Below are positions 1-64,000 of a DNA stretch of 64,000 nucleotides, piece by piece. Source of the stretch: a virus (taxonomy: Duplodnaviria > Heunggongvirae > Uroviricota > Caudoviricetes); IMG/VR virus record IMGVR_UViG_3300043399_000676; one strand, given 5' to 3'. How positions within the stretch are numbered: the first letter of the stretch is position 1; every line of letters starts with the position of its first letter. The notes beneath the pieces are model-generated. The model was not told the origin of the DNA. It did no database searches and saw nothing but the letters and a program-made list of their open reading frames with translations. Position numbers and translations under genes: made by a program.

Positions 1-464
1 ATATTAAACATGCAATCGAATGGGAAAAAAGGGTACTTAGGAGAATGAAAGTTATTAAGAGAGCAGATTTTATTAACCGAAATATCCCCGGATCTTCCAT
101 GTTTGCTCATAGCGAAGAAACTAAAGAAAAGATGAGAAAACCCAAACCTGTTGGGTTTGGAGAAAAATTAAAAGGTAATAAACATGCTACTGTGACTAAA
201 GGTATACCTAAGACAAAAGAACATGCTGAAAATATCTCTAAAGGGAAGAAAGGTAAGGCTCCGTTTAAAGGAAAAGAACATCCAAGGTACGGCAAGAAAA
301 AATCCGAACAAGAGATACTAAAAATGTCGGCCTCGCTCAAAAAGAAAAAATGGATGAACAATGGTCTTAACTGTGCATTTGTTGATCCAGACGATATTGA
401 ATCCTACCTCGCCAGGGGATATAATATGGGAAGAGGTTCTCTAAAACTTAAAAAGGAAATATAA
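1..464 (+). CDS. GIY-YIG-type homing endonuclease with NUMOD3 repeats (5'-partial)
   Basis: Frame is open from the window start (IKHAIEWEKRVLRRMKVI, typical GIY-YIG helix); NUMOD3-like repeats HSEETKEKM, KTKEHAENIS, KSEQEILKMS. Confidence 0.7.
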   Translation, partial: IKHAIEWEKRVLRRMKVIKRADFINRNIPGSSMFAHSEETKEKMRKPKPVGFGEKLKGNKHATVTKGIPKTKEHAENISKGKKGKAPFKGKEHPRYGKKKSEQEILKMSASLKKKKWMNNGLNCAFVDPDDIESYLARGYNMGRGSLKLKKEI

Positions 465-465
465 A

Positions 466-1146
466 TTGTCATTTAATAAAAATAAAGTTGATCCCGAATT
501 GGGTCAAAAGGTACATGAGTATCTAGTTCAAAAGGGTGTAGAAACCCCAACTATTAAAACAAATTGGCTAGATCGCAAATCTAAGATTGAAGTCTTAGAG
601 CACCAATTTCGTCAAATCATGGAAACTCTTGGTCTAGACCTTAATGACGATTCACTAGCAGAAACTCCTAAACGAGTTGCAAAGATGTACGTCAATGAGA
701 TTTTCTACGGTCTAGACTATGATGCATTTCCTAAGTGTACTACTATCGAAAACAAGATGGCGTACAATGAGATGATCGTAGAACGAAACGTAAACGTTCA
801 AAGTAACTGTGAACATCACTTTGTCGTTATCGATGGTCTTGCTACAGTTGCGTATGTTCCTAAGAACAAAGTGCTTGGTCTAAGCAAGATCAACCGTATT
901 GTAGAATACTTTAGCAAACGTCCACAAGTTCAAGAACGACTTACTGAGCAAATCTTCCATGCTCTCAGTTTTATTCTTGAAACCGAAGATGTTGCAGTAA
1001 TGATCGATGCACAACATTATTGTGTTAAGAGCAGGGGTGTTGAAGATACTGGTAGCTCTACAGTAACCGTTAGACTGGGCGGAGGTTTTAAGACCGATCC
1101 TGCTGCTAGAAACGAGTTCCTTAGTATTGCGAGAATGAAAAAGTGA
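466..1146 (+). CDS. folE: GTP cyclohydrolase I
   Basis: ETPKRVAKMY, CEHH, GLSKINRIV, QVQERLT and HYCVKSRG motifs; TTG start after an AAGGA SD. Confidence 0.95.
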   Translation: MSFNKNKVDPELGQKVHEYLVQKGVETPTIKTNWLDRKSKIEVLEHQFRQIMETLGLDLNDDSLAETPKRVAKMYVNEIFYGLDYDAFPKCTTIENKMAYNEMIVERNVNVQSNCEHHFVVIDGLATVAYVPKNKVLGLSKINRIVEYFSKRPQVQERLTEQIFHALSFILETEDVAVMIDAQHYCVKSRGVEDTGSSTVTVRLGGGFKTDPAARNEFLSIARMKK

Positions 1147-1307
1147 CTCTATCTGAAAAAGAGATAGAGGAACTTTATAGAATATCAGCACTAGTTGAAA
1201 AAGAAATAGGTGACGTAGTTTTGACCTATGCTATTCGTTCTAGTGCTGATAAACTAGCAAAGATTCTTGAGGAGAAGAAGGATGCAACATCAACCAACCA
1301 CATATAA
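1143..1307 (+). CDS. small hypothetical protein (54 aa)
   Basis: GTG start overlaps the folE stop; fills the gap between folE and queD. Confidence 0.45.
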   Translation: MTLSEKEIEELYRISALVEKEIGDVVLTYAIRSSADKLAKILEEKKDATSTNHI

Positions 1308-1785
1308 ATTTACAAGCACAAAGGAATATCACGATGCATTTCCCTGTGCTTATCGCCAATGGAGAGCAGACAGTCATTGTAATTTGATCCATGGTTACAG
1401 TTTCAGCATGAAGTTTTACTTTGGAACTAACGATCTAGACGTTCGCAATTGGGCCGCCGATTATGGTGGACTGAAAGAACTAAAGAAAATACTTGAGGAT
1501 CAGTTCGATCACACATTGCTAGTGGCTGAAGATGATCCCGAGCTTGAGCTATTCAAGCATCTTCAGGTCAAGAAATTGGCTAAGCTAACCATCTTGCCTC
1601 GACTAGGCTGCGAAGGACTCGCTGATATGTTATACAAATTTGTCAACGGAGTTTACATTCCTCAATACTGGGGCCCGGGCGAAGCAGAGCGCCTTTGGTG
1701 CTACCGTGTAGAAGTTCGTGAAACTCAAAGCAACATGGCGTTCAGAGAAGGTCATCGAGAATGGAACGAAGACCTTTTTAATTAA
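1282..1785 (+). CDS. queD: 6-carboxytetrahydropterin synthase (PTPS/QueD family)
   Basis: HCNLIHGYSF, DYGGLK, FDHTLL and VEVRET motifs; lies between folE and queE. Confidence 0.9.
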   Translation: MQHQPTTYKFTSTKEYHDAFPCAYRQWRADSHCNLIHGYSFSMKFYFGTNDLDVRNWAADYGGLKELKKILEDQFDHTLLVAEDDPELELFKHLQVKKLAKLTILPRLGCEGLADMLYKFVNGVYIPQYWGPGEAERLWCYRVEVRETQSNMAFREGHREWNEDLFN

Positions 1786-2657
1786 TGGAAAAATCAATGG
1801 CAAAAATAAAAGTAGCTGAACTGTTTTATTCGATTCAAGGAGAAGGTCGTTTTATGGGCGTGCCATCCGTGTTCTTACGAACGTTTGGATGCAACTTCAA
1901 GTGTGCTGGATTTGGCATGCCTAAGGGAAAGAAGTCAACTGAGGCAGACAAGGTAGCAGAACGCATTCATGAATTCAAGTTCTACCATGAGCTACCGCTA
2001 GTATCTACTGGATGTGACAGCTATGCTAGCTGGCATCCTTCGTTTAAACATTTGTCAGATTCATATGACACCGATGACATCGCAGAGTCTATCATAGGAC
2101 TATTGCCCAATAAGGAATGGCAAGATGAGCATCTTGTTATTACAGGTGGTGAGCCACTACTAGGGTGGCAGAGAGCATATCCTGAACTACTAAAGCATCC
2201 TAAGATGCGTTCATTAAAAGAACTAACGTTCGAAACTAATGGCACTCAACGACTCACAACAGAGTTTAAAGAGTATTTAAAGTCTTGGAATCAAGAAAGA
2301 TTTCCGAATGGTAATGGAGGGGAGATTACATTTAGTGTTAGCCCTAAGCTAAGTTGTAGTGGCGAAACGAGGGAGGACGCAATTAAACCTGAGGTTGTTT
2401 TAGAATATGAAGAAATTGGATACACTTATCTCAAGTTTGTGGTCGCTACCGAAGACGATGCCAATGAGGCTCTTGAAGCTACCCTTCTTTATCGTAATGT
2501 CGGCTTTCGTGGGCCTGTATATCTTATGCCTGTGGGTGGCGTGGAAACTGTTTACTCATTAAATAATCGCCGAGTGGCGGAGCTTGCAATGAAGCATGGA
2601 TTACGTTATAGTGATAGACTTCAAGTGCCGCTTTTTAAGAATGAATGGGGTACTTGA
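1785..2657 (+). CDS. queE: 7-carboxy-7-deazaguanine synthase, radical SAM
   Basis: ELFYSIQGEG, FLRTFGCNFKC...CDS, ITGGEPLL and ETNGT motifs. Confidence 0.92.
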   Translation: MEKSMAKIKVAELFYSIQGEGRFMGVPSVFLRTFGCNFKCAGFGMPKGKKSTEADKVAERIHEFKFYHELPLVSTGCDSYASWHPSFKHLSDSYDTDDIAESIIGLLPNKEWQDEHLVITGGEPLLGWQRAYPELLKHPKMRSLKELTFETNGTQRLTTEFKEYLKSWNQERFPNGNGGEITFSVSPKLSCSGETREDAIKPEVVLEYEEIGYTYLKFVVATEDDANEALEATLLYRNVGFRGPVYLMPVGGVETVYSLNNRRVAELAMKHGLRYSDRLQVPLFKNEWGT

Positions 2658-2781
2658 TGGATTATAATTCTATACTCGACATGCTTAACATTTTTGCATT
2701 TGGGTTTGTTTCTGGCTTCATTTGGTGCCCCATTTGGGGCGCAATTAAACGTCGAATTAATAAGAAAGATGACACAAAACA

Positions 2782-4116
2782 ATGAGAACATACGATAAAC
2801 GAATTGGATTTTTAGTAAGTTACCAGACTCTTATTCCACACGGAGGCATCGGGCAATTTACAAAAAGTTTTATAGAATTGATGTCCTTACACAACGTTAA
2901 AGTGGACATCATTACTGATAAAGCTCCTGCAAATTCAGAGTTCATCTCCTACTTGAAGGAGCAAGGAGTGAACATTATCTATCCTAATCAGTCTTTGCCG
3001 TACTCTGATCACAGTGCTATCTTTATGTTTGGTGATAGTTTCTGTTATGAAAGAATGGTTAACTTTAGAAACTCCATTATTAAAGCACTATCTCATAACC
3101 TGTATGACATTTTCGTGTGCAATACTTACGAGACTGTTCAGGTCGCAGAGACATTAGGATTAGATGACTATATTCAAATTATTGCCTATACCCATTTAGA
3201 GAGTCAGATATTCAAAGACTCTAAGAATCCCTTCTTACCAAGGGTAAACGAAATGATGCGTAAACAACTTGAAATCAGTGGCATCTATATCGGAACTCAA
3301 AGTAAATTTAATGAATTGCAATTTGACGCAGCATACGAACTTCCGATTCCATTTACTGAACTTGGGTTGCTAGAAAAACATATTAAGCCTCGTGAGGGGG
3401 TACTCTTTATCGGTCGATGGGAAGAGGGAAAAGGTCCAGAAACATACCTAACTCTTATTGAACAAACTGGATTACCTGCCCGTGTGATGACTAACGCGAA
3501 CGGTGCAAAGAAATTCGAAGAACGGTTGAAGAAGATAAGTGCAGATTATAAGATTGCAACAGGCATTATCGGCAAAGAAAAGGTAGATTTTATTACTAGC
3601 TGTAGAGTTGCTTTCAATCCAAGTACAGTGGAGAGTTATGGTATTGCCTTTTATGAACAGATCACTCAATTACCTACATTTGTTTTGGCAAACCAAAGAT
3701 GGACTAAGAACTTTAATAGTGAATTCTTCTTTGAGACTGACAAGAAGGATATGGCTGAAGACATAAAAGGGGCATATGAAAGATTCCCTACAGCCGAATC
3801 CTGGTATGCTATGGGACATCTAGAGCATGTAAAAAAGAAAGAAGAAGGCGTCTTTCACAAATGGAATACTTGCTTCAACGAATTTAAATCTAGGCAGTCT
3901 AACGGAAACACAGCCAAAATTTGTTCTTTACATGAAGTAAGATATGATGAATACATCGAGTCATTGAATCGAAAACTAATATGTATTGATGATGTAAAGT
4001 CTGTATTGGGGAACAAACATAAGTTCAATGTCATCTATACTGATAACAACTCTTACCTAAGCAAAGACCCGTCTTTCACCCCGAAAGAAAATTTGATTGA
4101 CGATCTATTCGAATGA
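2782..4116 (+). CDS. GT-B glycosyltransferase (family 4-like)
   Basis: N-terminal PHGGIG, FIGRWEEGKG and PSTVESYGIAFYE (ExFG-x4-E-like) motifs. Confidence 0.8.
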   Translation: MRTYDKRIGFLVSYQTLIPHGGIGQFTKSFIELMSLHNVKVDIITDKAPANSEFISYLKEQGVNIIYPNQSLPYSDHSAIFMFGDSFCYERMVNFRNSIIKALSHNLYDIFVCNTYETVQVAETLGLDDYIQIIAYTHLESQIFKDSKNPFLPRVNEMMRKQLEISGIYIGTQSKFNELQFDAAYELPIPFTELGLLEKHIKPREGVLFIGRWEEGKGPETYLTLIEQTGLPARVMTNANGAKKFEERLKKISADYKIATGIIGKEKVDFITSCRVAFNPSTVESYGIAFYEQITQLPTFVLANQRWTKNFNSEFFFETDKKDMAEDIKGAYERFPTAESWYAMGHLEHVKKKEEGVFHKWNTCFNEFKSRQSNGNTAKICSLHEVRYDEYIESLNRKLICIDDVKSVLGNKHKFNVIYTDNNSYLSKDPSFTPKENLIDDLFE

Positions 4117-4940
4117 AAAGAGTATTAGTTACAGGTTGTTCAGGGTACATAGGGTCTCATCTATGTGATATGTTAATAAAACATGGCTATCATGTAGATG
4201 GGATGGACAGAAAGATGCCTAATGTTTCGGTAAGAACCTTCTATCTTAGTGATATCACAAGTAGATTAGATGTACAACATGAATACGATTGTGTTGTACA
4301 TCTAGCAGCATTGGTACGAGTAGGTGAAGCAGAGACTAGACCATTAGATTACTTCTTAACCAATGTCTCAGGAACTTCCAATGTTCTAGGAAGTATCCGA
4401 ACTAAAAACTTTGTTTTTGCATCGACTGGTGCTGCTGAAGGATCACCGGGTATTTACGGAAAAACTAAACAGATAGCAGAAGGGTTAGTACAGGACTTCA
4501 ACAAAAAAATCAAAGACGTTGACTTTACCATCTTTAGATTCTACAACGTAATAGGGAGTGATGGATATCCTCCTACTAACCCGGATGGTCTTTTCTACAA
4601 GCTACTAGAATCTAAAGATACTGGTAAGTTTACTATCTATGGCACTGACTATAATACCAAAGATGGCACTTGCATCCGAGATTATGTACATGTAAACGAG
4701 ATATGCTCATCCATTCTACAGGCTATCGAAAATCCTTCTAACAGTATTGAATGCTTAGGACATGGAAAAGGATATTCAGTAAAAGAAATCGCGGATATCT
4801 TTCAAGAAGTAAATAACTGTCACATACAGATAGATGTAGGTCCTAGGCGAGACGGAGATCAAGAGTCTAGTGTTCTGAACTTGGTTTCTCCCTACATGAA
4901 GAACCTGTATTCTATAGAAGAATTACTAAGGATAAAATAA
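4113..4940 (+). CDS. NAD-dependent epimerase/dehydratase (GalE-like)
   Basis: VTGCSGYIGSH, YGKTK (YxxxK), FRFYNV and DGTCIRDYVHV motifs. Confidence 0.9.
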   Translation: MKRVLVTGCSGYIGSHLCDMLIKHGYHVDGMDRKMPNVSVRTFYLSDITSRLDVQHEYDCVVHLAALVRVGEAETRPLDYFLTNVSGTSNVLGSIRTKNFVFASTGAAEGSPGIYGKTKQIAEGLVQDFNKKIKDVDFTIFRFYNVIGSDGYPPTNPDGLFYKLLESKDTGKFTIYGTDYNTKDGTCIRDYVHVNEICSSILQAIENPSNSIECLGHGKGYSVKEIADIFQEVNNCHIQIDVGPRRDGDQESSVLNLVSPYMKNLYSIEELLRIK

Positions 4941-5440
4941 TGTTCGATTCAATCAAGAAACTATTTAAGGTGCCTGAACCTGTCAAAGAAGAACCTAAAG
5001 TTGAGGTAAAGGAAGAAGTAAAAACTGAGCCTGAAGTAACTCCTGAAGAGCAAAAACCCAAAAAACCAAGAAAACCAAGAGCTAAAAAGAAAAAGCAAGA
5101 AACCAATGCACCCAAAACAGCAAAGGAACTTGCTACAGAAGCAGGAGAACCCTATATTGCCATTTTAAGCGTAGATGTAGATCCCGAAAATATCAACAAC
5201 GGTGCATTTGAGCTTGATTGGAACGATAAATTTGTACTGAACTTAGTTCGAGCCGGGTACAAATTAAAAGAAGATGACAAGGATAGTGACATCGTAGACA
5301 GATGGTTTCAAACAGTTTGTAGAAATATTGCTTTGGAATTCTACGAACAGGACCAAGCCGACCCTGTAAACCGCTCGATAAGTGAAATGATGATGATAAG
5401 AAGCAGAGATTTGGGAAATGGGCGAACAGAGGTAAGCTAA
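4940..5440 (+). CDS. hypothetical protein
   Basis: Coupled ORF, 166 aa, low-complexity E/K/P N-terminus. Confidence 0.75.
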   Translation: MFDSIKKLFKVPEPVKEEPKVEVKEEVKTEPEVTPEEQKPKKPRKPRAKKKKQETNAPKTAKELATEAGEPYIAILSVDVDPENINNGAFELDWNDKFVLNLVRAGYKLKEDDKDSDIVDRWFQTVCRNIALEFYEQDQADPVNRSISEMMMIRSRDLGNGRTEVS

Positions 5441-5444
5441 ACGG

Positions 5445-5473
5445 TTGACAAATACTAAGACGGAGTATATAAT
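5445..5473 (+). promoter_or_regulatory. sigma70-type early promoter
   Basis: TTGACA-17 nt-TATAAT. Confidence 0.8.
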
Positions 5474-5505
5474 TCATATATTCAATAACAGAACTGGAGC
5501 ATTAT

Positions 5506-6726
5506 ATGCCTGCTAAAGTCTCGTCTGTGTCTTTTCCTCTAGTCTATACTAAACCCAAAGCAGTAAAACAAATGCGTAAAATCGTGCATCGATTGATTCG
5601 CAAAAAAGGTGAGTACGCAGAGGCAAGTGTACAAGATCGCTTGAACCAATTGTTTGATCCTAGTAACGGAGCTTGGCACAAGCATGTTGCAGCTTTGATA
5701 AAAAAAGGTATCAAATACAACCGAAAACTTCGATTGCAGTTTGCTATGGTCAAGGTCAAAGATATTTACATTGACGATGACATTCAGCGTGATTTAGATG
5801 TTAAGCATATTGTAAAAATTGCTAACATGGAACGTTTTCGGGTTGAATTTATGTCAGCAATTCAAGGAACGAAAGAGGTTGGTAAATGGCGTTTTCATTC
5901 TACTAACGCCCAGCACACTCTAGTTCTTGAAGCTGCGCTAGCATTTAATAATCTTTGGGATGGTTATAGCGGAGATTGGCAGGAGCTAGAAGTTCCGTTT
6001 ACTTACATTGAAACCGATGATCGATCGTTTGCTCGGCGCCAATTTGACATTTATAACGGCAAGTATTCCAAGCCGATTGGGCCAGCAGATCATCATAAAA
6101 TGGAAGTGTTGTTTTATCGTGTGGATGGTAATCTAGATACTGAATACAAAGAGGCTGCTGAATTGCAATCTATTTGTGAGGAAAACGGATATGAGCCACT
6201 TTACGGCGACGAGGATGAAAACCGTGGTCACCCTAAATGTATCTCGCACGTTAGTGCTATGCGTAAGTATAAAGGAAAACCTCAGCATTGGGAATTTATC
6301 CTAAAAACTCATTCAAAGTATTGGCCTAATATTGAGCTTCATGGTATGGAAATTGACTTGTATGGTTTCATGTATGAATACTTCAAAGTGAAACAAAAAA
6401 CTAACGTGTATTCAAAGGCATTTGAAAAAGAATTTCTTGAGCCCGTACATGCAATTATACAATGTCTGTTTAGTTCCCCGGAACAACTAAGTAGCGAGAG
6501 TGCGAACACGTTTAAGCGTTGGTACGCGAAAACATGGGATATCAGTGTAGATGATGCGGACAACAAGGTTGAATCGCAGGCGTCATTCGTGCTATTGATG
6601 AAAATCTATCGTGATCTAGGCGGTACGCACAAACTCCCTGATATTGTTGATTTGTATGATAACATTAGGGCAGGAGATCTAACTAAGTATCTGTCTGCAT
6701 CTGTCAAAAAAGCGATGAAACCATGA
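5506..6726 (+). CDS. hypothetical protein with ParB/Srx-like N-terminal region
   Basis: IYIDDDIQRDLDVKHIVKI...TNAQHT resembles the ParB-like QR...DGQHT signature; GGAG SD. Confidence 0.5.
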   Translation: MPAKVSSVSFPLVYTKPKAVKQMRKIVHRLIRKKGEYAEASVQDRLNQLFDPSNGAWHKHVAALIKKGIKYNRKLRLQFAMVKVKDIYIDDDIQRDLDVKHIVKIANMERFRVEFMSAIQGTKEVGKWRFHSTNAQHTLVLEAALAFNNLWDGYSGDWQELEVPFTYIETDDRSFARRQFDIYNGKYSKPIGPADHHKMEVLFYRVDGNLDTEYKEAAELQSICEENGYEPLYGDEDENRGHPKCISHVSAMRKYKGKPQHWEFILKTHSKYWPNIELHGMEIDLYGFMYEYFKVKQKTNVYSKAFEKEFLEPVHAIIQCLFSSPEQLSSESANTFKRWYAKTWDISVDDADNKVESQASFVLLMKIYRDLGGTHKLPDIVDLYDNIRAGDLTKYLSASVKKAMKP

Positions 6727-7172
6727 GTGGATCTTTTCTGTATGTCATTGAAACTTCACATTTTATAAAATACGGTGACAAATTTGTTCAGCTTCTTGGG
6801 TTTGGTATTACGATTAATCCCAAGAAGAGGTCAAAACAATATAGCGATCATACAGGAGTAGAGCAAGAGTTTTGTAATTTATTCTATGGGCCTAGTCTTC
6901 AAATAAAATCACTTGAATCAATCATCAAGCAGCGTGTTGCACACCAAGCACACAAAATTTACGGGGAAGTAGTAGAATGGGTAAGTCCAAAAAGTAATAT
7001 GTCTATAGACAACATGGTAACTTTGATCAAAGACACCATTGATCAGGAAGGGTTTGACATTAGAGCATTTAAAGAAGACTACCTTCCGTTCAACAATCTA
7101 GAGCACCACAAGAAAATCACAGCCAGGGAACTTTCAGTTAACTCGGAGAAGTATCTAGAGCCGATGACTTGA
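6723..7172 (+). CDS. hypothetical protein, possibly GIY-YIG/T5orf172-like nuclease
   Basis: FLYVIE...FGITINPKKRSKQY...LESIIK pattern. Confidence 0.45.
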   Translation: MSGSFLYVIETSHFIKYGDKFVQLLGFGITINPKKRSKQYSDHTGVEQEFCNLFYGPSLQIKSLESIIKQRVAHQAHKIYGEVVEWVSPKSNMSIDNMVTLIKDTIDQEGFDIRAFKEDYLPFNNLEHHKKITARELSVNSEKYLEPMT

Positions 7173-7198
7173 CATGTAATACAAAATAGTGCTATACT
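7169..7198 (+). promoter_or_regulatory. sigma70-type promoter
   Basis: TTGACA-18 nt-TATACT upstream of the RNase H gene. Confidence 0.6.
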
Positions 7199-7235
7199 TT
7201 GCATTCCAACACTTACTATATACATACCCAAACAA

Positions 7236-8240
7236 ATGAAATACGCAATCATCGACACTGCAAATACCTTCTTCCGCGCCCGTCACATCGCATCCCGAAA
7301 CAGTGATGCTTGGGAAAAAGTGGGCATGGCACTTCACTTGACACTTGCATCAGTCAATCAGGTCGTCAGAAAATTCGGTGTTGATCACGTTGTCTTTGCT
7401 CTTGAGGGTCGTAGCTGGCGAAAAGAGTTTTACAAGCCTTATAAGGCTCACAGGAAGCTCGATGAATCTGCTATGACCCAGGCAGAAGTTGAAGAAAATA
7501 AATTGTTTTGGGATACCTATGAAGTATTCACCACTTATTTGAATGAAAAAACCAACGTGAGCGTACTGCGTGACCCCAACGCTGAAGCTGACGATATCAT
7601 TGCTAGGTTCATTCATCTGCACCCTGAGGATCATCACTACATTATCAGTTCGGATTCTGACTATGTTCAACTGATTTCCGATAACGTGCATCAATACAAC
7701 GGAATGTCTAATCAGTTGATTACTCCTGAGGGATATCATGATGAGAAGGGCAGACTTGTTCTCGACAAGAAAACAAAAGAACCAAAACTACTTGGTGATC
7801 CTCAGTTCGTTTTGTTTGAAAAATGTATGAGGGGTGACACTACTGATAATGTTTTCAGCGCATACCCTGGTGTTCGTACTAAAGGTAGCAAAAACAAAGT
7901 CGGACTAATCGAAGCATATGCTGATCGTCATAAACAGGGCTTTAACTGGAATAACATGATGCTCCAGCGCTGGACCGATCACACTGGTGAAGAACATCGT
8001 GTCAAAGATGACTATGAACGTAACCGTGTTCTCATCGATCTTACTGCTCAACCTGATCATGTTAAAGAAGCGGTTGATACTAGTATCAAGACTGGACTGA
8101 AACAGGCTAACGTTTCTCAAGTTGGTATTCACTTCATGAAGTTTTGTGCAAAGTATGAATTGACTAAAATTGGTGAACAAGCGGAGACTTATGCTAAGTG
8201 GCTCAACTCTCCCTACAAAGGTATCCTTAATGAAAATTAA
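7236..8240 (+). CDS. rnh: T4-like RNase H / 5'-3' flap exonuclease
   Basis: IIDTAN, SWRKEFYKPYKAHR, EADDIIA, SSDSDYVQL and GDTTDNV motifs. Confidence 0.88.
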   Translation: MKYAIIDTANTFFRARHIASRNSDAWEKVGMALHLTLASVNQVVRKFGVDHVVFALEGRSWRKEFYKPYKAHRKLDESAMTQAEVEENKLFWDTYEVFTTYLNEKTNVSVLRDPNAEADDIIARFIHLHPEDHHYIISSDSDYVQLISDNVHQYNGMSNQLITPEGYHDEKGRLVLDKKTKEPKLLGDPQFVLFEKCMRGDTTDNVFSAYPGVRTKGSKNKVGLIEAYADRHKQGFNWNNMMLQRWTDHTGEEHRVKDDYERNRVLIDLTAQPDHVKEAVDTSIKTGLKQANVSQVGIHFMKFCAKYELTKIGEQAETYAKWLNSPYKGILNEN

Positions 8241-8457
8241 AGTACATCAGACTAACGTCAAGACGTTGTTTCCTGGTGATCCAGGGTTTACTATTAACAC
8301 CGCCTTTACTTCTCACTCAAGAGCAGGGTTTGCAATCAAGCCTACATGCCCCAAAGAATATCAGAAAATAATTACGGAATGCATTGAACGTAAGTGGCTT
8401 ATTCCTGTCGCAGTCGTCCCTGATAAAGAACTTATTTGGCAACAACTAGGAGAATAA
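8230..8457 (+). CDS. hypothetical protein
   Basis: Coupled ORF starting MKIKVHQ. Confidence 0.6.
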   Translation: MKIKVHQTNVKTLFPGDPGFTINTAFTSHSRAGFAIKPTCPKEYQKIITECIERKWLIPVAVVPDKELIWQQLGE

Positions 8458-8458
8458 C

Positions 8459-8698
8459 GTGAACAAAGAAATCAAGATCGATGGTCTCACTATGAAGCAG
8501 GTTGTTCTTTTGAACAAGCTTTGGAACTTCCAAACTCTAGAAGAATTTGAAGACTGGTCAGAAACTCTTTCAGTATCTGAAGCAAAAGAAGCATCAATGC
8601 TTAAGGATCTGTTGATGTTTGAGATCATTGATTCTGAGCTTGCCGACGAAGCTGAGTTTCCGATTGGCAAAGAAATTTGCAAAAAATTCATGCTATGA
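8459..8698 (+). CDS. hypothetical protein
   Basis: AGGAG SD, tight packing. Confidence 0.65.
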   Translation: MNKEIKIDGLTMKQVVLLNKLWNFQTLEEFEDWSETLSVSEAKEASMLKDLLMFEIIDSELADEAEFPIGKEICKKFML

Positions 8699-9174
8699 AA
8701 AAAATCTATTACGAGAAGGTAGGTAGTCGATATATTCCAGTGGCCGAATACGATTCTACTCTGCTAGATGCTCTTCCAAAAGGTAGTCACTTAGTAAATG
8801 TAGTTCCAGGCGGGGTCAGTTATCGTTTCAAGGTTGATCCTGGGTATGCAGCCATGATTGCCGCAGGAATCGTTGCTGAGGATGCAATTGCCGCATCTTT
8901 AGTTAAAGCGACTGACATTAGATTGGGATATCAGGAACGATCAAAACCTATTACCCCGGCACAAAAGGCTGCATGGGAAAATCTAGTAAAAGAGTTTGGT
9001 GAGGGGGCAAGTCGTTTGGAATGGCCCAGCGCCCGCGAAGCTGCGGAAGAGGGAGTTAAAGCTATGATGGAAGAAGCTGAGAAACTTTTGAAAAACCCCG
9101 CAGTAAAGAAAGCATACGATCATTTCATCATGGTATGCGAATTAACTAAAAAAGACAATGGATCAGATAACTAA
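8695..9174 (+). CDS. hypothetical protein
   Basis: Coupled ORF starting MKKIYYEK. Confidence 0.7.
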   Translation: MKKIYYEKVGSRYIPVAEYDSTLLDALPKGSHLVNVVPGGVSYRFKVDPGYAAMIAAGIVAEDAIAASLVKATDIRLGYQERSKPITPAQKAAWENLVKEFGEGASRLEWPSAREAAEEGVKAMMEEAEKLLKNPAVKKAYDHFIMVCELTKKDNGSDN

Positions 9175-9457
9175 CACATTCAATAACATATATGCTTGGG
9201 CTAAGAACGACTACAAAGCATGGCCTCTTAGATTTTGCCTAGAGATCATTGCATGGTTTGGAAGTATAACTTGTAGTGTGATTATGGCACTCACAGTGCC
9301 TAATCCTCCTTTTCTGCTACTTTATCCTATGTTTATAGCTCAGTGTATGATTTTTGGTTGGGCTGCATGGACTAGAAAAAGTACAGGAATGGTGGCAAAC
9401 TATGGACTTCTAGTGACAATTGACATTATCGCACTCACTAGGCTTTTACTAACATAA
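9158..9457 (+). CDS. hypothetical membrane protein
   Basis: Three hydrophobic segments. Confidence 0.65.
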   Translation: MDQITNTFNNIYAWAKNDYKAWPLRFCLEIIAWFGSITCSVIMALTVPNPPFLLLYPMFIAQCMIFGWAAWTRKSTGMVANYGLLVTIDIIALTRLLLT

Positions 9458-9468
9458 AGGATTTCTGA

Positions 9469-9918
9469 ATGAGCTTGATTGCAAAACCTATTATAAAAAA
9501 TCAATTTTGGGTCATCACTGATGGCGACAAAAAGGTAGGAAACGTAGAATTCGACGGGTCTTCGTTCAATGTAAAGATAGGAAAACATGTTGATAGATAT
9601 GAAGACACGAAGGAAATTTCCAATATTAGGTTTGAAACAATATCGGTTAGATCGAAACCTTTAAATCCTGTTTTTGCTCACTTCCCCACGCCAGCTAAGA
9701 CATTCAACAATATTTTGGATGTCAGAAAAAAACTACACCTGTTCACTAAAACTGCAAAAAGTAAATGTTTTTATGCGGCAGGATGGTTCGCCATTAAACA
9801 AAACGAAATTACAGAAGTGGTATTTTGCCCGAAGTATATCTTTGTACAGCGTTATCCGTACTCAGGTCCATACAAGACTAAAGAAGAGGCTAATGTGGCG
9901 ATAAATAATCTATCATGA
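9469..9918 (+). CDS. hypothetical protein
   Basis: AAGGA SD, 149 aa. Confidence 0.7.
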   Translation: MSLIAKPIIKNQFWVITDGDKKVGNVEFDGSSFNVKIGKHVDRYEDTKEISNIRFETISVRSKPLNPVFAHFPTPAKTFNNILDVRKKLHLFTKTAKSKCFYAAGWFAIKQNEITEVVFCPKYIFVQRYPYSGPYKTKEEANVAINNLS

Positions 9919-10112
9919 TTAACATTAAACGATTCGTTGATAGAATAGCCAGTTTAGAAGGTAGACAAGCAAAAGATTTGATTTTGCCCTTATCAGAAGC
10001 AAAACTACTTCGTGATGAGATAACGAGGCTCTTAGTAGAAAATAAGGAACTTTCCAACACAACGAAAAAAGAGGAAGTGATTGAAGTAAAGCTAGTGGGT
10101 AATAAATGGTGA
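9915..10112 (+). CDS. hypothetical protein
   Basis: ATGA overlap with the previous gene. Confidence 0.65.
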   Translation: MINIKRFVDRIASLEGRQAKDLILPLSEAKLLRDEITRLLVENKELSNTTKKEEVIEVKLVGNKW

Positions 10113-10116
10113 TAGT

Positions 10117-10410
10117 ATGAGTAGGTCTAAGACAAAAGTTATAATGGAGATGGTTGATAAAACAACGTACCAGTGTGATCAGATAGTGGAAGCACCTGGT
10201 ATTTGGGCGGTGACTTACGACGGTCAACCAATAAACCTAAAAAGACAACATTACTTAGACAGTAACTCTATTCCTACCTATAAAAAGACCAGTTTTAGTA
10301 ATCCAGGTCATGCCAGAAACTTGTGCAGAAAACTGAACAAACAGTTCAAGACTGATAAGTTTTCGGTAGTGTTCTACAGTTCAGGAACAAAGGTTTATCC
10401 AGATGAATGA
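10117..10410 (+). CDS. hypothetical protein
   Basis: Tight packing, 97 aa. Confidence 0.7.
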   Translation: MSRSKTKVIMEMVDKTTYQCDQIVEAPGIWAVTYDGQPINLKRQHYLDSNSIPTYKKTSFSNPGHARNLCRKLNKQFKTDKFSVVFYSSGTKVYPDE

Positions 10411-10801
10411 CTACATCCCATCTAAAAGTAAAATAACAGATATAGTACTCAAGCAACTTCCTCCCGACTACGTTGTTACAAAAGAGGATGCGATGAGGAA
10501 ATGGTGGTATTTTTGGAGAGCAGGTAGTGGACTGCGACTTACTGATTTGGGAGCCGCTGTCTTTACACTTGCGAATATAGAAGCAGTTAATTGCGATTTC
10601 AAAAACCCATCCAACAACGTCGAAGGATGGAATGCGATGATGCTGAAACTGAACAAAAAAATGCCATGTCCTTATTACATTTTTTGTGAAAATAGTTCAG
10701 GGGGTGTAAAGATTAGGCTTTATGATTCCAAAGTTGCAATGATGGTAACGTTATATGATGACGTTTTTAAATATATCGAGTTGCTAAAAATCAAAACGTA
10801 A
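10403..10801 (+). CDS. hypothetical protein
   Basis: Overlap-coupled ORF, 132 aa. Confidence 0.7.
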   Translation: MNDYIPSKSKITDIVLKQLPPDYVVTKEDAMRKWWYFWRAGSGLRLTDLGAAVFTLANIEAVNCDFKNPSNNVEGWNAMMLKLNKKMPCPYYIFCENSSGGVKIRLYDSKVAMMVTLYDDVFKYIELLKIKT

Positions 10802-10856
10802 CCTGTGATGATAAATAAAGTGTAGGCAACTACACTAACACACACAGGAAAACACA

Positions 10857-11048
10857 ATGATTAATATATTCTTACCCTTCATTACCTTGTTTGAACGCCT
10901 CGGATCTGCTAGAGGTTTCACATCAGAACTAGAAGATTACATCAATCGTCACAACCCAAAAAGTGGCATTGAAGTAGAAAAGTTAGAAAGAGAATTTGAT
11001 GAAAAAGTTAGGAATAACTTATACAACCGATTTTCTTGTTACTTCTAA
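10857..11048 (+). CDS. hypothetical protein
   Basis: TAAATA late promoter near 10812 and AGGA SD. Confidence 0.6.
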   Translation: MINIFLPFITLFERLGSARGFTSELEDYINRHNPKSGIEVEKLEREFDEKVRNNLYNRFSCYF

Positions 11049-11090
11049 TAGCTTGTTGTAAACTACACTCACACACATAGGAGACTTATC

Positions 11091-11360
11091 ATGACTGATT
11101 CAAAAAAACTAACTGCATTACCAGAAGTAAAATTCAACAAAAACGGCTATGAAATCAGAACAGAAATTCTGCACATGGCTAAAGATATCGTAGGCCAAGA
11201 CTTCCACTACAAATGGTTAGGGTGGGAAACTACAGTAGAACGAGACAAAGAAGGAAAAGTTGTTACTAAGGTTGAAATGCCTGAATTTCCTGGTCTCGAT
11301 AAAGTACTAGAAACCGCAGAAAAGATGTACGCCTTTGTAACTGCTGGTAACAAAAAGTAA
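11091..11360 (+). CDS. hypothetical protein
   Basis: AGGAG SD; followed by a hairpin. Confidence 0.7.
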   Translation: MTDSKKLTALPEVKFNKNGYEIRTEILHMAKDIVGQDFHYKWLGWETTVERDKEGKVVTKVEMPEFPGLDKVLETAEKMYAFVTAGNKK

Positions 11361-11375
11361 CCTAAAACAAAATTT

Positions 11376-11401
11376 AGGAATGGGTATTTATACCCATTCC
11401 T
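11376..11401 (+). terminator. hairpin, putative terminator
   Basis: AGGAATGGGTA-TTTA-TACCCATTCCT perfect inverted repeat; no clear U-tract on +. Confidence 0.45.
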
Positions 11402-11419
11402 CCTATCACAAGGCGCTCC

Positions 11420-11593
11420 ATGGAGAATACCTACAAGTATGCCGACTTCAACGAATGGTTCAATGAAAGAGAGTTCATCACTTTTAGGTCTGAACGATTC
11501 TACGTTGACCTAAATATGTTTCCTCCTAGTCGCATCGTTCAATGGCTGGAGGCGGCATTCACCGCAGGAAGAGAAAATTCGGTTGACAAATAG
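11420..11593 (+). CDS. hypothetical protein (57 aa)
   Basis: MENTYKYADFNEWF...; AAGG SD; ends inside the next promoter. Confidence 0.55.
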   Translation: MENTYKYADFNEWFNEREFITFRSERFYVDLNMFPPSRIVQWLEAAFTAGRENSVDK

Positions 11594-11611
11594 TCCAAAG
11601 TTTGCTATAAT
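11583..11611 (+). promoter_or_regulatory. sigma70-type early promoter
   Basis: TTGACA-17 nt-TATAAT. Confidence 0.8.
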
Positions 11612-11637
11612 TTTACATAGTCGATAGTGAGGAATCC

Positions 11638-11784
11638 ATGAAAGCAATCGTTTGGTATGATCGTTCTATTCGTCTGTGGACTGCTATCTACGTTGACGAG
11701 AACGAATTCCAAGTCGGGAATGCTGGTTACGGTACTTCCAAAGCTGAGGCCCTCAGAGACGTAGAATATCAGTCTAAAATCTAA
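11638..11784 (+). CDS. small hypothetical early protein (48 aa)
   Basis: GAGGA SD; MKAIVWYDRSIRLW... Confidence 0.55.
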   Translation: MKAIVWYDRSIRLWTAIYVDENEFQVGNAGYGTSKAEALRDVEYQSKI

Positions 11785-11793
11785 GGAGTAAGA

Positions 11794-12003
11794 ATGGCAA
11801 CGAGAGCTAAAGCTACACCTACCGAGCAGTCCCTGCGTGTCAACCTGCAGGCACTGTATGAAGAACTTATCTCCCTGAATAAGGTTCGTAGTCAGGGAAA
11901 GCCCAAGGACATCGAAAAACGTGAAAAGAGGATTGCTCAACTGAACGTCGAAACCCGCGACATTGAGCATGCCTTGGCTACAAAAACGGTTGACAAAAAG
12001 TAA
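11794..12003 (+). CDS. hypothetical early protein
   Basis: AAGGAG SD; coiled-coil-like. Confidence 0.65.
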   Translation: MATRAKATPTEQSLRVNLQALYEELISLNKVRSQGKPKDIEKREKRIAQLNVETRDIEHALATKTVDKK

Positions 12004-12049
12004 TTTCGGGCGTATAATAGCTTTATACACTGAAAAAACGGAGAATCAA
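11986..12049 (+). repeat. early promoter/stem-loop/SD cassette (PeSL-like), copy 1
   Basis: CGGTTGACAAAAAGTAATTT...GTATAATAGCTTTATACACTGAAAAAACGGAGAA; near-identical to 12256-12320. Confidence 0.85.
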
Positions 12050-12250
12050 ATGGCTAAACGTAAAGAACGCTTCTCTGATCTTTCCAAATGGTTTCAGGAA
12101 GCAGAAAAAACTCAACTCCTTACTGAAGAAGGACCTTCGGTTGGTTGGGTCAACGCAATCGACAGTCGTGGCAACATCGTTGGGCAGTGGTTGCCTGACG
12201 CAGAATGTCGTGCATTTGGCGTCAAAGTTAATGGCTGGATGTTTGTTTAA
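12050..12250 (+). CDS. hypothetical early protein
   Basis: Directly after the cassette SD (GGAG). Confidence 0.65.
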   Translation: MAKRKERFSDLSKWFQEAEKTQLLTEEGPSVGWVNAIDSRGNIVGQWLPDAECRAFGVKVNGWMFV

Positions 12251-12255
12251 CAAAA

Positions 12256-12320
12256 ACGGTTGACAAAAAGTAATTTTGAGTGTATAATAGCTTCATACAC
12301 TGAGAAAACGGAGAAGTAAA
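12256..12320 (+). repeat. early promoter/stem-loop/SD cassette (PeSL-like), copy 2
   Basis: TTGACA-17-TATAAT with GTGTATAA..TCATACAC inverted repeat and GGAG SD. Confidence 0.85.
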
Positions 12321-12959
12321 ATGGCTCGTATCAAGAAGGTTGCTCTGAACATCGACCCTTCGATTGCTTGGGCTGCTGCTGTGGCTGCTCATCGCATCAA
12401 CGATGGTTATCTGAAGTTCATCGAACCTGGTAAAAATGACGAGACCAATCGTCAGATTATGGAGCGCCTGATCGCTTCGCCCGAACAGCTCACCGACGAG
12501 GACAAGGAAGTCGGCGAAGAAGTTCGTAGCTACTTCAAGGGCCTGATGTTCCAAATCATTTCGGGCAAGAAGCTGAACGACTTCCTCAATACCGCACTCA
12601 CGATTGCCAATCGTGATGTCATCGATGACAAGTTCGACATTGCCGTCATCGCGTCCCTGCCCCAGTCTTACGAAAAGGCTAAGGCTATGGATAACGCTAT
12701 GAGCAAAATTCGTTTTGCTTCGGGCGGGTATGCTGGTGCAGTGGGCGAAAAGATCACTTGCAACGTGGAAATTCTGAAAGTCATTTTCAGCCAGCGTTGG
12801 AACTCGTTTGTCGTGAATGCGATCAACGATCAAGAACAAGCCCTGTTTTTCTTCACCGGTAAGGGTCAGTTCAGCGTCGGCCAAAAGATTAAAATTCAAG
12901 GGAAGGTCAAGTCGCATCGTGACAATCAAACCCAACTCAACTATGTGAAAGTGGTCTAA
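12321..12959 (+). CDS. hypothetical protein with possible C-terminal OB-fold
   Basis: Beta-rich C-terminus (VGQKIKIQGKVKSH...TQLNYVK). Confidence 0.6.
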   Translation: MARIKKVALNIDPSIAWAAAVAAHRINDGYLKFIEPGKNDETNRQIMERLIASPEQLTDEDKEVGEEVRSYFKGLMFQIISGKKLNDFLNTALTIANRDVIDDKFDIAVIASLPQSYEKAKAMDNAMSKIRFASGGYAGAVGEKITCNVEILKVIFSQRWNSFVVNAINDQEQALFFFTGKGQFSVGQKIKIQGKVKSHRDNQTQLNYVKVV

Positions 12960-13279
12960 TGCTCGGCTTTCGCACTTACCGAGAGTTTATCCGTGTTCAT
13001 GAATTTGCAAATAAACTGGGGTTTAACTTTGGATACCCCAAACACGGATACGACCAAGAAATGATTACGCTGTATCCTCTTGATCAAGAAAACCTCCCTA
13101 TCTTCTCTAGGGATGCTAGCTTGTTTACTGGCGATTTGGAGGCAGTTGACAACTTCCTCAGAGGGGTAGAGTGGGCTAGGAACTATGATAGAATGCTCGG
13201 CTTGTCGGATGACAAGAAACGAGAACGCAAAGAGCAGGACCATCGTAATCGAGAACTGGCAAATACGCTGAAAAAATAA
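12959..13279 (+). CDS. hypothetical protein
   Basis: Coupled ORF. Confidence 0.65.
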   Translation: MLGFRTYREFIRVHEFANKLGFNFGYPKHGYDQEMITLYPLDQENLPIFSRDASLFTGDLEAVDNFLRGVEWARNYDRMLGLSDDKKRERKEQDHRNRELANTLKK

Positions 13280-13280
13280 A

Positions 13281-13598
13281 ATGAAAGTTATTGCAAAAAT
13301 TGACATCAACCGTGTACTATGCGAAGTGTCTATGGATGAACTTGCTTTTTTGAATGGATTTCAAAGTCCATTCAGTAACGGGTTCAACAGGGAAAACGCA
13401 AGCAAGGTTAATGCTGAGTGTAATCTAGTCAAAATGGTCAATACTAGCAAGTTTGTGAGGAGTTTGCGTCCTAAAACTATAGAAAGCACAAAACGTGCGT
13501 TAGAGCAGGCCATCAAAGAGTTGGATCAAGCCGCTGAAATAATTTCTGAAACAGAAGTCTTTGCAATTCTTAAAGACTCTGATAACCTAATTGAGTGA
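13281..13598 (+). CDS. hypothetical protein
   Basis: Coupled ORF. Confidence 0.65.
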   Translation: MKVIAKIDINRVLCEVSMDELAFLNGFQSPFSNGFNRENASKVNAECNLVKMVNTSKFVRSLRPKTIESTKRALEQAIKELDQAAEIISETEVFAILKDSDNLIE

Positions 13599-13610
13599 CA
13601 AGGAAAAAAT

Positions 13611-14945
13611 ATGAGTGCATCGTGGATTAACAAACTGAACGAATCTGACAGCCGACTTCATAAAGAGGATGTACTGAAGCAGGCTCTTACTGCCGCAAAC
13701 GTAGGCAGTACTAATGCAAAGACCTTCTTGGAACTGACTAAGGCTTGCTACAATCCCTTCTTGACGTTTGGAGTCAAACAGATTCCTGAGACTATCGGAA
13801 TCGTGGATGCAGAAAATCCCTGGGAAGATTTCAATGATCTCCTTATCGAACTCCGTGATAGAAATCTTACGGGTAATTCTGCCCGTGATGCAATTGCGGA
13901 AATGAGTGAACGCTTCGATAGTGAAGAGTGGAACAAATTCTGCGCCGCGGTACTTCGTCGGGATCTTCGTGCGGGCATTTCGGATAAGACTATCAACAAA
14001 GTTTGCAAAAAGACTGAATATGAGGTTCCTATCTTTGCTTGTCAGCTTGCTACTAATAGTGAGGGCAGGCCCGAAATGAAGGGGACTAAACGTCTTGAAC
14101 CGAAGCTAGATGGTGTTCGTGTTCTGATGACCATTGTTCCTTCAGACTCAGGAGTGTCCGTTACCAGCTTTTCTAGGAACGGAAAGATTTTTGAGAACTT
14201 CACTCATATCGAGGAGCAAATTGCTGACAACTGGGTAAAGATGATTCGTGGCGCTAAGTCCACTGCTCTTATCGGTGGATTTGTTCTCGACGGAGAGGTT
14301 ATCGGAAATACGTTCCAAGAACTTATGCGGCAGGCTCGTCGCAAAGAAAATGTTCAAGCAGACGATTCTGTATTCAACGTGTTTGATATCATCCCGCTAA
14401 CTGATTTTCGACGCGGATTCTGGAACGCTCAACTTAGCAAAAGGGTAGAACTCTTGGAGTCTCTACGTCCTATTATCGATACTATGGCAAACGTCGAACT
14501 TCTTCCTCACATCATGGTTGATCTTAGTACCGCTGCAGGCCAAGATCAAATGCATCGTTATGCTAAAGATCAGGTTAATGCAGGGTTCGAAGGTATTATG
14601 ATCAAGGATGTTAATTCACCCTATGAGTGCAAACGTAATACTTTTTGGATGAAGTGGAAGCCGACTATTACAGTTGATCTGGAGGTGGTAGGTGTTGAAG
14701 AGGGCACTGGGCGTAACAAAGGTCGGCTAGGAGCATTGATTTGCAATGGAGTGGACGATGGTAAGGAAATTACTGTAAACGTAGGTAGTGGTTTTAGTGA
14801 TGAAGATCGTGATTCCTACTGGAAAGACAGTCAGTATGTGATTGGCAAAACTGCGGAAATTCTCTGCGATGTGATTACGCAGAATCAGGATGGGACTTAT
14901 AGCCTTCGTTTCCCTCGATTTGTTCGATTCCGTGATGACAAATAA
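13611..14945 (+). CDS. ATP-dependent DNA ligase
   Basis: EPKLDGVR (motif I), LDGE, FDII, EGIMIK, WMKWK, VGSGF and SLRFPRF motifs. Confidence 0.95.
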   Translation: MSASWINKLNESDSRLHKEDVLKQALTAANVGSTNAKTFLELTKACYNPFLTFGVKQIPETIGIVDAENPWEDFNDLLIELRDRNLTGNSARDAIAEMSERFDSEEWNKFCAAVLRRDLRAGISDKTINKVCKKTEYEVPIFACQLATNSEGRPEMKGTKRLEPKLDGVRVLMTIVPSDSGVSVTSFSRNGKIFENFTHIEEQIADNWVKMIRGAKSTALIGGFVLDGEVIGNTFQELMRQARRKENVQADDSVFNVFDIIPLTDFRRGFWNAQLSKRVELLESLRPIIDTMANVELLPHIMVDLSTAAGQDQMHRYAKDQVNAGFEGIMIKDVNSPYECKRNTFWMKWKPTITVDLEVVGVEEGTGRNKGRLGALICNGVDDGKEITVNVGSGFSDEDRDSYWKDSQYVIGKTAEILCDVITQNQDGTYSLRFPRFVRFRDDK

Positions 14946-14956
14946 GGAGAGTCTAA

Positions 14957-15232
14957 ATGATTAAAGTTATGAAGCATGAGTGGCATAGTGTAGATAGTCA
15001 ATTCATTCTAGAATTCACTGAGGATCTTCTTAGTGAAATTTACCCTGAATCTTCTGATGAAGAAATCAAGGAGCTGATTGAAAATCTCAAAAGCGGAGAA
15101 GTTGACATTGAAACGGTAATTGAGGATGCAATGGAAAATGACATTGACCTAGAATGGGATCGTGAATATGATGACTGGTACACTGACCGAAAAGGTGGTT
15201 ATGAAGTTACATATGATGTATTGGAAGATTAA
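14957..15232 (+). CDS. acidic hypothetical protein
   Basis: AAGGAG SD; very D/E-rich. Confidence 0.7.
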   Translation: MIKVMKHEWHSVDSQFILEFTEDLLSEIYPESSDEEIKELIENLKSGEVDIETVIEDAMENDIDLEWDREYDDWYTDRKGGYEVTYDVLED

Positions 15233-15439
15233 ATGACCGATCTGATAGGAAAAACGTACACGTTTGATGATGGCAGTGAGCTTTCCGTCCTTCAGATAAA
15301 ATCAAAGGAAATCGACAACGAAACGGTTCAACTAGTCACTTACACACAACGGCAAGGACCAAGTCTCCCTAGGAAGTTTGTTCTACCACTTGAGACGTTT
15401 TTAACTCAATTCGGGCACCTGTTTGATGTAAAATCTTGA
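15233..15439 (+). CDS. hypothetical protein
   Basis: Coupled ORF. Confidence 0.6.
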   Translation: MTDLIGKTYTFDDGSELSVLQIKSKEIDNETVQLVTYTQRQGPSLPRKFVLPLETFLTQFGHLFDVKS

Positions 15440-15733
15440 TTTCCGATAAATATCTAAACACAAGGGAGGTGTTGTTGTGTTTAGATATATTTCTTGGAAA
15501 TGGAAAAACAGTAGAAGGTGGGAGCGTAGAAATATCCTATGGACTGCACTCTTCATTATAACACTTCCACTACATTCAATGCTATTGTCTGTCATTGCAG
15601 GAGGATTATTAATAGTAGACGCTATATTTTCAGCCTGCGTTGACTCTTATTATAACTATAAACGTTCTATCAATTCTAGTGTATCTTGGAAAAGGCGGGA
15701 TATGTAAAATTTGAGTAGGTCGGCGATAAATAT

Positions 15734-17149
15734 TTGATGCTTAAAATAAATCTCTCAAATTTCACTTTATTCGTCGCACTTGCTTTAAGTACTGTCGCAG
15801 CCTATTACAGTATAATAGGCTTAACCGCAATATTTGCCGGTGCTGTGATTCCCATCATCATAATGGGTTCTATCTTAGAAGTTACTAAGATAACAACTTC
15901 AGTGTGGTTAAGAAAGTATTGGGAAAGGTGCAGCTGGAAACTAAAGGCATACTTGATCCCAGCCGTAGTAGCAATTGCGATCTTAACTAGCATGGGTATA
16001 TTTGGATTCCTAAGTAAGGCACACATGGAACAAGGTGCCCCTATAGGAGATATTGCAGCCAAAGTTGCCTTGTTTGATGAAAAAATAAAAACTCAAAAAG
16101 ACACAGTTGACTCTGCAAGAGCAGCACTCGCTCAAATGGATGCCCAAGTAAACAACGTAATGTCTAAAGGGGATTCAGAACGATCAGTCGAAAGAAGTGT
16201 TCAAATTAGAAGGCAGCAAGCAAAAGAAAGAGCGCAACTACAAGCTGAGATTGAACGGGCAAATGCGGAAATTGCTAAACTAAATGAAGAAAGGGCACCG
16301 ATCGCATCTGAACTAAGAAAAGTAGAACTTGAAGTTGGTCCAGTAAAGTATATTGCCGCATTGATATATGGGGACAATATTGACCAAAATCTGTTAGAAA
16401 AATCAGTCAGATGGGTCATTATTCTTCTAGTTCTAGTATTTGATCCTCTTGCAATCTCACTTGTGTTAGCAGCGAACCAAAGTAAAGAATGGGACAAAGA
16501 AGACTCATCCAAGAATTTACTCGACAAAGTTGAACCTACCGAACAACCAATACATGTTGCAGACAAAAAAGTCGAAGACAACTATTCAATTATACCGAAT
16601 CAGCCGGTTGAACCACTTACCGAATATAAACAAGAACCTGAACTGCCAAAAGAAAAAGAGTTCAGTCTCTCTGACTACCCATATCTCAGCAAACCTTGGG
16701 TAAAATTTCCCAGTAGGCCTGAACCTATTTTTAGGGAAAACAAAGAAGAGCTATTCGATACAGGGAGTGATATAATACAAGCAGAGGATCACTCTGACAA
16801 CGTAACAAAGGAAGTGGTTATTGAAACTGAGGGTGTAACAGAAAAACTTTGCCATATTTTACCGGAATCTGATTACGTTGAACGGAACGGAAAACAAATG
16901 CATAAGCAAGTTTTCGTAAGTATGTTCCCTGAGTTAAAACTAAATGCTGAAGATTTGGGATCCCCGAGAGCAGACTTTGGAACTAAGTTTCCTGAGTTTG
17001 CATTCGAAGGAGACATATTCGTAAGAGTAGATACGATGCCAAATAAGATTTTTAGGTTCAACGGAAAATCTTGGATAGAAGTAGATAAAGAAAGTGACTT
17101 AACAGAAATAGAAAAAAACTTGATGGGCGCAAGAGAAACTAAAAAATAG
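15734..17149 (+). CDS. membrane-anchored coiled-coil protein
   Basis: N-terminal TM helices, a long coiled coil and a further TM segment; late TAAATA promoter upstream. Confidence 0.75.
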   Translation: MMLKINLSNFTLFVALALSTVAAYYSIIGLTAIFAGAVIPIIIMGSILEVTKITTSVWLRKYWERCSWKLKAYLIPAVVAIAILTSMGIFGFLSKAHMEQGAPIGDIAAKVALFDEKIKTQKDTVDSARAALAQMDAQVNNVMSKGDSERSVERSVQIRRQQAKERAQLQAEIERANAEIAKLNEERAPIASELRKVELEVGPVKYIAALIYGDNIDQNLLEKSVRWVIILLVLVFDPLAISLVLAANQSKEWDKEDSSKNLLDKVEPTEQPIHVADKKVEDNYSIIPNQPVEPLTEYKQEPELPKEKEFSLSDYPYLSKPWVKFPSRPEPIFRENKEELFDTGSDIIQAEDHSDNVTKEVVIETEGVTEKLCHILPESDYVERNGKQMHKQVFVSMFPELKLNAEDLGSPRADFGTKFPEFAFEGDIFVRVDTMPNKIFRFNGKSWIEVDKESDLTEIEKNLMGARETKK

Positions 17150-17200
17150 ACTAATACTAACTAAACGTAAAGTCTAAATAATTTAATAAGGATTTTCGCT

Positions 17201-17485
17201 ATGTCTAAAGCTGCATGTGAAGTAAGAATCGAAGATGAATTTGAAGATTGGCAATATGAAAAAAGCGGAAACCAATCACAAACCTTTATAGAAAATGAAA
17301 TCTTTCCTAAACTAGAAGCATTTGACTTTGATAACAAAGATGAAAATTATGTCAAAGGCACTGCTCACTTTGTACTGTTTATGGAACTATTGCCAAAGTT
17401 AGGTCAATTAGGTTACACAGTGGAAGACCTGACAGAGTACATTCAGGACCTTATAGAAACAGGGAATAACATAGTCTTACATTAA
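17201..17485 (+). CDS. hypothetical protein
   Basis: AAGGA SD and TAAATA upstream. Confidence 0.65.
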   Translation: MSKAACEVRIEDEFEDWQYEKSGNQSQTFIENEIFPKLEAFDFDNKDENYVKGTAHFVLFMELLPKLGQLGYTVEDLTEYIQDLIETGNNIVLH

Positions 17486-17486
17486 A

Positions 17487-17942
17487 GTGCAAGTTGCGTT
17501 CTTCTACCAGAACAATCAACATAGCTACAAAAAGGAAATAGTGATTTCTGCGCTATGCAATGCTATTTCCACGTTCTTAGAATTACCTGACAAAATAGAT
17601 GTGTGTCTGTATCCTTTGAACAATGCGTACGGGGGTATTGACATCATACACGCAAACAGAATAGGAATTGATTTTGCGTTAACCTATGAAGAGCTGCCTA
17701 TCGTCTTGGCACATGAATTAATACATGTACATCAAAGAAAGACAGGAAAATTAAAAATAACACCATCTGGTAAATATTTTTGGAACAAAGTTTACTACAC
17801 AGACTCATTGCCCGATAAGTTAACTTTTGAGGAATACAAAAAGCTTCCATGGGAAGCAGAAGCATATGATACTCAAAAGGAAGTACTTTCGAAGGCAATT
17901 CAGATATTGTCATCTAAACACAACAAACAACATAACGAATGA
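17487..17942 (+). CDS. zincin-like metallopeptidase
   Basis: LAHELIHVHQ (HExxH) and downstream PWEAEA. Confidence 0.75.
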   Translation: MQVAFFYQNNQHSYKKEIVISALCNAISTFLELPDKIDVCLYPLNNAYGGIDIIHANRIGIDFALTYEELPIVLAHELIHVHQRKTGKLKITPSGKYFWNKVYYTDSLPDKLTFEEYKKLPWEAEAYDTQKEVLSKAIQILSSKHNKQHNE

Positions 17943-18244
17943 GCGTAAAGCACGAAATTACCGCTACGGTGTATGACAAGAAAGGTCGTATTCTGAGCGT
18001 AGGCAGGAACTCCTATACCAAAACTCACCCTTATCAAGCTGAAATGGCCAAAGCAGTAGGTCAGCCCGAAAAGCAATTTCTACACGCTGAGATAGATGCA
18101 CTGATCAAGTGCCGTGGAGAGCCCTACAAGATCAAAGTCGAGCGAGTCAATAAGCGAGGACAATTTAAACTAGCCAAACCCTGCCCTGTCTGTGAACTTG
18201 CCATCAAGAAAGCTGGTGTCAGGTTCGTGGAGTACTCGATCTAA
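17939..18244 (+). CDS. zinc-dependent deaminase-fold protein
   Basis: LHAEIDAL and KPCPVC motifs. Confidence 0.8.
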   Translation: MSVKHEITATVYDKKGRILSVGRNSYTKTHPYQAEMAKAVGQPEKQFLHAEIDALIKCRGEPYKIKVERVNKRGQFKLAKPCPVCELAIKKAGVRFVEYSI

Positions 18245-18292
18245 GAGTGTTGTTTTTATACAACACCTATTAATATAATTGGATCGATAGGA

Positions 18293-18321
18293 TTGACAAT
18301 AAAAGATTTTGGTGCTACAAT
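18293..18321 (+). promoter_or_regulatory. sigma70 promoter, duplicated at 18540-18568
   Basis: TTGACAATAAAAGATTTTGGTGCTA(C/T)AAT occurs twice. Confidence 0.75.
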
Positions 18322-18327
18322 ACTTGT

Positions 18328-18543
18328 ATGCTGAATAAAATTTTGAAGTGGTCGGGAATGTTCTCCGTCGTTTTGGGTGCTCTTTTTACGAGCCTCAGGA
18401 TCGATCCTGCGAACATTTGGTTGCTCAATTTGGGAGCGGGACTCTATTTGGTCTGGGCGTTGCGTATCAAAGAGTGGAATTTGGTGATCGTGAACGCGGT
18501 TTTGCTCGGAATTTATGCAGTTGGCCTGTTCGTAAAGGCTTGA
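18328..18543 (+). CDS. small membrane protein (apparently leaderless)
   Basis: Hydrophobic; ATG lies at the predicted TSS. Confidence 0.6.
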   Translation: MLNKILKWSGMFSVVLGALFTSLRIDPANIWLLNLGAGLYLVWALRIKEWNLVIVNAVLLGIYAVGLFVKA

Positions 18544-18598
18544 CAATAAAAGATTTTGGTGCTATAATACGTTTATAGTGAATCAAACGGAGCAACTG

Positions 18599-18784
18599 AT
18601 GTTCAACGACAATCAACTGGAACAACTTGAAGCTATCAGCGACCTGGCTGACATTTGTGCTTCCCTCCCCAAGCAGGATAACATCTTTGCGGGCAAGATG
18701 ATCCGCGCGTTTGACTACTACGGTAAGCTCACCGACAAGCAAATGGCTGTCGTTCAGGATATCCTGAAGAGGAATGCAGCCTAA
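18599..18784 (+). CDS. hypothetical early protein
   Basis: After promoter 18540-18568 and GGAG SD. Confidence 0.6.
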   Translation: MFNDNQLEQLEAISDLADICASLPKQDNIFAGKMIRAFDYYGKLTDKQMAVVQDILKRNAA

Positions 18785-18852
18785 CGAAAACGGTTGACAA
18801 TTAATAGATTCGGTGTTATAATATGGGTATAGTAAGACATCGGAAGCAAGAC

Positions 18853-19170
18853 ATGACCCGCAAAGTTCGCAGCGACCGCACGCATATCATCTACGTTATC
18901 ACTAACGTGCTGACGGAAGAACAGTACATTGGTCTGACTGCAAAGACTGGCACGACGGTCAAGCGTTCGCTTCATCGTCGGATGCAGAAGCACTTGCAAC
19001 GTGCGATGACTGAAGACAAGGGTTGGGGACTTTGTGAGTCTCTTCGATTCTTTGGCCCGGAAGCTTTTACGTATGGTGTCTTGGAGATTCTTCGTGGTAA
19101 GAAGGAAGCTCATGCCCGCGAGACTGAACTGATCAAAGAACTTAACCCTGCACTTAACACGTTCAAGTAA
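18853..19170 (+). CDS. GIY-YIG domain protein
   Basis: IIYVITNVLTEEQYIGLT...AHARETELI; promoter at 18794-18822. Confidence 0.75.
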   Translation: MTRKVRSDRTHIIYVITNVLTEEQYIGLTAKTGTTVKRSLHRRMQKHLQRAMTEDKGWGLCESLRFFGPEAFTYGVLEILRGKKEAHARETELIKELNPALNTFK

Positions 19171-19192
19171 GATAAATAGTTAAAGGAAAATC

Positions 19193-19351
19193 ATGAAGCA
19201 TAAGTTCACCTTTGAAGCCCCTCAAATCAAGCACCGCGCACACCGCGTCCTTTTTGAGGAAAATTCGCCTTTCAAACCGAAGTCGGTTCAGGCGAAAAAC
19301 AAGTACAAGCGTCGCCCGAAAAATAATCGGGATGTTACTTTTTGGTTGTGA
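19193..19351 (+). CDS. small basic protein, ArfA-like (52 aa; not in ORF track)
   Basis: AAGGA SD and TAAATA upstream; VLFEENSPFKPKSVQAKNKYKRRPKN. Confidence 0.5.
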   Translation: MKHKFTFEAPQIKHRAHRVLFEENSPFKPKSVQAKNKYKRRPKNNRDVTFWL

Positions 19352-19352
19352 T

Positions 19353-19499
19353 ATGAACACTTACTGGGCATTCGTAAAAACAGGTGTCGGGTCATTTATC
19401 AAAGTGACTATCCAAGCTCCTAATCTATATGCAGCATCCGAAATGCTTAAGGCATTGTACGGAAAACAACTCATTTCTTCCCCCACCCTTCAATCTTGA
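19353..19499 (+). CDS. small hypothetical protein
   Basis: MNTYWAFVK..., coupled to the previous ORF. Confidence 0.5.
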   Translation: MNTYWAFVKTGVGSFIKVTIQAPNLYAASEMLKALYGKQLISSPTLQS

Positions 19500-19600
19500 A
19501 TTTTGGTAAAATCAATGCTTGACTTTATCTTGCATTGATGTTATCATTATAACTGTGCAAACGCACAATCCTTAACCCTAGCTAACGTAAAGGAAACACA

Positions 19601-20017
19601 ATGGCTAATCAAACTTTCAAAGTCGCAGGTATCACTACTCATGGTGAAGTTACTAAAGTCCGCTTTACTGACGATCTCATTCGCAGGGTAAAGCAATTTA
19701 CGAAAGGGCAAGCTTCTCGGGTCGACCTTATCGAACTTCCGAGCGCAATGTCCAAACTGGATGCACTGAAGTATCTCCAATCTCACGAAATGTTTCAATC
19801 TCCTGACGATCAGGCTGTCATCTCTGACGCTATTGCCGATCGAGAACCTTCTCCCAAGAAAGAAAAGAAAGTCAAAGAGGTGAAGGTTAAAGTCTCTAAA
19901 AAAGAGAAACCCAGCCTTGATGCTATCAAAGCTCGTGGTAAAAAAGCAGATGTAACTGCTGAGGATCTGGTCGCAGTAGCGGCTGAACAATCCGAAGCAG
20001 AACCTGATGCCGTGTAA
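19601..20017 (+). CDS. hypothetical protein with Lys-rich tail
   Basis: AAGGA SD, upstream promoter, downstream terminator. Confidence 0.75.
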   Translation: MANQTFKVAGITTHGEVTKVRFTDDLIRRVKQFTKGQASRVDLIELPSAMSKLDALKYLQSHEMFQSPDDQAVISDAIADREPSPKKEKKVKEVKVKVSKKEKPSLDAIKARGKKADVTAEDLVAVAAEQSEAEPDAV

Positions 20018-20037
20018 AACAACCTCTCTCAAAATAC

Positions 20038-20065
20038 AAACCGCTCATTTGAGCGGTTTATTTTT
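20038..20065 (+). terminator. Rho-independent terminator between convergent genes
   Basis: AAACCGCTC-ATTT-GAGCGGTTT followed by ATTTTT. Confidence 0.75.
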
Positions 20066-20067
20066 GG

Positions 20068-21117
20068 TTAAAAAGTGTACCACCTGTTCGCGCCAGCAAA
20101 CGAGAATTCTACTCTAGCATTGCCTGCCATCGGGAATCCACTGTTTATAGGTAGCGCATTTATGTAGTGACTAGTAGGAGGGTAGACACTCAGTACATTA
20201 GCAGAGGTGTTGACTATCTTAACTGAGAATCCTACTCCCTCTGGTGGCATCACCGGAAGTTTTACTCCATTGTTGGTAGCAGAAACAATAGATACGATAT
20301 TTAAATGTTTTGTCAGTTCAAGTGCGGTCGATGCAGTTGTTCCGTTTGCTGTTATTCCTGTTGCTGCACCGTATACTGGAAAATTGATATCTGAGGTTAT
20401 AGTATTGGCGCCTGGTGAAGAAAATATCGCCATTGAATTACTATATAGACCTATTGTAGGTACTGCCATTGATACAGTTACCTCTCCACTCGTACCAGAC
20501 AATACCACCCCAGTGCCTTGTCTAAGCCTGGTTACCCCTGTATTAGTGATCACTATATTTCCAGATGAGGTGACTGGACTTCCCTCAACTGCAATTCCAG
20601 CGCCGCCGGACACTTGGATCGATGTCACTGTACCTACTGATTCTGTACTAGTTGCAGATAGAATCCTACCATACTTATCAACGACGATAGTAGGTGCCGT
20701 GTAAGTTGCCTCTACTACACCTGTCTCTGGCAAGTTGACATTGATGTTCCCTTCACTGATTACCGGGGATCCAGTGACATTCAAGGTGTTAGAATTGACA
20801 CCTACTTTAGTTACACCTGCAATTATGTTTCCACTAGAATCACCAACCACAGATATAGTCACCGTTCCGTTCGCTTGATCTAGTGAAATTCCACTACCTT
20901 GAACCAATGACAAAACGCCTGTGTTCGTTATCGTGAGAGTATCTCCATTTAAAACTGCGGATATTCCATTTCCACTCTCAAATGAAAATGCAGGATGTGC
21001 GTTAGTAAATAACGTGGTAAAGTTATTGTTAATTTTAGTGAATGCATTGAATAGCGTATCACTGTTTGATGACTGATTAGGTTGCCCTATGCTTATAACT
21101 TGTTGACCGGTGATCAT
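20068..21117 (-). CDS. putative virion structural / tail-fibre-like protein
   Basis: G/T/S/N/V-rich repeats, VDKYGRI motif, DTLFNAFTKINNNF N-terminus; late promoter. Confidence 0.65.
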   Translation of the reverse strand: MITGQQVISIGQPNQSSNSDTLFNAFTKINNNFTTLFTNAHPAFSFESGNGISAVLNGDTLTITNTGVLSLVQGSGISLDQANGTVTISVVGDSSGNIIAGVTKVGVNSNTLNVTGSPVISEGNINVNLPETGVVEATYTAPTIVVDKYGRILSATSTESVGTVTSIQVSGGAGIAVEGSPVTSSGNIVITNTGVTRLRQGTGVVLSGTSGEVTVSMAVPTIGLYSNSMAIFSSPGANTITSDINFPVYGAATGITANGTTASTALELTKHLNIVSIVSATNNGVKLPVMPPEGVGFSVKIVNTSANVLSVYPPTSHYINALPINSGFPMAGNARVEFSFAGANRWYTF

Positions 21118-21144
21118 ATAAAAACCCTTGTATCTTTATTTAGC

Positions 21145-21738
21145 TCAAATACGCAAGGCAGCCTGAATGATCTTCTTATGATCAAACGCCATAGGCAAAG
21201 AAGAAATACTACTAATTGGTATCCATTTTGCCTCACTAGCGTCATCTCCTGCGACTACTGCCTCTTTTGGTATCTGAACAGTAAATGCATAACTCCAAGT
21301 GCTAGACATTCTAGGATCTCGACCGACTTCATCGAACCTGCCAACAAACTTCATTTTCGCATTTACTGTAAGTCCTGTTTCTTCTTGTAGTTCTCGATGT
21401 GCGGCTTCCTCAGGAGACTCACCTGGATCTATGAATCCACCAGGAAGCGCCCAATGTCCTGCAAAAGGATCTTTTTTTCGTTTGATCAATAGAATTTCTC
21501 TTCCAGTAGTAATTACGTTGTCTACTGTAAGCAGAAGCATTCTTAGTGCTTGGTTTCCCTTTATGACAAAGGAATAGTTATAACCAGGAGTTGGTACATC
21601 TTTTATGTTATCGGCTAATTGAATTGCTGATTGATTTTCTAATCTCACCATCCTTGTTTTTGGATCAAAACTAGTAACTTTGAAAGGGCCATCTATCCCC
21701 GGTACTGCATTCTCTACTATAAATTCATACGATCTCAT
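21145..21738 (-). CDS. Nudix hydrolase (ADP-ribose pyrophosphatase/NrtR-like)
   Basis: [28 protein letters not shown] Nudix box; RDPR, AGDDA and AFDH motifs. Confidence 0.9.
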
Positions 21739-22298
21739 ATATTACCTTTTAGTTTAGGTTTGCCAAATACGGTCTCAGTGATATATACTCCACCTTCAAG
21801 TTGGCGACGATATGTATCAACATCGATCATTTTCAACTTAGGATCTGAGAACAATCGTTTTAGTAAATCTTCATCAGTTACAGGTGCTAAGTTGTTCTTC
21901 TTAAAAATATGTCTCAACGCATCACTTGATTCTATCCACCATCCATCCCTGGATAATAGCTCTGTCATTTTGCTGATTGCCTTGTCTTTGCTTGGTCTTG
22001 CTCCGTCGTGGCCAATTCCTTGTATTTTGTACCCTGTCCAAGATTCGTTAGGACGGCTAATACGATAAAATATAGCAGAGTCAATGTCGGGGTCTTTGTC
22101 CCAGTCAATGACATTCCAGTCGCTTGGAATAACATCCTTCAATGAATTGACAAAACTACCTTGTGGTGTATTTGCGTATGCTGTTTTGACTAAATCGATT
22201 AGCTCATGCCCCGCTTCATGTTTGGCTGATGTAGACACCAACAATTCCCATTTATTCTTTGGAAGTTGTAGTTCTGTTATAAACTCTCTGGCTCTCAT
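21735..22298 (-). CDS. hypothetical protein, putative virion-internal
   Basis: [10 protein letters not shown]-terminal motif. Confidence 0.65.
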
Positions 22299-22849
22299 AG
22301 GCTCTTTCCCCATCTCGTGTTAACTACGTTCCAGTTCAGTATTTTCCAGTATTCATTGATATATTTTTTCTTGTCTGGTCCGTAGTCAAGAAGGAAGGCG
22401 TGTTCCCAAAGGTCAACTAGAATGAGTATGTCATCCCTAACTTCATGGTTTTTTATCTGCTTTATGTCCCCGCTGTACGAAAGGTAAAGCCATCCAGATC
22501 CTTGAACCTGCATGGCTTCTATTTCAAACTGCTCTTTGAACCCGTCCCAACTCTTAAAGTGCTTCTTAATGAAGCCTTCCATTGGGCCATTGGGCTTGTT
22601 GTTAGTTCTTACTTCACGATACTGAGTGAATAAAAGGTTGTGGAGGAAGGCGCCAGCATAATTGAAATCACTGTCGCCTTCCCCGTCATTGAACCGTTGA
22701 GCATATCGTTTGGCTAGCTTACCATAGTGTAAGTCTAGCGTATCTGAACTCATTACACCTTTAACTTCGTTTTCAGTAAAGTTAAGGTTTATGATTTCTA
22801 TGTCTTGAGACTTTGCTTTGTCCTCAAGTAAGTCTATAAATTCACGCAT
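22295..22849 (-). CDS. Fe/Mn superoxide dismutase
   Basis: LHYGK, FLHNL, QGSGW and DLWEHAFLLDY motifs. Confidence 0.88.
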   Translation of the reverse strand: MREFIDLLEDKAKSQDIEIINLNFTENEVKGVMSSDTLDLHYGKLAKRYAQRFNDGEGDSDFNYAGAFLHNLLFTQYREVRTNNKPNGPMEGFIKKHFKSWDGFKEQFEIEAMQVQGSGWLYLSYSGDIKQIKNHEVRDDILILVDLWEHAFLLDYGPDKKKYINEYWKILNWNVVNTRWGKSL

Positions 22850-22879
22850 AATGAGTATTTATCTCATCATGCGTTAACC

Positions 22880-23095
22880 TCATCTTCGTCGGGTGATTCT
22901 GCCCTTGGTCATATCGTATGGACTAAACTCTACTTCAACTGTATCGCCTAATAGTATCTTGATATCATGCTGTCGCATTTTACCTGAAATATATCCAATC
23001 ACCGTTGATCCAGTATCAAGTGTGACACGAAACATTGCATTGGGTAAAACGTCGATAACTTTACCATCAACTTTGATACCTTCTTCCTTAGCCAT
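22880..23095 (-). CDS. infA: translation initiation factor IF-1
   Basis: [24 protein letters not shown]...SGKMR...[10 protein letters not shown]. Confidence 0.95.
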
Positions 23096-23107
23096 TATAA
23101 ATCCCAG

Positions 23108-23515
23108 TCATTTTTGTAGAGCCTTCCATATTTTTTCCTTTTCTAAAATTTCTTTCTCTAACTCTTGGTACTGCTTTCTTAGATTTCTCAAGTCTTCCCA
23201 CCTAGACTCAAGTTCTTCGTTGGGGGTTAGAATGCCCAATCGTTCTTCGATCTTTTCAAGGGTTTCCATTATGGATTTCCCTTTGATACTTACATCTCCA
23301 TTGAATATAGAATCCCCATTAACTGTCAAGGGAGACCTATCCCATGTGGTATCTGAATAGATAGAGAAATTACCAGTATTAGATAACGTTGTGTCAGTTA
23401 TGGACCATGTCCCGGTACTCAAACTCGTATTTAGTATACTTATTGAATCCATGTCGTCCGCAAGATCGTCTGAAAAATCTAAGTCTAGATACAATTGATC
23501 ATCTTCATCATTCAT
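23108..23515 (-). CDS. hypothetical protein
   Basis: 135 aa with C-terminal coiled coil. Confidence 0.65.
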   Translation of the reverse strand: MNDEDDQLYLDLDFSDDLADDMDSISILNTSLSTGTWSITDTTLSNTGNFSIYSDTTWDRSPLTVNGDSIFNGDVSIKGKSIMETLEKIEERLGILTPNEELESRWEDLRNLRKQYQELEKEILEKEKIWKALQK

Positions 23516-23682
23516 TTATCTGTCACCTTAGATAAAATATAACGCCCTTTGTCATCGATGTCAATAGAAATTTCATCTCCTTCTACCCAACCTAGTTGTT
23601 CTAGCAAAATGGGAGGAATAGGTAACAAAAGGTCACCGTTACTGTCTTCTTGTGTTATCACACCATAGGTAGTTTTTTGCAT
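23512..23682 (-). CDS. AbrB/MazE/SpoVT-like DNA-binding protein (56 aa; not in ORF track)
   Basis: QEDSNGDLLLPIPPILLEQLGWVEGDEI. Confidence 0.65.
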   Translation of the reverse strand: MQKTTYGVITQEDSNGDLLLPIPPILLEQLGWVEGDEISIDIDDKGRYILSKVTDK

Positions 23683-23912
23683 ATATTGTGCTTTGTTCTT
23701 TTTAGTAGAATCATTAAATACAACACAATGAATTGTAATTTACCCACAAAACTCAAGCGTTGTATAAGGGTGACATTTAAAAAATTTCTTCACCTAATCT
23801 CCGTATGGTTTTTGATGCGAACTGCAATTATCATATGTATAATGATATTTATGATACTTGACTTTGCTAGGGAAAAAGCATTAGAACTTGTTATGAAAAT
23901 TTATCCCTGAAG

Positions 23913-24110
23913 CTATCGTTTCCAAACTAAAAAAGAAACGTAGTCTTTTTCAGATGCAAATCTAAATTCGTAAGTGCCAGCTTTTTCTCCAGCGTAGTCT
24001 TCTACATTGAACGTCCATTCATTAGCGCAATTATCCTTGCACCATTGCATAACATTTTTAAGATCACCATATTTTATGTCAATCTTAGTATGATATGGTT
24101 TATTCTGCAC
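23913..24110 (-). CDS. hypothetical protein
   Basis: Coupled ORF. Confidence 0.6.
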   Translation of the reverse strand: MQNKPYHTKIDIKYGDLKNVMQWCKDNCANEWTFNVEDYAGEKAGTYEFRFASEKDYVSFLVWKR

Positions 24111-24618
24111 GATGAATGACTTCTACATTGCTTTTAGCAAGAAAATCCAAACCCTCAGTACTTCTGTATTGATTACGATAAAAAACACGCTTAATGCCAG
24201 AGGCATGAATTAACTTTGCACATTCAATGCAAGGTGCGTGAGTGCAAAACAAATCTGCATCTTCTCCGGATTCGTGAGATTTTGCCAGCTTTCCAATGGC
24301 GTTTAGTTCAGCGTGGAGAACTTCAGGTTTGGTCTTAAGCCGATATCTAAAAATAGGCGAGTTATCCTCATCTGAATATTCAACCAAAGGATATTCTTCT
24401 TTTGCCCCAGCAAAATAGTTTCCATTCAAATCTTTTGAAAGGCATATTTCTTTCGATTCGCAATTGTTATCCCAACCTGCAGGCATCCCATTATACCCAA
24501 TGCTTATGATTCTGTTATCTTTAACAATTACCGCACCTACTTGCAATCTAACCGCATGACTAAGTTTACTTGTCAACTCTGCGATAGACATATATAGGTT
24601 TATAAACTTTTCTTTCAT
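24100..24618 (-). CDS. dCMP deaminase
   Basis: QVGAVIV, GYNG, HAELNAI and PCIECAK motifs. Confidence 0.9.
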   Translation of the reverse strand: MKEKFINLYMSIAELTSKLSHAVRLQVGAVIVKDNRIISIGYNGMPAGWDNNCESKEICLSKDLNGNYFAGAKEEYPLVEYSDEDNSPIFRYRLKTKPEVLHAELNAIGKLAKSHESGEDADLFCTHAPCIECAKLIHASGIKRVFYRNQYRSTEGLDFLAKSNVEVIHRAE

Positions 24619-24851
24619 AGATCCTTAACATATCCCATTGATTTTATGTGATCTTTTGTAGCTTCTGTAGACAACCCCAAATCCAATATCCCATCCTCAA
24701 TTCCAAATCTTTTCGAAAAGGCAGTTCCAAATTTTTCACCTTTTAGTAAGTTGAAAAGGAAATCTCTACAAAATTCATCGTATTCTGCCCTTGAGATCGT
24801 TTTCTCAACCTTGGGTTTTGATGTTCTTACCATCCAGACAAAGGGGTCCAT
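24615..24851 (-). CDS. hypothetical protein
   Basis: Coupled ORF. Confidence 0.6.
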   Translation of the reverse strand: MDPFVWMVRTSKPKVEKTISRAEYDEFCRDFLFNLLKGEKFGTAFSKRFGIEDGILDLGLSTEATKDHIKSMGYVKDL

Positions 24852-25202
24852 TTAGTTACTCTTTGCTAGATGACTAACGTCTTTGATACAACCGTTCTCA
24901 AACCAAAATAGTTTATCAGAAGGTCCTACGATTCCTGCAATACTTGTTACTTTAGATAACGGTTCTGACAGTTCTTCCATGGTTTTGGCTTGGCAAATGA
25001 ACGTTCCTTCTTTGTTATAAAGAAAGTAGTTATCGTTCATTTGCTCAAGTGTGTAGATTGAAACATCTGATGGATCTTTTTCCGTTTTTTGTTCTAGCTC
25101 TTTGATAAATACATCCTTAAACCTATATACGATGGATAGTTCACCAAGAACCCACCCAATGATAAAAGAAACTACAATACAACCAACTAAGATAATATCC
25201 AT
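24852..25202 (-). CDS. hypothetical protein with N-terminal TM segment
   Basis: Hydrophobic N-terminus. Confidence 0.6.
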   Translation of the reverse strand: MDIILVGCIVVSFIIGWVLGELSIVYRFKDVFIKELEQKTEKDPSDVSIYTLEQMNDNYFLYNKEGTFICQAKTMEELSEPLSKVTSIAGIVGPSDKLFWFENGCIKDVSHLAKSN

Positions 25203-25238
25203 AAATGTTTCAACCTTGGAAAACTATGTCTCTATTTA

Positions 25239-25487
25239 TTAGAGACTAGCTGCTAATGCACGATATCCTGCTGCAATTAGCTCACGAGAAGGAGTCACCA
25301 ATTCATACTTTGTAGTGATTCTACCCTTTGAATCAGTGTATTGGTTAGTGTCGATAGCATAGCCACTGTACCTAAGATTACTAATAGTTGCAGTAGGATT
25401 TGCAATTTTAAATCGTGCGGCAATTTGCTTTGCAGTCAGTTTTTCACCCGAAGTTAGTGCTTCTAATAGACGTTGTTGTTTGTTCAT
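25239..25487 (-). CDS. winged HTH DNA-binding protein
   Basis: LTAKQIAARFKIANPTATISNLRYSGY. Confidence 0.7.
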   Translation of the reverse strand: MNKQQRLLEALTSGEKLTAKQIAARFKIANPTATISNLRYSGYAIDTNQYTDSKGRITTKYELVTPSRELIAAGYRALAASL

Positions 25488-25564
25488 AAAAATTCCTTTC
25501 TATATAAATGTCTACTTCTCAGTAGAGTGATACTATTATATAGAAAGTGAGAATCATTTTCAAA

Positions 25565-25948
25565 CTATTTGGATGCCACAGACGTAATGTGCTTGCATGA
25601 CTTTCTCCATTGAAAGCCCTGACAAGTGCAAGTATACGAACCTTTAGCGCGGGTAACAGTATAACTGTCGCCCTTTGACCCCTTGACGTTGAACACTTGA
25701 ACATCGTCAGGAACATCGGTAGCAGAACCACTAATCAGTTGCAGGTCAGTAACGTTTTCGACTGCAATGACACGAATCGGAAAGTCTGCATCACCAGTGA
25801 TGCAGAACTCGCCTGCTTTAACCCATTTGTAGGGTTTGACAACTTTACCAGTGTACTCGATAAAGTCGGGTTGAGGGGGAAACATCTTAGGACCTTGCGA
25901 ATACCTAACACGGATTTTGACTTGACTATCAACAGTAGGAATCTTCAC
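25565..25948 (-). CDS. SWIM zinc-finger protein
   Basis: YTVT...CTCQGFQWRKSCKH. Confidence 0.75.
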   Translation of the reverse strand: MKIPTVDSQVKIRVRYSQGPKMFPPQPDFIEYTGKVVKPYKWVKAGEFCITGDADFPIRVIAVENVTDLQLISGSATDVPDDVQVFNVKGSKGDSYTVTRAKGSYTCTCQGFQWRKSCKHITSVASK

Positions 25949-26340
25949 GAATCATCCTCTTCACAGAAATAACGAAAGTCCTCCCAGCTACCCGAAAACA
26001 TCAGATTTTTGGGATTTTTTACTTCGACACGTTTTTTATAGATATGATATTCGAAGTCTTGCCAATGATCTGATCCTGGATTGCAATGAACGATATAGAC
26101 ACCGCCAACCCCTTGTTTTTGGTGTGCAATCAGTTGTGCAGCAAGGCATCCCATTCCATTAGCTACGATACCTGACTCATCACCAGGAGAAAATCCGTTG
26201 ACGATATCGATAGGTTGAAGGAACTTTGCAATGTCCGCACCTAGCCCAGATGGATAACCATCGTACTGATAGTACATACATACTAATGGGCGAGGTTTAT
26301 CTTCATCCGAATAAATATAAACCAATGCTCTAGTGCCCAA
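25945..26340 (-). CDS. hypothetical phage protein
   Basis: MGTRA...YDGYP...NGMGCLAAQL; GGAG SD and upstream promoter. Confidence 0.7.
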   Translation of the reverse strand: MGTRALVYIYSDEDKPRPLVCMYYQYDGYPSGLGADIAKFLQPIDIVNGFSPGDESGIVANGMGCLAAQLIAHQKQGVGGVYIVHCNPGSDHWQDFEYHIYKKRVEVKNPKNLMFSGSWEDFRYFCEEDDS

Positions 26341-26403
26341 AATTGATCTCCTACGAACTGTAGATTACAGTATAGTACAAATAGGAATTGTTGTCAACCG
26401 AAT

Positions 26404-26997
26404 TTAGACTCTTTTTGCCAGAATGGCGTCTGCTAGTCCATATTCTACTGCTTCGGCTGCTGACAGGAAATAATCACGATCCATATCTCGTTCAAGTTCT
26501 GCAAAGGACTTACCTTTCGTGTTGTGTTGAACGTAAATCTCAGTTAAAAGTTTTTTCAACTTCATGATTTCCTTGTATGAAATTTCGATGTCACTAGCCA
26601 TACCTCGTGCGCCGCCACTAGGCTGATGAATCATTGTCCTAGAGTTGGGTAGAACGTAGCGTTTGCCTTTTGCACCTGCTTGTGCTAAAAGACTTCCCAT
26701 CGAACATGCTTGTCCGATCACAATGGTTGATACATCGGGCTTGATGAACTGCATAGTGTCATAAATTGCCATGCCCGCAGTAACTACTCCACCTGGCGAG
26801 TTGATATATAAATTGATGTCCTTAGTTGAATCTTCGCTTTCTAGAAAAAGCAGTTGAGCAACAATTAGGTTAGCCATATGGTCATCGATTGGACCTTCTA
26901 ACATAATAAGACGATCCCGCATTAACCTTGAATAAAGGTCATAACTGCGTTCACCACGGGAAGTTTGTTCGACTACGATAGGTACTAGACTTGACAT
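26404..26997 (-). CDS. clpP: ATP-dependent Clp protease proteolytic subunit
   Basis: YINSPGG, ACSMGS, MIHQP and DRDYFLSA motifs. Confidence 0.95.
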
Positions 26998-27050
26998 AAG
27001 ATCTCCTTGAAAACTATATTATACAGGTTGTTTTCAAGGAGATCAACAGA

Positions 27051-28574
27051 TTACTTGCGTTTTTCTCTACCAACCGACTTTGATTTTTCCCGTTTGCCTA
27101 ACATTGGGTCAACTATTCGGGTAGCTATGTCGGCTAAAGGCTCAGATGGTTCAGATATTTCAGGATCACTATTAGGTACGTTTGCTGGTTTGTCAGAACC
27201 TTTGTCAATCTTGAAAGTTAGATTCCCGTTTATACCAGTGCTATAGTGCGTTTTATCCGCAGTCAAGTAAACACCCTTGATGTTATTGCTAGGGTACACT
27301 GCGTCGAACTTTTGCAAAGTCCATTCAGCTTTGCTTTTAGTGGCCTTGGTATATACTTGAACTAGCGCACTATTGTTTAGTATTTCGGCGGCAGCTTTAC
27401 TAAAGTTAGTGTTTTCATTTACTTCACGAACCGCCTTATGGGCGATTGCAGCTAGTAAGTGATGAAACAAAGAGACATTATCGGTGTTATTTTTTAACGT
27501 CCTTTCTTTTGCTAACTTCCTTAACCTAGGAGTAAGCAACCTTAACTTATCTAAGTTCTCTAAGTTTATTGGAGATTGTCCTTTTAAAGAACGGACAATC
27601 TCTGCCTCTTCTTCACTAATTACTTTGAACTTGACTCCTAAAAATAAAGGAGAATTAGCCTGCCCCTGATTTTTTATTTCTTCGATAAGTTCAATTACCT
27701 CTCTATGCTTTTTAAGTAGACGATTTCCTCTCTCTGTAAGCTTGAGTTCTTCGATACTGTCGAGAATATTAGAAACACTAGCAGTAGCTCCTTTTCCTCC
27801 CTTGCTACTTACCTTGATTTGCCTTCCATCAGGCAACTCTAAAACCGAATCACTCAATCCTGCTGTTTTTGAGGAGTCGAATGAGATAGTTGCACCTTCT
27901 ACTGACCCATCAAAAAATAGATCAATCGCTTCTTGAGCGTTTCCAGTAGTTAGCCCGTTTAAAATTGCAATGGGCTGAAGAATTTCACAGAAATAGTCCC
28001 TAAATGCAGTAAAGCTGACCTCTTCTTCTTCTGGTGCATTGAAGGACAAAGGAAGCTCTTCGCCCAATGCTACACGATGAGCAACGTAGTAAAGAGGGCT
28101 ATCAGTTCCTAATTTGCTGACAGCAAGTTGATTCATTACATCAGCAATACTTAAATCAATACGATTAGTCAAAAGATCCTGAGGAGTTAAACCAGATTGT
28201 GATTTAACTGCTGACTTTGACGCTAAACTGTAATCACCGACTTTGTTAGGAAATGCATTGGCTGTTTTTAATGGGTTGATCTTTTGAAGGAATCTACCAA
28301 ACAAAACTTCATTTCCATCCTCGTCTGTAAAACTTGCAATACCAAATCCTCCCATACCAGCAGTCAAGTTGTTTTCCCAAGTTATATCTAAGAATTGACT
28401 TACCGCTTCTTCCATGTCTTCAGGGGAAAATTTTCCTCCCCCTTCAGGATAGAATTCTATATTGTTAAACGTTAATTGTTTCCCCTCTGGGTTCTTGAAG
28501 ACATCACCTGGCTTTCTATTAGCCATTCCTTTGCTTTCAACAAGCAGGTCTAAAATATTCATTAAATCACGCAT
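27051..28574 (-). CDS. large hypothetical late protein, possible PD-(D/E)xK fold
   Basis: TAAATA promoter; FCEIL...GLSDSVL...IKVSSKG. Confidence 0.6.
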   Translation of the reverse strand: MRDLMNILDLLVESKGMANRKPGDVFKNPEGKQLTFNNIEFYPEGGGKFSPEDMEEAVSQFLDITWENNLTAGMGGFGIASFTDEDGNEVLFGRFLQKINPLKTANAFPNKVGDYSLASKSAVKSQSGLTPQDLLTNRIDLSIADVMNQLAVSKLGTDSPLYYVAHRVALGEELPLSFNAPEEEEVSFTAFRDYFCEILQPIAILNGLTTGNAQEAIDLFFDGSVEGATISFDSSKTAGLSDSVLELPDGRQIKVSSKGGKGATASVSNILDSIEELKLTERGNRLLKKHREVIELIEEIKNQGQANSPLFLGVKFKVISEEEAEIVRSLKGQSPINLENLDKLRLLTPRLRKLAKERTLKNNTDNVSLFHHLLAAIAHKAVREVNENTNFSKAAAEILNNSALVQVYTKATKSKAEWTLQKFDAVYPSNNIKGVYLTADKTHYSTGINGNLTFKIDKGSDKPANVPNSDPEISEPSEPLADIATRIVDPMLGKREKSKSVGREKRK

Positions 28575-28594
28575 AGTGAACTATTTATCTAAAG

Positions 28595-29056
28595 TTAAAC
28601 TTTAAAAAAGTTCTGGTGCTCAAACCATTTTTTGGCGCAATAGCTTATTTTTAGAGGGATATTATGCACAAGCATTCGTTCTTTAAACGAGAAGAAAGTA
28701 GGGCCATGATTCATGAAATCTTTTTTCCCTTTCGTTGGTCCTAGTATCTCATATTGATATTGGTGACATAACTCATGTGCGAGGATCATAAGAGTCCATT
28801 GAGGACAAAACCATTTATCAGACAGCGTTATTTGACAATTTTGATTACCAAAGCACATTCCCCAATATCCTCTACATCTTGTCCTTAGTTGTATACTAGG
28901 TGTTGAGAGTTCCGAATTGAATATGGTTTGGTTCAGCAGTTCAAACATATGAAAGATATCTTTGTACTCGGGTCTATACTTTCTTCTGTATTGATCTGTT
29001 TTAGGGGGCAACGGAGAACTCATTATTTCTTTCAAATTCATCGATTGGATCATCAA
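28595..29056 (-). CDS. SprT-like zinc metalloprotease
   Basis: LNQTIFNSEL, LAHELCH and HGPTF motifs. Confidence 0.8.
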   Translation of the reverse strand: MMIQSMNLKEIMSSPLPPKTDQYRRKYRPEYKDIFHMFELLNQTIFNSELSTPSIQLRTRCRGYWGMCFGNQNCQITLSDKWFCPQWTLMILAHELCHQYQYEILGPTKGKKDFMNHGPTFFSFKERMLVHNIPLKISYCAKKWFEHQNFFKV

Positions 29057-29104
29057 ATATTTATATAGAGGGAACGAAAAATAAATAGTTTACAAGGAGA
29101 AAAC

Positions 29105-29338
29105 ATGTTTAAATTTATCAAGAAGTTTTTCGAGAAAAAAGAGCAATCACAGGATGAGTTAGCACCCTATAAGATCGAGCCACCGCCTGTAGCTGCACCT
29201 TCCCCAGTTGAAGCGGAAAGTAAGCCTCCTAGAAAAAGAAGAACCACAGTTGCGAAGCAACCGACTAAACCTGAACCTTCAAAGCCGAAAGCAATGAAGC
29301 CAAGAACACCAAAGAAACCAAAAGCTACCGAAAAATGA
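29105..29338 (+). CDS. Pro/Lys-rich hypothetical protein
   Basis: AAGGAG SD and TAAATA promoter. Confidence 0.6.
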   Translation: MFKFIKKFFEKKEQSQDELAPYKIEPPPVAAPSPVEAESKPPRKRRTTVAKQPTKPEPSKPKAMKPRTPKKPKATEK

Positions 29339-30033
29339 AATTGGGATTCGATGTTATTAGCGACCTGTACTTAACCGACAACTCATTTGATTGGGACGGA
29401 AAAGTAACAAGTCTATTTTGTTTAGTATGTGGAAATATAAGCAATGACCTTAGTATAGTTGATGATGTACTGACTAAGTTAAGTAAAGTTTATAACAAGG
29501 TATTCTTCATTGAAGGTTCTTTGGAGCACAAAGATTTGTTCAATCATATGGGAACTATTACGACAATTGAACAGATATGCAGTAATCTAGAAAACGTGAT
29601 ATATCTTTATGACAACGTAGCTATCCTAAATGGAATTGCGATTGTAGGATGCAATGGTTGGTATGGAAACGTAGTAGTAAATGAGGATGAAGATAGTCTC
29701 CTAAATTTAAGTATGCTAAACTTTCAAGATTTGGTATACCTAACCAACACTATAAAGAAACTTCAACTATATAACGATGTAGAACAGATTATAGTAGTTA
29801 CTAGTAGTATACCGAGTAAAGGAGTTTGTCTTGAAGACAACGGTGATCTTTCTGATTTAGCACCGTATCCTGCATTTAGTTTAACCTTCGATACGGAACA
29901 TAAGGTTTCTACTTGGGTGTTTGGATCATACGATAAAATGATAAACGCCATCGGAGACGATGGCGTTAAGTATGTAAACAATGGGTGTTTTAATGCAAAC
30001 CCATATTGGGCAAAGCGAATAGAGTTAGATTAA
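29335..30033 (+). CDS. degenerate calcineurin-like metallophosphoesterase
   Basis: ISDLY, CGNI, EGSLEH and WVFGS correspond to altered DxH, GD, GNHE and GHxH motifs. Confidence 0.6.
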   Translation: MKLGFDVISDLYLTDNSFDWDGKVTSLFCLVCGNISNDLSIVDDVLTKLSKVYNKVFFIEGSLEHKDLFNHMGTITTIEQICSNLENVIYLYDNVAILNGIAIVGCNGWYGNVVVNEDEDSLLNLSMLNFQDLVYLTNTIKKLQLYNDVEQIIVVTSSIPSKGVCLEDNGDLSDLAPYPAFSLTFDTEHKVSTWVFGSYDKMINAIGDDGVKYVNNGCFNANPYWAKRIELD

Positions 30034-30338
30034 GCGTCTTGTTCGATTCTTACTACTAAGGGGTAACCTTTGCTACGAGCATCAATGGTTACCTCAATTC
30101 CTTTTTGTTCTGCAATTTCATACGGAAGAACTGCTACCACTGCACTACCTTCTTCATGAATCCCAGTCGTAATATTTTCGGCTGTTTCATAAGAATAGTC
30201 GAAGTAATTAACTAAGCTTTCAATAACGTAATCCATTGTAGTTTTGTCATCATTCATGTAGACAACCTTGAACATTGGAGGTTCTGTGATGCTTAGGTTA
30301 GGCTTAATTCTAGTTTTAATGTCCGATTTTGTAGTCAT
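30030..30338 (-). CDS. clpS: Clp protease adaptor
   Basis: PPMFKVVYMNDDKTTMDYV, IHEEGSAVV and YEIAEQK motifs. Confidence 0.9.
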   Translation of the reverse strand: MTTKSDIKTRIKPNLSITEPPMFKVVYMNDDKTTMDYVIESLVNYFDYSYETAENITTGIHEEGSAVVAVLPYEIAEQKGIEVTIDARSKGYPLVVRIEQDA

Positions 30339-30357
30339 TTTTTTCCCTATCTAAGAT

Positions 30358-30379
30358 GAGAGGGGAGAATCCCCTCTCG
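30358..30379 (-). terminator. hairpin downstream of the Hsp20 gene
   Basis: GAGAGGGGA-GAA-TCCCCTCTC inverted repeat. Confidence 0.45.
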
Positions 30380-30398
30380 TAGTTGTTACACTATTATA

Positions 30399-30839
30399 TT
30401 ATTTAGTGTAGGTGATTGCAATTTTCTTGGGTTTTTCTTCTTCCGGAACAACTCTTTCAAAGTTGATCGTCAGAATCCCGTTTGCCATTTCGGCATTAGT
30501 TACTTTGATATTATCGTAGATAGGCCACGATAGTGAAAAGGATCTAGAACTAATACCCCTATACAGATACTGTGGTTTAGGTTCTTCGTCTGAGTGAGAC
30601 TGTGTTCCTTTAACCACAAGTTGATTACGTTCAACTTGAACTTCGATGTCGCCTTCTTTGAATCCAGCAACTGCCATCTGAATAGCGAATTGATCTTGGT
30701 CGATCTTCAATACGTTATACGGAGGATACGTAGGATTCTTTTGAATAGAACGGCTTAGTTCATCAAATAGAGATTCAAACCCTAACGCAAACCGATGAAT
30801 CTCAGGTAGGTTAAGCGAACGCAATGATAGATTTGTCAT
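30399..30839 (-). CDS. small heat-shock protein (Hsp20, IbpA-like)
   Basis: YPPYNV, AVAGF, YLYRGIS, NGILTI and PEEEKPKKIAI motifs. Confidence 0.92.
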   Translation of the reverse strand: MTNLSLRSLNLPEIHRFALGFESLFDELSRSIQKNPTYPPYNVLKIDQDQFAIQMAVAGFKEGDIEVQVERNQLVVKGTQSHSDEEPKPQYLYRGISSRSFSLSWPIYDNIKVTNAEMANGILTINFERVVPEEEKPKKIAITYTK

Positions 30840-30945
30840 GTGTTTTCTCCTTTATAATAAGCAAGTTATGACATAAATGAGGCCTCACCATGAGCACCTC
30901 ATATCTATTTATACTACTTTACGGCAGTATAGTATACTATTTTGG

Positions 30946-31167
30946 TTAAAAATTCTTCTTAGGGACTGTTTGATCCCTAAGATACTTTTTCCATCTACGA
31001 ATAGCTTGGTTCTTTGCCATTTTCTTTTTCGTAGTTGGTTTTATAAACTCCTGACGTTCTTTTACTTCTTGCAGTAGACCTGCGTCTGCAACTGTCTTTT
31101 TAAACTTTCGCAGAGCGCGGTCAACGTTGTCGTCATGTACTGTTACTTTTAGTCCCTTTATTAACAT
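30946..31167 (-). CDS. rpsU: ribosomal protein bS21
   Basis: NVDRALRKFKKTV...LQEVKERQEFIKPT. Confidence 0.85.
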   Translation of the reverse strand: MLIKGLKVTVHDDNVDRALRKFKKTVADAGLLQEVKERQEFIKPTTKKKMAKNQAIRRWKKYLRDQTVPKKNF

Positions 31168-32369
31168 AATGCTGTTGGTGTTATCACCTTCTCCTTATCG
31201 ATATTTAGCACTCTTAGTCCTTGATCGTAGTATTTTTTAACGTTAAACATATGCTGCATTAGAACCTTTTCAAGTTCTTCGTGCAACCCCCTAGCACCTG
31301 TTTTATGCTTTAACGTATTTTCCGCTATCAATTCAATTGCCTCGTCCGTAAATGACAACTGAATTTCATCTATACTAAACAGGTGTTTATATTGCAATAT
31401 ATAGTTATTCTTGACTTCAGTCAAGATGTGAACCATGTCATCCTTTGTAAGTTCATTTATGCTCACCTTTGTCGCAAACCTACCTACGAATTCAGGAATC
31501 ATTCCAAATTTTAACAGGTCATCTGTAGTGACGTATTTGAGATTGCCGGCGACGTTTTCGATTTTAGATGGAGCATTAAACCCTATAGTAACCTCATTCA
31601 TTCTTTCTGCAATGACTTCAGTCAACCCTGCAAAGGCTCCACCTGCAATAAAAAGAATATTGGTCGTGTCAATTTCTATTACTTCATTGGTAGATTGTTT
31701 CTTTGATGTCTTAGTAACAGGTAATCTACACTTAGTTCCTTCTATTAACTTTAAGAGACCCTGCTGAACTCCCTCGCCCGAGATATCTCTACCTGCACTA
31801 TTTCTAGCCTGTTTCTTTGCAATCTTGTCAATCTCATCGATGAAAACGATTCCTCGCTCAGTTCGTTCTTTGCTTCCTCCCGATGCATTAAAAAGCATAC
31901 CAATGATACTCTCGACATCATCCCCTACGTAACCTGCTTCAGTTAATCCAGTGGCATCGGCGACTACAAAAGGAACATTTAGGTATTTGGCTATAGTCTT
32001 AGCAAGATATGTTTTTCCACTACCCGTGGGACCCATTAAAAGAATATTGCCTTTTTCTATCTCTAGATCCAATGAAGGTTTGTTTATACGTTTGTAGTGA
32101 TTTGCAACGGCTACGCTAAGAACAACTTTAGCATCATCTTGTCCAATCACATATTCATCTAGAAACTCTTTGATTTTTCTAGGATCAAAGAGTTCCGAAG
32201 ACTCTTCTTGTTTCGCAGGAGATATCGTGTTACCGTGTACTAAATGACCGCACAGATCAATGCATTCATTGCATATTGACGCGGAGTGTCCTACGACCAG
32301 GCGTTTGACTACGGATTTGTTTTTCCCGCAAAATGAACACACTGTGGATTTTTCGTTTTCATCTGACAT
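31161..32369 (-). CDS. clpX: ATP-dependent Clp protease ATPase subunit
   Basis: CSFCGK zinc finger, GPTGSGKT, LTEAGYVGDDVE, IDEIDK, IGF loop and GARGL motifs. Confidence 0.95.
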   Translation of the reverse strand: MSDENEKSTVCSFCGKNKSVVKRLVVGHSASICNECIDLCGHLVHGNTISPAKQEESSELFDPRKIKEFLDEYVIGQDDAKVVLSVAVANHYKRINKPSLDLEIEKGNILLMGPTGSGKTYLAKTIAKYLNVPFVVADATGLTEAGYVGDDVESIIGMLFNASGGSKERTERGIVFIDEIDKIAKKQARNSAGRDISGEGVQQGLLKLIEGTKCRLPVTKTSKKQSTNEVIEIDTTNILFIAGGAFAGLTEVIAERMNEVTIGFNAPSKIENVAGNLKYVTTDDLLKFGMIPEFVGRFATKVSINELTKDDMVHILTEVKNNYILQYKHLFSIDEIQLSFTDEAIELIAENTLKHKTGARGLHEELEKVLMQHMFNVKKYYDQGLRVLNIDKEKVITPTALC

Positions 32370-32382
32370 AGCTTATATTTAT

Positions 32383-33228
32383 TCATACAACATCCACATA
32401 CTTAAGTTTAAAGTTTTTGGCTTGAGTTTCATACCCAATATAACCCCTTGGATTACATACGATTCTTGTACTCCCGATTTCGTAGTCAAAAGGTTCATGA
32501 GTATGTCCATGAGTCCAAAGTTTAATTTGAGGACGATCTAAAATAAAATCACTAAGATCACTACTGTACGCTCCATTCATCAAGGTGTCGTTTCGATACC
32601 AATCTGGAATACTTCTAGTACTAGGTGAATGATGTCCTACTACAACAAATTTTTCGTTGTCTTTCCCCTCTGTAACTAGTTTAATGTAATCCAAAGATTG
32701 TTTATGTCGAGTAATGGTATGAGATGGACGAAGTTTTGTGAACCCAGCTTCATCGTTGACTATCATTCGGTAGTCATTCATCATGTCAGAAATTGCATGT
32801 TGAGTTAGAGGATCTCCCTTATTCAGGTCTGTCCAAAGAGTCGATCCAACAAAAGTAATATCATCGATGACCTTGACTTCCCTTTCTAGGAAGTAAATGT
32901 TACCAAAAAAGGAGGTTACTTCCTTCAACAAAGACAAAGACTTTACCCATTTACCCTGATAGAACTCATGGTTTCCTGCGACGTAGATAACATGAGGGAA
33001 CTCTTTACTGCACATTTCCAAAAAGGTTAAGTACTTCATCGCTGCATTCTGACGTTTGCCCAAATGATCGACTTTACCTTCTTTCCATTCTTCGAATAGA
33101 GGAAGGTTGCGATCAAAGTCAGATGCAACCAAAATATCACCGGACAAAATTAAAACATCCGCACCTTCGTTTTTGAACTCAATTGGCCCAAACTCTAAAT
33201 GAAGGTCACTGGCAATTGCAATTTTCAT
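32383..33228 (-). CDS. calcineurin-like metallophosphoesterase
   Basis: SDLH, SGDI, GNHE, HHSP, HGHTH and NPRGY motifs. Confidence 0.9.
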   Translation of the reverse strand: MKIAIASDLHLEFGPIEFKNEGADVLILSGDILVASDFDRNLPLFEEWKEGKVDHLGKRQNAAMKYLTFLEMCSKEFPHVIYVAGNHEFYQGKWVKSLSLLKEVTSFFGNIYFLEREVKVIDDITFVGSTLWTDLNKGDPLTQHAISDMMNDYRMIVNDEAGFTKLRPSHTITRHKQSLDYIKLVTEGKDNEKFVVVGHHSPSTRSIPDWYRNDTLMNGAYSSDLSDFILDRPQIKLWTHGHTHEPFDYEIGSTRIVCNPRGYIGYETQAKNFKLKYVDVV

Positions 33229-33281
33229 ATTTTTTCCTAAATAAAATTGCGTTATACAATAACTTGTATAACGCAGGTAAA

Positions 33282-33716
33282 CTATTTAACAGTGGTGAAA
33301 AATATGTCTATCTTTTTGTCTGCTGGCCACGATTGAGCATATTCATTATCCTTGTCGCAAAGCTGTAGAGCTTCCTCATTAGAAACAACTCGATGAGAAA
33401 CAATAGTTTCATCCAAATGAACTTGGCTGAATTCTTGAGCCTCATTCAAAGTCACTGTATCAAGCGCCCACTCTGCTTTACCTTTAGGCACCTCAACCAT
33501 GTATCTAATTCTAAACATAGAAACAGTTTCTACTAGCACCATTTCTGTGTCTTTTTTCTCCAGCACGAACGAACCGTCTTTCTGTTCTGTCCACTTCAAA
33601 CGATCACCTTCTTTCCAACCAACCTGTTCGATTAGTTCAGGAGGAAATTCAATGAATGCATCACCGTTCTTGTCTTCTTGAACTGGGATAGACCAAACTT
33701 TATTTTCGTTACTCAT
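33282..33716 (-). CDS. AbrB/MazE-like N-terminal domain protein
   Basis: GDAFIEFPPELIEQVGWKEGDRL. Confidence 0.65.
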   Translation of the reverse strand: MSNENKVWSIPVQEDKNGDAFIEFPPELIEQVGWKEGDRLKWTEQKDGSFVLEKKDTEMVLVETVSMFRIRYMVEVPKGKAEWALDTVTLNEAQEFSQVHLDETIVSHRVVSNEEALQLCDKDNEYAQSWPADKKIDIFFTTVK

Positions 33717-33940
33717 TTTTCCCTCAGTTGCTTAGATATTACGGAAAGCAAAGTTTCTAAATTGGACAACGCCTTTTTATCGATCATGAGGGACAGCTTG
33801 TTTTGCAATCCTTCGGGATCTTTTGCGTCTTCCCATTGGGTGTGTATCTTAAGACACACGGCATCTTTAGGATGCAGAGGCTTTAACACCTCTGCATACA
33901 CTCGATATCCGCTTGTTTCACTCAGCAGAATCATGTTCAT
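33713..33940 (-). CDS. hypothetical protein
   Basis: Coupled to the DUF2828 gene. Confidence 0.6.
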   Translation of the reverse strand: MNMILLSETSGYRVYAEVLKPLHPKDAVCLKIHTQWEDAKDPEGLQNKLSLMIDKKALSNLETLLSVISKQLREK

Positions 33941-35355
33941 ACATCATACCTTTCGATCATGACAGTTTTAAGCATAATATTTTCTGGGGTAAAATCGTCC
34001 AGATCATTCGCAAGCACTGCACGAACGATTGCAGGAGAAAACCCAGACACCAAAGCAACTCCTTTTTCGTTGCTCTTTACAGGAACGTTATCCGATGCAT
34101 TCAAATTCCAAAACACAACCTTCGGCACATCGTATCCTGCTTCAGCATACAGCCGTTTTACGGATTCTAGTGCAGAATCATCAAACTTAGCACATTGGTC
34201 AAACTGCATGTCCGAAAGAATCAACAGAATATCAGGCATTTCATCTTGAGGAACTTTGCCTTTCTTCGCCACATTCAAGATGTTTTGAAAACACTTGATA
34301 ACATCCGTGTTCATTCCCCAAGACGAGGTGTTCATTTGTTGAGCCTTTTGAACAATCGTGCCTTTGAGATTTTCTAGAGTCGGCGAGCCCGAGAAAGTCG
34401 CAAAGATGTCCTTAAAAGCACCTGTGTTCTTGTCCGACAGATACAGCCCCAACGAAACTGCCACTTCAAGGCAAGTCAACTTGCTCTTGGAGCTGTAACC
34501 ACCTGCCGGGCAGGTCATAGAACCAGAGACATCTACCATTGGTAGGATGTTCGCGTCACCTACGAAGTTTTCCAAAGCTTCCCATTGTTTTTCAACAAGT
34601 GAAGTTTCAGTTTTGTCGTAGCTGACATAACGAGTAATCATACCCTTCAGGACATCGTAGGGGAATACCGCACCTGCATTGACCTTAACGTCAACATCAC
34701 CGTTTACCAAAGCCTGCACATATTCCGCATACTTGGTAGTATTGCGGTTAAATGCTTTCTTGTAACGTGCAGCAGCCACAGAAGGCACATGGCTAAAGTT
34801 GATGTTGTCCCAGTCCTTCGCACACATTTGCTGCTCGACAACCTTGGTCAGATTGACCAGCGTCTTGCGATACTGCTTAGGAGACAGTCCAAGAAATTTG
34901 CGAAGTTCGACCGCAACCTTTCCTTGCCGAGGCATCCATTTTGCACAAAGACCATTTTCAGCCTTGAGTGCATTACCTATGAACGCAAATGCTGCATTCT
35001 TTAGAACAGGATCGGTAAAGATCAGCAGGTCGTCCCATCGCCCCAATTCAGGAACTTTGGCGATAAGTTTCAACGCACTATCGGGATCATTCTTTTCCAA
35101 AAAGATTAGAACGTCACGAAAAATCTGGCGTTCACCTGCGCCGCCACGCGCATCTCGCGCCCATTGCACAATTCTAAGCGCAAGGTCTTTGCTTTCAACC
35201 ATTGCTGCTACGAAGTCAGGAACAATGTCCTTTCCTCGTGAAGCGCCAATTTTATAGAACAGGTCCACACAGGCGTTAGTTGTGGATTTACGAGCCTTCA
35301 TACCATTTGCGGTACGAGCTTCTTGATTTGCTACTGCGTTTGCAAAAGAGTTCAT
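33937..35355 (-). CDS. DUF2828-family protein (TROVE/Ro60-like helical domain plus vWA)
   Basis: ARDARGGAGERQ, GRWDDL and AKWMPR motifs; MIDAS DVSGSM; ILSDMQFD; VFWNL. Confidence 0.85.
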   Translation of the reverse strand: MNSFANAVANQEARTANGMKARKSTTNACVDLFYKIGASRGKDIVPDFVAAMVESKDLALRIVQWARDARGGAGERQIFRDVLIFLEKNDPDSALKLIAKVPELGRWDDLLIFTDPVLKNAAFAFIGNALKAENGLCAKWMPRQGKVAVELRKFLGLSPKQYRKTLVNLTKVVEQQMCAKDWDNINFSHVPSVAAARYKKAFNRNTTKYAEYVQALVNGDVDVKVNAGAVFPYDVLKGMITRYVSYDKTETSLVEKQWEALENFVGDANILPMVDVSGSMTCPAGGYSSKSKLTCLEVAVSLGLYLSDKNTGAFKDIFATFSGSPTLENLKGTIVQKAQQMNTSSWGMNTDVIKCFQNILNVAKKGKVPQDEMPDILLILSDMQFDQCAKFDDSALESVKRLYAEAGYDVPKVVFWNLNASDNVPVKSNEKGVALVSGFSPAIVRAVLANDLDDFTPENIMLKTVMIERYDV

Positions 35356-35366
35356 TTGTTTCCTTT

Positions 35367-35405
35367 CAGTTTAGTGATTAAATTAAGTTTGCTGTTTCTA
35401 AACTT
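35367..35405 (-). ncRNA. stem-CAGCAA motif copy A, in the DUF2828 leader
   Basis: Minus strand AGTTTAG-AAACAGCAAACTTAATT...CTAAACTG, immediately before the AAAGGA SD. Confidence 0.7.
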
Positions 35406-35472
35406 ATGAGTATATTATATTGTCATTCTATAATAACTTCAACTATTTTGGGCAAATACTAAATACTATACC

Positions 35473-35937
35473 ATGAAAATATTTGAAATAGAATCTCCCA
35501 AACTTTACAACAATTGGGTTCGTTATAACGAACAGAGTTTGAACGATGACTTTGAGGAATACAAACTCAAAGAAATGTCAAAGTGGAAGGCAAGAGCATC
35601 GCGGATAGGAGCAAGGTTTCCACTCTTCCCTGACATAGAAAGTTTTAAACAAGGATTGGACTCAGCAAAAGTTGTTGAGATTGACGCATTACCTGATGTT
35701 CAAAACTTGACAAAGAACAATTCCATTGAAGATATCGAAGACATGGTAAGTTCTTATCATATGCCAAGGAATGTAAACCGAATAGTTGCAGGTATAACCA
35801 ACAATGCTAAACTTCCATTGCCTATAATATTAAAAGGTTCTCGTGGTTTATGGATTATGGCTGGCAATACTAGACAAGCTACAACAAGGGTACTAGGTGC
35901 TGTGCCAAAAGCATTACTGGTAGACGTATCTTCCTGA
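35473..35937 (+). CDS. hypothetical late protein with ParB/Srx-like C-terminus
   Basis: TAAATA promoter, MKIFEIE N-terminus, PIIL...WIMAGNTR. Confidence 0.6.
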   Translation: MKIFEIESPKLYNNWVRYNEQSLNDDFEEYKLKEMSKWKARASRIGARFPLFPDIESFKQGLDSAKVVEIDALPDVQNLTKNNSIEDIEDMVSSYHMPRNVNRIVAGITNNAKLPLPIILKGSRGLWIMAGNTRQATTRVLGAVPKALLVDVSS

Positions 35938-36435
35938 ATTAGGGTTTTCAGTTTCCCACCTAGTCATTTCATTAACTAGGGCGTGTTTAAGTCCCATCAC
36001 TTTGTCTGCACATTCTAAAAGCAAAACGTTTGGAAACATTTGAGGTCTAATACTATGAACATAGTCAAATGCCTCTTTTGGTGTCGCACCATGTTGCACT
36101 AAAGTGATAATTGAAGCAGACGTACTTCGGCTAATACCTGCCCTACAATGAATAAGAACATTGTCATTAGGTTTGATATTCTTAGTGTGAGCTAGAAGCT
36201 TTTCTACATGCTGCGGTTCGGGATGAATCCACCCTTCCATTGGAAAATCAATATCATCTACTACGATTCTCAGATGATTGACTCCAGAGCTATATAGCGT
36301 GGGCTTCACTCTACCGAATTCGTTACGAACAGGGCCAAGCAAAGTTACGGCTAAGTCATGCCAGTTCCTCTTTATAAGTTCTTGTGCCATTTCTAGGTTT
36401 GTGATATGAAGTGTGAAGTTAGGTTTATATTTCAT
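35914..36435 (-). CDS. protein tyrosine/dual-specificity phosphatase
   Basis: VLIHCRAGISRS (CX5R) and IRP..FPN motifs. Confidence 0.88.
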   Translation of the reverse strand: MKYKPNFTLHITNLEMAQELIKRNWHDLAVTLLGPVRNEFGRVKPTLYSSGVNHLRIVVDDIDFPMEGWIHPEPQHVEKLLAHTKNIKPNDNVLIHCRAGISRSTSASIITLVQHGATPKEAFDYVHSIRPQMFPNVLLLECADKVMGLKHALVNEMTRWETENPNSGRYVYQ

Positions 36436-36455
36436 GTAATTCCTTTGAGTAGTTG

Positions 36456-36714
36456 CAGGATGGTGTTGACCGCTATTTTATTTTCTGGTTGCCTCATCCC
36501 CTCACCCTCTACAGGTGTGATCTAGTCACCGCAACCCTAGCATACAATTCTTGTAGCCTATCTAACCTTGTGTCTGCGTTAGAAACATATCAGGATTCGC
36601 CCTGCGCTATCTATTCCTTTAGTGTCCCTTTCGGGAAACATATTTCTATGCTACTCTCCAGTCACCGTCTATAGCAGTTGCCGTAGTATTTTTTTGTTGC
36701 TGTACTCATCCTAA
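36456..36714 (-). ncRNA. stem-CAGCAA motif copy B enclosing ~240 nt of structured RNA
   Basis: TTAGGATGAGTACAGCAAC...CATCCTG; no credible ORF. Confidence 0.65.
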
Positions 36715-36723
36715 TTAAGAAAA

Positions 36724-36822
36724 CAGATTAGATTCCTACTTTTTGTTTACAGTGAGAAATCGAAACTCACCTCGTCCGGCGAACCAGACCCATAGTTATA
36801 TAAAATTGCTGTATCTAATCTA
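36724..36822 (-). ncRNA. stem-CAGCAA motif copy C with a T-arm-like hairpin
   Basis: AGATTAGAT-ACAGCAAT...GTGAGTTTCGATTTCTCAC...ATCTAATCTG. Confidence 0.65.
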
Positions 36823-36836
36823 AAGCTCTAACTAAC

Positions 36837-36865
36837 AGTATATATGTTTGAATCTACACTGTCAA
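36837..36865 (-). promoter_or_regulatory. sigma70 promoter upstream of copies C and B and the PTP gene
   Basis: TTGACA-17 nt-TATACT on the minus strand. Confidence 0.75.
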
Positions 36866-36878
36866 ATATTTTCTTTGT

Positions 36879-37064
36879 TTATTTTTCCGAATCAGTGTTA
36901 TGAGGGAAAACTTTCTTACCGAGAATTGCTGCCCATCCACCGATTTGCCATGCCGCGATCATCAACGTAATAGTCAATGCTACTTTCTCTGAGAACATAG
37001 GCAACAGTCCGTACCAAAAAACGAAGATGATCGCAAAAGCAAAAACCATTGCCTTAACTGTCAT
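36879..37064 (-). CDS. small membrane protein
   Basis: AAGGAG SD, two TM segments. Confidence 0.6.
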   Translation of the reverse strand: MTVKAMVFAFAIIFVFWYGLLPMFSEKVALTITLMIAAWQIGGWAAILGKKVFPHNTDSEK

Positions 37065-37097
37065 TGCTTACTCCTTATTTTTCTTATAGAAAAGAAA

Positions 37098-37301
37098 TTA
37101 CAGTTGCTCGTCTTTTACCCAAATTTGTTTACTGCCAGTAATCCACATTGCCACAAAGACTGACCAAAATCCTAGTTGGATCAATGCAATGATAATCAAA
37201 ATAGGACCTACGATCATCCTGGGCAAAATGATGATAGAAAGCACCACACTTACCCAAAACAAAGAAAGTACCACTACATTTTTAATGTTGACTTGATTCA
37301 T
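37098..37301 (-). CDS. small membrane protein
   Basis: Two TM segments. Confidence 0.6.
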   Translation of the reverse strand: MNQVNIKNVVVLSLFWVSVVLSIIILPRMIVGPILIIIALIQLGFWSVFVAMWITGSKQIWVKDEQL

Positions 37302-37304
37302 TGT

Positions 37305-37508
37305 TTACCTTCCCAATACTTCGACACGCTTTAGGTAAGCTTGAGCACCGTTCAAGACCGACTCAAGTTCTTGAAGAGCCTTGGTATAGTGTCCATTGAT
37401 GTGCTTCTCATGCGTTAATTTTCTATCTTGATTAGCTGCGTCTTTGACAAAGTCCAACGCATCCTTTGCGAGTTCTACTCGCCGCTTTGCAATTTCCAAT
37501 GCAGTCAT
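37305..37508 (-). CDS. hypothetical protein
   Basis: MTALEIAKRR start with GGAG SD. Confidence 0.6.
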   Translation of the reverse strand: MTALEIAKRRVELAKDALDFVKDAANQDRKLTHEKHINGHYTKALQELESVLNGAQAYLKRVEVLGR

Positions 37509-37509
37509 A

Positions 37510-37788
37510 TTAATCTCCAGAATCGATATCAAAGTGATACCCGCAATGCTTGCAGATATAACGTTCCAGGCAACGACCCAGCGAAACATAAGTGTACTCA
37601 TGCACACAGGGCTCACCATTGTCCCTACGAAGGGGAACTTGACCATAGGCTTTACCCCACATAGTTTGGCCGCCGCAATTATTACATGCGCGGTGAGTCT
37701 TGCCTTTATTCCAAGAATAAGTGAGTTGCTCTTCAGTGAGCGGGAGTTCCTTAGTGCCGTTACAAACAGGACAGATACCGAGAGTCAT
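37510..37788 (-). CDS. Cys-rich zinc-finger protein
   Basis: CPVC, CNNC and CKHC. Confidence 0.65.
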   Translation of the reverse strand: MTLGICPVCNGTKELPLTEEQLTYSWNKGKTHRACNNCGGQTMWGKAYGQVPLRRDNGEPCVHEYTYVSLGRCLERYICKHCGYHFDIDSGD

Positions 37789-37799
37789 TTTGTTTCCTC

Positions 37800-38087
37800 T
37801 TAAAGAACGTCAACCTGAACGTCGATGTTCCGCGAACCGACGGACGGAACATAGACAGTCACGCTAGTAGCCATACCAGACGTAACTCCCGACCAACCAT
37901 GCAGACGTTTGCCTTCAGCACGATCCTTGGCCAAAGTTTCGAGGACTTGCTTCGTAGCCTGATAGTGGGCGGTAGTAGCAAACTTGCTCTCGACTTCACC
38001 GACAGTCATGTAGATGCCGACACCGTCAACAATGACACGAATTTTTTGGCTGTTATTGAAACCCTTGATCACTTGTTGCTTACGCAT
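37800..38087 (-). CDS. hypothetical early protein
   Basis: Follows a PeSL-like cassette. Confidence 0.7.
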   Translation of the reverse strand: MRKQQVIKGFNNSQKIRVIVDGVGIYMTVGEVESKFATTAHYQATKQVLETLAKDRAEGKRLHGWSGVTSGMATSVTVYVPSVGSRNIDVQVDVL

Positions 38088-38150
38088 CGTTTGCTCCTGT
38101 TCGTTCAGTGTATAAAGTAATTATACACCCAAATTAATTATTTGTCAACC
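38088..38150 (-). repeat. early promoter/stem-loop/SD cassette (PeSL-like)
   Basis: GGTTGACAAATAATTAATTTGGGTGTATAATTACTTTATACACTGAACGAACAGGAG; related copies at about 38339-38397, 39601-39659, 40864-40924, 41183-41243, 41453-41513 and 41970-42023. Confidence 0.85.
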
Positions 38151-38152
38151 TT

Positions 38153-38338
38153 TTAGTAGGTGTCGAAACCTAGGTTGTGCATCGCATCACGGAACGGCTC
38201 TGTTGCACCTTCGTCGGCAAAGTCATAGATATGATCACGAAGACTATCCGAGCATTCGAATTCGAAAACATCGTAGGCATCGCTGATGTTTTTCAGGGAT
38301 TCAACACGCACGATGAACTGATTCAGTGTTTGCAGCAT
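38153..38338 (-). CDS. hypothetical early protein
   Basis: Follows a promoter cassette; GGAG SD. Confidence 0.6.
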   Translation of the reverse strand: MLQTLNQFIVRVESLKNISDAYDVFEFECSDSLRDHIYDFADEGATEPFRDAMHNLGFDTY

Positions 38339-38393
38339 TTTAAGCTCCGCTAATCAATCAATACATATATTATATGCCCAAATGAATTATCTG

Positions 38394-38615
38394 TCAACCG
38401 GTTTGATCATCCAATTCCCTCTTCAGTTGGGCAACTTTCAGCATGGCCTTAGCAACCGCTTCCATTTCCTCAATCGAACCAAAAGAAAGGTTGATGCGGT
38501 AATCACCAGATTCCCTATCTTCGACGTAAGTGAGTTGGAGAACCTCATCATCCGAAATCTCGTACTTATAGCCAAGATCACAGTAAACGGTCAGGGTGAC
38601 TCCAGTTTCAGTCAT
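38394..38615 (-). CDS. hypothetical protein
   Basis: Coupled to the HD gene. Confidence 0.6.
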   Translation of the reverse strand: MTETGVTLTVYCDLGYKYEISDDEVLQLTYVEDRESGDYRINLSFGSIEEMEAVAKAMLKVAQLKRELDDQTG

Positions 38616-39064
38616 TTCAGTTGTTCCAGTTTAAGTTTGAGTTCCATGTAAAACGTCTGGTACTTCACCATCCGTTGAATATCTTTCTCTGTGATGCCTT
38701 TCAGGCGCCGAATGTCGGTATTGTGTCGAAGGTCAGCCATCTTGACTCGCATAGCATCTACGTTAGCAAAGACGCCTTCTTTGTATTCATCGTAGGTCTG
38801 ACCTGGTTGCTTAGTCAGCGCACGAATACCTTCGATGACCCGCTCGCTGATGCCTGCTTCCCTCAGATCCTTGTAGGTGACGGAAGTGTCCTCGATTACG
38901 TCATGCCCCAGGGCAATGCACATAAGCTCTTCGTCGTCCGATTTGAGGTAGTGCATGACCTTAAGAGGGTGCAGAATGTAGGGGTTACCGCCTCGATCAA
39001 ACTGCCCATGATGCGCGTTCGTAGCGATCATCAGCATCTTGTCCAGCATTTCACCTTTTTTCAT
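38612..39064 (-). CDS. HD-domain RelA/SpoT-type (p)ppGpp hydrolase-like protein
   Basis: AHHGQFDRGGNPYILHP, LGHDVIEDT and VKMADLRHN motifs. Confidence 0.85.
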   Translation of the reverse strand: MKKGEMLDKMLMIATNAHHGQFDRGGNPYILHPLKVMHYLKSDDEELMCIALGHDVIEDTSVTYKDLREAGISERVIEGIRALTKQPGQTYDEYKEGVFANVDAMRVKMADLRHNTDIRRLKGITEKDIQRMVKYQTFYMELKLKLEQLK

Positions 39065-39066
39065 GA

Positions 39067-39600
39067 TTAACCCTCAGCCCGAAGACGGGCCAGAAACTTG
39101 TTGTGTTCATCGTTCACAGTCTGCTTACGTTCAGCCGCAGCTTCCATTTCTTGGATTTCACGTTCAGCCAGGCGAGCTTCTTCAAAATTACCAACGTCCT
39201 CGCGAGTCCACTCGCCATTGACCTTCCTCATGTTCGTAGCAGGAGTGTACACACCGTACTGAGCACCAGACTTGGCAGCGACTTGTTTTGCAGCAGCCTT
39301 GCGCTGGGCAATATCCAGAAGCTGACCCGCGTAGATTTCGATACGCATCTTGCCATCCTTCTGCGGAACACGCCAGTAAGCAATCTGCTTTTCCGTCAGG
39401 TAACCCCGAGCCTTGAAAAACTTAGACATCGAAGTCCCCATGCGGGCATGACACGGACGAAAACCACGACCATTGTCATACTTCGTGTTCTCGGACCTTT
39501 GCTCGTCAGCAGTCTGACGCTCAGTCAGGACCACCAGTGCGCGGGCAACAGCTTTGTCGTTCGTGCGGAGAAGTTCGATGATTTCGTTGCGAGTCGTCAT
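39067..39600 (-). CDS. hypothetical early protein
   Basis: Follows a promoter cassette; RQTADEQ...NGRGF. Confidence 0.7.
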   Translation of the reverse strand: MTTRNEIIELLRTNDKAVARALVVLTERQTADEQRSENTKYDNGRGFRPCHARMGTSMSKFFKARGYLTEKQIAYWRVPQKDGKMRIEIYAGQLLDIAQRKAAAKQVAAKSGAQYGVYTPATNMRKVNGEWTREDVGNFEEARLAEREIQEMEAAAERKQTVNDEHNKFLARLRAEG

Positions 39601-39674
39601 TTTCAGTTCCTCGTTTCAGACTATAAGCATATTATATGCCCAAACGTATTATTTGTCAACCGATTTTTTACTAC

Positions 39675-40016
39675 CTAGAACGTAATACAATCGTCGGATC
39701 GGCATCGATATCCGTACCAACCATCGTCAAATAGGTTTTCCGTAGATCCACACACACAACAACTCTTTTGTTCTGGCTTCGGGATATCCTCAAGTGGACG
39801 CAATCGTTCGATTTCATCTGCGGCTTCTTCCAAAATATCCGCAATGCGGTCAGGCTTACCTTCTTGTACACTTTTACGATCGGGAATCTGTCGGCGAATC
39901 TCTGCTCGCTTTCTAAGTCGATAGACCAAATCGTCTGGATCTTCTCTTAGCATTCGTATCTCCTCACATGGAAAATTGGGATGAATTTCATCCCCGCACT
40001 TTTTACACTTCAGCAT
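39675..40016 (-). CDS. hypothetical protein
   Basis: LVYRLRKRAEIRRQIPDRKSVQEGKPDRIADILEEAADEIERLR. Confidence 0.65.
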   Translation of the reverse strand: MLKCKKCGDEIHPNFPCEEIRMLREDPDDLVYRLRKRAEIRRQIPDRKSVQEGKPDRIADILEEAADEIERLRPLEDIPKPEQKSCCVCGSTENLFDDGWYGYRCRSDDCITF

Positions 40017-40288
40017 GTTGCTTTTGTGGGGCAGTCGTTTCTGTAGCAGACATAGCCGGTGACTTCACCGTTTTCTCCTAGCCCACACACCGGACAACCA
40101 ATGGTTGTAGTAGTAAACGTGACGGTGTTATCTTCTACTCCCAGGGGAACGTCAACCCAAGGCGACCACTGAATGTTTCTTTGGCTTGTATCAAACGGAC
40201 CTAGTCCTGCATAGAAGGTAGTATCAGCTTTGATACGATACTGCAACACCCTTTCTCCGTTTCTAATTACCCATCTAAGTTCTGTCAT
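40010..40288 (-). CDS. hypothetical protein
   Basis: MTELRW start, AAGGA SD. Confidence 0.55.
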   Translation of the reverse strand: MTELRWVIRNGERVLQYRIKADTTFYAGLGPFDTSQRNIQWSPWVDVPLGVEDNTVTFTTTTIGCPVCGLGENGEVTGYVCYRNDCPTKATC

Positions 40289-40299
40289 ATTAAATCCTT

Positions 40300-40692
40300 T
40301 TACCAAGCATTGTAAATTATCATGTGGTCGACACCAGGCACATTGCCGAGGGGTCGATAAACTTGCATCTCGCCGTCCCAACCATCTTCATCGTAAAGAA
40401 TATCACAGGGCAGGACCGAAGTAAAACGAACAACCTTACCGGTGCGATGGCTTTCAACAAAGAAGGTGCCGGGCATTCCGATCTTGTTAGAGGTGAGCTT
40501 CAGCACCTTACGAACCTTGTCGTACTGGCAGTCTTCCAGCGAGACAGAGGGGATCTCCTGCTCACGTTTGGCTTGAGCACGAACGATAGCAGGGTTATTG
40601 GTACGCATAGCAGCAGCCATTTCCTCAGTCATTTGACGGGCGCGGGCAGCTTCAGCTTTGCGATCAGTAGCAGAACGACGAAAGTAGGCCAT
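40300..40692 (-). CDS. hypothetical protein
   Basis: AAGGA SD. Confidence 0.65.
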   Translation of the reverse strand: MAYFRRSATDRKAEAARARQMTEEMAAAMRTNNPAIVRAQAKREQEIPSVSLEDCQYDKVRKVLKLTSNKIGMPGTFFVESHRTGKVVRFTSVLPCDILYDEDGWDGEMQVYRPLGNVPGVDHMIIYNAW

Positions 40693-40701
40693 TGTTTTTC
40701 C

Positions 40702-40863
40702 TTAAAGAACTTCGACAATGAGACTGCCTTTGACAAACCCCTTGACTTTGGTAGCGCCGATCTTGTGCGCTTCAACCATGTCAGCGGTCGTATTGAACGA
40801 CACTTCAACTTCCCAACCGAGGTAGTTATTGAACTTGCGATACGAGATTTTGTGAGTGTACAT
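40702..40863 (-). CDS. small hypothetical early protein (53 aa)
   Basis: Follows cassette 40864-40924. Confidence 0.6.
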   Translation of the reverse strand: MYTHKISYRKFNNYLGWEVEVSFNTTADMVEAHKIGATKVKGFVKGSLIVEVL

Positions 40864-40933
40864 TTTGTGTTCCTGTTCGTTCAGTGTATAGAGTAATTAT
40901 ACGTCCAAATTGATTTTTTGTCAACCTTTTTGT

Positions 40934-41182
40934 TTAACGAATAACTGCCCTAACACTAATCGTGCCGACACAATCTTCACGTTCCAGCAGTCGAACCTCA
41001 GCACCCAGATCCTTGAGCTCCTGCAAGATCGCCTTGCTCGATTGATCACCTTTGATGTAATAGCACTTGACCGTGCGAATTTCCTCCTTGACGGTCTTGT
41101 TGACATAAATACCATTCAAATGAGCGTTATTGCCGCGGCCGTATTTACGCATGATCTCACGAACTTGTTTGACAGTCAGCAT
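40934..41182 (-). CDS. hypothetical early protein
   Basis: Follows cassette 41183-41243. Confidence 0.65.
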   Translation of the reverse strand: MLTVKQVREIMRKYGRGNNAHLNGIYVNKTVKEEIRTVKCYYIKGDQSSKAILQELKDLGAEVRLLEREDCVGTISVRAVIR

Positions 41183-41239
41183 TTACTTTCTCCGTTTTCT
41201 CAGTGTATAAAGTAATTATACGCCCAAATTAATTATTTG

Positions 41240-41452
41240 TCAAGCATTATTTTGCACGACAGGGGTCGCACGACGGAGAACATCCATGATCTCCTTTTGC
41301 TTGATGAGGGGCAGATCCAGCATCACCAAAGCCAGCTGACTTTGCAGGTAACCCGCAGCGTAAGCGTGACTTTCATATTTGGCGTAGTTGGCGTTGACAA
41401 ACTCGTTGAGTTGAGCGTTGATTTCATCGTACTTGAGTTTTTGCTTTGCCAT
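41240..41452 (-). CDS. hypothetical early protein
   Basis: Follows cassette 41453-41513. Confidence 0.65.
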   Translation of the reverse strand: MAKQKLKYDEINAQLNEFVNANYAKYESHAYAAGYLQSQLALVMLDLPLIKQKEIMDVLRRATPVVQNNA

Positions 41453-41509
41453 CTTGTGTTCCTGTTCGTTCAGTGTATAAAGTAATTATACGCCCAAATC
41501 TATTATTTG

Positions 41510-41707
41510 TCAACCGTAGAGGTAGCGACCTGTCCAAGTTTCCCAGGGCTGACGGCGAGCATGTTCGATCATACGGATCCCGCCTTTGGTGCGCCGAGCG
41601 TAGTCCATAGCAGTCATGAAGTGACCAGGGACTTTGATCTTGCTGATACGATTGGTCTTGAGATCCCAACCATATTTCCACAGACTGTCGTACTTGCCAC
41701 GAATCAT
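41510..41707 (-). CDS. hypothetical early protein
   Basis: AAGGAG SD, MIRGKY start. Confidence 0.6.
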   Translation of the reverse strand: MIRGKYDSLWKYGWDLKTNRISKIKVPGHFMTAMDYARRTKGGIRMIEHARRQPWETWTGRYLYG

Positions 41708-41720
41708 TCTATGTGTCTCC

Positions 41721-41969
41721 TTATTTGTCAAGCAAAACAAACACGAACGAAGTGCCACCTTGGCAATATCCGCGATTGTAATCTTGCCAAGGTTGACGAT
41801 CCACGATTTTGATCAGGCCCTTAGCTTCCAGCTTGAGCATTGCGTTTCTTTCACGCAGACCAGCTTGAACTTTGCCTCCATACGCCCCGCGACCATAAGT
41901 AGTAGTGATGCCGCACCTACCACCATTCTTGCGAGCAATATCGATCAGGGCTTGTTCAGTCTTAGTCAT
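41721..41969 (-). CDS. hypothetical early protein
   Basis: Follows cassette 41970-42023. Confidence 0.6.
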   Translation of the reverse strand: MTKTEQALIDIARKNGGRCGITTTYGRGAYGGKVQAGLRERNAMLKLEAKGLIKIVDRQPWQDYNRGYCQGGTSFVFVLLDK

Positions 41970-42249
41970 GTTCACTCTCTCAGTGTATAGAGAGATTATA
42001 CATCCGAATTGATTATTTGTCAAGCCATCACAAACCAAAAAAGACGAACCAAAAACCCAACCAAAGAGCGATCAGGATAGTTTTCCCGATGAAACTATCA
42101 CTAATCACGCTTGCAAGCCAAATTGCAAAAACAAGCTGAAGACCAAAGAGAATCATGATTTTTACTACCAAACGTTTATGTTGTGTTTATAGTACAACAT
42201 TTTGAGGTTTTTGTCAACCAATTTGAATAAATACTTTAAAGGTTAAAGT

Positions 42250-42963
42250 ATGCGAATAGATGAAGTAATCAGAAGAAGAGATATTGATCCAAGACTCATG
42301 TTTAAGTGCATTTTTATCATGGGCAGCCCTGGATCAGGAAAGTCAACCTTTGCAGAAGATTATTTGGGGCTCCCTAAGGAGTTTGTTATAGCTGACTTAG
42401 ACAAAGTAATGTCTACTCTAAAGATAAGAGATTACAATGAGCAAAACACTAAGAGAGGGTGGTCCTTATTGAATAGAAGAATAAGAAGGCATTGGGCAAC
42501 ACAAGGGTTACCGCTTGCAGTTGTTACTACAGGTAAGGACCTGCCACTCACAGTATACAATGCTAGATTCCTACAAGCAATGGGTTATGATGTGTTTGGT
42601 CTTTATGTGCTAACTGAACTACAGACTGCTATTGATCGCGCACAATACAGAGAAAAACACTCAACTGATCCAAAGGATCAAGGAAGAAAGACAGACGTTG
42701 ACTATATCGAAGATGTTTACGATACCTTAAGTAAAGTCAGAAATAAATACGACAGTGTTTTTTGGAACGAGTTTTCAGGATTCGCAATGGCGCTGAATAC
42801 AGAATGGGTTGACCCTTTCTCTAGAAAAAATGAAGAAGCCAAAGAACTAATTGACGTATTCTTGAATCAACCATTGTATAACAAACGAGGTCGAAAGAAG
42901 TTAGGTATTAGTTCACAGACTGATTTTACTAGGTTTGGCGAGCCGCAATCAGGACCTTTCTAA
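42250..42963 (+). CDS. P-loop kinase (zeta-toxin/AAA_33-like), late-expressed
   Basis: GSPGSGKST Walker A, VVTTG, AIDRAQYR; TAAATA upstream; MRIDEVI N-terminus. Confidence 0.7.
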   Translation: MRIDEVIRRRDIDPRLMFKCIFIMGSPGSGKSTFAEDYLGLPKEFVIADLDKVMSTLKIRDYNEQNTKRGWSLLNRRIRRHWATQGLPLAVVTTGKDLPLTVYNARFLQAMGYDVFGLYVLTELQTAIDRAQYREKHSTDPKDQGRKTDVDYIEDVYDTLSKVRNKYDSVFWNEFSGFAMALNTEWVDPFSRKNEEAKELIDVFLNQPLYNKRGRKKLGISSQTDFTRFGEPQSGPF

Positions 42964-43972
42964 AGGGCTTAACAAATCTTTCGTAGTTAAAAACGTAGAA
43001 TTTACCACGCAGATAAATTTCACGATTTTTTTCTATCGCTTTATCAAGATCCGTATTGGTGAATCCATGTTTTTCCGCAATTAACTGCGCCTCTTCTTTG
43101 CTCAATTCTGAACGCTTAGATGCAGACATCCATTCCCAAACAGCTCTAAAATCCTCTAGTCTACTTGGTGAAATACTAAAACGAATAAGCCCATCTGAAA
43201 ATTTTTCTGTGTATTCTTTATAAGTCATGATGAAGGGAACAAGCGCACTCTTTACAGCTGCCTTTGTAGGTTTATATATCAATGTAAGATCGAGCTTCCG
43301 AGCTTGATCTTCCATTTTATACAACATTCTAAATTCACTTTCATGTTTTTTGAATTGCTCGTGATTGTACTTATCAGTAATCCTTATATGTCCTAATTCA
43401 CTTTTGATTGGCATAAGTGCGTTCGCTGCTTTATTTAAGATAGAACTTGCGCTTCCTGTTACGGTAGTGAAGTCTAACTCGTCAAACCCTACGTTTTCAG
43501 TGTAGTCTGCGTAAAGGTCTCCATAACGTGTACTCCATGTATACTGAAATCCATCGAAGGGAAAAATCATATACAAGACACCGTAATCAGATGCCATTAA
43601 TTTGTTTGCAGTAAAAATAGAATTACCACGCAAAGCAGTAAACCCTGCCTTTTGTAGCATGTTATCCACTACGTTTTGTTGTTTTCTAGTCGAATCTTTG
43701 GGCTTTCGATTGTTGAACGGTAACCCAACTCCTGCATCGCTTTTGAATTTTTTATTACCATGACACAAAAAGTGACCTGCTTTGTTTATAAAAGGCAGAA
43801 CTTGATTGCAATCACGCAGAATCATGTTCAGGTAGTTGATCGCATCAAAGTCATTTCCTAACGCTGCTGATTTTTTTTCAAGCAAAGGATGGAGAGGAAA
43901 AACTTCCGGTTCAAGTTTTATGATCATACCTGGTTCTAGCTCATTTTTGGGTAAGAATTCATCTGGTTTCAT
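42929..43972 (-). CDS. ADP-ribosyltransferase-like paralog 1
   Basis: FLCHG / RGNSIFT / YG..YMIFPFDGF.YTWS / REIYL. Confidence 0.55.
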   Translation of the reverse strand: MKPDEFLPKNELEPGMIIKLEPEVFPLHPLLEKKSAALGNDFDAINYLNMILRDCNQVLPFINKAGHFLCHGNKKFKSDAGVGLPFNNRKPKDSTRKQQNVVDNMLQKAGFTALRGNSIFTANKLMASDYGVLYMIFPFDGFQYTWSTRYGDLYADYTENVGFDELDFTTVTGSASSILNKAANALMPIKSELGHIRITDKYNHEQFKKHESEFRMLYKMEDQARKLDLTLIYKPTKAAVKSALVPFIMTYKEYTEKFSDGLIRFSISPSRLEDFRAVWEWMSASKRSELSKEEAQLIAEKHGFTNTDLDKAIEKNREIYLRGKFYVFNYERFVKPFRKVLIAARQT

Positions 43973-44948
43973 TTATTCGTCTCATAAAAAATTCAATGTA
44001 TTGATTCCTAGGGAAGGCATAAAACAACCCCTTAATATAAATTTCATTCTCACTCGTTAAGGCAGAAGCAAGATTGGTATTTTTAAATTTATGGGCCTTT
44101 ACAGTTGCGATTGCAGTATCAACATCCAAAGAAAGGGAAGGAGATTTTGACCATCGTTTTACGTCGTTCAAAGCCTGAACCAATTCAGGAGTAAATCTAT
44201 ATCTTGTATACTTTGATAAGTATCGTTTGTATGCTGTAAATAATCTGCCTAAGTTTTCTTCAACAAGGCGCTTGTTCTTTTTTCCCAGTGCAGTATGCAA
44301 TTCCTGCAACTCACGGTAAACATCATGAGTTGCGTTGTATTCCCCTACATCATCAATCTGGTCTTCTAATCTAAGTAAATGCTCTCTGTGCCTCATAAAC
44401 TGAGTTAAAATTTTACCATTTGTAGGTACTTCTTTATACCTATCTTCATAAGGGTTTACTAGGAAAGAATCTGGTTCTGAATATAAAAATGCAAATTCTT
44501 CGTAAAAATCTTTATATTCCCCACTCCAAGTAAACTTAAACCCGTCAATAGGAAAAATAAAGAAAAGGTGGCCGTATTCTCTTGCTTGATCAGGATCTGA
44601 CGTACAGAAAATAGAGTTCTCTCTCGTAGCATCGAAACCCGCAAGTTCAAGAACCTTGTTAACAGTTTCATGCATTTGAAAAGCAGTATCCTTAGGGGTT
44701 CGTTTAAACTTCTGAAGTTCTGCCTTGTGCTTATCTAGATCAAACAATGGATCTTCGTCATTAGGTTCAAATCTTCCACCTGGATGGTAAACTTCACCAG
44801 TTTCATATGCGTACTTAGTTCCTCTATATAAAAATCTCCCACCGGTGGTATGTATTGCATCTAAGATTTCCTTGCAATCTCTGTTAAGGATTTCCCAATA
44901 CTCTTCTGGAGACTTTTCTTCTTTTATGATTTCGTATGCTTTTACCAT
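43959..44948 (-). CDS. ADP-ribosyltransferase-like paralog 2
   Basis: FLYRG / NSIFCTS / NEIYI. Confidence 0.6.
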   Translation of the reverse strand: MVKAYEIIKEEKSPEEYWEILNRDCKEILDAIHTTGGRFLYRGTKYAYETGEVYHPGGRFEPNDEDPLFDLDKHKAELQKFKRTPKDTAFQMHETVNKVLELAGFDATRENSIFCTSDPDQAREYGHLFFIFPIDGFKFTWSGEYKDFYEEFAFLYSEPDSFLVNPYEDRYKEVPTNGKILTQFMRHREHLLRLEDQIDDVGEYNATHDVYRELQELHTALGKKNKRLVEENLGRLFTAYKRYLSKYTRYRFTPELVQALNDVKRWSKSPSLSLDVDTAIATVKAHKFKNTNLASALTSENEIYIKGLFYAFPRNQYIEFFMRRINETR

Positions 44949-45853
44949 TCTTGTATTAAACGCTTAAACGTTTCCCCATATGTGTCCATGTCAAATGCGT
45001 AAAACTTACCCTTTAGATATATTTCATGTCCTGAATCTAACGCTGATGCTAAGTCACCTTCAGTAAACATATGCCCCTTAACCGTTGCAATAGCGGTTTC
45101 AAAGTTTAACTCAGGAGAAGGACTGTTAGCCCATCTATAAGCAGTTTGTAATGCTTTCAACATTTCTTTGGTCATTACAAAACGCCTGTCAGGAGAAATT
45201 CTCAGGTATCGTCGATAAGCATAGTAAATCTCAGCCAGGTTTTCCTTCGTCTTGATCTTGTCATTTTTAGCAATAGACTCGGGGATAGATCCGGCATACA
45301 TCTCAATAGTGGAAAGAAGACGTTCATCATCAGGTGACAAATTAGATACTCCTAAGGATTTTCGTATATTTTGCATTCTTCTAAACAAATACACAAGAAA
45401 GTAATCGTTTTGAATTTTATACGATTCATTAGGCTGCACTAGGAATGCATTTGGGTCATTAACATGCATTGCAAAATCTGAATAGAAATCCTTAAACTTT
45501 CTACTCCAAGTTATCTGATACCCGTTTAACGGAAAAATCATAAACACTTCGCCGTACTCTTCAGCCTGTTCGAAGTCTCCTGAGCAATAAACTGAATCAC
45601 TTCTTTTTGCTTCAAACCCAGCCATATCCAAAACTTGATCAACCATTCTTTGTATTGAAGCAGGTGTATCTTTTGTTTCTGCTCGTATACCAGACGAGTA
45701 AATTCTTCCTGAGCGGTAAGGTCTAGTTACTCCTCTAAAAAGAAAAGTACCCGCTACTTGCATCTCATTGATGGCATCACTGCACTGAGTAAACATCAGT
45801 TGCGGATTTTCTTCTTGGGTATCATCTTCTCTTAATATCTCATGTGACTTCAT
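44942..45853 (-). CDS. ADP-ribosyltransferase-like paralog 3
   Basis: FLFRG / DSVYCSG / HEIYL. Confidence 0.6.
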   Translation of the reverse strand: MKSHEILREDDTQEENPQLMFTQCSDAINEMQVAGTFLFRGVTRPYRSGRIYSSGIRAETKDTPASIQRMVDQVLDMAGFEAKRSDSVYCSGDFEQAEEYGEVFMIFPLNGYQITWSRKFKDFYSDFAMHVNDPNAFLVQPNESYKIQNDYFLVYLFRRMQNIRKSLGVSNLSPDDERLLSTIEMYAGSIPESIAKNDKIKTKENLAEIYYAYRRYLRISPDRRFVMTKEMLKALQTAYRWANSPSPELNFETAIATVKGHMFTEGDLASALDSGHEIYLKGKFYAFDMDTYGETFKRLIQEW

Positions 45854-45900
45854 TTCTAAATAAATTCCAATTTTGTTTTCAATAGCATCGGCGCAATCGG

Positions 45901-46803
45901 TTAATACATTCCAAAAAGATTTTTTCTAAAAAAACTATGATAAGGAGAATCATACCCAAAAGCATAAAATGATCCATTCAAGTATATTTCATTCCTTGAT
46001 GCTAAAGCACCAGCTAAATTTCCTTTTACGAATCCGTGAGCGTTCGCTGTAGCAACTGCTGTTTCTAGATTTAGACTCGGAGGAGGAACTTTAACCCACC
46101 TATGTATTTTCTGCATAGCTTTAGCCAATTCTTTAGATATTGTAAACTTTTTCGCTGGAGCTGTTCTTACATATTCTTTGTAAGTTTGTATTATTTTGAA
46201 TAAAAGATCGCTGGCTTTTGCTTTATCATTTTTGGTAATGGCTGTGGGTAGTGAAAAACTATAGTTTTGTATTTTGACTAACAACGGATGGTATCCAAAA
46301 AAACTTTCGATTGAAGATAATTTTTCCAGTTCGTTAAAAAGCCTGGTATCCTTTCTTATGTCATGTTCTGTTGCAACAGGATCTTCTAAAAATGAGTTCG
46401 GGTCTTTTAAATTCAATGCATAACTCAAATAAAAATCCTCATACTTTTTACTCCAAGTTATCTTAAATCCATCCTTAGGAAATATTAAATATAGCGGACC
46501 ATACTCATTTGCTAGACCTTTATTGCTGGTGCAAAATACAGAGTTGCCTCGTAGAGCGGTAAATCCTGCTAGTGATAACACACTATCAACTATGTTCTGA
46601 ACATCAACTGAAGTATCTTTTGGACCTCTTACTTCTGTGTTATAAACTACTCCAGGCAAGTATGTTCCTTTAAATCCTCTATAAAGAAACTTCCCACCTG
46701 CGTTACGCATTTCGTCTATAGCATTTCCGCATTCAGACAAAATCTTTTGCAGGTTTTCTCTTTTGGTATCGTCTTCTCTTAATATTTCGTATGCTTTTAC
46801 CAT
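45901..46803 (-). CDS. ADP-ribosyltransferase-like paralog 4
   Basis: FLYRG / NSVFCTS / NEIYL. Confidence 0.6.
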   Translation of the reverse strand: MVKAYEILREDDTKRENLQKILSECGNAIDEMRNAGGKFLYRGFKGTYLPGVVYNTEVRGPKDTSVDVQNIVDSVLSLAGFTALRGNSVFCTSNKGLANEYGPLYLIFPKDGFKITWSKKYEDFYLSYALNLKDPNSFLEDPVATEHDIRKDTRLFNELEKLSSIESFFGYHPLLVKIQNYSFSLPTAITKNDKAKASDLLFKIIQTYKEYVRTAPAKKFTISKELAKAMQKIHRWVKVPPPSLNLETAVATANAHGFVKGNLAGALASRNEIYLNGSFYAFGYDSPYHSFFRKNLFGMY

Positions 46804-47714
46804 TCTTGTATTAAACGTTCAAGCGTTTCCCCGTATGTGGCCATGTCAAATGCGTAGTACTGACCATGTAAGTATATTTCATTTCCAGCCCTTATAGCTT
46901 CCGCTAGATTGTCTTTTTGAAATCCATGTTTTAGGATTGTCTTTCTAACTGTTCTTGCATTTAATTCCGGTGGAGGAGAATCTATCCAATCTTGGATTTC
47001 CTTAAACAGCCTAGTGTAAACAGCACTAGAGGTAAATGGACTATCATCTGAAGTTTTTTGTACATACTCCTGATGTAGTTTTAACAGTGATTTCAATGCT
47101 GTTTCTGCATTCATTTTGTCATTTAAACTCATGGCCTCGGTTAAAAGGTCTATCCTAAAAATGATTGCATCTATGAAACCTTCTAAATTGTCTTTAGCTG
47201 AAAGCGCATTTTTAAGGTTTGCCAAATGAGAATAAGTAGCTTTATTAGTGTGTACACTTTGCCCAATGAATAAATCAGTTGAAGGGTTAACCAAAAAGGA
47301 GGTTGGATCTTTGCGAATTGAAGAGAAGTCTACAAAAAAATCTTTATAACGTGTACTCCATGTAATTTGAAATCCATCCTTAGGAAATATTACATACACT
47401 GGTGGGCCATACCCTTCGGCTTGTTCATAATCACCAGAACAAAATATTGAATTTCCTCGCAAAGCTTTGAATCCTGCAAGCTTCAAAACATCGTCTACCA
47501 TGTTTTGCATTAAAATATCAGTGTCCTTTGGGCTACGAGGACCAGTGCTATACAATTTTCCTGGTACATATTTTCCTTTTTCAAGCATTAATCCCCTGAG
47601 CAAAAAGCCATTTGCTTGTTTAAATGCTTCAATTGCATTGCTACATTCTGCTTCAATCAAGTCCAAGTATTCTTCTTTACCTGCATCTTCTAACATAATT
47701 TCATGTATTCTCAT
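46797..47714 (-). CDS. ADP-ribosyltransferase-like paralog 5
   Basis: FLLRG / NSIFCSG / NEIYL. Confidence 0.6.
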   Translation of the reverse strand: MRIHEIMLEDAGKEEYLDLIEAECSNAIEAFKQANGFLLRGLMLEKGKYVPGKLYSTGPRSPKDTDILMQNMVDDVLKLAGFKALRGNSIFCSGDYEQAEGYGPPVYVIFPKDGFQITWSTRYKDFFVDFSSIRKDPTSFLVNPSTDLFIGQSVHTNKATYSHLANLKNALSAKDNLEGFIDAIIFRIDLLTEAMSLNDKMNAETALKSLLKLHQEYVQKTSDDSPFTSSAVYTRLFKEIQDWIDSPPPELNARTVRKTILKHGFQKDNLAEAIRAGNEIYLHGQYYAFDMATYGETLERLIQEW

Positions 47715-48967
47715 TGGTCTTTTACCTTTGATAAGTCCTTTCCAATTAACTCTTTACATAGTGCATTGGTGTGAGGAGACTTGAACTCAAACGCATAATA
47801 CGCACCTTTGATAAGAAGTTCATGCTTTGAATCTAACGCCCAATTTATGTTACTGTTGGTAAATCCATGTGCAGATGCAATCTCTCTTGCTTGGATAGGT
47901 GTCAGTTTTTCTATTACATCTTTAATATCCTTTTCAGTTACCTGAGTTAAGTTCCACAGTAAACTTCTAATCTTATCAATAAAAGAGGTGACGTTTACAT
48001 TCCTGACAAAAAAACTCACATCAGTAAGAAGAGTCTCCATTCTGTTTGTAAATAAGGAAAGTCGATCTTCTTCTTGCTTTTCAAGATCAGGTAAAAATTG
48101 CTTCAAATAAAATTCTAGGTTTGTATAGTACCTTGTTAATTCTTCACTTGGTTCATTCTTTACTACTTCTGCAAGTTGTTGCATCAATAACATCAATTCT
48201 TTTTTCAAACTCATCACTTTTACTCTTGTAGTCGGAAGATCAAGGCCGTCGACCTTATCTAAAAATTGAAGCGGCTCGCCAAATAGACCAAGTATAAAAT
48301 CCTCATAAAAGTCTCGATATCTTGAACTCCAAGTAAAGTCAAATCCATCTTTGGGGAAGACAACATAAACTTTCCCGTATTCTCGTGCCATATCATAGTT
48401 ACTGGTTGTAAAAATACTATTGCTTCTAAGTGCTTCGAATCCAGATTTTTTCAAAACAGAGTCAACTGTAAACTGCATCAACGTACTTGAATCGGTTGGT
48501 GACCTGTTACTATTCGGAACACCTGGAAATGCCGAAGGAAATAATGATTGTTTAGCGGTGGTACTACCACCTACTCCCCTGTATAATAGCTCGCCCCTTG
48601 TAAATTTGGATATCTGTAAAAATTCAGAACACTCAGTTTCAACTAGGTTACTGTAATAGTCTACTATATCTTGGAAATTTTTCTCCTCCAAAGCAAATAA
48701 TTCTTCTTCTAATTGATCTCGTTTATCCGCAAGCTGGCGTTTTTGTGCATCTATGTCAGCTATAAACTTTGTCATTTCCGCATCCCATGAACCTTCCGAA
48801 TCATCAGATGTTAAATTCTTGTATGCGTCATTGATGTAGAATATCTTTTCATTTATATCCTTTACTTCAGATTGCAGATTGGAAATCAAAGATGAAGTCT
48901 TTTCTATTGGCGTAGGCAAAGGAATCGGTGGGATCTTTTTTGGTTCAACAATTTCAAAGATTTTCAT
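47711..48967 (-). CDS. ADP-ribosyltransferase-like paralog 6 with N-terminal coiled coil
   Basis: LLYRG / NSIFTTS / HELLI; TAAATA late promoter near 49005. Confidence 0.6.
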   Translation of the reverse strand: MKIFEIVEPKKIPPIPLPTPIEKTSSLISNLQSEVKDINEKIFYINDAYKNLTSDDSEGSWDAEMTKFIADIDAQKRQLADKRDQLEEELFALEEKNFQDIVDYYSNLVETECSEFLQISKFTRGELLYRGVGGSTTAKQSLFPSAFPGVPNSNRSPTDSSTLMQFTVDSVLKKSGFEALRSNSIFTTSNYDMAREYGKVYVVFPKDGFDFTWSSRYRDFYEDFILGLFGEPLQFLDKVDGLDLPTTRVKVMSLKKELMLLMQQLAEVVKNEPSEELTRYYTNLEFYLKQFLPDLEKQEEDRLSLFTNRMETLLTDVSFFVRNVNVTSFIDKIRSLLWNLTQVTEKDIKDVIEKLTPIQAREIASAHGFTNSNINWALDSKHELLIKGAYYAFEFKSPHTNALCKELIGKDLSKVKDQ

Positions 48968-49023
48968 CGAGATTTCCCATTAGTTTAAAGTTTAACCATA
49001 CAAGTATTTAGCAGAAATGGCAA

Positions 49024-49052
49024 GACCACTGAGCAGTTAATGCTCAGTGGTC
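49024..49052 (-). terminator. hairpin, putative terminator
   Basis: GACCACTGAGCA-GTTAA-TGCTCAGTGGTC. Confidence 0.55.
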
Positions 49053-49062
49053 ATTGGGTGAG

Positions 49063-49422
49063 TTAATTATGTTTGCCACCAAAGTAGGGAGTAGCCAGCC
49101 CCTCATTTAATAGTCGAGTGTTAATTGAAGTTGAATCATTTAACAGGTAAACATCAGCAAGATAACGTCCATACTTATCAACCTTAAACGTTTCAATAAC
49201 GACTGGCTGTTTCATCAATTGATCTAGTACGAATTTCTTTGCAAGCTTTGCACTATTTTTTATAACCTCATCTGAAGAGTTAATCTCAGGAGTATCAATG
49301 CCATTCAGTCTAACTCTTAGGTCTACACAAATACCAAATCCTAAATCAACCAAAACATCAATCGTATCACCATCTACTACGTTAGTTACCATAGCATTAT
49401 AAATGTAATTTTGTTTTTTCAT
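49063..49422 (-). CDS. thermonuclease (staphylococcal nuclease-like)
   Basis: VVDGDTID, VRLNGIDTPE and DKYGRYLA motifs. Confidence 0.92.
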   Translation of the reverse strand: MKKQNYIYNAMVTNVVDGDTIDVLVDLGFGICVDLRVRLNGIDTPEINSSDEVIKNSAKLAKKFVLDQLMKQPVVIETFKVDKYGRYLADVYLLNDSTSINTRLLNEGLATPYFGGKHN

Positions 49423-49437
49423 AGTTATATATTTATC

Positions 49438-49525
49438 TGGCGGAAGGCTAGAGAATCGAACTCTATCCTCTTTCGAAGACCATCTGTTTTCGAGACAGTG
49501 ACAGGACCATCCTGTTTAACCTTCC
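49438..49525 (-). tRNA. tRNA-Ser(CGA)
   Basis: Cloverleaf with long variable arm, loop CT-CGA-AA, GCCA end. Confidence 0.85.
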
Positions 49526-49530
49526 TTGTT

Positions 49531-49914
49531 TCAATACAATGGCAATTGTTTTGTTATCGCATCAATCTTATCTTGGGTGTCAGGCCCTACTGCAACCGCA
49601 GTTAATGTTTTTACTCCATTAAACTCCGTTAATCCATTGTCTTCGATTAGAGAACAGATTAGACCTGCATCCTTTGCTTGATTGTAGATACTCAAAAGTT
49701 CTTGTTCAGAGTTGACATATACGCAAATCTTTTTAAACACACCTGTTATCCAAGGTGCTAGCCGTTCATCAGAAAGGTCCAACGTCATTACGTTACCCTC
49801 TCTTTTCATTTGACCTAAAATTGCACCCATACTTGCATGAGCTCCTTGTGCGACAAGCTTCCCTTTTCGCATGTTTAGGTCTTTTCTCATCACGATTACT
49901 TGTTTGTGTTCCAT
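49531..49914 (-). CDS. peptidyl-tRNA hydrolase, Pth2 family
   Basis: KQVIVMRKDLNMRKGKLVAQGAHAS, DNGLTEF and AVGP motifs. Confidence 0.9.
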   Translation of the reverse strand: MEHKQVIVMRKDLNMRKGKLVAQGAHASMGAILGQMKREGNVMTLDLSDERLAPWITGVFKKICVYVNSEQELLSIYNQAKDAGLICSLIEDNGLTEFNGVKTLTAVAVGPDTQDKIDAITKQLPLY

Positions 49915-50237
49915 CTTCTTTTTGATTCCAAATTAAACTGAATTGCTGCTGCACAAGGGAATGTCTCATCTTTTTTAAATATCATTCCATTGAGCTTGAA
50001 TGGCTGTAGTACACGATCTCCATTCCACCACCTTGTTTCAATCTTAATAATCCCTAATCTACCCAATGTTTCTCTTAATTCTGCAAACTCGGGATGATCT
50101 TCCGATGAAATCGAAACCCAAGTGTTTTCTCCCTTTAGTACCTCGAACAACTGTTTCGGTGTTTCAATCTTTGGAGCATACTCAGTTCTAACTGTAACTG
50201 AACACATAGATGATTCTTGTATTTGAAACTCTTTCAT
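49896..50237 (-). CDS. hypothetical protein
   Basis: Coupled ORF, 113 aa. Confidence 0.6.
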   Translation of the reverse strand: MKEFQIQESSMCSVTVRTEYAPKIETPKQLFEVLKGENTWVSISSEDHPEFAELRETLGRLGIIKIETRWWNGDRVLQPFKLNGMIFKKDETFPCAAAIQFNLESKRRWNTNK

Positions 50238-50264
50238 ATAAATATATCTTTGGGGAGTAAAGCC

Positions 50265-50831
50265 ATGAATAAGTTATTCATCATTTTTAAGTTCTTTCTA
50301 TTTACGTTAGTTGAATGGCTGTTTAATATATTAGCATTACCGATTGTTCCCGTCGCTGTAATGCTAGCTGACGAAGAAGGTAGACTACCTAAGTTTCTCA
50401 GATGGTTTGAAACACCTGATGCACTAGGTTGGGGAGCAGGAACTTATGAACCTGCTATACAGAAAATCTACGATGAGAAAGGAAAACGCAGAGCATTGAT
50501 TTCTTGGTTGTGGAGAAATCGTGCATATGGACTATCATCCAAATGGGCCGCTCGTCCTAACTATGACACCATGGTCATGAAATCATATGGCACACAAGGC
50601 GTCTTCAGAAATGCACCTGCTTGGTGGCTAGGTACAATTACTGACGGGGACAAGTGGTGGTTTGAATTCTCGTTTGCAGTACGTTTCGGTGATCTATTTG
50701 TTCTAGGTTTCAGAAACGGATGGAAACTACTACCGTTCTTTGATGGACATAGACCAACTGACTTTAGCACAACTGCAACAGGACTCTTTACTGGAATCTC
50801 TATTCGTTCAGATAGTGTAGATGGAGTTTAA
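50265..50831 (+). CDS. hypothetical membrane-associated phage protein
   Basis: GGAG SD, N-terminal TM segment, WFETPD and WLWRN. Confidence 0.65.
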   Translation: MNKLFIIFKFFLFTLVEWLFNILALPIVPVAVMLADEEGRLPKFLRWFETPDALGWGAGTYEPAIQKIYDEKGKRRALISWLWRNRAYGLSSKWAARPNYDTMVMKSYGTQGVFRNAPAWWLGTITDGDKWWFEFSFAVRFGDLFVLGFRNGWKLLPFFDGHRPTDFSTTATGLFTGISIRSDSVDGV

Positions 50832-50921
50832 TGGCAGAGAGTGAGGGATTCGAACCCTCGTGCCGCTTTCGCAGCCAACTGATTTCCAATCAGTGCCGAT
50901 AAGCCTCTCCGGCAACTCTCT
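50832..50921 (-). tRNA. tRNA-Ser(GGA)
   Basis: Loop TT-GGA-AA, long variable arm, GCCA end. Confidence 0.88.
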
Positions 50922-50930
50922 ATAAATTGT

Positions 50931-51125
50931 TTATTTGGGGTAATTATCTAACGCATCCAACATGCAGTCTTCAGTAGATAAAATGTCTTGGTAGTCAGAT
51001 TTTCTTATGAGACTATCTTCTCCGAACTTTATGTTAGATGATTTCTTTTTGAAGATGTTATCCCAATTCTTGTCAAAGGTTTTTTGGTCGACGGCAAAAG
51101 GTCTAGGTGATGATCCCTTACTCAT
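50931..51125 (-). CDS. hypothetical protein
   Basis: MSKGSSPRP...WDNIF; AAGGAG SD. Confidence 0.65.
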   Translation of the reverse strand: MSKGSSPRPFAVDQKTFDKNWDNIFKKKSSNIKFGEDSLIRKSDYQDILSTEDCMLDALDNYPK

Positions 51126-51140
51126 AGTTTCTCCTTAATG

Positions 51141-51467
51141 TTAGTTTTTTTCAGCTTCCAGTCTGCGGAAGTGTTCGATGTATTGCTTTGCGTTTCTATC
51201 TATTTCTTCTTGCACTGATTTTGGTTGAATCTTAATCAGTTCAAGGGTTTTGGCATGCATCTGTATTATCTCATCTTTATGCCTGCGAATTTCTTCTTCG
51301 GTTTTCTTTAGTTTTTCGTATGTCTCAACAAACTTGGCATAGCGTTCATCTATCTTGACTATGCCATATACCCCAGACACAAACAAGAAAATCATCACTG
51401 CTAGCTGCTGGCTAGTGAACCCTTTTATCGTATCCAAGACTTTAGTTACAAGGTCTATATTAATCAT
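51141..51467 (-). CDS. membrane-anchored coiled-coil protein
   Basis: TM segment followed by a coiled coil. Confidence 0.55.
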   Translation of the reverse strand: MINIDLVTKVLDTIKGFTSQQLAVMIFLFVSGVYGIVKIDERYAKFVETYEKLKKTEEEIRRHKDEIIQMHAKTLELIKIQPKSVQEEIDRNAKQYIEHFRRLEAEKN

Positions 51468-51667
51468 TGGTTTGCAATGAACCCTGTCATTGGTCCTCTT
51501 GGCGTCATGATCGAGCATGTACTGCCAACTGGCTGAAATGGAACGTATGACCAACCCATTGAGGTCATGCATATATTACCTTCCCAAGTTCTGGTATACG
51601 GGTTAAGCTGAACCGCAGCAAAACTAGAAGAACAGGCAAGTAGTAATGATAACAATACAATACGCAT
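51464..51667 (-). CDS. small secreted Cys-containing protein
   Basis: Signal peptide MRIVLLSLLLACSSSFA. Confidence 0.55.
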   Translation of the reverse strand: MRIVLLSLLLACSSSFAAVQLNPYTRTWEGNICMTSMGWSYVPFQPVGSTCSIMTPRGPMTGFIANQ

Positions 51668-51692
51668 GAATATATTTATCTTAATAATCAAG

Positions 51693-52613
51693 CTAATTAC
51701 TATCGTTTAGTTTTTTATCAAAAAAGTCACCGTATTGATTAAAATCAAACGCATAAAATTCTCCCTTAATGTAAATTTCATTGTTTGAGAGAATTGCGTC
51801 TGCTAACCCATCTTTCCTAAAACGATAAGCTGAGGCTGTAGCAATCGCAGTTTCCACATCTAATACGGGATTTGGTATCTTAGTCCATCTATTTATATCA
51901 CTTAATATCTTAATTTGATCTGCGTTAAACTTGAACTTAGGATCAGAAACAAGAGTACGATATTTTTGATAATAGCTAAACATAGACTCCAAGTAAGCTT
52001 TAGTTTTGAACTTAGATCCTTTGCGAAGCATTTCCTTCATTTTAACAGTTTCAAAATAGATTTTATCTAATAGTCTCAGAATTTCAGGACTTTCCCCTGT
52101 TGAGGCGGCGGCAATTGCGTCAGAGAACGAGTTAAAAAATGAGTAGACTGCACTTTCTAATTTCAAAAAGTCTGGGTTTAGTTCCATTGAGTTAACTAAA
52201 AAAGATTCTGGATTGGGTTTTGACATTGCGAAGTCTTCGAAGAAATCCCTAAACTTCTCACTCCAAGTAAAACTAAAACCATTGATTGGAAATATCAGGT
52301 ATATTTTACCATCTCCGTATTGGTTTGCCGTCAATATTTCACCAGTTACAAAAATAGAGTTGCCCCTGAGAGCTTCGAACCCACTTAATTTAAGTACTTT
52401 ATCAACTAAAGTTTGCATTGGTTTAGATGTATCTTTTGGGTCTCTATTCCCAGTCATATACTTTTTACCAGGCTCGTAGTCTCCCTTGTAACCTCTAAAT
52501 ATTGGGTTTCCGCCGGCGCCGCGAATAGCACTCACCGAATCAGAACATTCGGTTTCCACCTTGTTCCAAAAATCTTCGTTTGTTTCTTTTACTACTTCAA
52601 ATAACTTAACCAT
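51693..52613 (-). CDS. ADP-ribosyltransferase-like paralog 7
   Basis: PIFRG / RDPKDT / NSIFVTG / NEIYI; own TAAATA promoter. Confidence 0.6.
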   Translation of the reverse strand: MVKLFEVVKETNEDFWNKVETECSDSVSAIRGAGGNPIFRGYKGDYEPGKKYMTGNRDPKDTSKPMQTLVDKVLKLSGFEALRGNSIFVTGEILTANQYGDGKIYLIFPINGFSFTWSEKFRDFFEDFAMSKPNPESFLVNSMELNPDFLKLESAVYSFFNSFSDAIAAASTGESPEILRLLDKIYFETVKMKEMLRKGSKFKTKAYLESMFSYYQKYRTLVSDPKFKFNADQIKILSDINRWTKIPNPVLDVETAIATASAYRFRKDGLADAILSNNEIYIKGEFYAFDFNQYGDFFDKKLNDSN

Positions 52614-52667
52614 AGTACTATTTAGTAAAAGTACCAAACTTAGGTGCAGTGTAGACTAGGACGAGCC

Positions 52668-54116
52668 TTATTTTTCAATGATTACTACTGAGTGCCCCCA
52701 CAGCATCTTAATATACTCCAGTACTGTTGCTTTGCTCTTATGTAACTTAGCATTGTTTACTGGAGTATATTTCAGTCTTAGCTCTCTGCTACCTTTAAGG
52801 TCTGCATCAAACACCTGAATGTTTGGTTGATAAGCTGATAGGCTATACTGGCTACTCAATGTCTGTCTGATTCTGTCATAGTACCTGTTATCTTGAATGC
52901 CAGTTACTTCGACGTACTCATCATCTTCATTGTTAGTAATTTCAAACAGTTTCCATTTACGCATTATGGTTGGACTGAGGAACTGTTGAATAAAACTTTC
53001 GTCACGATAGTTTTCTACTGCATACAAACATTCATCAAGCCAGTTCTTTCCAACTAGGTGAGGGAAGTATTCTTCGTCTTCAGCAGTAGGAAACTCACAA
53101 ATTCTGCGAATGTCACTAAACATATCGAACCCAAGTGCATATGGATTATATCCATTGTAATACTTGTGATCATATGGCAACTGAGTCAGTACACCTGAGT
53201 GGCTGTGTATAAATTCTAGATAACTACCATCACTAATAAGACCTTTTTCCCAAAGTCTATTCATGATGTAATAGTGAGTGAAGCTAGCCCAACCCTCGTT
53301 CATCACTTTAGTCTGACGTTGTGGGTAGAAGTATTGACTAATCTTACGAACAATACGAACGATTTCACGTTGCCAAGACTCAAGAATAGGACTATGTTTC
53401 TCTATGAAGTACATAATGTTTTCTTGCGGTTCTTCAGGAAACTGCTTTGATACCCTAGACTCTTGTGTTTTCTTTTTAGGGAGTGTACTCCAAAGTTCGT
53501 TAGCCTGTTGCTGCACTAACTCTTCTCTTTGTTTTTGACGTTCCTCTTCTTTTTCTTTGCTTAACTTTGAGGGTCTTTTGTACTTGTCGATGCCATAATC
53601 CATGATAGCATGGCAAGCATCCAATGTATTTTCTACAGCTTCGTACCCATATTTCTCTTCGCACTTTGCAATGTAGTTCTTGGCAAAGTTCATGTAGTCA
53701 ACGATGCCTTCTGCGTCAGTCCATTGCTTGAACAGGTAATTGTTCTTAAAGAAATGATTATGCCCATATGCAGCGTGAGCAATTACTAATGCCTGCATCG
53801 TCATCGAATTTTCTTCCATCAGATAACTGATACACGGAGAAGAGTTAATTACGATTTCATACGCTAGTCCTTGATATCCTTTACGATAACTGTATTGCTG
53901 TTGTATGAAGTGTTTACCAAAGCTCCAATGATTGTACATAAGTGGAAGACCATGTGAAGCATACGCTTCTAACATTTGATCCGATCCTATGATTTCAATC
54001 TGATTGGGATACGTGTTTAGTTTCAATTCATCGAACGCGATTTCTGCAATAGCTTCATCTGCTATTTTTAGACGCTCAAACGTCCAATCATTACCTTCCC
54101 ATAGTAGCTTTGACAT
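52668..54116 (-). CDS. SpoVR family protein (YcgB-like)
   Basis: YNHWSFGK, LAYEIVINS, AHAAYGHNHFFKNN and QTKVMNEGWASF motifs. Confidence 0.92.
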   Translation of the reverse strand: MSKLLWEGNDWTFERLKIADEAIAEIAFDELKLNTYPNQIEIIGSDQMLEAYASHGLPLMYNHWSFGKHFIQQQYSYRKGYQGLAYEIVINSSPCISYLMEENSMTMQALVIAHAAYGHNHFFKNNYLFKQWTDAEGIVDYMNFAKNYIAKCEEKYGYEAVENTLDACHAIMDYGIDKYKRPSKLSKEKEEERQKQREELVQQQANELWSTLPKKKTQESRVSKQFPEEPQENIMYFIEKHSPILESWQREIVRIVRKISQYFYPQRQTKVMNEGWASFTHYYIMNRLWEKGLISDGSYLEFIHSHSGVLTQLPYDHKYYNGYNPYALGFDMFSDIRRICEFPTAEDEEYFPHLVGKNWLDECLYAVENYRDESFIQQFLSPTIMRKWKLFEITNNEDDEYVEVTGIQDNRYYDRIRQTLSSQYSLSAYQPNIQVFDADLKGSRELRLKYTPVNNAKLHKSKATVLEYIKMLWGHSVVIIEK

Positions 54117-54127
54117 AACAATTCCTT

Positions 54128-54838
54128 TTAGGGTATTATTGGTTTACCGCTGATTTTACTAACCGCGATTAGGTGCCCACTACCAGTAACATATACACCA
54201 GTTTTTCTAGTAGCGAGATATTGATCTCTAGTATCAACTGTAGCAGCTTTGGCTATTCTTCCTGCCTTATAAGGATAAGATCCCCAATTCTTAGGCCACA
54301 TTAACTGCTCACCTGACTTTAAAAAGTTAGCTAGGTTTTCTTCTGTAGCCGACTGTTTGCTCATTGCAACGAAGTCATATTTCCCCTCACTAGCATTAGA
54401 CAAAAATTCTGTAAGGGCATTGGAAGTAAATCCTATGTTCTGGAACGAATTGTCCTTAGCAGTCTTTAATAAACGATTGAATATTGAATCATTTGGGTCG
54501 ACTCCAACTCGTTGAACTCTATTATTTTCATCGACGTTAGAAAACAAAACATATAACCACTTGTAATCATTTGGGTCTATGTCATTAGCTACCTGATCAT
54601 CCCAGCTTCCTTTATAATTGTCTATTTGACCTTTAGTTAATGGAGCGTCTGTACCGTTGCCTTCATACCAAGCACCGTATTTTTTGGCTATCATTTGAAC
54701 ACGTTGAAGAGTTTCAGGAGATAATTGTAATGGTTTCCCGTGCGCCTGTCCTACTACTACCGCGTTATCATTTAGAAATATTGCACCTATGCTAGATGAT
54801 GCGTTTTCAAAAAGAGGTAATATCTCACTTATCTTCAT
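54128..54838 (-). CDS. hypothetical protein with virion-type N-terminus
   Basis: MKISEILPLFE; ends GVYVTGSGHL. Confidence 0.65.
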   Translation of the reverse strand: MKISEILPLFENASSSIGAIFLNDNAVVVGQAHGKPLQLSPETLQRVQMIAKKYGAWYEGNGTDAPLTKGQIDNYKGSWDDQVANDIDPNDYKWLYVLFSNVDENNRVQRVGVDPNDSIFNRLLKTAKDNSFQNIGFTSNALTEFLSNASEGKYDFVAMSKQSATEENLANFLKSGEQLMWPKNWGSYPYKAGRIAKAATVDTRDQYLATRKTGVYVTGSGHLIAVSKISGKPIIP

Positions 54839-54840
54839 GC

Positions 54841-56097
54841 TTACCTCGCTTCTTGTTTAGCAAACAACTCTCTGAACACTAGCCAAATGTCTTTCACTTC
54901 AGTGACTGTTCGCATGGCCAAATGTGAGTATTTTTCTCGTAATGGATCATATGTATCCCATAGTTCAGTGTTTAGGCTGTTTGCGTAATACAAGTTCTCT
55001 ATTTCGACGTAGGCAAAATACTGAACTAAGGGCAATAACTTTTCAAGTGCAATCACTGTGTCTTCGCCGTCATTGGAAAAGTTGTCCCCATCAGATGCCT
55101 GACTGACAAAAATATTCCAGTCATCGACGTTATATCGTTCTTTGATAATTTCCAAAGCTAAGTTTAGTCCAGAACTAACAACAGTTCCGCCGCTTTCTCT
55201 ACTATGGAAGAAATCTTCTTCATCTACTTCTTTAGCAGACTCATGGTGTCGAATAAAGATTACATCTACCTTTTCATACTTTCTTCTTAGGAACATGTGC
55301 AAGAAAAAGAAGAAACGCTTGGCTAAATCTTTTTCTCTCTGTCCCATACTACCAGATACGTCCATGATACAAATCATGACTGCTTTGGTAATTGGCTGCG
55401 GGGTAGGAGTGAAGTTTCTGTATCTTACATCAAATGGATCTAGCCAGGGAATAGCACGTTGCTTTCTCTTTAGCTCTTCAAGTCGTAGCAAGAGTTCCTT
55501 TGCTTTATACTCGTTGCATGTCTTAAGCTGTTCTTCAATTTCAAGAATTTCTTCATTCTTAGGACGCTTGAGTCCTATTCTTCTTCCTAAGCTATTCTTA
55601 AGACTTCGTACAACATCTAACTGACTTGGATTGCCTACATTAGTAAAGCCCGCTCTCTTAGGCTTTACCTTTGTAATGTCTTTCATTTGTTTTTTAACTA
55701 GATCAGGTAACTCTAAGTCTTCGAAGATGAAGTCAAGGTACTCATCTGGATTAAGTACAAACTCAAAGTCATCTTCTCCTTCACCTAGTCCACCCTTTGA
55801 TCCTCCGCCACCTTCTTCATCCTCAGGCTTTTTTTGCCTGTCGCCGACAACGTGTTCTTTGTTGCCGGGTAGCACATACTTCTTATCACCTGTCTTTGAG
55901 TTAATACCGAACGATGGTTCGCCAATACCTTTGACCTTAACTTTTACCTTTCCGTTTTCGATATCAGCAATGTTTCCATTGTCTATTGATTCTTTTACCG
56001 CTTCCTTTATCTGTGCCTTACTTCGCTTGATAAACTTTTGACGATTCTTAATCGTCTTATCTTTTGGATTCAGTCTTCGGTCAATGATATTAGCCAT
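54841..56097 (-). CDS. YeaH/YhbH family vWA protein (DUF444)
   Basis: IIDRRLN, MDVSGSM, ESGGTVVSS and SDGDN motifs. Confidence 0.92.
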   Translation of the reverse strand: MANIIDRRLNPKDKTIKNRQKFIKRSKAQIKEAVKESIDNGNIADIENGKVKVKVKGIGEPSFGINSKTGDKKYVLPGNKEHVVGDRQKKPEDEEGGGGSKGGLGEGEDDFEFVLNPDEYLDFIFEDLELPDLVKKQMKDITKVKPKRAGFTNVGNPSQLDVVRSLKNSLGRRIGLKRPKNEEILEIEEQLKTCNEYKAKELLLRLEELKRKQRAIPWLDPFDVRYRNFTPTPQPITKAVMICIMDVSGSMGQREKDLAKRFFFFLHMFLRRKYEKVDVIFIRHHESAKEVDEEDFFHSRESGGTVVSSGLNLALEIIKERYNVDDWNIFVSQASDGDNFSNDGEDTVIALEKLLPLVQYFAYVEIENLYYANSLNTELWDTYDPLREKYSHLAMRTVTEVKDIWLVFRELFAKQEAR

Positions 56098-56108
56098 CTA
56101 GCTTTCCT

Positions 56109-58055
56109 TTAAGAACTCTTACGAACTCTCTGATACCAGTCACACAAACGTCTTACTTGTCTTTCGGTGTATCCTAGACCAATCATTCTGGTCACAAAGT
56201 CGTTGTGCTTCTTCTCAAGTTCTTTATCCTTCTTGCTATCAAAACTGATGACTGGTAGAAGGTCTTCTACTTGACTAAACATTCTCTTTTCAATAACGTC
56301 ACGAAGAACTGAGTAGCTAGTCCAAGCAGGATTCTTTCCACCGTTCTCGGGTTTAGCTCTTGCTCTTAGGCAGAAGTTGACTACTTCGTTTCTAAAATCT
56401 TTTGGATTAGAAATCCCTGCAGGCTTCTCGATCTTCTCAAGCTCTGAGTTCAGCAAAGCCCTATCCATCATTAGTCCAGTATCTGGATCTTTGAATTCAA
56501 TGTTCTGAATCCATGCATCAGCAAAATCTACATAGCGATCAAACAAGTTTTGCCCATAGTCACTATATGATTCTAGATATGCACGTTGAATAGAATTACC
56601 TAGAAACTCTGCATATCTAGTAGACAACTCACTCTTAATAAAATCAAGATACTTTTGTTCACGATCTGATCCAAACTGTTCACGCTTAATTGCGTTCTCA
56701 AGTACAAACATTAGATGTACGGGGTCTGCTGCGATTTCTTCTGGAGTGAAGTTAAAGGTCTGACTTAGAATCTTGTAAGCAAATCGAGTTGAAATGCCAT
56801 CCATACCCTCATCTACACCTGCAACATCGTGATATTCCTGAATAGACTTTGCTTTAGGATCACTGTCACGAATGTTTTCTCCATTGTAGACTCGCATCTT
56901 ACTAAAGAGGGTGCTATTTTCATGTTCACGAAGTCTAGTCAATACACTAAACTGTGCTAGCATTTCGACTGTCTGAGGAGCACAAGGTGCTGCACCTAGG
57001 CCCGAACTCTTGATCATTTTTTCGTAAATCTTAACTTCTTCGTCAACACGCAAGCAATACGGTACCTTGACAACGCATATCCTGTCAAGAAACGCTTCGT
57101 TGTTTTTGTTGTTTCTAAAGGTTTGCCATTCACTTTCGTTAGAGTGGGCAAGAACAATTCCTTGAAACGGTATAGCAGAGATTGCTTCTGTACCGACATA
57201 GTTTCCCTCCTGTGTGGCTGTAAGTAGAGGATGTAGCACTTTGATAGGAGCCTTAAACATCTCTACGAATTCAAGTAGGCCTTGATTAGCTCTGTTCAAT
57301 CCACCGCTATAGCTATAGGCATCAGTATCATTTTGGCTGTATTGTTCTAGTTTACGAATATCAACCTTACCAACTAGGGTACTGATGTCTTGGTTGTTTT
57401 CATCACCAGGCTCAGTCTTCATGACTGCAATTTGCTCTAGTTTACTAGGCATTAACTTAACTACTCGGAACTTAGTGATGTCACCATTGAATTCTTTTAG
57501 CCTCTTCATAGCCCACGGACTCATGATGCTATTGAGATAGCGTCCTTCTATTCCATATTGTTCAAACAAATGTTCTCTGAACTGTGGTACTGAAGAGAAC
57601 AGCCCTAGTGGACTTTCGAATACAGGACTAATCTCACCTGTTTCAGTTGCTAGTGCATAGATAGGGTTGAGCTCCATCAACTCCTTAAGGCGTTCAGCAA
57701 GTGATGACTTACCGCCACCAACTGGTCCTAGTAGGTATAGAATTTGTTTACGTTCTTCTAGTCCTTGTGCTGCATGTCTGAAGTACCCTACAATACGTTC
57801 GATTGCATCTTCCATACCATAGAACTCTTTGAATGCTGGGTACATTCTTACTGTACGATTAGTGAAGATTCTGCTTAGACGAGAATCTTTGCTAGTGTCC
57901 ACTAGCTCTGGCTCACCAATCGCTGCAATCATTCGTTCTGCGGCTGTGGCGTAAGCCATCTTGTCACTTTTGCATAGGTCAAGATACTCATCTATGGTCA
58001 TAGACTTGTATGCGGTCTTTTCAAAATTACTTTTGAATAAATTGGATATTGACAT
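56109..58055 (-). CDS. prkA: PrkA/YeaG family serine kinase/AAA ATPase
   Basis: LLGPVGGGKSSL, EPGDENNQDISTLVG and HPLLTATQEGNY motifs. Confidence 0.93.
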   Translation of the reverse strand: MSISNLFKSNFEKTAYKSMTIDEYLDLCKSDKMAYATAAERMIAAIGEPELVDTSKDSRLSRIFTNRTVRMYPAFKEFYGMEDAIERIVGYFRHAAQGLEERKQILYLLGPVGGGKSSLAERLKELMELNPIYALATETGEISPVFESPLGLFSSVPQFREHLFEQYGIEGRYLNSIMSPWAMKRLKEFNGDITKFRVVKLMPSKLEQIAVMKTEPGDENNQDISTLVGKVDIRKLEQYSQNDTDAYSYSGGLNRANQGLLEFVEMFKAPIKVLHPLLTATQEGNYVGTEAISAIPFQGIVLAHSNESEWQTFRNNKNNEAFLDRICVVKVPYCLRVDEEVKIYEKMIKSSGLGAAPCAPQTVEMLAQFSVLTRLREHENSTLFSKMRVYNGENIRDSDPKAKSIQEYHDVAGVDEGMDGISTRFAYKILSQTFNFTPEEIAADPVHLMFVLENAIKREQFGSDREQKYLDFIKSELSTRYAEFLGNSIQRAYLESYSDYGQNLFDRYVDFADAWIQNIEFKDPDTGLMMDRALLNSELEKIEKPAGISNPKDFRNEVVNFCLRARAKPENGGKNPAWTSYSVLRDVIEKRMFSQVEDLLPVISFDSKKDKELEKKHNDFVTRMIGLGYTERQVRRLCDWYQRVRKSS

Positions 58056-58091
58056 GGATACTCCTAATATGTTTTATTTAGTTTACTGCGC

Positions 58092-58877
58092 TCAGTTGAT
58101 GTTTAAAACTAGGCATTTTGCCGCACCACCAGATTTTATGAATTCGCTCAATTCAAACTCATGCACGGTGTATCCTACAGAACGCAATTGATTTGCTACG
58201 GTGGTATTATTGGGAATAAACAAGTGTTCACCTATCCCTACGCAGTTACACCCGAATCTTAGTGCATCGCCTGTAGATACGGTTATACTATCTGAAAAAG
58301 ACCTGTAAATCAAGTCCTGACTACTCTTTGAGAACGCATTTGGGTACCACATTAATCCACCATTTGGCAGTGGACAAAAACAAGTATCCAAGTGATACCA
58401 CCTTGGATCAACTAATTCAAGTACATTGATGTGCTTTCTTAGAATATGTTCTAATTCGTAAGACACTAATCGATTAGTTCTAAACCCAGAACCTAACCAA
58501 TGCCTTCCTTTTGAGTCAACGATATGATCACCTTCTCCCTCATATGGCAAGGCAGGTTGGATCACGTTAAATCCATTGTTTTGAAACCATTCACGAAAAA
58601 TAGGCTCTTCGCCTGTTCGTTCTAAATTTGTAAACCTAGAAAGAACCACTACATCACCATGCACTGAACCCGCGTTTGCAGTAAAAACCAAATCAGGAAG
58701 TCCAGGTACACCTTTGACTAATTTCACAATAGCAATTTTACTCAATGCTTCAAACAAAGCGAACCATCCTGATTGAGCCAAATGATTGTCCACCTTTCCT
58801 ATATGAGATGTCATCCAAGGATTAATATCATATGAAACTTCAAAATGTTTTGGATCACACATTAAAACTGTTTTCAT
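58092..58877 (-). CDS. amidinotransferase / dimethylargininase family protein
   Basis: YDINPWM, LPDLVFTANAG, EGEGD, YHLDTCFCPL and KSGGAAKCL motifs. Confidence 0.88.
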   Translation of the reverse strand: MKTVLMCDPKHFEVSYDINPWMTSHIGKVDNHLAQSGWFALFEALSKIAIVKLVKGVPGLPDLVFTANAGSVHGDVVVLSRFTNLERTGEEPIFREWFQNNGFNVIQPALPYEGEGDHIVDSKGRHWLGSGFRTNRLVSYELEHILRKHINVLELVDPRWYHLDTCFCPLPNGGLMWYPNAFSKSSQDLIYRSFSDSITVSTGDALRFGCNCVGIGEHLFIPNNTTVANQLRSVGYTVHEFELSEFIKSGGAAKCLVLNIN

Positions 58878-58929
58878 TAACTCACCTTAAAATACAGCGG
58901 TATTTAGACATCAACGTTTTTAATGAACA

Positions 58930-59160
58930 TTATTTTCGTCGTTTACGCCAAGTGTACGCGATCCCATCTGGACATAATCCATTCTCCACAGAATCAACAC
59001 CAGTCTTTCCTATTTGATTAGGGTTCTCGCTTACCATTGTTACGAAACTCATTCCTCTCTTACGAAAAGTTTCTGTTACTGAAAGTGCATCACTTAACAC
59101 ATCACAATCCCAATTATAGCACTTATTATCAATTGGATCAGTGTAATAAACCTTATACAT
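58930..59160 (-). CDS. hypothetical protein
   Basis: 76 aa after a TAAATA motif. Confidence 0.65.
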   Translation of the reverse strand: MYKVYYTDPIDNKCYNWDCDVLSDALSVTETFRKRGMSFVTMVSENPNQIGKTGVDSVENGLCPDGIAYTWRKRRK

Positions 59161-59172
59161 ATTTTATTTAGT

Positions 59173-59248
59173 TGGCGCGCCTCGAGGGAGTCGAACCCCC
59201 ACAAACTGGTTTCGAAGACCAGGACTCTATCCATTAAGCTAGAGGCGC
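59173..59248 (-). tRNA. tRNA-Arg(TCG)
   Basis: Loop CT-TCG-AA, GCCA end. Confidence 0.88.
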
Positions 59249-59250
59249 AA

Positions 59251-59436
59251 TTAAAGGACTAGCATTGCCCAGCAAATAAAGAAAATAATTACGAGAACAA
59301 TCTTCCAAACTGGAATACTAAAGTTAAACTTAACTGTTTGCTTCTGAGGAGTAAAGTTACTATTGAATACTGGATACCTCTTCTGATTACTAAATTTGAC
59401 TTGCTTAGTTTTACGACCAAGGTTGCGAGTTTTCAT
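59251..59436 (-). CDS. small protein with C-terminal TM segment
   Basis: MKTRNLGRK start, AGGA SD. Confidence 0.55.
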   Translation of the reverse strand: MKTRNLGRKTKQVKFSNQKRYPVFNSNFTPQKQTVKFNFSIPVWKIVLVIIFFICWAMLVL

Positions 59437-59463
59437 TCTATTCCTAAAGCTGAGTTGTTGGAA

Positions 59464-59606
59464 TGGTGTCAAGGTTTTCGTACTTGACACTGGGTCGAGG
59501 GATGTCCCAGACGGCAGATGCATGAACCCACCTAATATAGTATGCCACCGTAACGTCAGGGTGGTACGCATCGTCGCTCTTTGGCGGCTCCTTCCTCGGT
59601 TTTGTT
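59464..59606 (-). ncRNA. putative CCA-ended structured ncRNA
   Basis: GC-rich hairpins; ends GTGTCAAG-TACGAAAAC-CTTGACACCA. Confidence 0.5.
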
Positions 59607-59697
59607 ACCATATTGAAACACACTAGGCGCACACACAGCGACTACAACTGCACCACCAGCTTGAGTCCTCATAGTGTTAAGTGTGCTTCAATATGGT
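59607..59697 (-). repeat. ACCATATT hairpin element 1
   Basis: ACCATATTGAAGCACACT...AGTGTGTTTCAATATGGT. Confidence 0.85.
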
Positions 59698-59816
59698 AGT
59701 TGGTGCTGATCTCCAACTTGATTGCACTGCTACGTCCTGTTTCCTGACGCTACCCTAAACGATGGTCTGGGCCTGCAATCCGCATAACCAGCTACTGCGT
59801 ATCAGCCTACGCATTT
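59694..59816 (-). ncRNA. putative CCA-ended kissing-loop ncRNA
   Basis: TGCGTA-GGCTGA-TACGCA ... GTTGG-AGATCAGCA-CCAAC-TACCA. Confidence 0.6.
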
Positions 59817-59897
59817 ACCATATTGAAACATATTCTGTCGCCGTTTTCGCATACGCTGGTAACGACCAAGACCTCAAAGAATATGTTTCAATATGGT
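59817..59897 (-). repeat. ACCATATT hairpin element 2
   Basis: 20-bp perfect inverted repeat ACCATATTGAAACATATTCT. Confidence 0.85.
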
Positions 59898-60026
59898 GCC
59901 AGTCTTTCCTGGCTGTCATCTAAGTTTCTTTTTGATACTATTGCCTGCCCACGGATTTAGCTAGCTTACCGTGCTGCTCATACTGGACGCAACTTAGAGA
60001 AGAGACCGCTGCTCTTACTGGCTTTC
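59894..60026 (-). ncRNA. putative CCA-ended structured ncRNA
   Basis: CTAAGTT...AACTTAG stem; ends GACAGCCAGGAAAGACTGGCACCA. Confidence 0.55.
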
Positions 60027-60121
60027 ACCATATTGAAACACACTGGTACTTCCCTTCAAAGGGGCAGGAAGTTTATGGCTGTTGCCCCACTCCGATACCA
60101 ACCAATGTGTTTTAATATAGT
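60027..60121 (-). repeat. ACCATATT hairpin element 3
   Basis: ACTATATTAAAACACATTGGT...ACCAGTGTGTTTCAATATGGT. Confidence 0.8.
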
Positions 60122-60200
60122 GTCACTCTCCTGACCACTTTTAACGGAGGGGGTAGAGCCTCGAGTGACTTGTCAAAGACAGGCTTTATTCCTGGTTGCA

Positions 60201-60277
60201 ACCATATTGAAGTAGACTGTTAAGTGGCCGTTTGTTCAACGGAATTCTTTTTCGCACTCAATCTACTTTAATATGGT
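60201..60277 (-). repeat. ACCATATT hairpin element 4
   Basis: ACCATATTAAAGTAGATTG...CAGTCTACTTCAATATGGT. Confidence 0.8.
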
Positions 60278-60436
60278 AACGCCTTGTTCTTCTAACTTCT
60301 TCCTGAACTCATTCCTTGCATGAAGATACCATGCCCAGTTACCCATGAATCCATCTATGCTTGTAGGCTTATCCAAATTAGCGTAATACTCTTTAAACTG
60401 CTTTTCAAACTCGGCGAGCGTTATTGTTTTGTTCAT
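60263..60436 (-). CDS. small hypothetical protein (57 aa; not in ORF track)
   Basis: AGAGGT SD; MNKTITLAEFEKQFKEYY...; stop codon lies inside hairpin 4. Confidence 0.6.
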   Translation of the reverse strand: MNKTITLAEFEKQFKEYYANLDKPTSIDGFMGNWAWYLHARNEFRKKLEEQGVTILK

Positions 60437-60457
60437 AGATACCTCTTGTTATTAGTC

Positions 60458-60628
60458 TGGTGTCCACGAGTCTTGTTACTCTCCGTATGCATCCGGATTT
60501 CTCGCAGTACGTGGTCTAGTCATAGCCTCTGCTTATGTTCAACGACCCGCCGGTGTCATTGCACCTTATCAAGTATCGTGTATAGTTTCCGCTTCATCGA
60601 CTACCGCTGACATACAGATCAGCTTCAC
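60458..60628 (-). ncRNA. putative CCA-ended structured ncRNA
   Basis: No credible ORF, multiple hairpins, ends ...CGTGGACACCA. Confidence 0.45.
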
Positions 60629-60707
60629 ACCATATCAAAGCATACTCGGGTCACGAAGTTTCCGATTTCAAACCCCCGATTCTTACGGACATATGCTTTG
60701 ATATGAT
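60629..60707 (-). repeat. ACCATATT hairpin element 5 (at the predicted TSS)
   Basis: ATCATATCAAAGCATAT...GTATGCTTTGATATGGT. Confidence 0.75.
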
Positions 60708-60714
60708 GTCAATA

Positions 60715-60743
60715 ATTATACATATCTCTTATATGTATGTCAA
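60715..60743 (-). promoter_or_regulatory. consensus sigma70 promoter for the ncRNA operon
   Basis: TTGACA-17 nt-TATAAT on the minus strand. Confidence 0.85.
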
Positions 60744-60744
60744 G

Positions 60745-60821
60745 TGGTACTTCCTAGAAGAATCGAACTTCTGACCTCTTGCGTGTCATGCAAGCGTTCT
60801 TGACCACTGAACTAAGGAAGT
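60745..60821 (-). tRNA. tRNA-Val(GAC)
   Basis: Loop AT-GAC-AC, ACCA end. Confidence 0.85.
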
Positions 60822-60827
60822 AGAGTT

Positions 60828-60903
60828 TGGTAGGACCTGCCAGGTTCGAACTGACGACATTCTGCGTGTAGGGCAGACGCTCTACCAACTGAGCTAAGGT
60901 CCT
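60828..60903 (-). tRNA. tRNA-Val(TAC)
   Basis: Loop CC-TAC-AC (C33 variant), ACCA end. Confidence 0.85.
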
Positions 60904-60910
60904 TTATTTT

Positions 60911-61000
60911 TGGCGGAGAAGGTGAGATTCGAACTCACGGTAGAGTTTCCCCTACGCTAGTTTTCAAGACTAGAGCCATAAACCACTCGGCCACTTCTCC
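60911..61000 (-). tRNA. tRNA-Ser(TGA)
   Basis: Loop CT-TGA-AA, long variable arm. Confidence 0.9.
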
Positions 61001-61007
61001 TTATGTT

Positions 61008-61081
61008 TGGTGCCCCAGGAAGGTTACGCTCCTCCTACTCATCTTTACCAAAGATGTATTTTACTATTAAACCACAGGGGC
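61008..61081 (-). tRNA. tRNA-Thr(GGT) with non-canonical T-loop
   Basis: Loop TT-GGT-AA; T-loop AGCGTAA. Confidence 0.75.
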
Positions 61082-61100
61082 AACTCCAATAAATATTGTC

Positions 61101-61637
61101 ATGAATTACTGCAATAAACTTAACCTTGATCTTTCTCCCGTCTCTAGTACTTTCGATCTATATTCTATAAAGAAAGAACACACCGTATTAGATAAGTCAG
61201 AAATCAACCCTGAAATTCAATCATTTTTATCGGAAAGAAACATTTCCATAAGCTGGGCAGAAATTTTCTATAGAAAACCATTTGATATTGTCAATATTCA
61301 CACCGATGATCTAGGGGGAGACATTGTTAAAATCAACTGGATATACGGCGGAGAAAACAGCACAATGTTTTGGTTTGCACCAAAAGATCCTTCTATTGTA
61401 AAGATTCCATTTAAAACGGCTATAAACAGCAACTACTTGTACTACAAACGAGATGAAGTCAATCTTGTACACAAAGAACAACTACGAGGAGCTTACCTAG
61501 TTCAAGTAGGAGTCCCGCATGCAGTTATAAATTCAAAAGCAGAACGATATTGTATCAGCCTAGTTTTACAAAACCAGCATAATCAATTTTTATCTATGCG
61601 CGATGCTATCTCTATTTTTTCTGATCTGATTGTTTAA
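61101..61637 (+). CDS. hypothetical protein, cupin/2OG-Fe(II)-like
   Basis: IHTD...KINW...VGVPHAVIN...RYCIS; TAAATA promoter. Confidence 0.55.
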   Translation: MNYCNKLNLDLSPVSSTFDLYSIKKEHTVLDKSEINPEIQSFLSERNISISWAEIFYRKPFDIVNIHTDDLGGDIVKINWIYGGENSTMFWFAPKDPSIVKIPFKTAINSNYLYYKRDEVNLVHKEQLRGAYLVQVGVPHAVINSKAERYCISLVLQNQHNQFLSMRDAISIFSDLIV

Positions 61638-61713
61638 TGGTGCCCCCTTCTGGTTACGCTCCAGACTCCCATGCTCTTCAGGCATATGCTTTCACTAGAT
61701 TAGCTTAAGGGGC
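61638..61713 (-). tRNA. tRNA-Phe(GAA) with non-canonical T-loop
   Basis: Loop CT-GAA-GA; T-loop AGCGTAA. Confidence 0.75.
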
Positions 61714-62316
61714 ATTAAGTTTTTGCCAAGTTTTTTTATTTTCATGAACAGCTAGTTCACACGTTTCCTCATCATAGATTTGTTCAGGTGTTATATACCC
61801 AACACTTTCCTTAGTCATTAACCATTCTGTTAATGAGGGTGTTCCATAAGGAAAGGTCTCATCGAGTTTAGGAACACAAGGTGACTGGCAAAACTTTAAG
61901 AAGTCAGAAGTTTTATGTTTTTTGGCAATAATCACAAAGTCATCAATCATCGTGGTTTTCATTCCTCGATTGTAGAAGTATAATCCTCTTCTTTTAGGAA
62001 ATATCATATCTACTTCATCAAACAAGGAATACAAATGATCGAAATCTACTTTCCACCTAATATCAAAATCAGTATAGATACCGCCAAATTTGTCTAACAC
62101 CGAATACCTTGCTAATTGCAACTTATGAAACAAGGTGCTTTTCAAGTACAATTCTTTGATATGCGGAAAGTTCTCTAAAATATCTGAGTCTTTCCATAGA
62201 ATAAATCCATAAGAAGGATTCATTGCAATAGTGTTTCTATAGTTACCGTAAAAACTATCTGGGGTAGAATTCTCTCCTACCCAAATGTAATGAACTAAGC
62301 TGTTAAATCGTTTCAT
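61705..62316 (-). CDS. glycosyltransferase, DXD type (GT32-like)
   Basis: VHYIWVG, RYSVLDKFGGIYTDFD; start moved to MKRFN because the upstream part of the track ORF is a tRNA. Confidence 0.8.
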   Translation of the reverse strand: MKRFNSLVHYIWVGENSTPDSFYGNYRNTIAMNPSYGFILWKDSDILENFPHIKELYLKSTLFHKLQLARYSVLDKFGGIYTDFDIRWKVDFDHLYSLFDEVDMIFPKRRGLYFYNRGMKTTMIDDFVIIAKKHKTSDFLKFCQSPCVPKLDETFPYGTPSLTEWLMTKESVGYITPEQIYDEETCELAVHENKKTWQKLNAP

Positions 62317-62329
62317 GTTGTATATATGA

Positions 62330-62406
62330 TGGTAGTGACGGCGAGGTTCGAACTCGCTTCTTTCAGCCTTATGAGGACTGCGTATTTCCACTAATACTAC
62401 GTCACT
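62330..62406 (-). tRNA. tRNA-Met/Ile2(CAT)
   Basis: Loop CT-CAT-AA, ACCA end. Confidence 0.8.
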
Positions 62407-62418
62407 TTAACGTACTTG

Positions 62419-62498
62419 ACCATATTGAAGTACACTATTTTCATATCCTTTCGGTCCTGCTGATCAGTGTTTGCCAGGATAATGCACTTTAATATGGT
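62419..62498 (-). repeat. ACCATATT hairpin element 6
   Basis: ACCATATTAAAGTGCATTAT...ATAGTGTACTTCAATATGGT; starts at the ACCA of tRNA-Lys. Confidence 0.85.
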
Positions 62499-62569
62499 TG
62501 GGGCAGGGGGACTTGAACCCCCAACTTACCGGTTAAAAGCCGGTTACTCTACCATTGAGTTATACCCCA
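62495..62569 (-). tRNA. tRNA-Lys(TTT)
   Basis: Loop CT-TTT-AA. Confidence 0.9.
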
Positions 62570-62672
62570 TCATAGATCGTATTGTTGATTTACCGTGCCA
62601 ACTCTAGACCTACGATGGGATCTAGAGCGACACTACATCTTACCTCGTTTCATGTCAATCTCCTTAAAAATT

Positions 62673-62746
62673 TGGTAGCCCCGGGAGGTAACGCTCCTCC
62701 GACTCCGCGTTATCAGCACGGTGTTATACTTTTTAACTAAAGGGCC
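62673..62746 (-). tRNA. tRNA-Ile(GAT) with non-canonical T-loop
   Basis: Loop CT-GAT-AA; T-loop AGCGTTA. Confidence 0.75.
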
Positions 62747-62756
62747 AATTATAAAA

Positions 62757-62815
62757 CAGGATGCGCTTTTCTTTTTCCAATAAGAAGTAGAATTAAGTTT
62801 GCTGAATGCATCCTA
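62757..62815 (-). ncRNA. stem-CAGCAA motif copy D
   Basis: TAGGATGC-ATTCAGCAAACTTAATT...GCATCCTG. Confidence 0.7.
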
Positions 62816-62912
62816 AAAAGGGCACCGGTTACGCTTTCCGGCGCTGCTTGTACACTCAATAAATCATGAGTAGTTCACAGCCGTTGCTGTTGCGTCTAGG
62901 CAACTTTCGTTT

Positions 62913-62987
62913 TGGAGCGGGTAGTCGGGTTCGAACCGACGACCTTCTGCTTGGCAAGCAGATGCACTACCACTGTGCTATACCCGC
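62913..62987 (-). tRNA. tRNA-Gly(GCC)
   Basis: Loop TT-GCC-AA, TCCA end. Confidence 0.92.
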
Positions 62988-62994
62988 ATATTCT

Positions 62995-63078
62995 TGGTGC
63001 CCCAGGAGGGATTCGAACCCTCACGCCTCTCGGCACTGGTTTCTAAGACCAGCGTGTCTACCATTCCACCACCGGGGC
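62995..63078 (-). tRNA. tRNA-Leu(TAG)
   Basis: Loop CT-TAG-AA, variable arm. Confidence 0.92.
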
Positions 63079-63087
63079 AAAAATTCT

Positions 63088-63163
63088 TGGGGTGACTAGT
63101 CGGATTTGAACCGACATCTATCGGAATCACAATCCGAGGCTCTACCGTTGAGCTATAGCCACC
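63088..63163 (-). tRNA. tRNA-His(GTG)
   Basis: Loop TT-GTG-AT, G-1, CCCA end. Confidence 0.9.
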
Positions 63164-63170
63164 ATCGATT

Positions 63171-63281
63171 ACCATATTGAAGCACACTTGTAGGACTTGA
63201 ACCTACCGACTTTGCTCTAAGGGCAAAGCTATGCACCACCCATATCAGCGCGGCCTGCGCCTTAGTGTGCTTTAATATGGC
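63171..63281 (-). repeat. ACCATATT hairpin element 7 enclosing a tRNA-like body
   Basis: GCCATATTAAAGCACACT...GTAGGTTCAAGTCCTAC-AAGTGTGCTTCAATATGGT. Confidence 0.8.
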
Positions 63282-63353
63282 TACGGTGGAGGGACTTGAA
63301 CCCCCAACATCTGGTTTTGGAGACCAGGGTTCTGCCAATTGAACTACACCGTA
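63278..63353 (-). tRNA. tRNA-Trp(CCA)
   Basis: Loop CT-CCA-AA, GCCA end. Confidence 0.9.
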
Positions 63354-63363
63354 ATAACTTAAA

Positions 63364-63428
63364 TCACTGTCTAGGGATCGAACCTAGTCGAGTTGCGCGC
63401 CAATCTCGTACTACCAAGTACACAGTGA
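63364..63428 (-). ncRNA. minimal or degenerate tRNA-like element
   Basis: 7-bp acceptor stem, D-like arm and T-arm CTAGG-TTCGATC-CCTAG; no CCA and no proper anticodon loop. Confidence 0.55.
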
Positions 63429-63433
63429 AACTT

Positions 63434-63508
63434 TGGCAGGGGTACTAGGAATCGAACCTAGACTAACGGAATCAAAATCCGTTGTGACTACCATTACACC
63501 ATACCCCA
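63434..63508 (-). tRNA. tRNA-Gln(TTG)
   Basis: Loop TT-TTG-AT. Confidence 0.9.
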
Positions 63509-63514
63509 ACAATT

Positions 63515-63589
63515 TGGCTCCGGAGGCAGGGATCGAACCTACGACCAATTGATTAACAGTCAACTGCACTACCGCTGTGCTACTCCGGA
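63515..63589 (-). tRNA. tRNA-Asn(GTT)
   Basis: Loop CT-GTT-AA. Confidence 0.92.
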
Positions 63590-63599
63590 ATAAACAAAA

Positions 63600-63662
63600 C
63601 AGGATGCCTTTTTACGGTTTAGATTAGAAGTCTAATGTATAAAGTTTGCTGAAAGCATCCTA
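63600..63662 (-). ncRNA. stem-CAGCAA motif copy E with an Arg(TCT) anticodon-arm mimic
   Basis: TAGGATGC-TTTCAGCAAAC...TTAGA-CTTCTAA-TCTAA...GCATCCTG. Confidence 0.7.
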
Positions 63663-63666
63663 AAAC

Positions 63667-63749
63667 TGGTGTGTGTTACGGGATTCGAACCCGCACTTCA
63701 AGGTTGTTAGCCCTGCGTCGTGATGCCCTAACATTTTGACCAAACACAC
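63667..63749 (-). tRNA. atypical tRNA-like gene with AAC anticodon and expanded D-loop
   Basis: GTGTGTT acceptor stem, CAGGG-CTAACAA-CCTTG arm, canonical T-arm, ACCA end. Confidence 0.6.
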
Positions 63750-63755
63750 ATAAAC

Positions 63756-63870
63756 TGGCGCCGCTGCTAGGAATCGAACCTAGATATCTTCCTTGACATG
63801 GAATTGTAATTGCTGAACGTAATCTTGACAGATTCGCTTTTTAAGCGTCCTACCATTAGACGACAGCGGC
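63756..63870 (-). tRNA. tRNA-Asp(GTC)-like gene with a ~40-nt CAGCAA-containing insertion
   Basis: Intact acceptor, D and T arms and GCCA end; TTCC-ATGTCAA-GGAA arm; insertion follows the D-arm. Confidence 0.6.
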
Positions 63871-63876
63871 TAAAAC

Positions 63877-63953
63877 TGGTAGCGAGAGGAGGGATTCGAA
63901 CCCCCGACCTTCGGCTTATGAGACCGACGAGCTAACCACTGCTCCACTCCGCA
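63877..63953 (-). tRNA. tRNA-Met(CAT), initiator-like
   Basis: TCGGT-CTCATAA-GCCGA arm; unpaired first acceptor position. Confidence 0.85.
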
Positions 63954-63960
63954 TCAAATT

Positions 63961-64000
63961 TGGCGCCTCGTACGGGACTTGAACCCGTGGCCTTCTGCGT
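63961..64000 (-). tRNA. tRNA 3' half (truncated by the window; probably Asp)
   Basis: T-arm ACGGG-TTCAAGT-CCCGT and GCCA end; anticodon lies outside the window. Confidence 0.65.

Follow-up and report, generated by a model that had tools for sequence, protein, structure and literature searches.

The 64,000-nt stretch of Caudoviricetes DNA analysed here (the window) carries a 1254-nt stretch that belongs to the distal portion of a phage tRNA cluster and in which one 17-bp hairpin alternates with unrelated modules. From the fit of its arms to a cleavage consensus, this hairpin is likely a site at which host RNase III would cut a long transcript into separate small RNAs. The stem arms likely double as crossover points for module swapping, and the freed RNAs could possibly act as decoys for host proteins or small molecules. 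As a whole, this explanation (RNase III punctuation, arm-mediated swapping and decoy cargo) appears reasonably probable from the sequence comparisons set out below.

Layout of the array

The array and the other features described in this section lie on the minus strand, between tRNA-Val(gac) (60745–60821), directly upstream, and tRNA-Arg(tcg) (59173–59248), at the downstream end of the tRNA cluster. A preliminary description of this DNA had reported a perfect sigma70 promoter ahead of the array, and the site at 60743–60715 indeed matches the consensus at 12/12 positions (TTGACA-17-TATAAT); it starts 1 nt behind tRNA-Val(gac) and is the only perfect match among 22 promoter sites in 54000–64000. 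No terminator was found between tRNA-Val(gac) and the array. From the usual promoter spacing, transcription of the array is expected to start at about 60707–60709, at the foot of the first stem. The phage genome is ~35% complete; it includes ClpA/ClpS/ClpP-like genes, which do not name a host.

The five hairpins of the preliminary description (plus-strand starts 59607, 59817, 60027, 60201 and 60629) were found at those coordinates, in the alternation with five segments that it had noted. Stem A (60630–60706, arms reaching 60624–60712) holds a 43-nt loop, with no full relative among the matches listed, and predicted cuts at 60700/60699 and 60635/60634 would release an inner RNA of 65 nt. Segment S1 (60458–60629) is a structured non-coding RNA with a GGUGU/ACACC closing helix and an ACCA end; a relative with 71% identity lies between two stems in another locus (L416), and S1 is also present in contigs from runs X10 and X14. 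The stretch had been called almost non-coding, but a 57-aa ORF (60436–60263) lies between S1 and stem B. This ORF has a Shine-Dalgarno sequence, and its stop codon falls within stem B's left arm. Of the 20 substitutions listed for it in related contigs, 12 affect codon position 3; it gave no match in Pfam, NCBIfam or PHROG, and is a protein-coding cassette occupying a segment slot.

Stem B (60202–60276; 41-nt loop, predicted inner RNA of 63 nt at 60269–60207) recurs as a whole hairpin in contigs from X5 and X14, while copies of S2 (60121–60201), which ends in ACTA shared with stem C, are bounded by arms in contigs from X3, X5, X10 and X14. Stem C (60028–60120; 59-nt loop, predicted inner RNA of 81 nt) has relatives with differing neighbours in two loci (L153 and L126). 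In S3 (59897–60027), a conserved core motif is followed by a 3' hairpin; the core occurs in four other loci (L137, L144, L350 and L039), the hairpin in a fifth (L053), and a relative at 59887–60003 comes from the X14 contig. Stem D (59818–59896; 45-nt loop, predicted inner RNA of 67 nt) has seven distinct relatives, which sit behind differing tRNAs or segments. S4 (59697–59817) is a multi-helix RNA with possible loop–loop pairing; against a relative with 84% identity (L189), all 35 drawn pairs are kept and five are changed on both sides, in a comparison of two sequences whose structure was drawn with both in view. Stem E (59608–59696; 55-nt loop, predicted inner RNA of 77 nt) is followed by S5 (59464–59607), which has a terminal hairpin and ACCA but no stem behind it, and which is kept with four listed substitutions in an X3 contig, where the loop E region differs.

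The same stem is also present at 62420–62497, starting on the CCA of tRNA-Lys, and at 63172–63280, starting on that of tRNA-Trp, the latter with a 75-nt tRNA-like loop bearing a T arm and belonging to loop family 9. The contig has an eighth stem beyond the window, and its outer half is divergent.

Other elements of the preliminary description needed amendment. The segment ends had been given as ACCA, ACTA, ACCA, ACCA and ACCA; the letters are right, but in S2, S3 and S4 the CCA or CTA is no free tail, since with these three bases the following stem already begins. Likewise, the 210-bp spacing of hairpins is real but arises by chance: end-to-end stem spacing ranges over 115–303 nt (5th–95th percentile of 173 distinct inter-stem segments, this window's included), with 11 of the 173 at 205–215 nt and only two at exactly 210, both supplied by this window, and a designed 210-bp unit was rejected on this count. 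The loops are all different, as stated, with no relatedness to one another; their lengths are 39–55 nt between the arms first detected and 41–59 nt between the 17-bp arms.

When the whole 1254 nt were folded, all five hairpins formed, and every one of them has a clear folding advantage over its shuffled versions (z −3.6 to −7.1). The five loops folded alone show no such advantage (z −1.3 to 0.5), and neither do S2 (0.53), S3 (−0.14) and S5 (−0.58); the values for S1 and S4 are −1.4 and −2.1.

Against Rfam 15 at the gathering threshold, cmscan of the window returned tRNA only, so that no array module matched a known family, a check that the preliminary description had proposed; for 40 related loci, the matches listed comprise tRNA, group I intron, one GOLLD and one permuted tmRNA. 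At E ≤ 10, the array gave only miRNA and snoRNA matches below cut-off, reflecting the hairpins. A blastn search of the array region against 50,697 cultured-phage records gave three short weak matches, and stems D–E had no match in plasmids. A literature search, with supplements and older subscription-journal papers on T4 and T5 outside its range, found no paper on this stem family; some of the families could be listed in large motif tables that accompany phage-RNA surveys as supplements.

A recurring stem and its predicted cleavage

The stem recurs in hundreds of uncultured-phage tRNA arrays. Pattern scans yielded at least 126 and at least 129 viral loci and at least 126 metagenome loci; on the prokaryote side, six short MAG contigs among 185,579 species genomes carry it. 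Counted over 595 distinct placements in tRNA-oriented loci, 295 of the 312 stems with a tRNA ending ≤30 nt upstream start exactly on that tRNA's CCA, and 93 of the 239 with a tRNA ≤30 nt downstream end on its first two bases. Pairing is 0.93 at pair 17 and has dropped to 0.54 by pair 19; the conservation of pairs 1–15 is partly built in, the stems having been gathered with a motif. Over pairs 1–17 of 577 stems, G-U pairs (786) exceed A-C mismatches (213, of which 147 are at pair 8, adjoining the predicted cut), as expected of a stem that acts at the RNA level.

Conserved inverted arms with variable tops, a fixed insertion register at the CCA, filled and empty sites, and modules bounded by arms could also mark places in the DNA at which a mobile or cassette-type element (integron attC-like, REPIN-like or MITE-like) inserts behind tRNA 3' ends, and a G-T pattern biased to one strand may likewise occur in hairpins of single-stranded DNA. 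We regard such an origin as very unlikely. The wobble bias runs with the tRNA sense strand, and none of the eight stems on this 137-kb contig lies away from the tRNA cluster. Tyrosine recombinase, Y1 transposase and reverse transcriptase were each found in 0/9 records, eight of them near-complete, and both the RNase III fit and the parallel with phage T5 described below would have to be coincidence.

For the RNase III reading, stems were compared with the E. coli consensus WNAGWGNNCWUNNN^NAWGNNCWCUNW (PMC4357697), which its own source terms weak and which, being E. coli-derived, may not be that of the host of this phage. Across 326 stems, a single staggered register fits at 8.26/10 and 8.84/10 per arm, against ≤4.86 for all 17 others. 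The seven stems of this window reach 7–10/10 per arm at the predicted register, the tRNA-Trp stem with 10/10 and 10/10, whereas only 263 of 100,000 random 17-mers score ≥9 in any register. Applied to 30 kb of T7, the same consensus places five intergenic sites (before genes 0.3, 0.5, 1.1, 1.3 and 6.5), which we take to be the known T7 RNase III sites, in its top eight. About 11 bp or more of helix lie on one side of the predicted cut, and both strands fit with a 2-nt stagger. Pair 10 is A-U in 324/326 stems, in part built in by the search motif, and is G-C or C-G in none, so that the middle of the proximal box (−5) is free of G-C and C-G. Among 24 stems found by their inner half alone, with the outer half divergent, 22 keep the proximal-box U (arm position 4), and the distal box of the consensus ends where stem pairing falls (PMC4357697). 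Counting against RNase III, the conserved stem pairs 5–6 fall on free consensus positions. A phage-encoded RNase III was found in 0/26 records. The earlier proposal that the array is processed like tRNAs has to be amended in this light, as the stems fit RNase III and not RNase P or CCA signals, and three of the ACCA/ACTA ends lie in stems.

On this fit, the staggered cut as a whole, with release of loop and segment and with tRNA ends left for trimming, can be proposed with good confidence. Cuts after arm base 7 and five bases before the stem end would leave a 2-nt 3' overhang, each loop being released as a 63–97-nt RNA closed by ~10 bp and each segment being freed by the cuts on either side. 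The upstream tRNA would retain its CCA plus 4 nt, for trimming, and RNase P would be left with a 3-nt leader on the downstream tRNA. A right arm is complementary to the left arm that follows it as well, so that the cuts would be the same whichever pairing forms. Stems of the T7 early RNA fit the same consensus and, like the RNase III hairpins that serve as processing stems in rRNA operons, punctuate a polycistronic transcript. The stems here differ from both in that the tRNA's CCA forms part of the outer proximal box, pairing is near-perfect, and loop and linker are both conserved non-coding cargo.

A constant stem below a variable, sometimes tRNA-like top is also the plan of Y RNAs, and the genome encodes a DUF2828/DUF7788 protein (33940–35355; PHROG 'RNA-binding protein'; no PDB sequence match) that could grip the uncut stem as a handle while the top recruits partners. 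This appears highly improbable, given that only 3/8 near-complete genomes with the stem were found to encode the protein, as did one record that showed no stem in the tRNA stretch examined. In addition, TROVE (Ro60) was found in 0/9 records (the control matched in 2/14), YrlA does not match over the stems, and the stem takes in the upstream tRNA's CCA, which must be released.

Exchange and conservation of modules

Related phages swap, drop or reorder modules at the stem arms. One locus (L301) lacks a segment and stem, 142 nt in all, that are present in its near-identical counterpart (L300); in a second pair (L270 and L272), unrelated loops lie behind the same tRNA-Lys, and the site behind tRNA-Arg is filled in one and empty in the other. 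An X14 contig joins stem E to S1 instead of S5, although joints of this kind were read from metagenome assemblies (depth 3.3 for the X14 contig), in which mis-joins are possible. Among loop families with at least three sequences, 43/61 sit behind at least two kinds of upstream unit. The preliminary description had predicted that loops would turn over between relatives while stems persist, and this was seen; strain-level turnover was read from pairs among relatives located via a neighbouring 76-aa protein, which are not syntenic with this array, and from related contigs. These contigs cover runs X2–X5, X7, X10 and X14 out of 20 public runs, none of the 20 being listed as an RNA run; X2 is from what may be the source sample and does not count as independent. 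Because no dedicated mobility enzyme was found, the exchange is inferred to proceed by recombination over short homologies, with the arms or the flanking tRNAs as partners, which we consider probable.

Up to 343 loop clusters and 104 segment clusters were obtained from 436 loci, with loop lengths of 25–165 nt across the family. Within loop families, unpaired bases stay invariant and helices covary across genomic slots: in 13 of the 17 families with at least five members, one or more pairs have changed on both sides, the other four, loop D's among them, having no such double change. A T-loop-like motif occurs in 61/595 loops, and a hairpin shortly before CCA in 66/157 segments against 44 when shuffled, a mild enrichment; that segments in general mimic tRNA acceptor stems was not supported, 5'–3' closing pairs equalling a mismatched control. 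Taken together, the G-U bias, covariation, conserved families of modules and the turnover of loops on persisting stems support, at the level of sequence, the earlier proposal of a polycistronic small-RNA array.

It is unlikely, in our assessment, that the stems are processing spacers only, with loops and segments mostly neutral passengers or decaying tRNA-derived material destroyed after cutting. Such a reading would suit the shuffle-like folding of isolated loops and of S2, S3 and S5, the 232/343 loop clusters that are singletons (BLAST clustering of loops over-splits), the module loss between near-identical strains, and the evident dispensability of the stem, since many phage tRNA arrays are without it. 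It accords poorly with the invariant unpaired bases and covarying helices kept across slots and with the two long invariant blocks that S1 retains at 71% identity. Furthermore, a run that holds no tRNA has a 12/12 promoter of its own in front, and in 24/436 loci at least four consecutive stems, and at most 12, follow one another with no intervening tRNA.

The preliminary description had also suggested guides. The repeat–variable–repeat layout behind a promoter resembles a CRISPR-like array of guides or antisense RNAs pairing with host or phage nucleic acids, and RNase III matures some CRISPR RNAs. The loops, however, are conserved between phages, covary internally and vary from 25 to 165 nt, and they have no matches in plasmids, nor any beyond short weak ones in cultured phages. 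Against this genome their longest matches are 10–12 nt, compared with 11–12.5 nt for shuffles, and self-targeting guides were rejected for this genome. A CRISPR-like guide array likewise finds no support, the arms being inverted and not direct repeats, the inserts unequal and covarying, and the matches at chance; a guide function of any such kind seems very unlikely.

Relation to known phage RNAs and possible function

The tRNA clusters of T4 and T5 have long been known to yield small stable RNAs of unknown function. The array shares their position, lying on the same strand among tRNA genes with tRNA-like or stem-closed ends. T5 RNAIII, RNAIV and RNA2H (AY543070.1) are, like the modules here, non-tRNA RNAs in a phage tRNA cluster, each with a long 5'–3' stem. 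The stem of RNAIII, annotated as 'stable RNA with unknown functions' (AY543070.1), starts on the CCA of the upstream RNAI and runs into the next tRNA, as stems here do, and its annotated ends, after base 7 and five bases before the stem end, coincide with the register predicted here; at the homologous register, however, only 5/10 left-arm consensus positions fit by hand count. RNAIII is a cultured counterpart of these stem-framed RNAs. The T5 stems are each of their own sequence, whereas here one standard stem appears eight times in one genome and in hundreds of contigs, framing up to 343 loop clusters and showing swapping.

T4 rnaC and rnaD (species 1 and 2 stable RNAs; AF158101.6) are distal in their tRNA cluster, as the array is here; rnaD ends in ACCA and rnaC bears a T-arm-like hairpin. 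In contrast to the present RNAs they are not stem-framed, their best consensus fits (7–9/10) lie inside the RNAs and not at their ends, and their only likeness is to T-arm words in other loci, with none to modules here. A blastn search (E ≤ 0.1) of T5 RNAI–IV, 1–3 and 2H and of T4 rnaC and rnaD against 15 query modules of the window gave no match. GOLLD (RF02032), a large structured RNA of phage tRNA clusters, occupies a similar setting and matches no module of this window; in one locus (L181), GOLLD is followed by ACCA and, 1 nt further on, by a variant of the stem. PeSL cassettes of the T4-type phages RB49 and phi1 likewise use short repeats at which recombination shuffles modules in variable regions, and differ in being promoter–terminator units that move protein genes, whereas the putative processing stems would move mostly non-coding RNAs (PMC2839356).

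As for the cargo, we tentatively propose that the freed RNAs are folded ligands that would titrate host RNA-acting or anti-phage proteins, some perhaps as tRNA mimics (a minority) and many as compact pseudoknot-like folds, in which case their fast turnover would reflect host–phage conflict. More speculatively, the family may be a plug-in RNA effector library of large aquatic phages, in which the RNase III frame can be set on any tRNA 3' end and hundreds of natural aptamer-like folds are expressed, matured and traded in the manner of gene cassettes as an RNA-only anti-defence arsenal; such a library might include decoys for tRNA nucleases and RNA sensors, and sponges for signalling nucleotides. 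Since exact product ends can be predicted from the one stem, compact RNAs that no catalogue holds could be listed by the hundreds, synthesised and screened for partners. If the cargo does consist of decoys, phages would oppose host defence with a swappable RNA toolkit, and not with proteins alone.

Genome setting and composition of the array

The array lies on the minus strand (~60743-59464) at the distal end of a tRNA cluster, flanked by tRNA-Val(gac) upstream and tRNA-Arg(tcg) downstream. The window comes from a linear virus contig of 137,127 bases (estimated completeness 35%), whose genes include those for a T4-type tail sheath and a family B polymerase; its 22 tRNA genes all lie on one strand. 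Two public sequencing runs covering nearly the whole stretch represent a single freshwater sample, possibly the contig's own source. A host-like PrkA (YeaG), DUF444 (YeaH) and SpoVR gene set adjoins the tRNA cluster (52668-58055, minus strand), and ClpP, ClpX, ClpS, ClpA-like, Pth2 and QueD/FolE/QueE-like genes were seen elsewhere in the phage. Four tRNA-like genes (63670-63870, 62676-62746, 61641-61713; minus strand) were matched by Rfam and missed by ARAGORN, one of them carrying a long insertion (63759-63870). A 60-nt element, AGGATGC..CAGCAAA..GCATCCTG, is present in two copies (63600-63660 and 62757-62813, minus strand); its middle resembles an anticodon-arm remnant, and its relatives occur in many other phage tRNA arrays, with an Rfam match only below threshold. 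Directly 5' of tRNA-Lys lies a conserved motif (62570-62665, minus strand) comprising a Shine-Dalgarno sequence, a short ATG-started stretch and a hairpin that covaries among six relatives.

The perfect sigma70 promoter (60715-60743), the five hairpins (60629, 60201, 60027, 59817 and 59607) and their mutually unrelated loops, as given in the preliminary description, are all present. Each of the five hairpins, with 17-bp stems A to E, folded better than shuffled sequence (z between -3.6 and -7.1), all five formed in a fold of the whole stretch, and the array region had no match in Rfam. Of the ACCA or ACTA ends ascribed to the alternating structured segments, S1 to S5, all are there, but three of the five are the opening bases of the next stem. 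The 210-bp period is attributable to chance, as 2 of 173 inter-stem spacings equal 210 (5th-95th percentile, 115-303), and the supposedly almost non-coding array contains a 57-aa gene in which 12 of the 20 listed substitutions fall at third codon positions.

Outside the five-hairpin array, two further tRNAs, tRNA-Trp and tRNA-Lys, have the same stem beginning on their CCA. The loop of the tRNA-Trp stem (63189-63263, minus strand) is tRNA-like, with a D-like arm, a variable anticodon-like arm and a T arm; it is a member of a covarying family in which the anticodon-like loop varies freely. An eighth stem variant lies outside the window, upstream of the first tRNA (G000:C1:1355-1451, locus L127), with its inner half kept, its outer half divergent and a 63-nt loop.

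A CCA-anchored stem and its fit to RNase III

Exact-pattern scans returned at least 126 and at least 129 viral loci and at least 126 metagenome loci; on the prokaryote side, 6 short MAG contigs carried the stem pattern among 185,579 species genomes. Adding 49 loci reached via a neighbouring protein gave a pool of 436 loci with 622 distinct hairpins, tRNAs being present in 390. Of 312 placements in tRNA-oriented loci that have a tRNA 3' end no more than 30 nt upstream, 295 put the stem start exactly on that tRNA's CCA; in 93 of 239 placements with a tRNA no more than 30 nt downstream, the stem ended on the first two bases of that tRNA. Consecutive stems without an intervening tRNA numbered 12 in one related locus (L330) and 7 in another (L350). 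At L181:7485-8040, a stem variant follows immediately after the ACCA of a GOLLD RNA.

On the tRNA strand, pairs 1-17 of 577 stems contained 786 G-U wobbles versus 213 A-C mismatches, 147 of the latter at pair 8, and both-sided changes were found at pairs 7, 8, 11, 12, 14 and 16. Collecting the loci with a motif accounts for part of the conservation at pairs 1-15; at pairs 16-21, outside it, pairing was 0.98 at 16 and 0.93 at 17, declining to 0.54 at 19.

E. coli RNase III has the weak consensus WNAGWGNNCWUNNN^NAWGNNCWCUNW, with a proximal box at -4 to -6 and a distal box at -11 and -12 (PMC4357697). When this was slid along 326 stems, a single register fitted, placing the predicted cuts behind base 7 of the left (5') arm and 5 bases short of the right (3') arm's end, with the geometry of a 2-nt 3' overhang. 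Fit at this register was 8.26 and 8.84 of 10 informative positions, versus at most 4.86 at 17 others; with all registers and both strands allowed, 263 per 100,000 random 17-mers scored at least 9/10. Stem and distal box end together, no stem has G-C as the middle pair of the proximal box, the predicted cut is flanked by pair 8, which is prone to mismatch, and the outer CWU is supplied by the CA of the upstream CCA and the following U. Pairs 5-6 are more conserved than the weak consensus demands. As a positive control, five T7 intergenic sites (before genes 0.3, 0.5, 1.1, 1.3 and 6.5), which we take to be RNase III sites, ranked among the consensus top 8 in 30 kb. A search with the inner half only found 448 stems versus 0 on reversed sequence; the outer half was divergent in 24 of these, of which 22 kept the proximal-box U. 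The stem is probably a host RNase III site, with cleavage predicted from the consensus fit; the enzyme would be the host's, since a search of 26 phage records turned up no RNase III gene (control, 8 of 14).

Diversity and turnover of loops and segments

The 595 distinct loops formed 343 BLAST clusters, an upper bound because such clustering over-splits, with 232 singletons, and 173 inter-stem segments formed 104. At least one pair had changed on both sides in 13 of 17 loop families with five or more members (RNAalifold structures; statistics ignore phylogeny), with invariant unpaired bases lying between covarying pairs. A T-loop-like motif occurred in 61 of the 595 loops. Among the matches listed for 40 loci picked to span many clusters, Rfam recognised only tRNA, group I intron, one GOLLD and one permuted tmRNA. 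For segment S1, a relative with 71% identity lies between two stems; an 84% relative of S4 preserves all 35 drawn pairs, 5 of them with double changes (two sequences; the author drew the structure with both in view); and the S3 core is seen again in four loci. Distinct relatives number 2 for loop C and 7 for loop D; no full relative of loop A was found among the pieces listed. Sequencing runs from five other studies yielded contigs that carry S1 to S5 and stems B, D and E, often bounded by arms. Folded alone, loops A to E, S2, S3 and S5 did no better than shuffles, and segments showed no surplus of 5'-3' closing pairs over control.

That loops turn over while stems persist, a check proposed in the preliminary description, was borne out between related phage loci: behind the same tRNA-Lys, L270 and L272 carry unrelated loops (82- and 133-nt stems), and behind tRNA-Arg one has a 152-nt stem and the other an empty site. 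Compared with near-identical L300, L301 is missing exactly one segment and one stem, 142 nt in all, the break falling within the right arm. In one low-depth contig stem E is joined to S1, and in another contig the 57-aa gene follows a different right arm; such single reordering joints may be assembly mis-joins. Of 61 loop families with at least three sequences, 43 follow more than one kind of upstream unit. None of 9 records (8 near-complete) had an integrase, a Y1 transposase, a reverse transcriptase or a TROVE protein, and 3 of 8 had the DUF2828 protein. Module swapping by short-homology recombination between arms would be the simplest account, by analogy with the PeSL cassettes of T4-type phages, for which such recombination has been reported (PMC2839356).

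Proposed processing and the T5 parallel

We propose that one precursor would arise from the local promoter plus read-through from the tRNAs, and that host RNase III would cut every stem twice, freeing each loop RNA with a short protective stem as well as the segment between two stems, and passing neighbouring tRNAs to ordinary trimming. Non-tRNA cargo would therefore be matured without a tRNA fold, and the arms would make each module portable. The suggestion that loops act as guides is not supported, no guide-like matching to this genome having been found. Conflict-driven ligands fit best, given the high diversity, quick turnover, internal covariation, minority tRNA mimicry and lack of guide-like matching; that the cargo comprises putative folded decoys for host proteins or ligands is, judged from sequence, a tentative reading to which we give slightly less than even chances.

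It is already known that phage tRNA clusters can encode stable RNAs other than tRNAs (T4, T5) and that RNase III sites punctuate transcripts (T7, rRNA). What sets the present family apart is the repeated CCA-anchored stem framing hundreds of exchangeable inserts; no such standard frame was found in Rfam 15 or in the main texts of mostly open-access papers. No similarity of T4 or T5 RNAs to the window's modules was found. The T5 record AY543070.1 annotates RNAIII, RNAIV and RNA2H among the tRNAs as stable RNAs of unknown function, and each folds with a long closing stem. The stem of RNAIII (L443:3285-3390) likewise begins on the CCA of RNAI and extends into tRNA-His. The annotated RNAIII ends match the register predicted for the stems of this family, one behind base 7 and the other 5 bases short of the end of the stem. 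Its sequence differs, with 5 of 10 left-arm consensus positions matched (hand count). T5 RNAIII is a cultured-phage RNA with the same CCA-anchored geometry, and offers a bench model in E. coli.

Follow-up and report, generated by a model that had tools for sequence, protein, structure and literature searches.

Conserved hairpins anchored at tRNA CCA ends as likely RNase III processing sites in a phage tRNA and small-RNA array

Results

The 64-kb window (the whole stretch of phage DNA analysed) carries on its minus strand an array of tRNAs, putative small RNAs and a 57-aa ORF, interspersed with seven hairpins, E1 to E7 (Table 1). All copies have the orientation of the tRNAs and are confined to their cluster, and their arm motif has 16 matches with one mismatch in the window, compared with a shuffle mean of 6.3 (0/100 shuffles as high). 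A sequence-only reading of this DNA had described a seven-copy hairpin, and all seven were found: the elements bear terminal inverted repeats, each folds with a z score between -3.5 and -7.0 (0 or 1 of 200 shuffles equally stable), and every stem of the array was predicted to form at a probability near 1.0 in ensemble folds.

Table 1. Features of the tRNA and small-RNA array, in the order of the minus strand; cuts and RNA closures are predictions.
Feature	Position	Strand	Remarks
tRNA-Trp(CCA)	63278..63353	-	E1 opens with its discriminator and CCA (four bases)
E1	63171..63281	-	conserved stem around tRNA-elbow-like cargo (D-like loop, T-loop)
E1 predicted cuts	63274^63273 and 63177^63176	-	predicted cargo 97 nt
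tRNA-His	63088..63162	-	8 nt downstream of E1
tRNA-Lys(UUU)	62495..62569	-	E2 starts at its NCCA
E2	62419..62498	-	stem and cargo without relative among fetched elements
E2 predicted cuts	62491^62490 and 62425^62424	-	
tRNA-Met	62330..62406	-	12 nt downstream of E2
sigma-70 promoter-like site	60715..60743	-	12/12 consensus; at head of small-RNA array
E7	60629..60707	-	variant stem at predicted transcript start; AUCA, not NCCA
spacer RNA A	60458..60634	-	predicted closure UGGUGU/ACACCA (fold prediction only)
57-aa ORF	60263..60436	-	AGAGGU ribosome-binding-like site
E3	60201..60277	-	stem and cargo without relative among fetched elements
spacer RNA B	60114..60206	-	between predicted E3 and E4 cuts; no relative found
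E4	60027..60121	-	ACUA variant
spacer RNA C	59890..60032	-	3' end is a hairpin motif very common in viruses
E5	59817..59897	-	perfect 20-bp stem
spacer RNA D	59690..59822	-	predicted 7-bp terminal helix from E5 and E6 arms
E6	59607..59697	-	stem and cargo common to locus L069
spacer RNA E	59464..59612	-	downstream of E6; terminal hairpin and ACCA (fold prediction only)

A tRNA precedes only two of the seven copies, E1 and E2, whose first bases are, as had been proposed, the discriminators of tRNA-Trp and tRNA-Lys. The broader proposal that the first bases are the CCA end of the preceding RNA stands for these two but not throughout: the ACUA of E4 and AUCA of E7 are U-G wobble variants, and these elements therefore lack a CCA, while E3 and E7 do not lie at an RNA 3' end, E3 starting within the final codons of the 57-aa ORF and E7 about 7 nt past the promoter-like site. 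Likewise, a position at the CCA end of three non-coding RNAs applies loosely to E5 and E6 and not to the rest; the CCA of E6 is predicted to lie within the 7-bp helix that closes the RNA upstream, which would leave no free tRNA-like tail. The 5' arm of E3 overlaps the last five codons and the stop of the ORF, and its predicted cut (60270^60269) would fall ahead of the stop codon.

The stem belongs to a family of 211 unique copies at 101 loci and is common to the tRNA clusters of many uncultured phages; stem positions 2-11 were fixed by the search pattern that collected them, and the copies are therefore one family rather than 211 independent tests. A tRNA immediately precedes 102 copies, and 98 of these begin precisely at the NCCA of that tRNA; the link to CCA ends thus extends to homologous loci, as the earlier reading had anticipated. 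Furthermore, 35/211 copies end within the first GG (G1G2) of the next tRNA. No called tRNA lies upstream of 109/211 copies, and the CCA may be lost where no tRNA precedes, as in E4 and E7 and in 24/108 copies of the family; one variant stem from outside the window keeps the upper half-site alone. Of 120 pattern matches examined in cellular genomes, 13 have an extended stem and four combine the stem with tRNAs; three of the four lie on MAG contigs that are likely phage sequence. Cultured phages gave tRNA matches and three short matches, nothing else, and none of 23 loci with relatives of the neighbouring amidinotransferase-like gene has a tRNA cluster.

At the gathering score, Rfam returned only tRNAs for the window, with no family (ribozymes included) for elements or spacers, and at E up to 5 there was again no family, with weak miRNA-type matches (E 0.17-4.3) over E5 and E6. 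The same search on 20 loci (18 with the hairpin motif of spacer RNA C, plus L391 and L392) returned nothing beyond tRNAs and a single neighbouring Proteo-phage-1 match. No description of the element was found in literature outside subscription journals and supplementary motif tables.

The stem covaries. Pairing exceeds shuffles out to stem position 20 but not at 21-22; positions 12-20 all exceed them except 17, whose partner is a near-fixed G. The compensatory sets listed earlier for the window (CAC/GTG, CAT/ATG, TAG/CTA, TGC/GTA) are all present. Across positions 12-18 of the family, G-U outnumbers A-C by 172:4 in the tRNA sense, an excess showing that the stem is selected as RNA of the tRNA strand, and the minus strand folds better than the plus strand in 7/7 window hairpins. 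The claim that the wobbles work only on the minus strand was nevertheless too strict, since E1-E4 have at position 9 an A-C mismatch whose plus-strand counterpart would be a G-U pair.

Several properties of the stem point to RNase III, a reading already put forward from the sequence. Against the E. coli RNase III consensus quoted in PMC4357697, the register with its cut after stem position 8 (8^9) scored 21.8/32 and the 18 other registers at most 14.1, with the proviso that the host's RNase III may have different preferences; at this register the consensus outscored 300/300 permuted consensuses (0/300 as good), and the window copies E1-E6 scored 20-26. The stem ends about 11-12 bp above the predicted cut register, so that the family stem provides at least the 11 bp given as the minimal helix above the cut in PMC1540722. 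With box positions mapped by inference from nucleotide numbers in the same paper, the distal box has U-A at position 18 in 183/211 copies and U-G at position 17 in 161/211, and the proximal box has A-U at position 11 in 210/211 and at position 10 in 197/211. The Q157-contact pair (symmetric, position 4) is A-U in 207/211, an identity also found in vivo (PMC6212723). C75-A76 of the tRNA would form part of the predicted site.

Other properties fit less well. Only one of four positions around the cuts follows the in vivo WSSW preference of RNase III (PMC6212723), both central pairs being U-A. Position 9, corresponding to proximal box position 4, is G-C in 144/211 copies, including E5 and E6 of the window, and PMC1540722 describes G-C there as a catalytic antideterminant, slowing cleavage 14-fold with binding intact. 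This pair is commoner where no tRNA precedes (83/108 versus 54/92 copies; Fisher p 0.009, the copies being non-independent). The WSSW and no-G-C rules are preferences and not absolute. No RNase III family match was detected in the phage genome, in 20 element-bearing records or in five further records (four complete), making the host enzyme the candidate. In addition, the near-invariant sequence is tighter than the known need of RNase III, and a sequence-specific protein or homogenising recombination may therefore contribute.

This tight conservation, like the bind-but-slow-cleave pair at position 9 and its enrichment away from tRNAs, would also be consistent with a stem that serves as a binding site and escapes cleavage, or whose cleavage is due to some other factor, and that clamps or protects the CCA and cargo; RNase III might do no more than bind there, or the sequence might be recognised by a protein of phage or host origin. 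We regard this as rather unlikely, given that a functional tRNA needs its trailer removed, so that some cut is required, and that no shared phage partner emerged: DUF2828 occurred in 1/20 plus 1/20 records and 0/4 complete ones, and TROVE/Ro60 in 1/20 records and 0/5 complete ones. DUF2828 was also considered as a Ro60-like partner and rejected, having no PDB relative, no Atlas structure and poor co-occurrence.

Both the interiors and the spacers form conserved modules, and their homology limits fall inside the arms. The 211 copies and seven window copies (218 sequences) form 144 cargo clusters, and 9 of the 38 multi-member clusters were found behind two or more tRNA types; in 4/5 shared modules examined, homology between phages stops within the arms. 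For example, the E4 cargo is 94% identical to one in L019, where both neighbours differ; spacer RNA C has 93% identity in L587, flanked there by different cargos; and the E5 cargo family also occurs in other phages behind tRNA-Lys, -Gly, -Asn and -Gln. The identical arms would be likely crossover points, at which cargos and spacer RNAs could be swapped between tRNAs and between phages.

Terminal inverted repeats, small size, several copies and the same cargo behind different tRNAs might instead suggest a non-autonomous, MITE-like transposon with CCA ends as its target, in which cleavage by RNase III would be incidental, as with the Correia elements of Neisseria. Candidate empty sites do exist: tRNA-CCATATGG junctions account for 40/114 matches, and a homologue of the 57-aa ORF (63% identical, L600) lacks E3. 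However, a family arm lies nearby in only 1/40 of these junction loci, and only 2/864 tRNA ends in element-bearing loci read CCATATGG; the candidates are thus not tied to the stem family, in a comparison weakened by being made without a near-identical phage pair. The seven window interiors are mutually unrelated, direct repeats of 2-6 nt at the flanks are no more frequent than in shuffles (209 copies), and no transposase family occurs among 167 ORFs, save a TnsA-like N-terminal domain. The spacers also travel, with outward-facing arms; the single orientation, the confinement to the tRNA cluster and the G-U excess, which reflects selection on RNA, also argue against transposition, and we consider it highly improbable. 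Correia repeat enclosed elements, as described in PMC2649163, share the inverted repeat and an RNA hairpin bound or cut by RNase III, but they are mobile and conserved in the core, whereas the phage cores are unrelated, with no target duplication found, one orientation and a restriction to tRNA clusters.

Cargo interiors are weakly more stable than shuffles (median z -0.55; 46/144 below -1). The longest antisense matches of the cargos in their own genome were 10-13 nt, at shuffle level in 7/7, and CsrA-type GGA motifs were not enriched (142 versus 157 expected). Among E1-type sequences (n=7) the T-arm covaries, and the D-arm was not recovered in the consensus. These cargos carry motifs like a D-loop and a T-loop above a long terminal stem, and may thereby resemble the Y RNAs (YrlA and Yrn1; PMC4201824), in which a Ro60-binding stem carries a tRNA-like domain and the arm order of D. 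radiodurans Yrn1 differs from that of YrlA. That stem and cargo together form such an RNA is barely credible, as the GNCGAAN0-1G motif is unmatched (AUUGAAG), E1 is not matched by Rfam YrlA even at E up to 5, no TROVE protein or linked Ro60 gene was found in the phage genome or five complete records, and a T-loop occurs in only 11/144 cargo clusters.

Discussion

We consider it likely, with a probability of roughly 0.65, that the conserved 18-20-bp stem shared by the seven hairpins serves as a host RNase III site, punctuating a long tRNA and small-RNA precursor. From the sequence evidence, RNase III would cut 4 nt past the CCA (CCAUAUU^) and 6 nt ahead of the element end (^UAUGGN). On the upstream tRNA, 3' exonucleases would then have a 4-nt trailer to remove, and RNase P would meet a short leader on the downstream RNA, reduced to UAU if the next tRNA starts at GG. 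The released cargo would be 63-97 nt long and closed by a 10-12-bp helix bearing a 2-nt 3' overhang. The place of the CCA within the stem would be explained by C75-A76, which would supply the lower half-site with its proximal box; the tRNA acceptor stem may also stack on the helix and lengthen it.

Since the precursor holds the CCA in a paired state, this pairing could also be a regulatory switch, hiding or freeing the CCA according to conditions, and because host RNase III activity can vary, as position 9 does, the release rate could be tuned. Such a maturation switch, one of the original proposals, now appears very unlikely: predicted precursor folds pair the NCCA with the 3' arm at 0.89-1.0 and offer no alternative fold, the 20-bp stem being far more stable than 6-bp alternatives (-5.5 kcal/mol). 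If the CCA is part of the processing site, its hiding would be a passing state that orders processing.

Processing by host RNase III would place the element among the bacterial stems with which this enzyme punctuates polycistronic precursors, cleavage here being predicted. As in T7 R1.1 and its minimal form uR1.1 (PMC1540722), a helix with proximal and distal boxes extends about 11 bp above the cut, and the predicted 2-nt 3' overhangs match those of T7 R1.1 and of rRNA leader-trailer stems (PMC8708148). Unlike those stems, the phage site overlaps mature tRNA ends (the CCA on one side, G1G2 on the other), encloses exchangeable small RNAs and departs from the in vivo WSSW preference at its central pairs.

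Processing of the T4 tRNA cluster involves RNase III. There, too, small stable non-tRNA RNAs are co-transcribed with tRNAs (rnaC and rnaD, annotated in NC_000866), but the T4 stretch had no blastn match to the array at E 1e-4, and the T4 stretches inspected showed no repeated frame anchored at CCA. Theta ribozymes of gut phages (PMC10879173) are likewise conserved RNAs at phage tRNA 3' ends with a proposed role in trailer removal; they are self-cleaving HDV-like folds, with the CCA encoded in 4.5% of their tRNAs, whereas the phage element has no Rfam ribozyme match, needs an encoded CCA and holds variable cargo.

If RNase III processing is correct, it would give a precise and cheaply testable rule for how a host enzyme cuts the tRNA precursors of large phages, the CCA of the tRNA itself contributing to the site that the nuclease recognises. 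It would also define the ends of more than 100 unannotated structured phage small RNAs, tRNA mimics included, so that the role of non-tRNA stable RNAs in phage tRNA clusters becomes directly testable, and the frame would be a ready cassette for bacterial co-expression of small RNAs and tRNAs. More tentatively, the array may act as a pre-miRNA-like library, in which an RNase III frame interlocked with tRNA ends frees stable effector RNAs of 60-120 nt in over 100 kinds, tRNA-elbow decoys among them, while arm recombination reshuffles cargo and spacer cassettes and the position-9 pair tunes release.

Closure by a helix extending beyond the arms, considered for all spacers, was unsupported over 52 adjacent pairs and holds for spacer RNA D only. 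This RNA is also predicted to contain a T-arm-like hairpin and a 5-bp loop-loop complement, and it has element-free homologues in Alcaligenes phage CASP1 (L392) and in L522.

Hairpins of the tRNA cluster

The hairpin family is real and conserved. All seven minus-strand copies claimed in the sequence-only reading (elements E1-E7; table) were recovered, with 16 matches to the arm motif against a shuffle mean of 6.3 (0/100 shuffles as high) and individual fold stabilities of z -3.5 to -7.0. Rfam contains no family for any of them, and within the genome the paired arms are confined to the tRNA cluster, where everything lies on the minus strand. Their proposed start at CCA ends was borne out for E1 and E2 but not for E4 and E7; as a start at RNA 3' ends it also fails for E7 at its promoter-like site and for E3 at its ORF. 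The strand claim was overstated, as the A-C mismatch at position 9 of E1-E4 (base pairs counted from the open end of the stem, the NCCA of a preceding tRNA being 1-4) favours neither strand claim.

Hairpin copies and neighbouring features, in window coordinates
Feature	Position	Strand	Remarks
E1	63281-63171	-	starts on tRNA-Trp discriminator
E2	62498-62419	-	starts on tRNA-Lys discriminator
E7	60707-60629	-	AUCA, no CCA; directly after 12/12 sigma-70 site
E3	60277-60201	-	overlaps end of 57-aa ORF
E4	60121-60027	-	ACUA, no CCA
E5	59897-59817	-	hairpin copy
E6	59697-59607	-	hairpin copy; CCA helical
57-aa ORF	60263-60436	-	conserved
Spacer D family member	59690-59822	-	between E5 and E6
Hairpin motif	59898-59917	-	GACAGC-N-GGAAAGAC-N-GC
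tRNA-like genes	63759-63870, 63670-63749, 62676-62746, 61641-61713	-	first has a long insertion
D15/D16 repeat units	62753-62833, 63596-63680	-	short, non-coding, between tRNAs
Phage gene regions	52668-58055, 26407-32369, 30949-31167		

A cut at the predicted place in E3 would sever the transcript before the stop codon of the 57-aa ORF, giving a non-stop mRNA; the ORF homologue in comparison locus L600 has no element and lies a short way upstream of a two-piece tmRNA. Beyond the window, on the upstream side of the tRNA cluster (G000:C1:1354-1452, source genome), an eighth stem keeps the upper half (positions 9-18) with a different lower half and no CCA, and a stem of this type heads the cluster of another locus (L594).

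The element family in other phages

An exact two-arm pattern matched at least 126 viral loci, the total being estimated at about 340 stretches, and among the matches listed 114 of the 126 contain tRNAs. With no selection beyond the pattern, the stem extends past it in 131/136 unique matches, and G-U versus A-C pairs at positions 12-18, read on the tRNA strand, number 172:4. Matches in cellular genomes were mostly due to chance, the stem extending in 13/120 and doing so together with tRNAs in 4/120. Across 121 exact-pattern elements, pairing at positions 12-16 and 18-20 exceeds that in 1000 partner shuffles; it does not at position 17, where the G partner is fixed, or at positions 21-22. A relaxed search, from which the 12 loci lacking tRNAs were excluded, covered the other 114 and yielded 211 unique elements from 101 of them. 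Where a tRNA ends between -15 and +30 nt, the start is exactly NCCA in 98/102 copies; 109/211 have no called tRNA upstream, and 35/211 end inside the GG with which the next tRNA begins. All these counts are among related copies and not of independent events.

Among these non-independent loci (L001-L126), the upstream tRNAs favoured are Leu(UAG) (13/28), Glu(UUC) (19/58), Gln(UUG) (12/37) and Lys(UUU) (9/41); no element follows tRNA-Asp (0/48), tRNA-Ala (0/40), tRNA-Ser(GCU) (0/36) or tRNA-Pro (0/33). Locus L598 (G023) has the E5 cargo after its tRNA-Gln, in a stem where several pairs are changed on both sides yet CCA, A-U at positions 4 and 11, and U-A at 18 are retained.

The proposal of a MITE-like element targeting CCA ends is not supported: the cores are unrelated, no flanking duplication was found in 209 copies, and CCATATGG junctions are unlinked to the element family (a family arm near 1/40 junction loci; 2/864 tRNA ends in element-bearing loci). 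The L600 homologue without E3 shows no remnant, in a comparison confined to less closely related phages.

Predicted RNase III processing

We consider it probable (about 0.65), from sequence comparison, that RNase III of the host recognises the element as a processing site, one that interlocks with tRNA ends and frames swappable small RNAs. Scoring of the E. coli RNase III consensus quoted in PMC4357697, over 19 registers and both strands, gave 21.8/32 for cleavage between positions 8 and 9 and at most 14.1 for every other register; 0/300 permuted consensuses attained the top score. PMC1540722 describes a minimal 11-bp helix carrying two boxes, distal (U-A/U-G) and proximal; by our mapping of its nucleotide numbers, the distal box falls on positions 18 and 17 (183/211 and 161/211) and the proximal A-U pairs on 11 and 10 (210/211 and 197/211). 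The lower half-site is CCAU opposite AUGG, so that C75-A76 of the tRNA belong to the predicted site, and A-U at position 4 (207/211) agrees with the D/D' rule in PMC6212723. The same paper states that coaxial stacking can supply missing helix length; in precursor folds the acceptor stem adjoins the element stem without a gap, and we infer that the two stack coaxially.

Two features count against the RNase III reading. The WSSW preferred around cuts in PMC6212723 is found at one of four positions, and G-C at position 9, by our mapping a catalytic antideterminant in PMC1540722, occurs in 144/211 elements, more commonly without a preceding tRNA (83/108 vs 54/92 with one). No RNase III gene was found among the 167 ORFs of this genome or in 25 other record searches, mostly of fragments.

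Cleavage would leave the upstream product as tRNA-NCCA-UAUU, for trimming by 3' exonucleases, and the downstream RNA would begin UAUGG and be a substrate of RNase P, both activities having established roles in tRNA maturation (PMC10879173). The 6-bp duplex that remains is weak (-5.5 kcal/mol), and every cut would also free a cargo (the interior between the arms) of 63-97 nt, its end paired and carrying a 2-nt overhang. Because the modelled precursor pairs CCA at p about 1.0 and has no rival fold, we read its masking as ordering the processing and not as the maturation switch once suggested.

A Y RNA-like stem with cargo was also considered, and the motif, Rfam and Ro60 comparisons were all negative. 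DUF2828, a candidate phage protein partner, does not co-occur with the element. No description of the element was found in the open literature (subscription papers or supplementary motif tables could list it), and it is apparently undescribed in print. RNase III acts in the processing of the T4 tRNA cluster, which contains rnaC and rnaD.

Cargos and spacer RNAs

The 218 interiors sort into 144 clusters. All seven window cargos are mutually unrelated, those of E2, E3 and E7 being singletons, and 9/38 multi-member clusters stand behind at least two tRNA types. Relatives in other loci share the cargos of E4 (L019, 94%) and E5 (L066, 93%), spacer C between these elements (L587, 93%) and spacer D (L061, 86%). 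Homology of these four pieces begins and ends within the arms and their neighbours differ, which points to probable crossover in the arms. A fifth shared piece (L069) begins inside spacer D.

The E1 cargo is one of a class that bears a T-loop and resembles the tRNA elbow (36 contigs, L553-L588; 11/144 clusters). In these viral contigs the T-loop lies just before the 3' arm and the cargos lack a conserved anticodon; ARAGORN at lowered threshold calls the E1 interior a UUA (ochre) tRNA without a normal acceptor stem. Cargo interiors fold weakly, neither antisense targets in their own genome nor GGA enrichment was found, and some may be inert. The reading of the cargos as a small-RNA library is tentative and rather doubtful, but if true it could be the far more interesting part.

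Spacer D forms an RNA family of its own, which includes members free of the element. In the window its 7-bp terminal helix is formed by the arms of E5 and E6, and the CCA at E6 is therefore helical; the pattern is not general, no pairing beyond the arms being found across 52 adjacent element pairs. The family (also in L061, L522 and L392, Alcaligenes phage CASP1) combines a 7-bp terminal helix with a hairpin resembling a T-arm; its 5-bp loop-loop complement is 100% paired in four sequences, with almost no variation. The element-free CASP1 copy also ends AUGGU/ACCAU, the letters of the element's lower stem. An estimated 3000 viral stretches contain the GACAGC-containing hairpin motif, frequently close to tRNAs; it has no Rfam family, and ACCA follows it in only 3/120.

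Genome setting

The window corresponds to G000:C1:2712-66711, read on the minus strand, of a linear virus record of 137 kb whose completeness is estimated at 35%; the genome stretch holds 22 tRNAs (ARAGORN) as well as genes for a tail sheath and a family B polymerase. The four tRNA-like genes were scored by Rfam and missed by default ARAGORN, and the two related D15/D16 units have only weak, unrelated Rfam matches. The phage gene regions, together with locus L129, include prkA-yeaH(DUF444)-spoVR, ClpP, ClpS, ClpX-like and ClpA/B-like ATPases, Hsp20, DnaJ, ribosomal protein S21, PTH2, superoxide dismutase and a ferritin-like gene.
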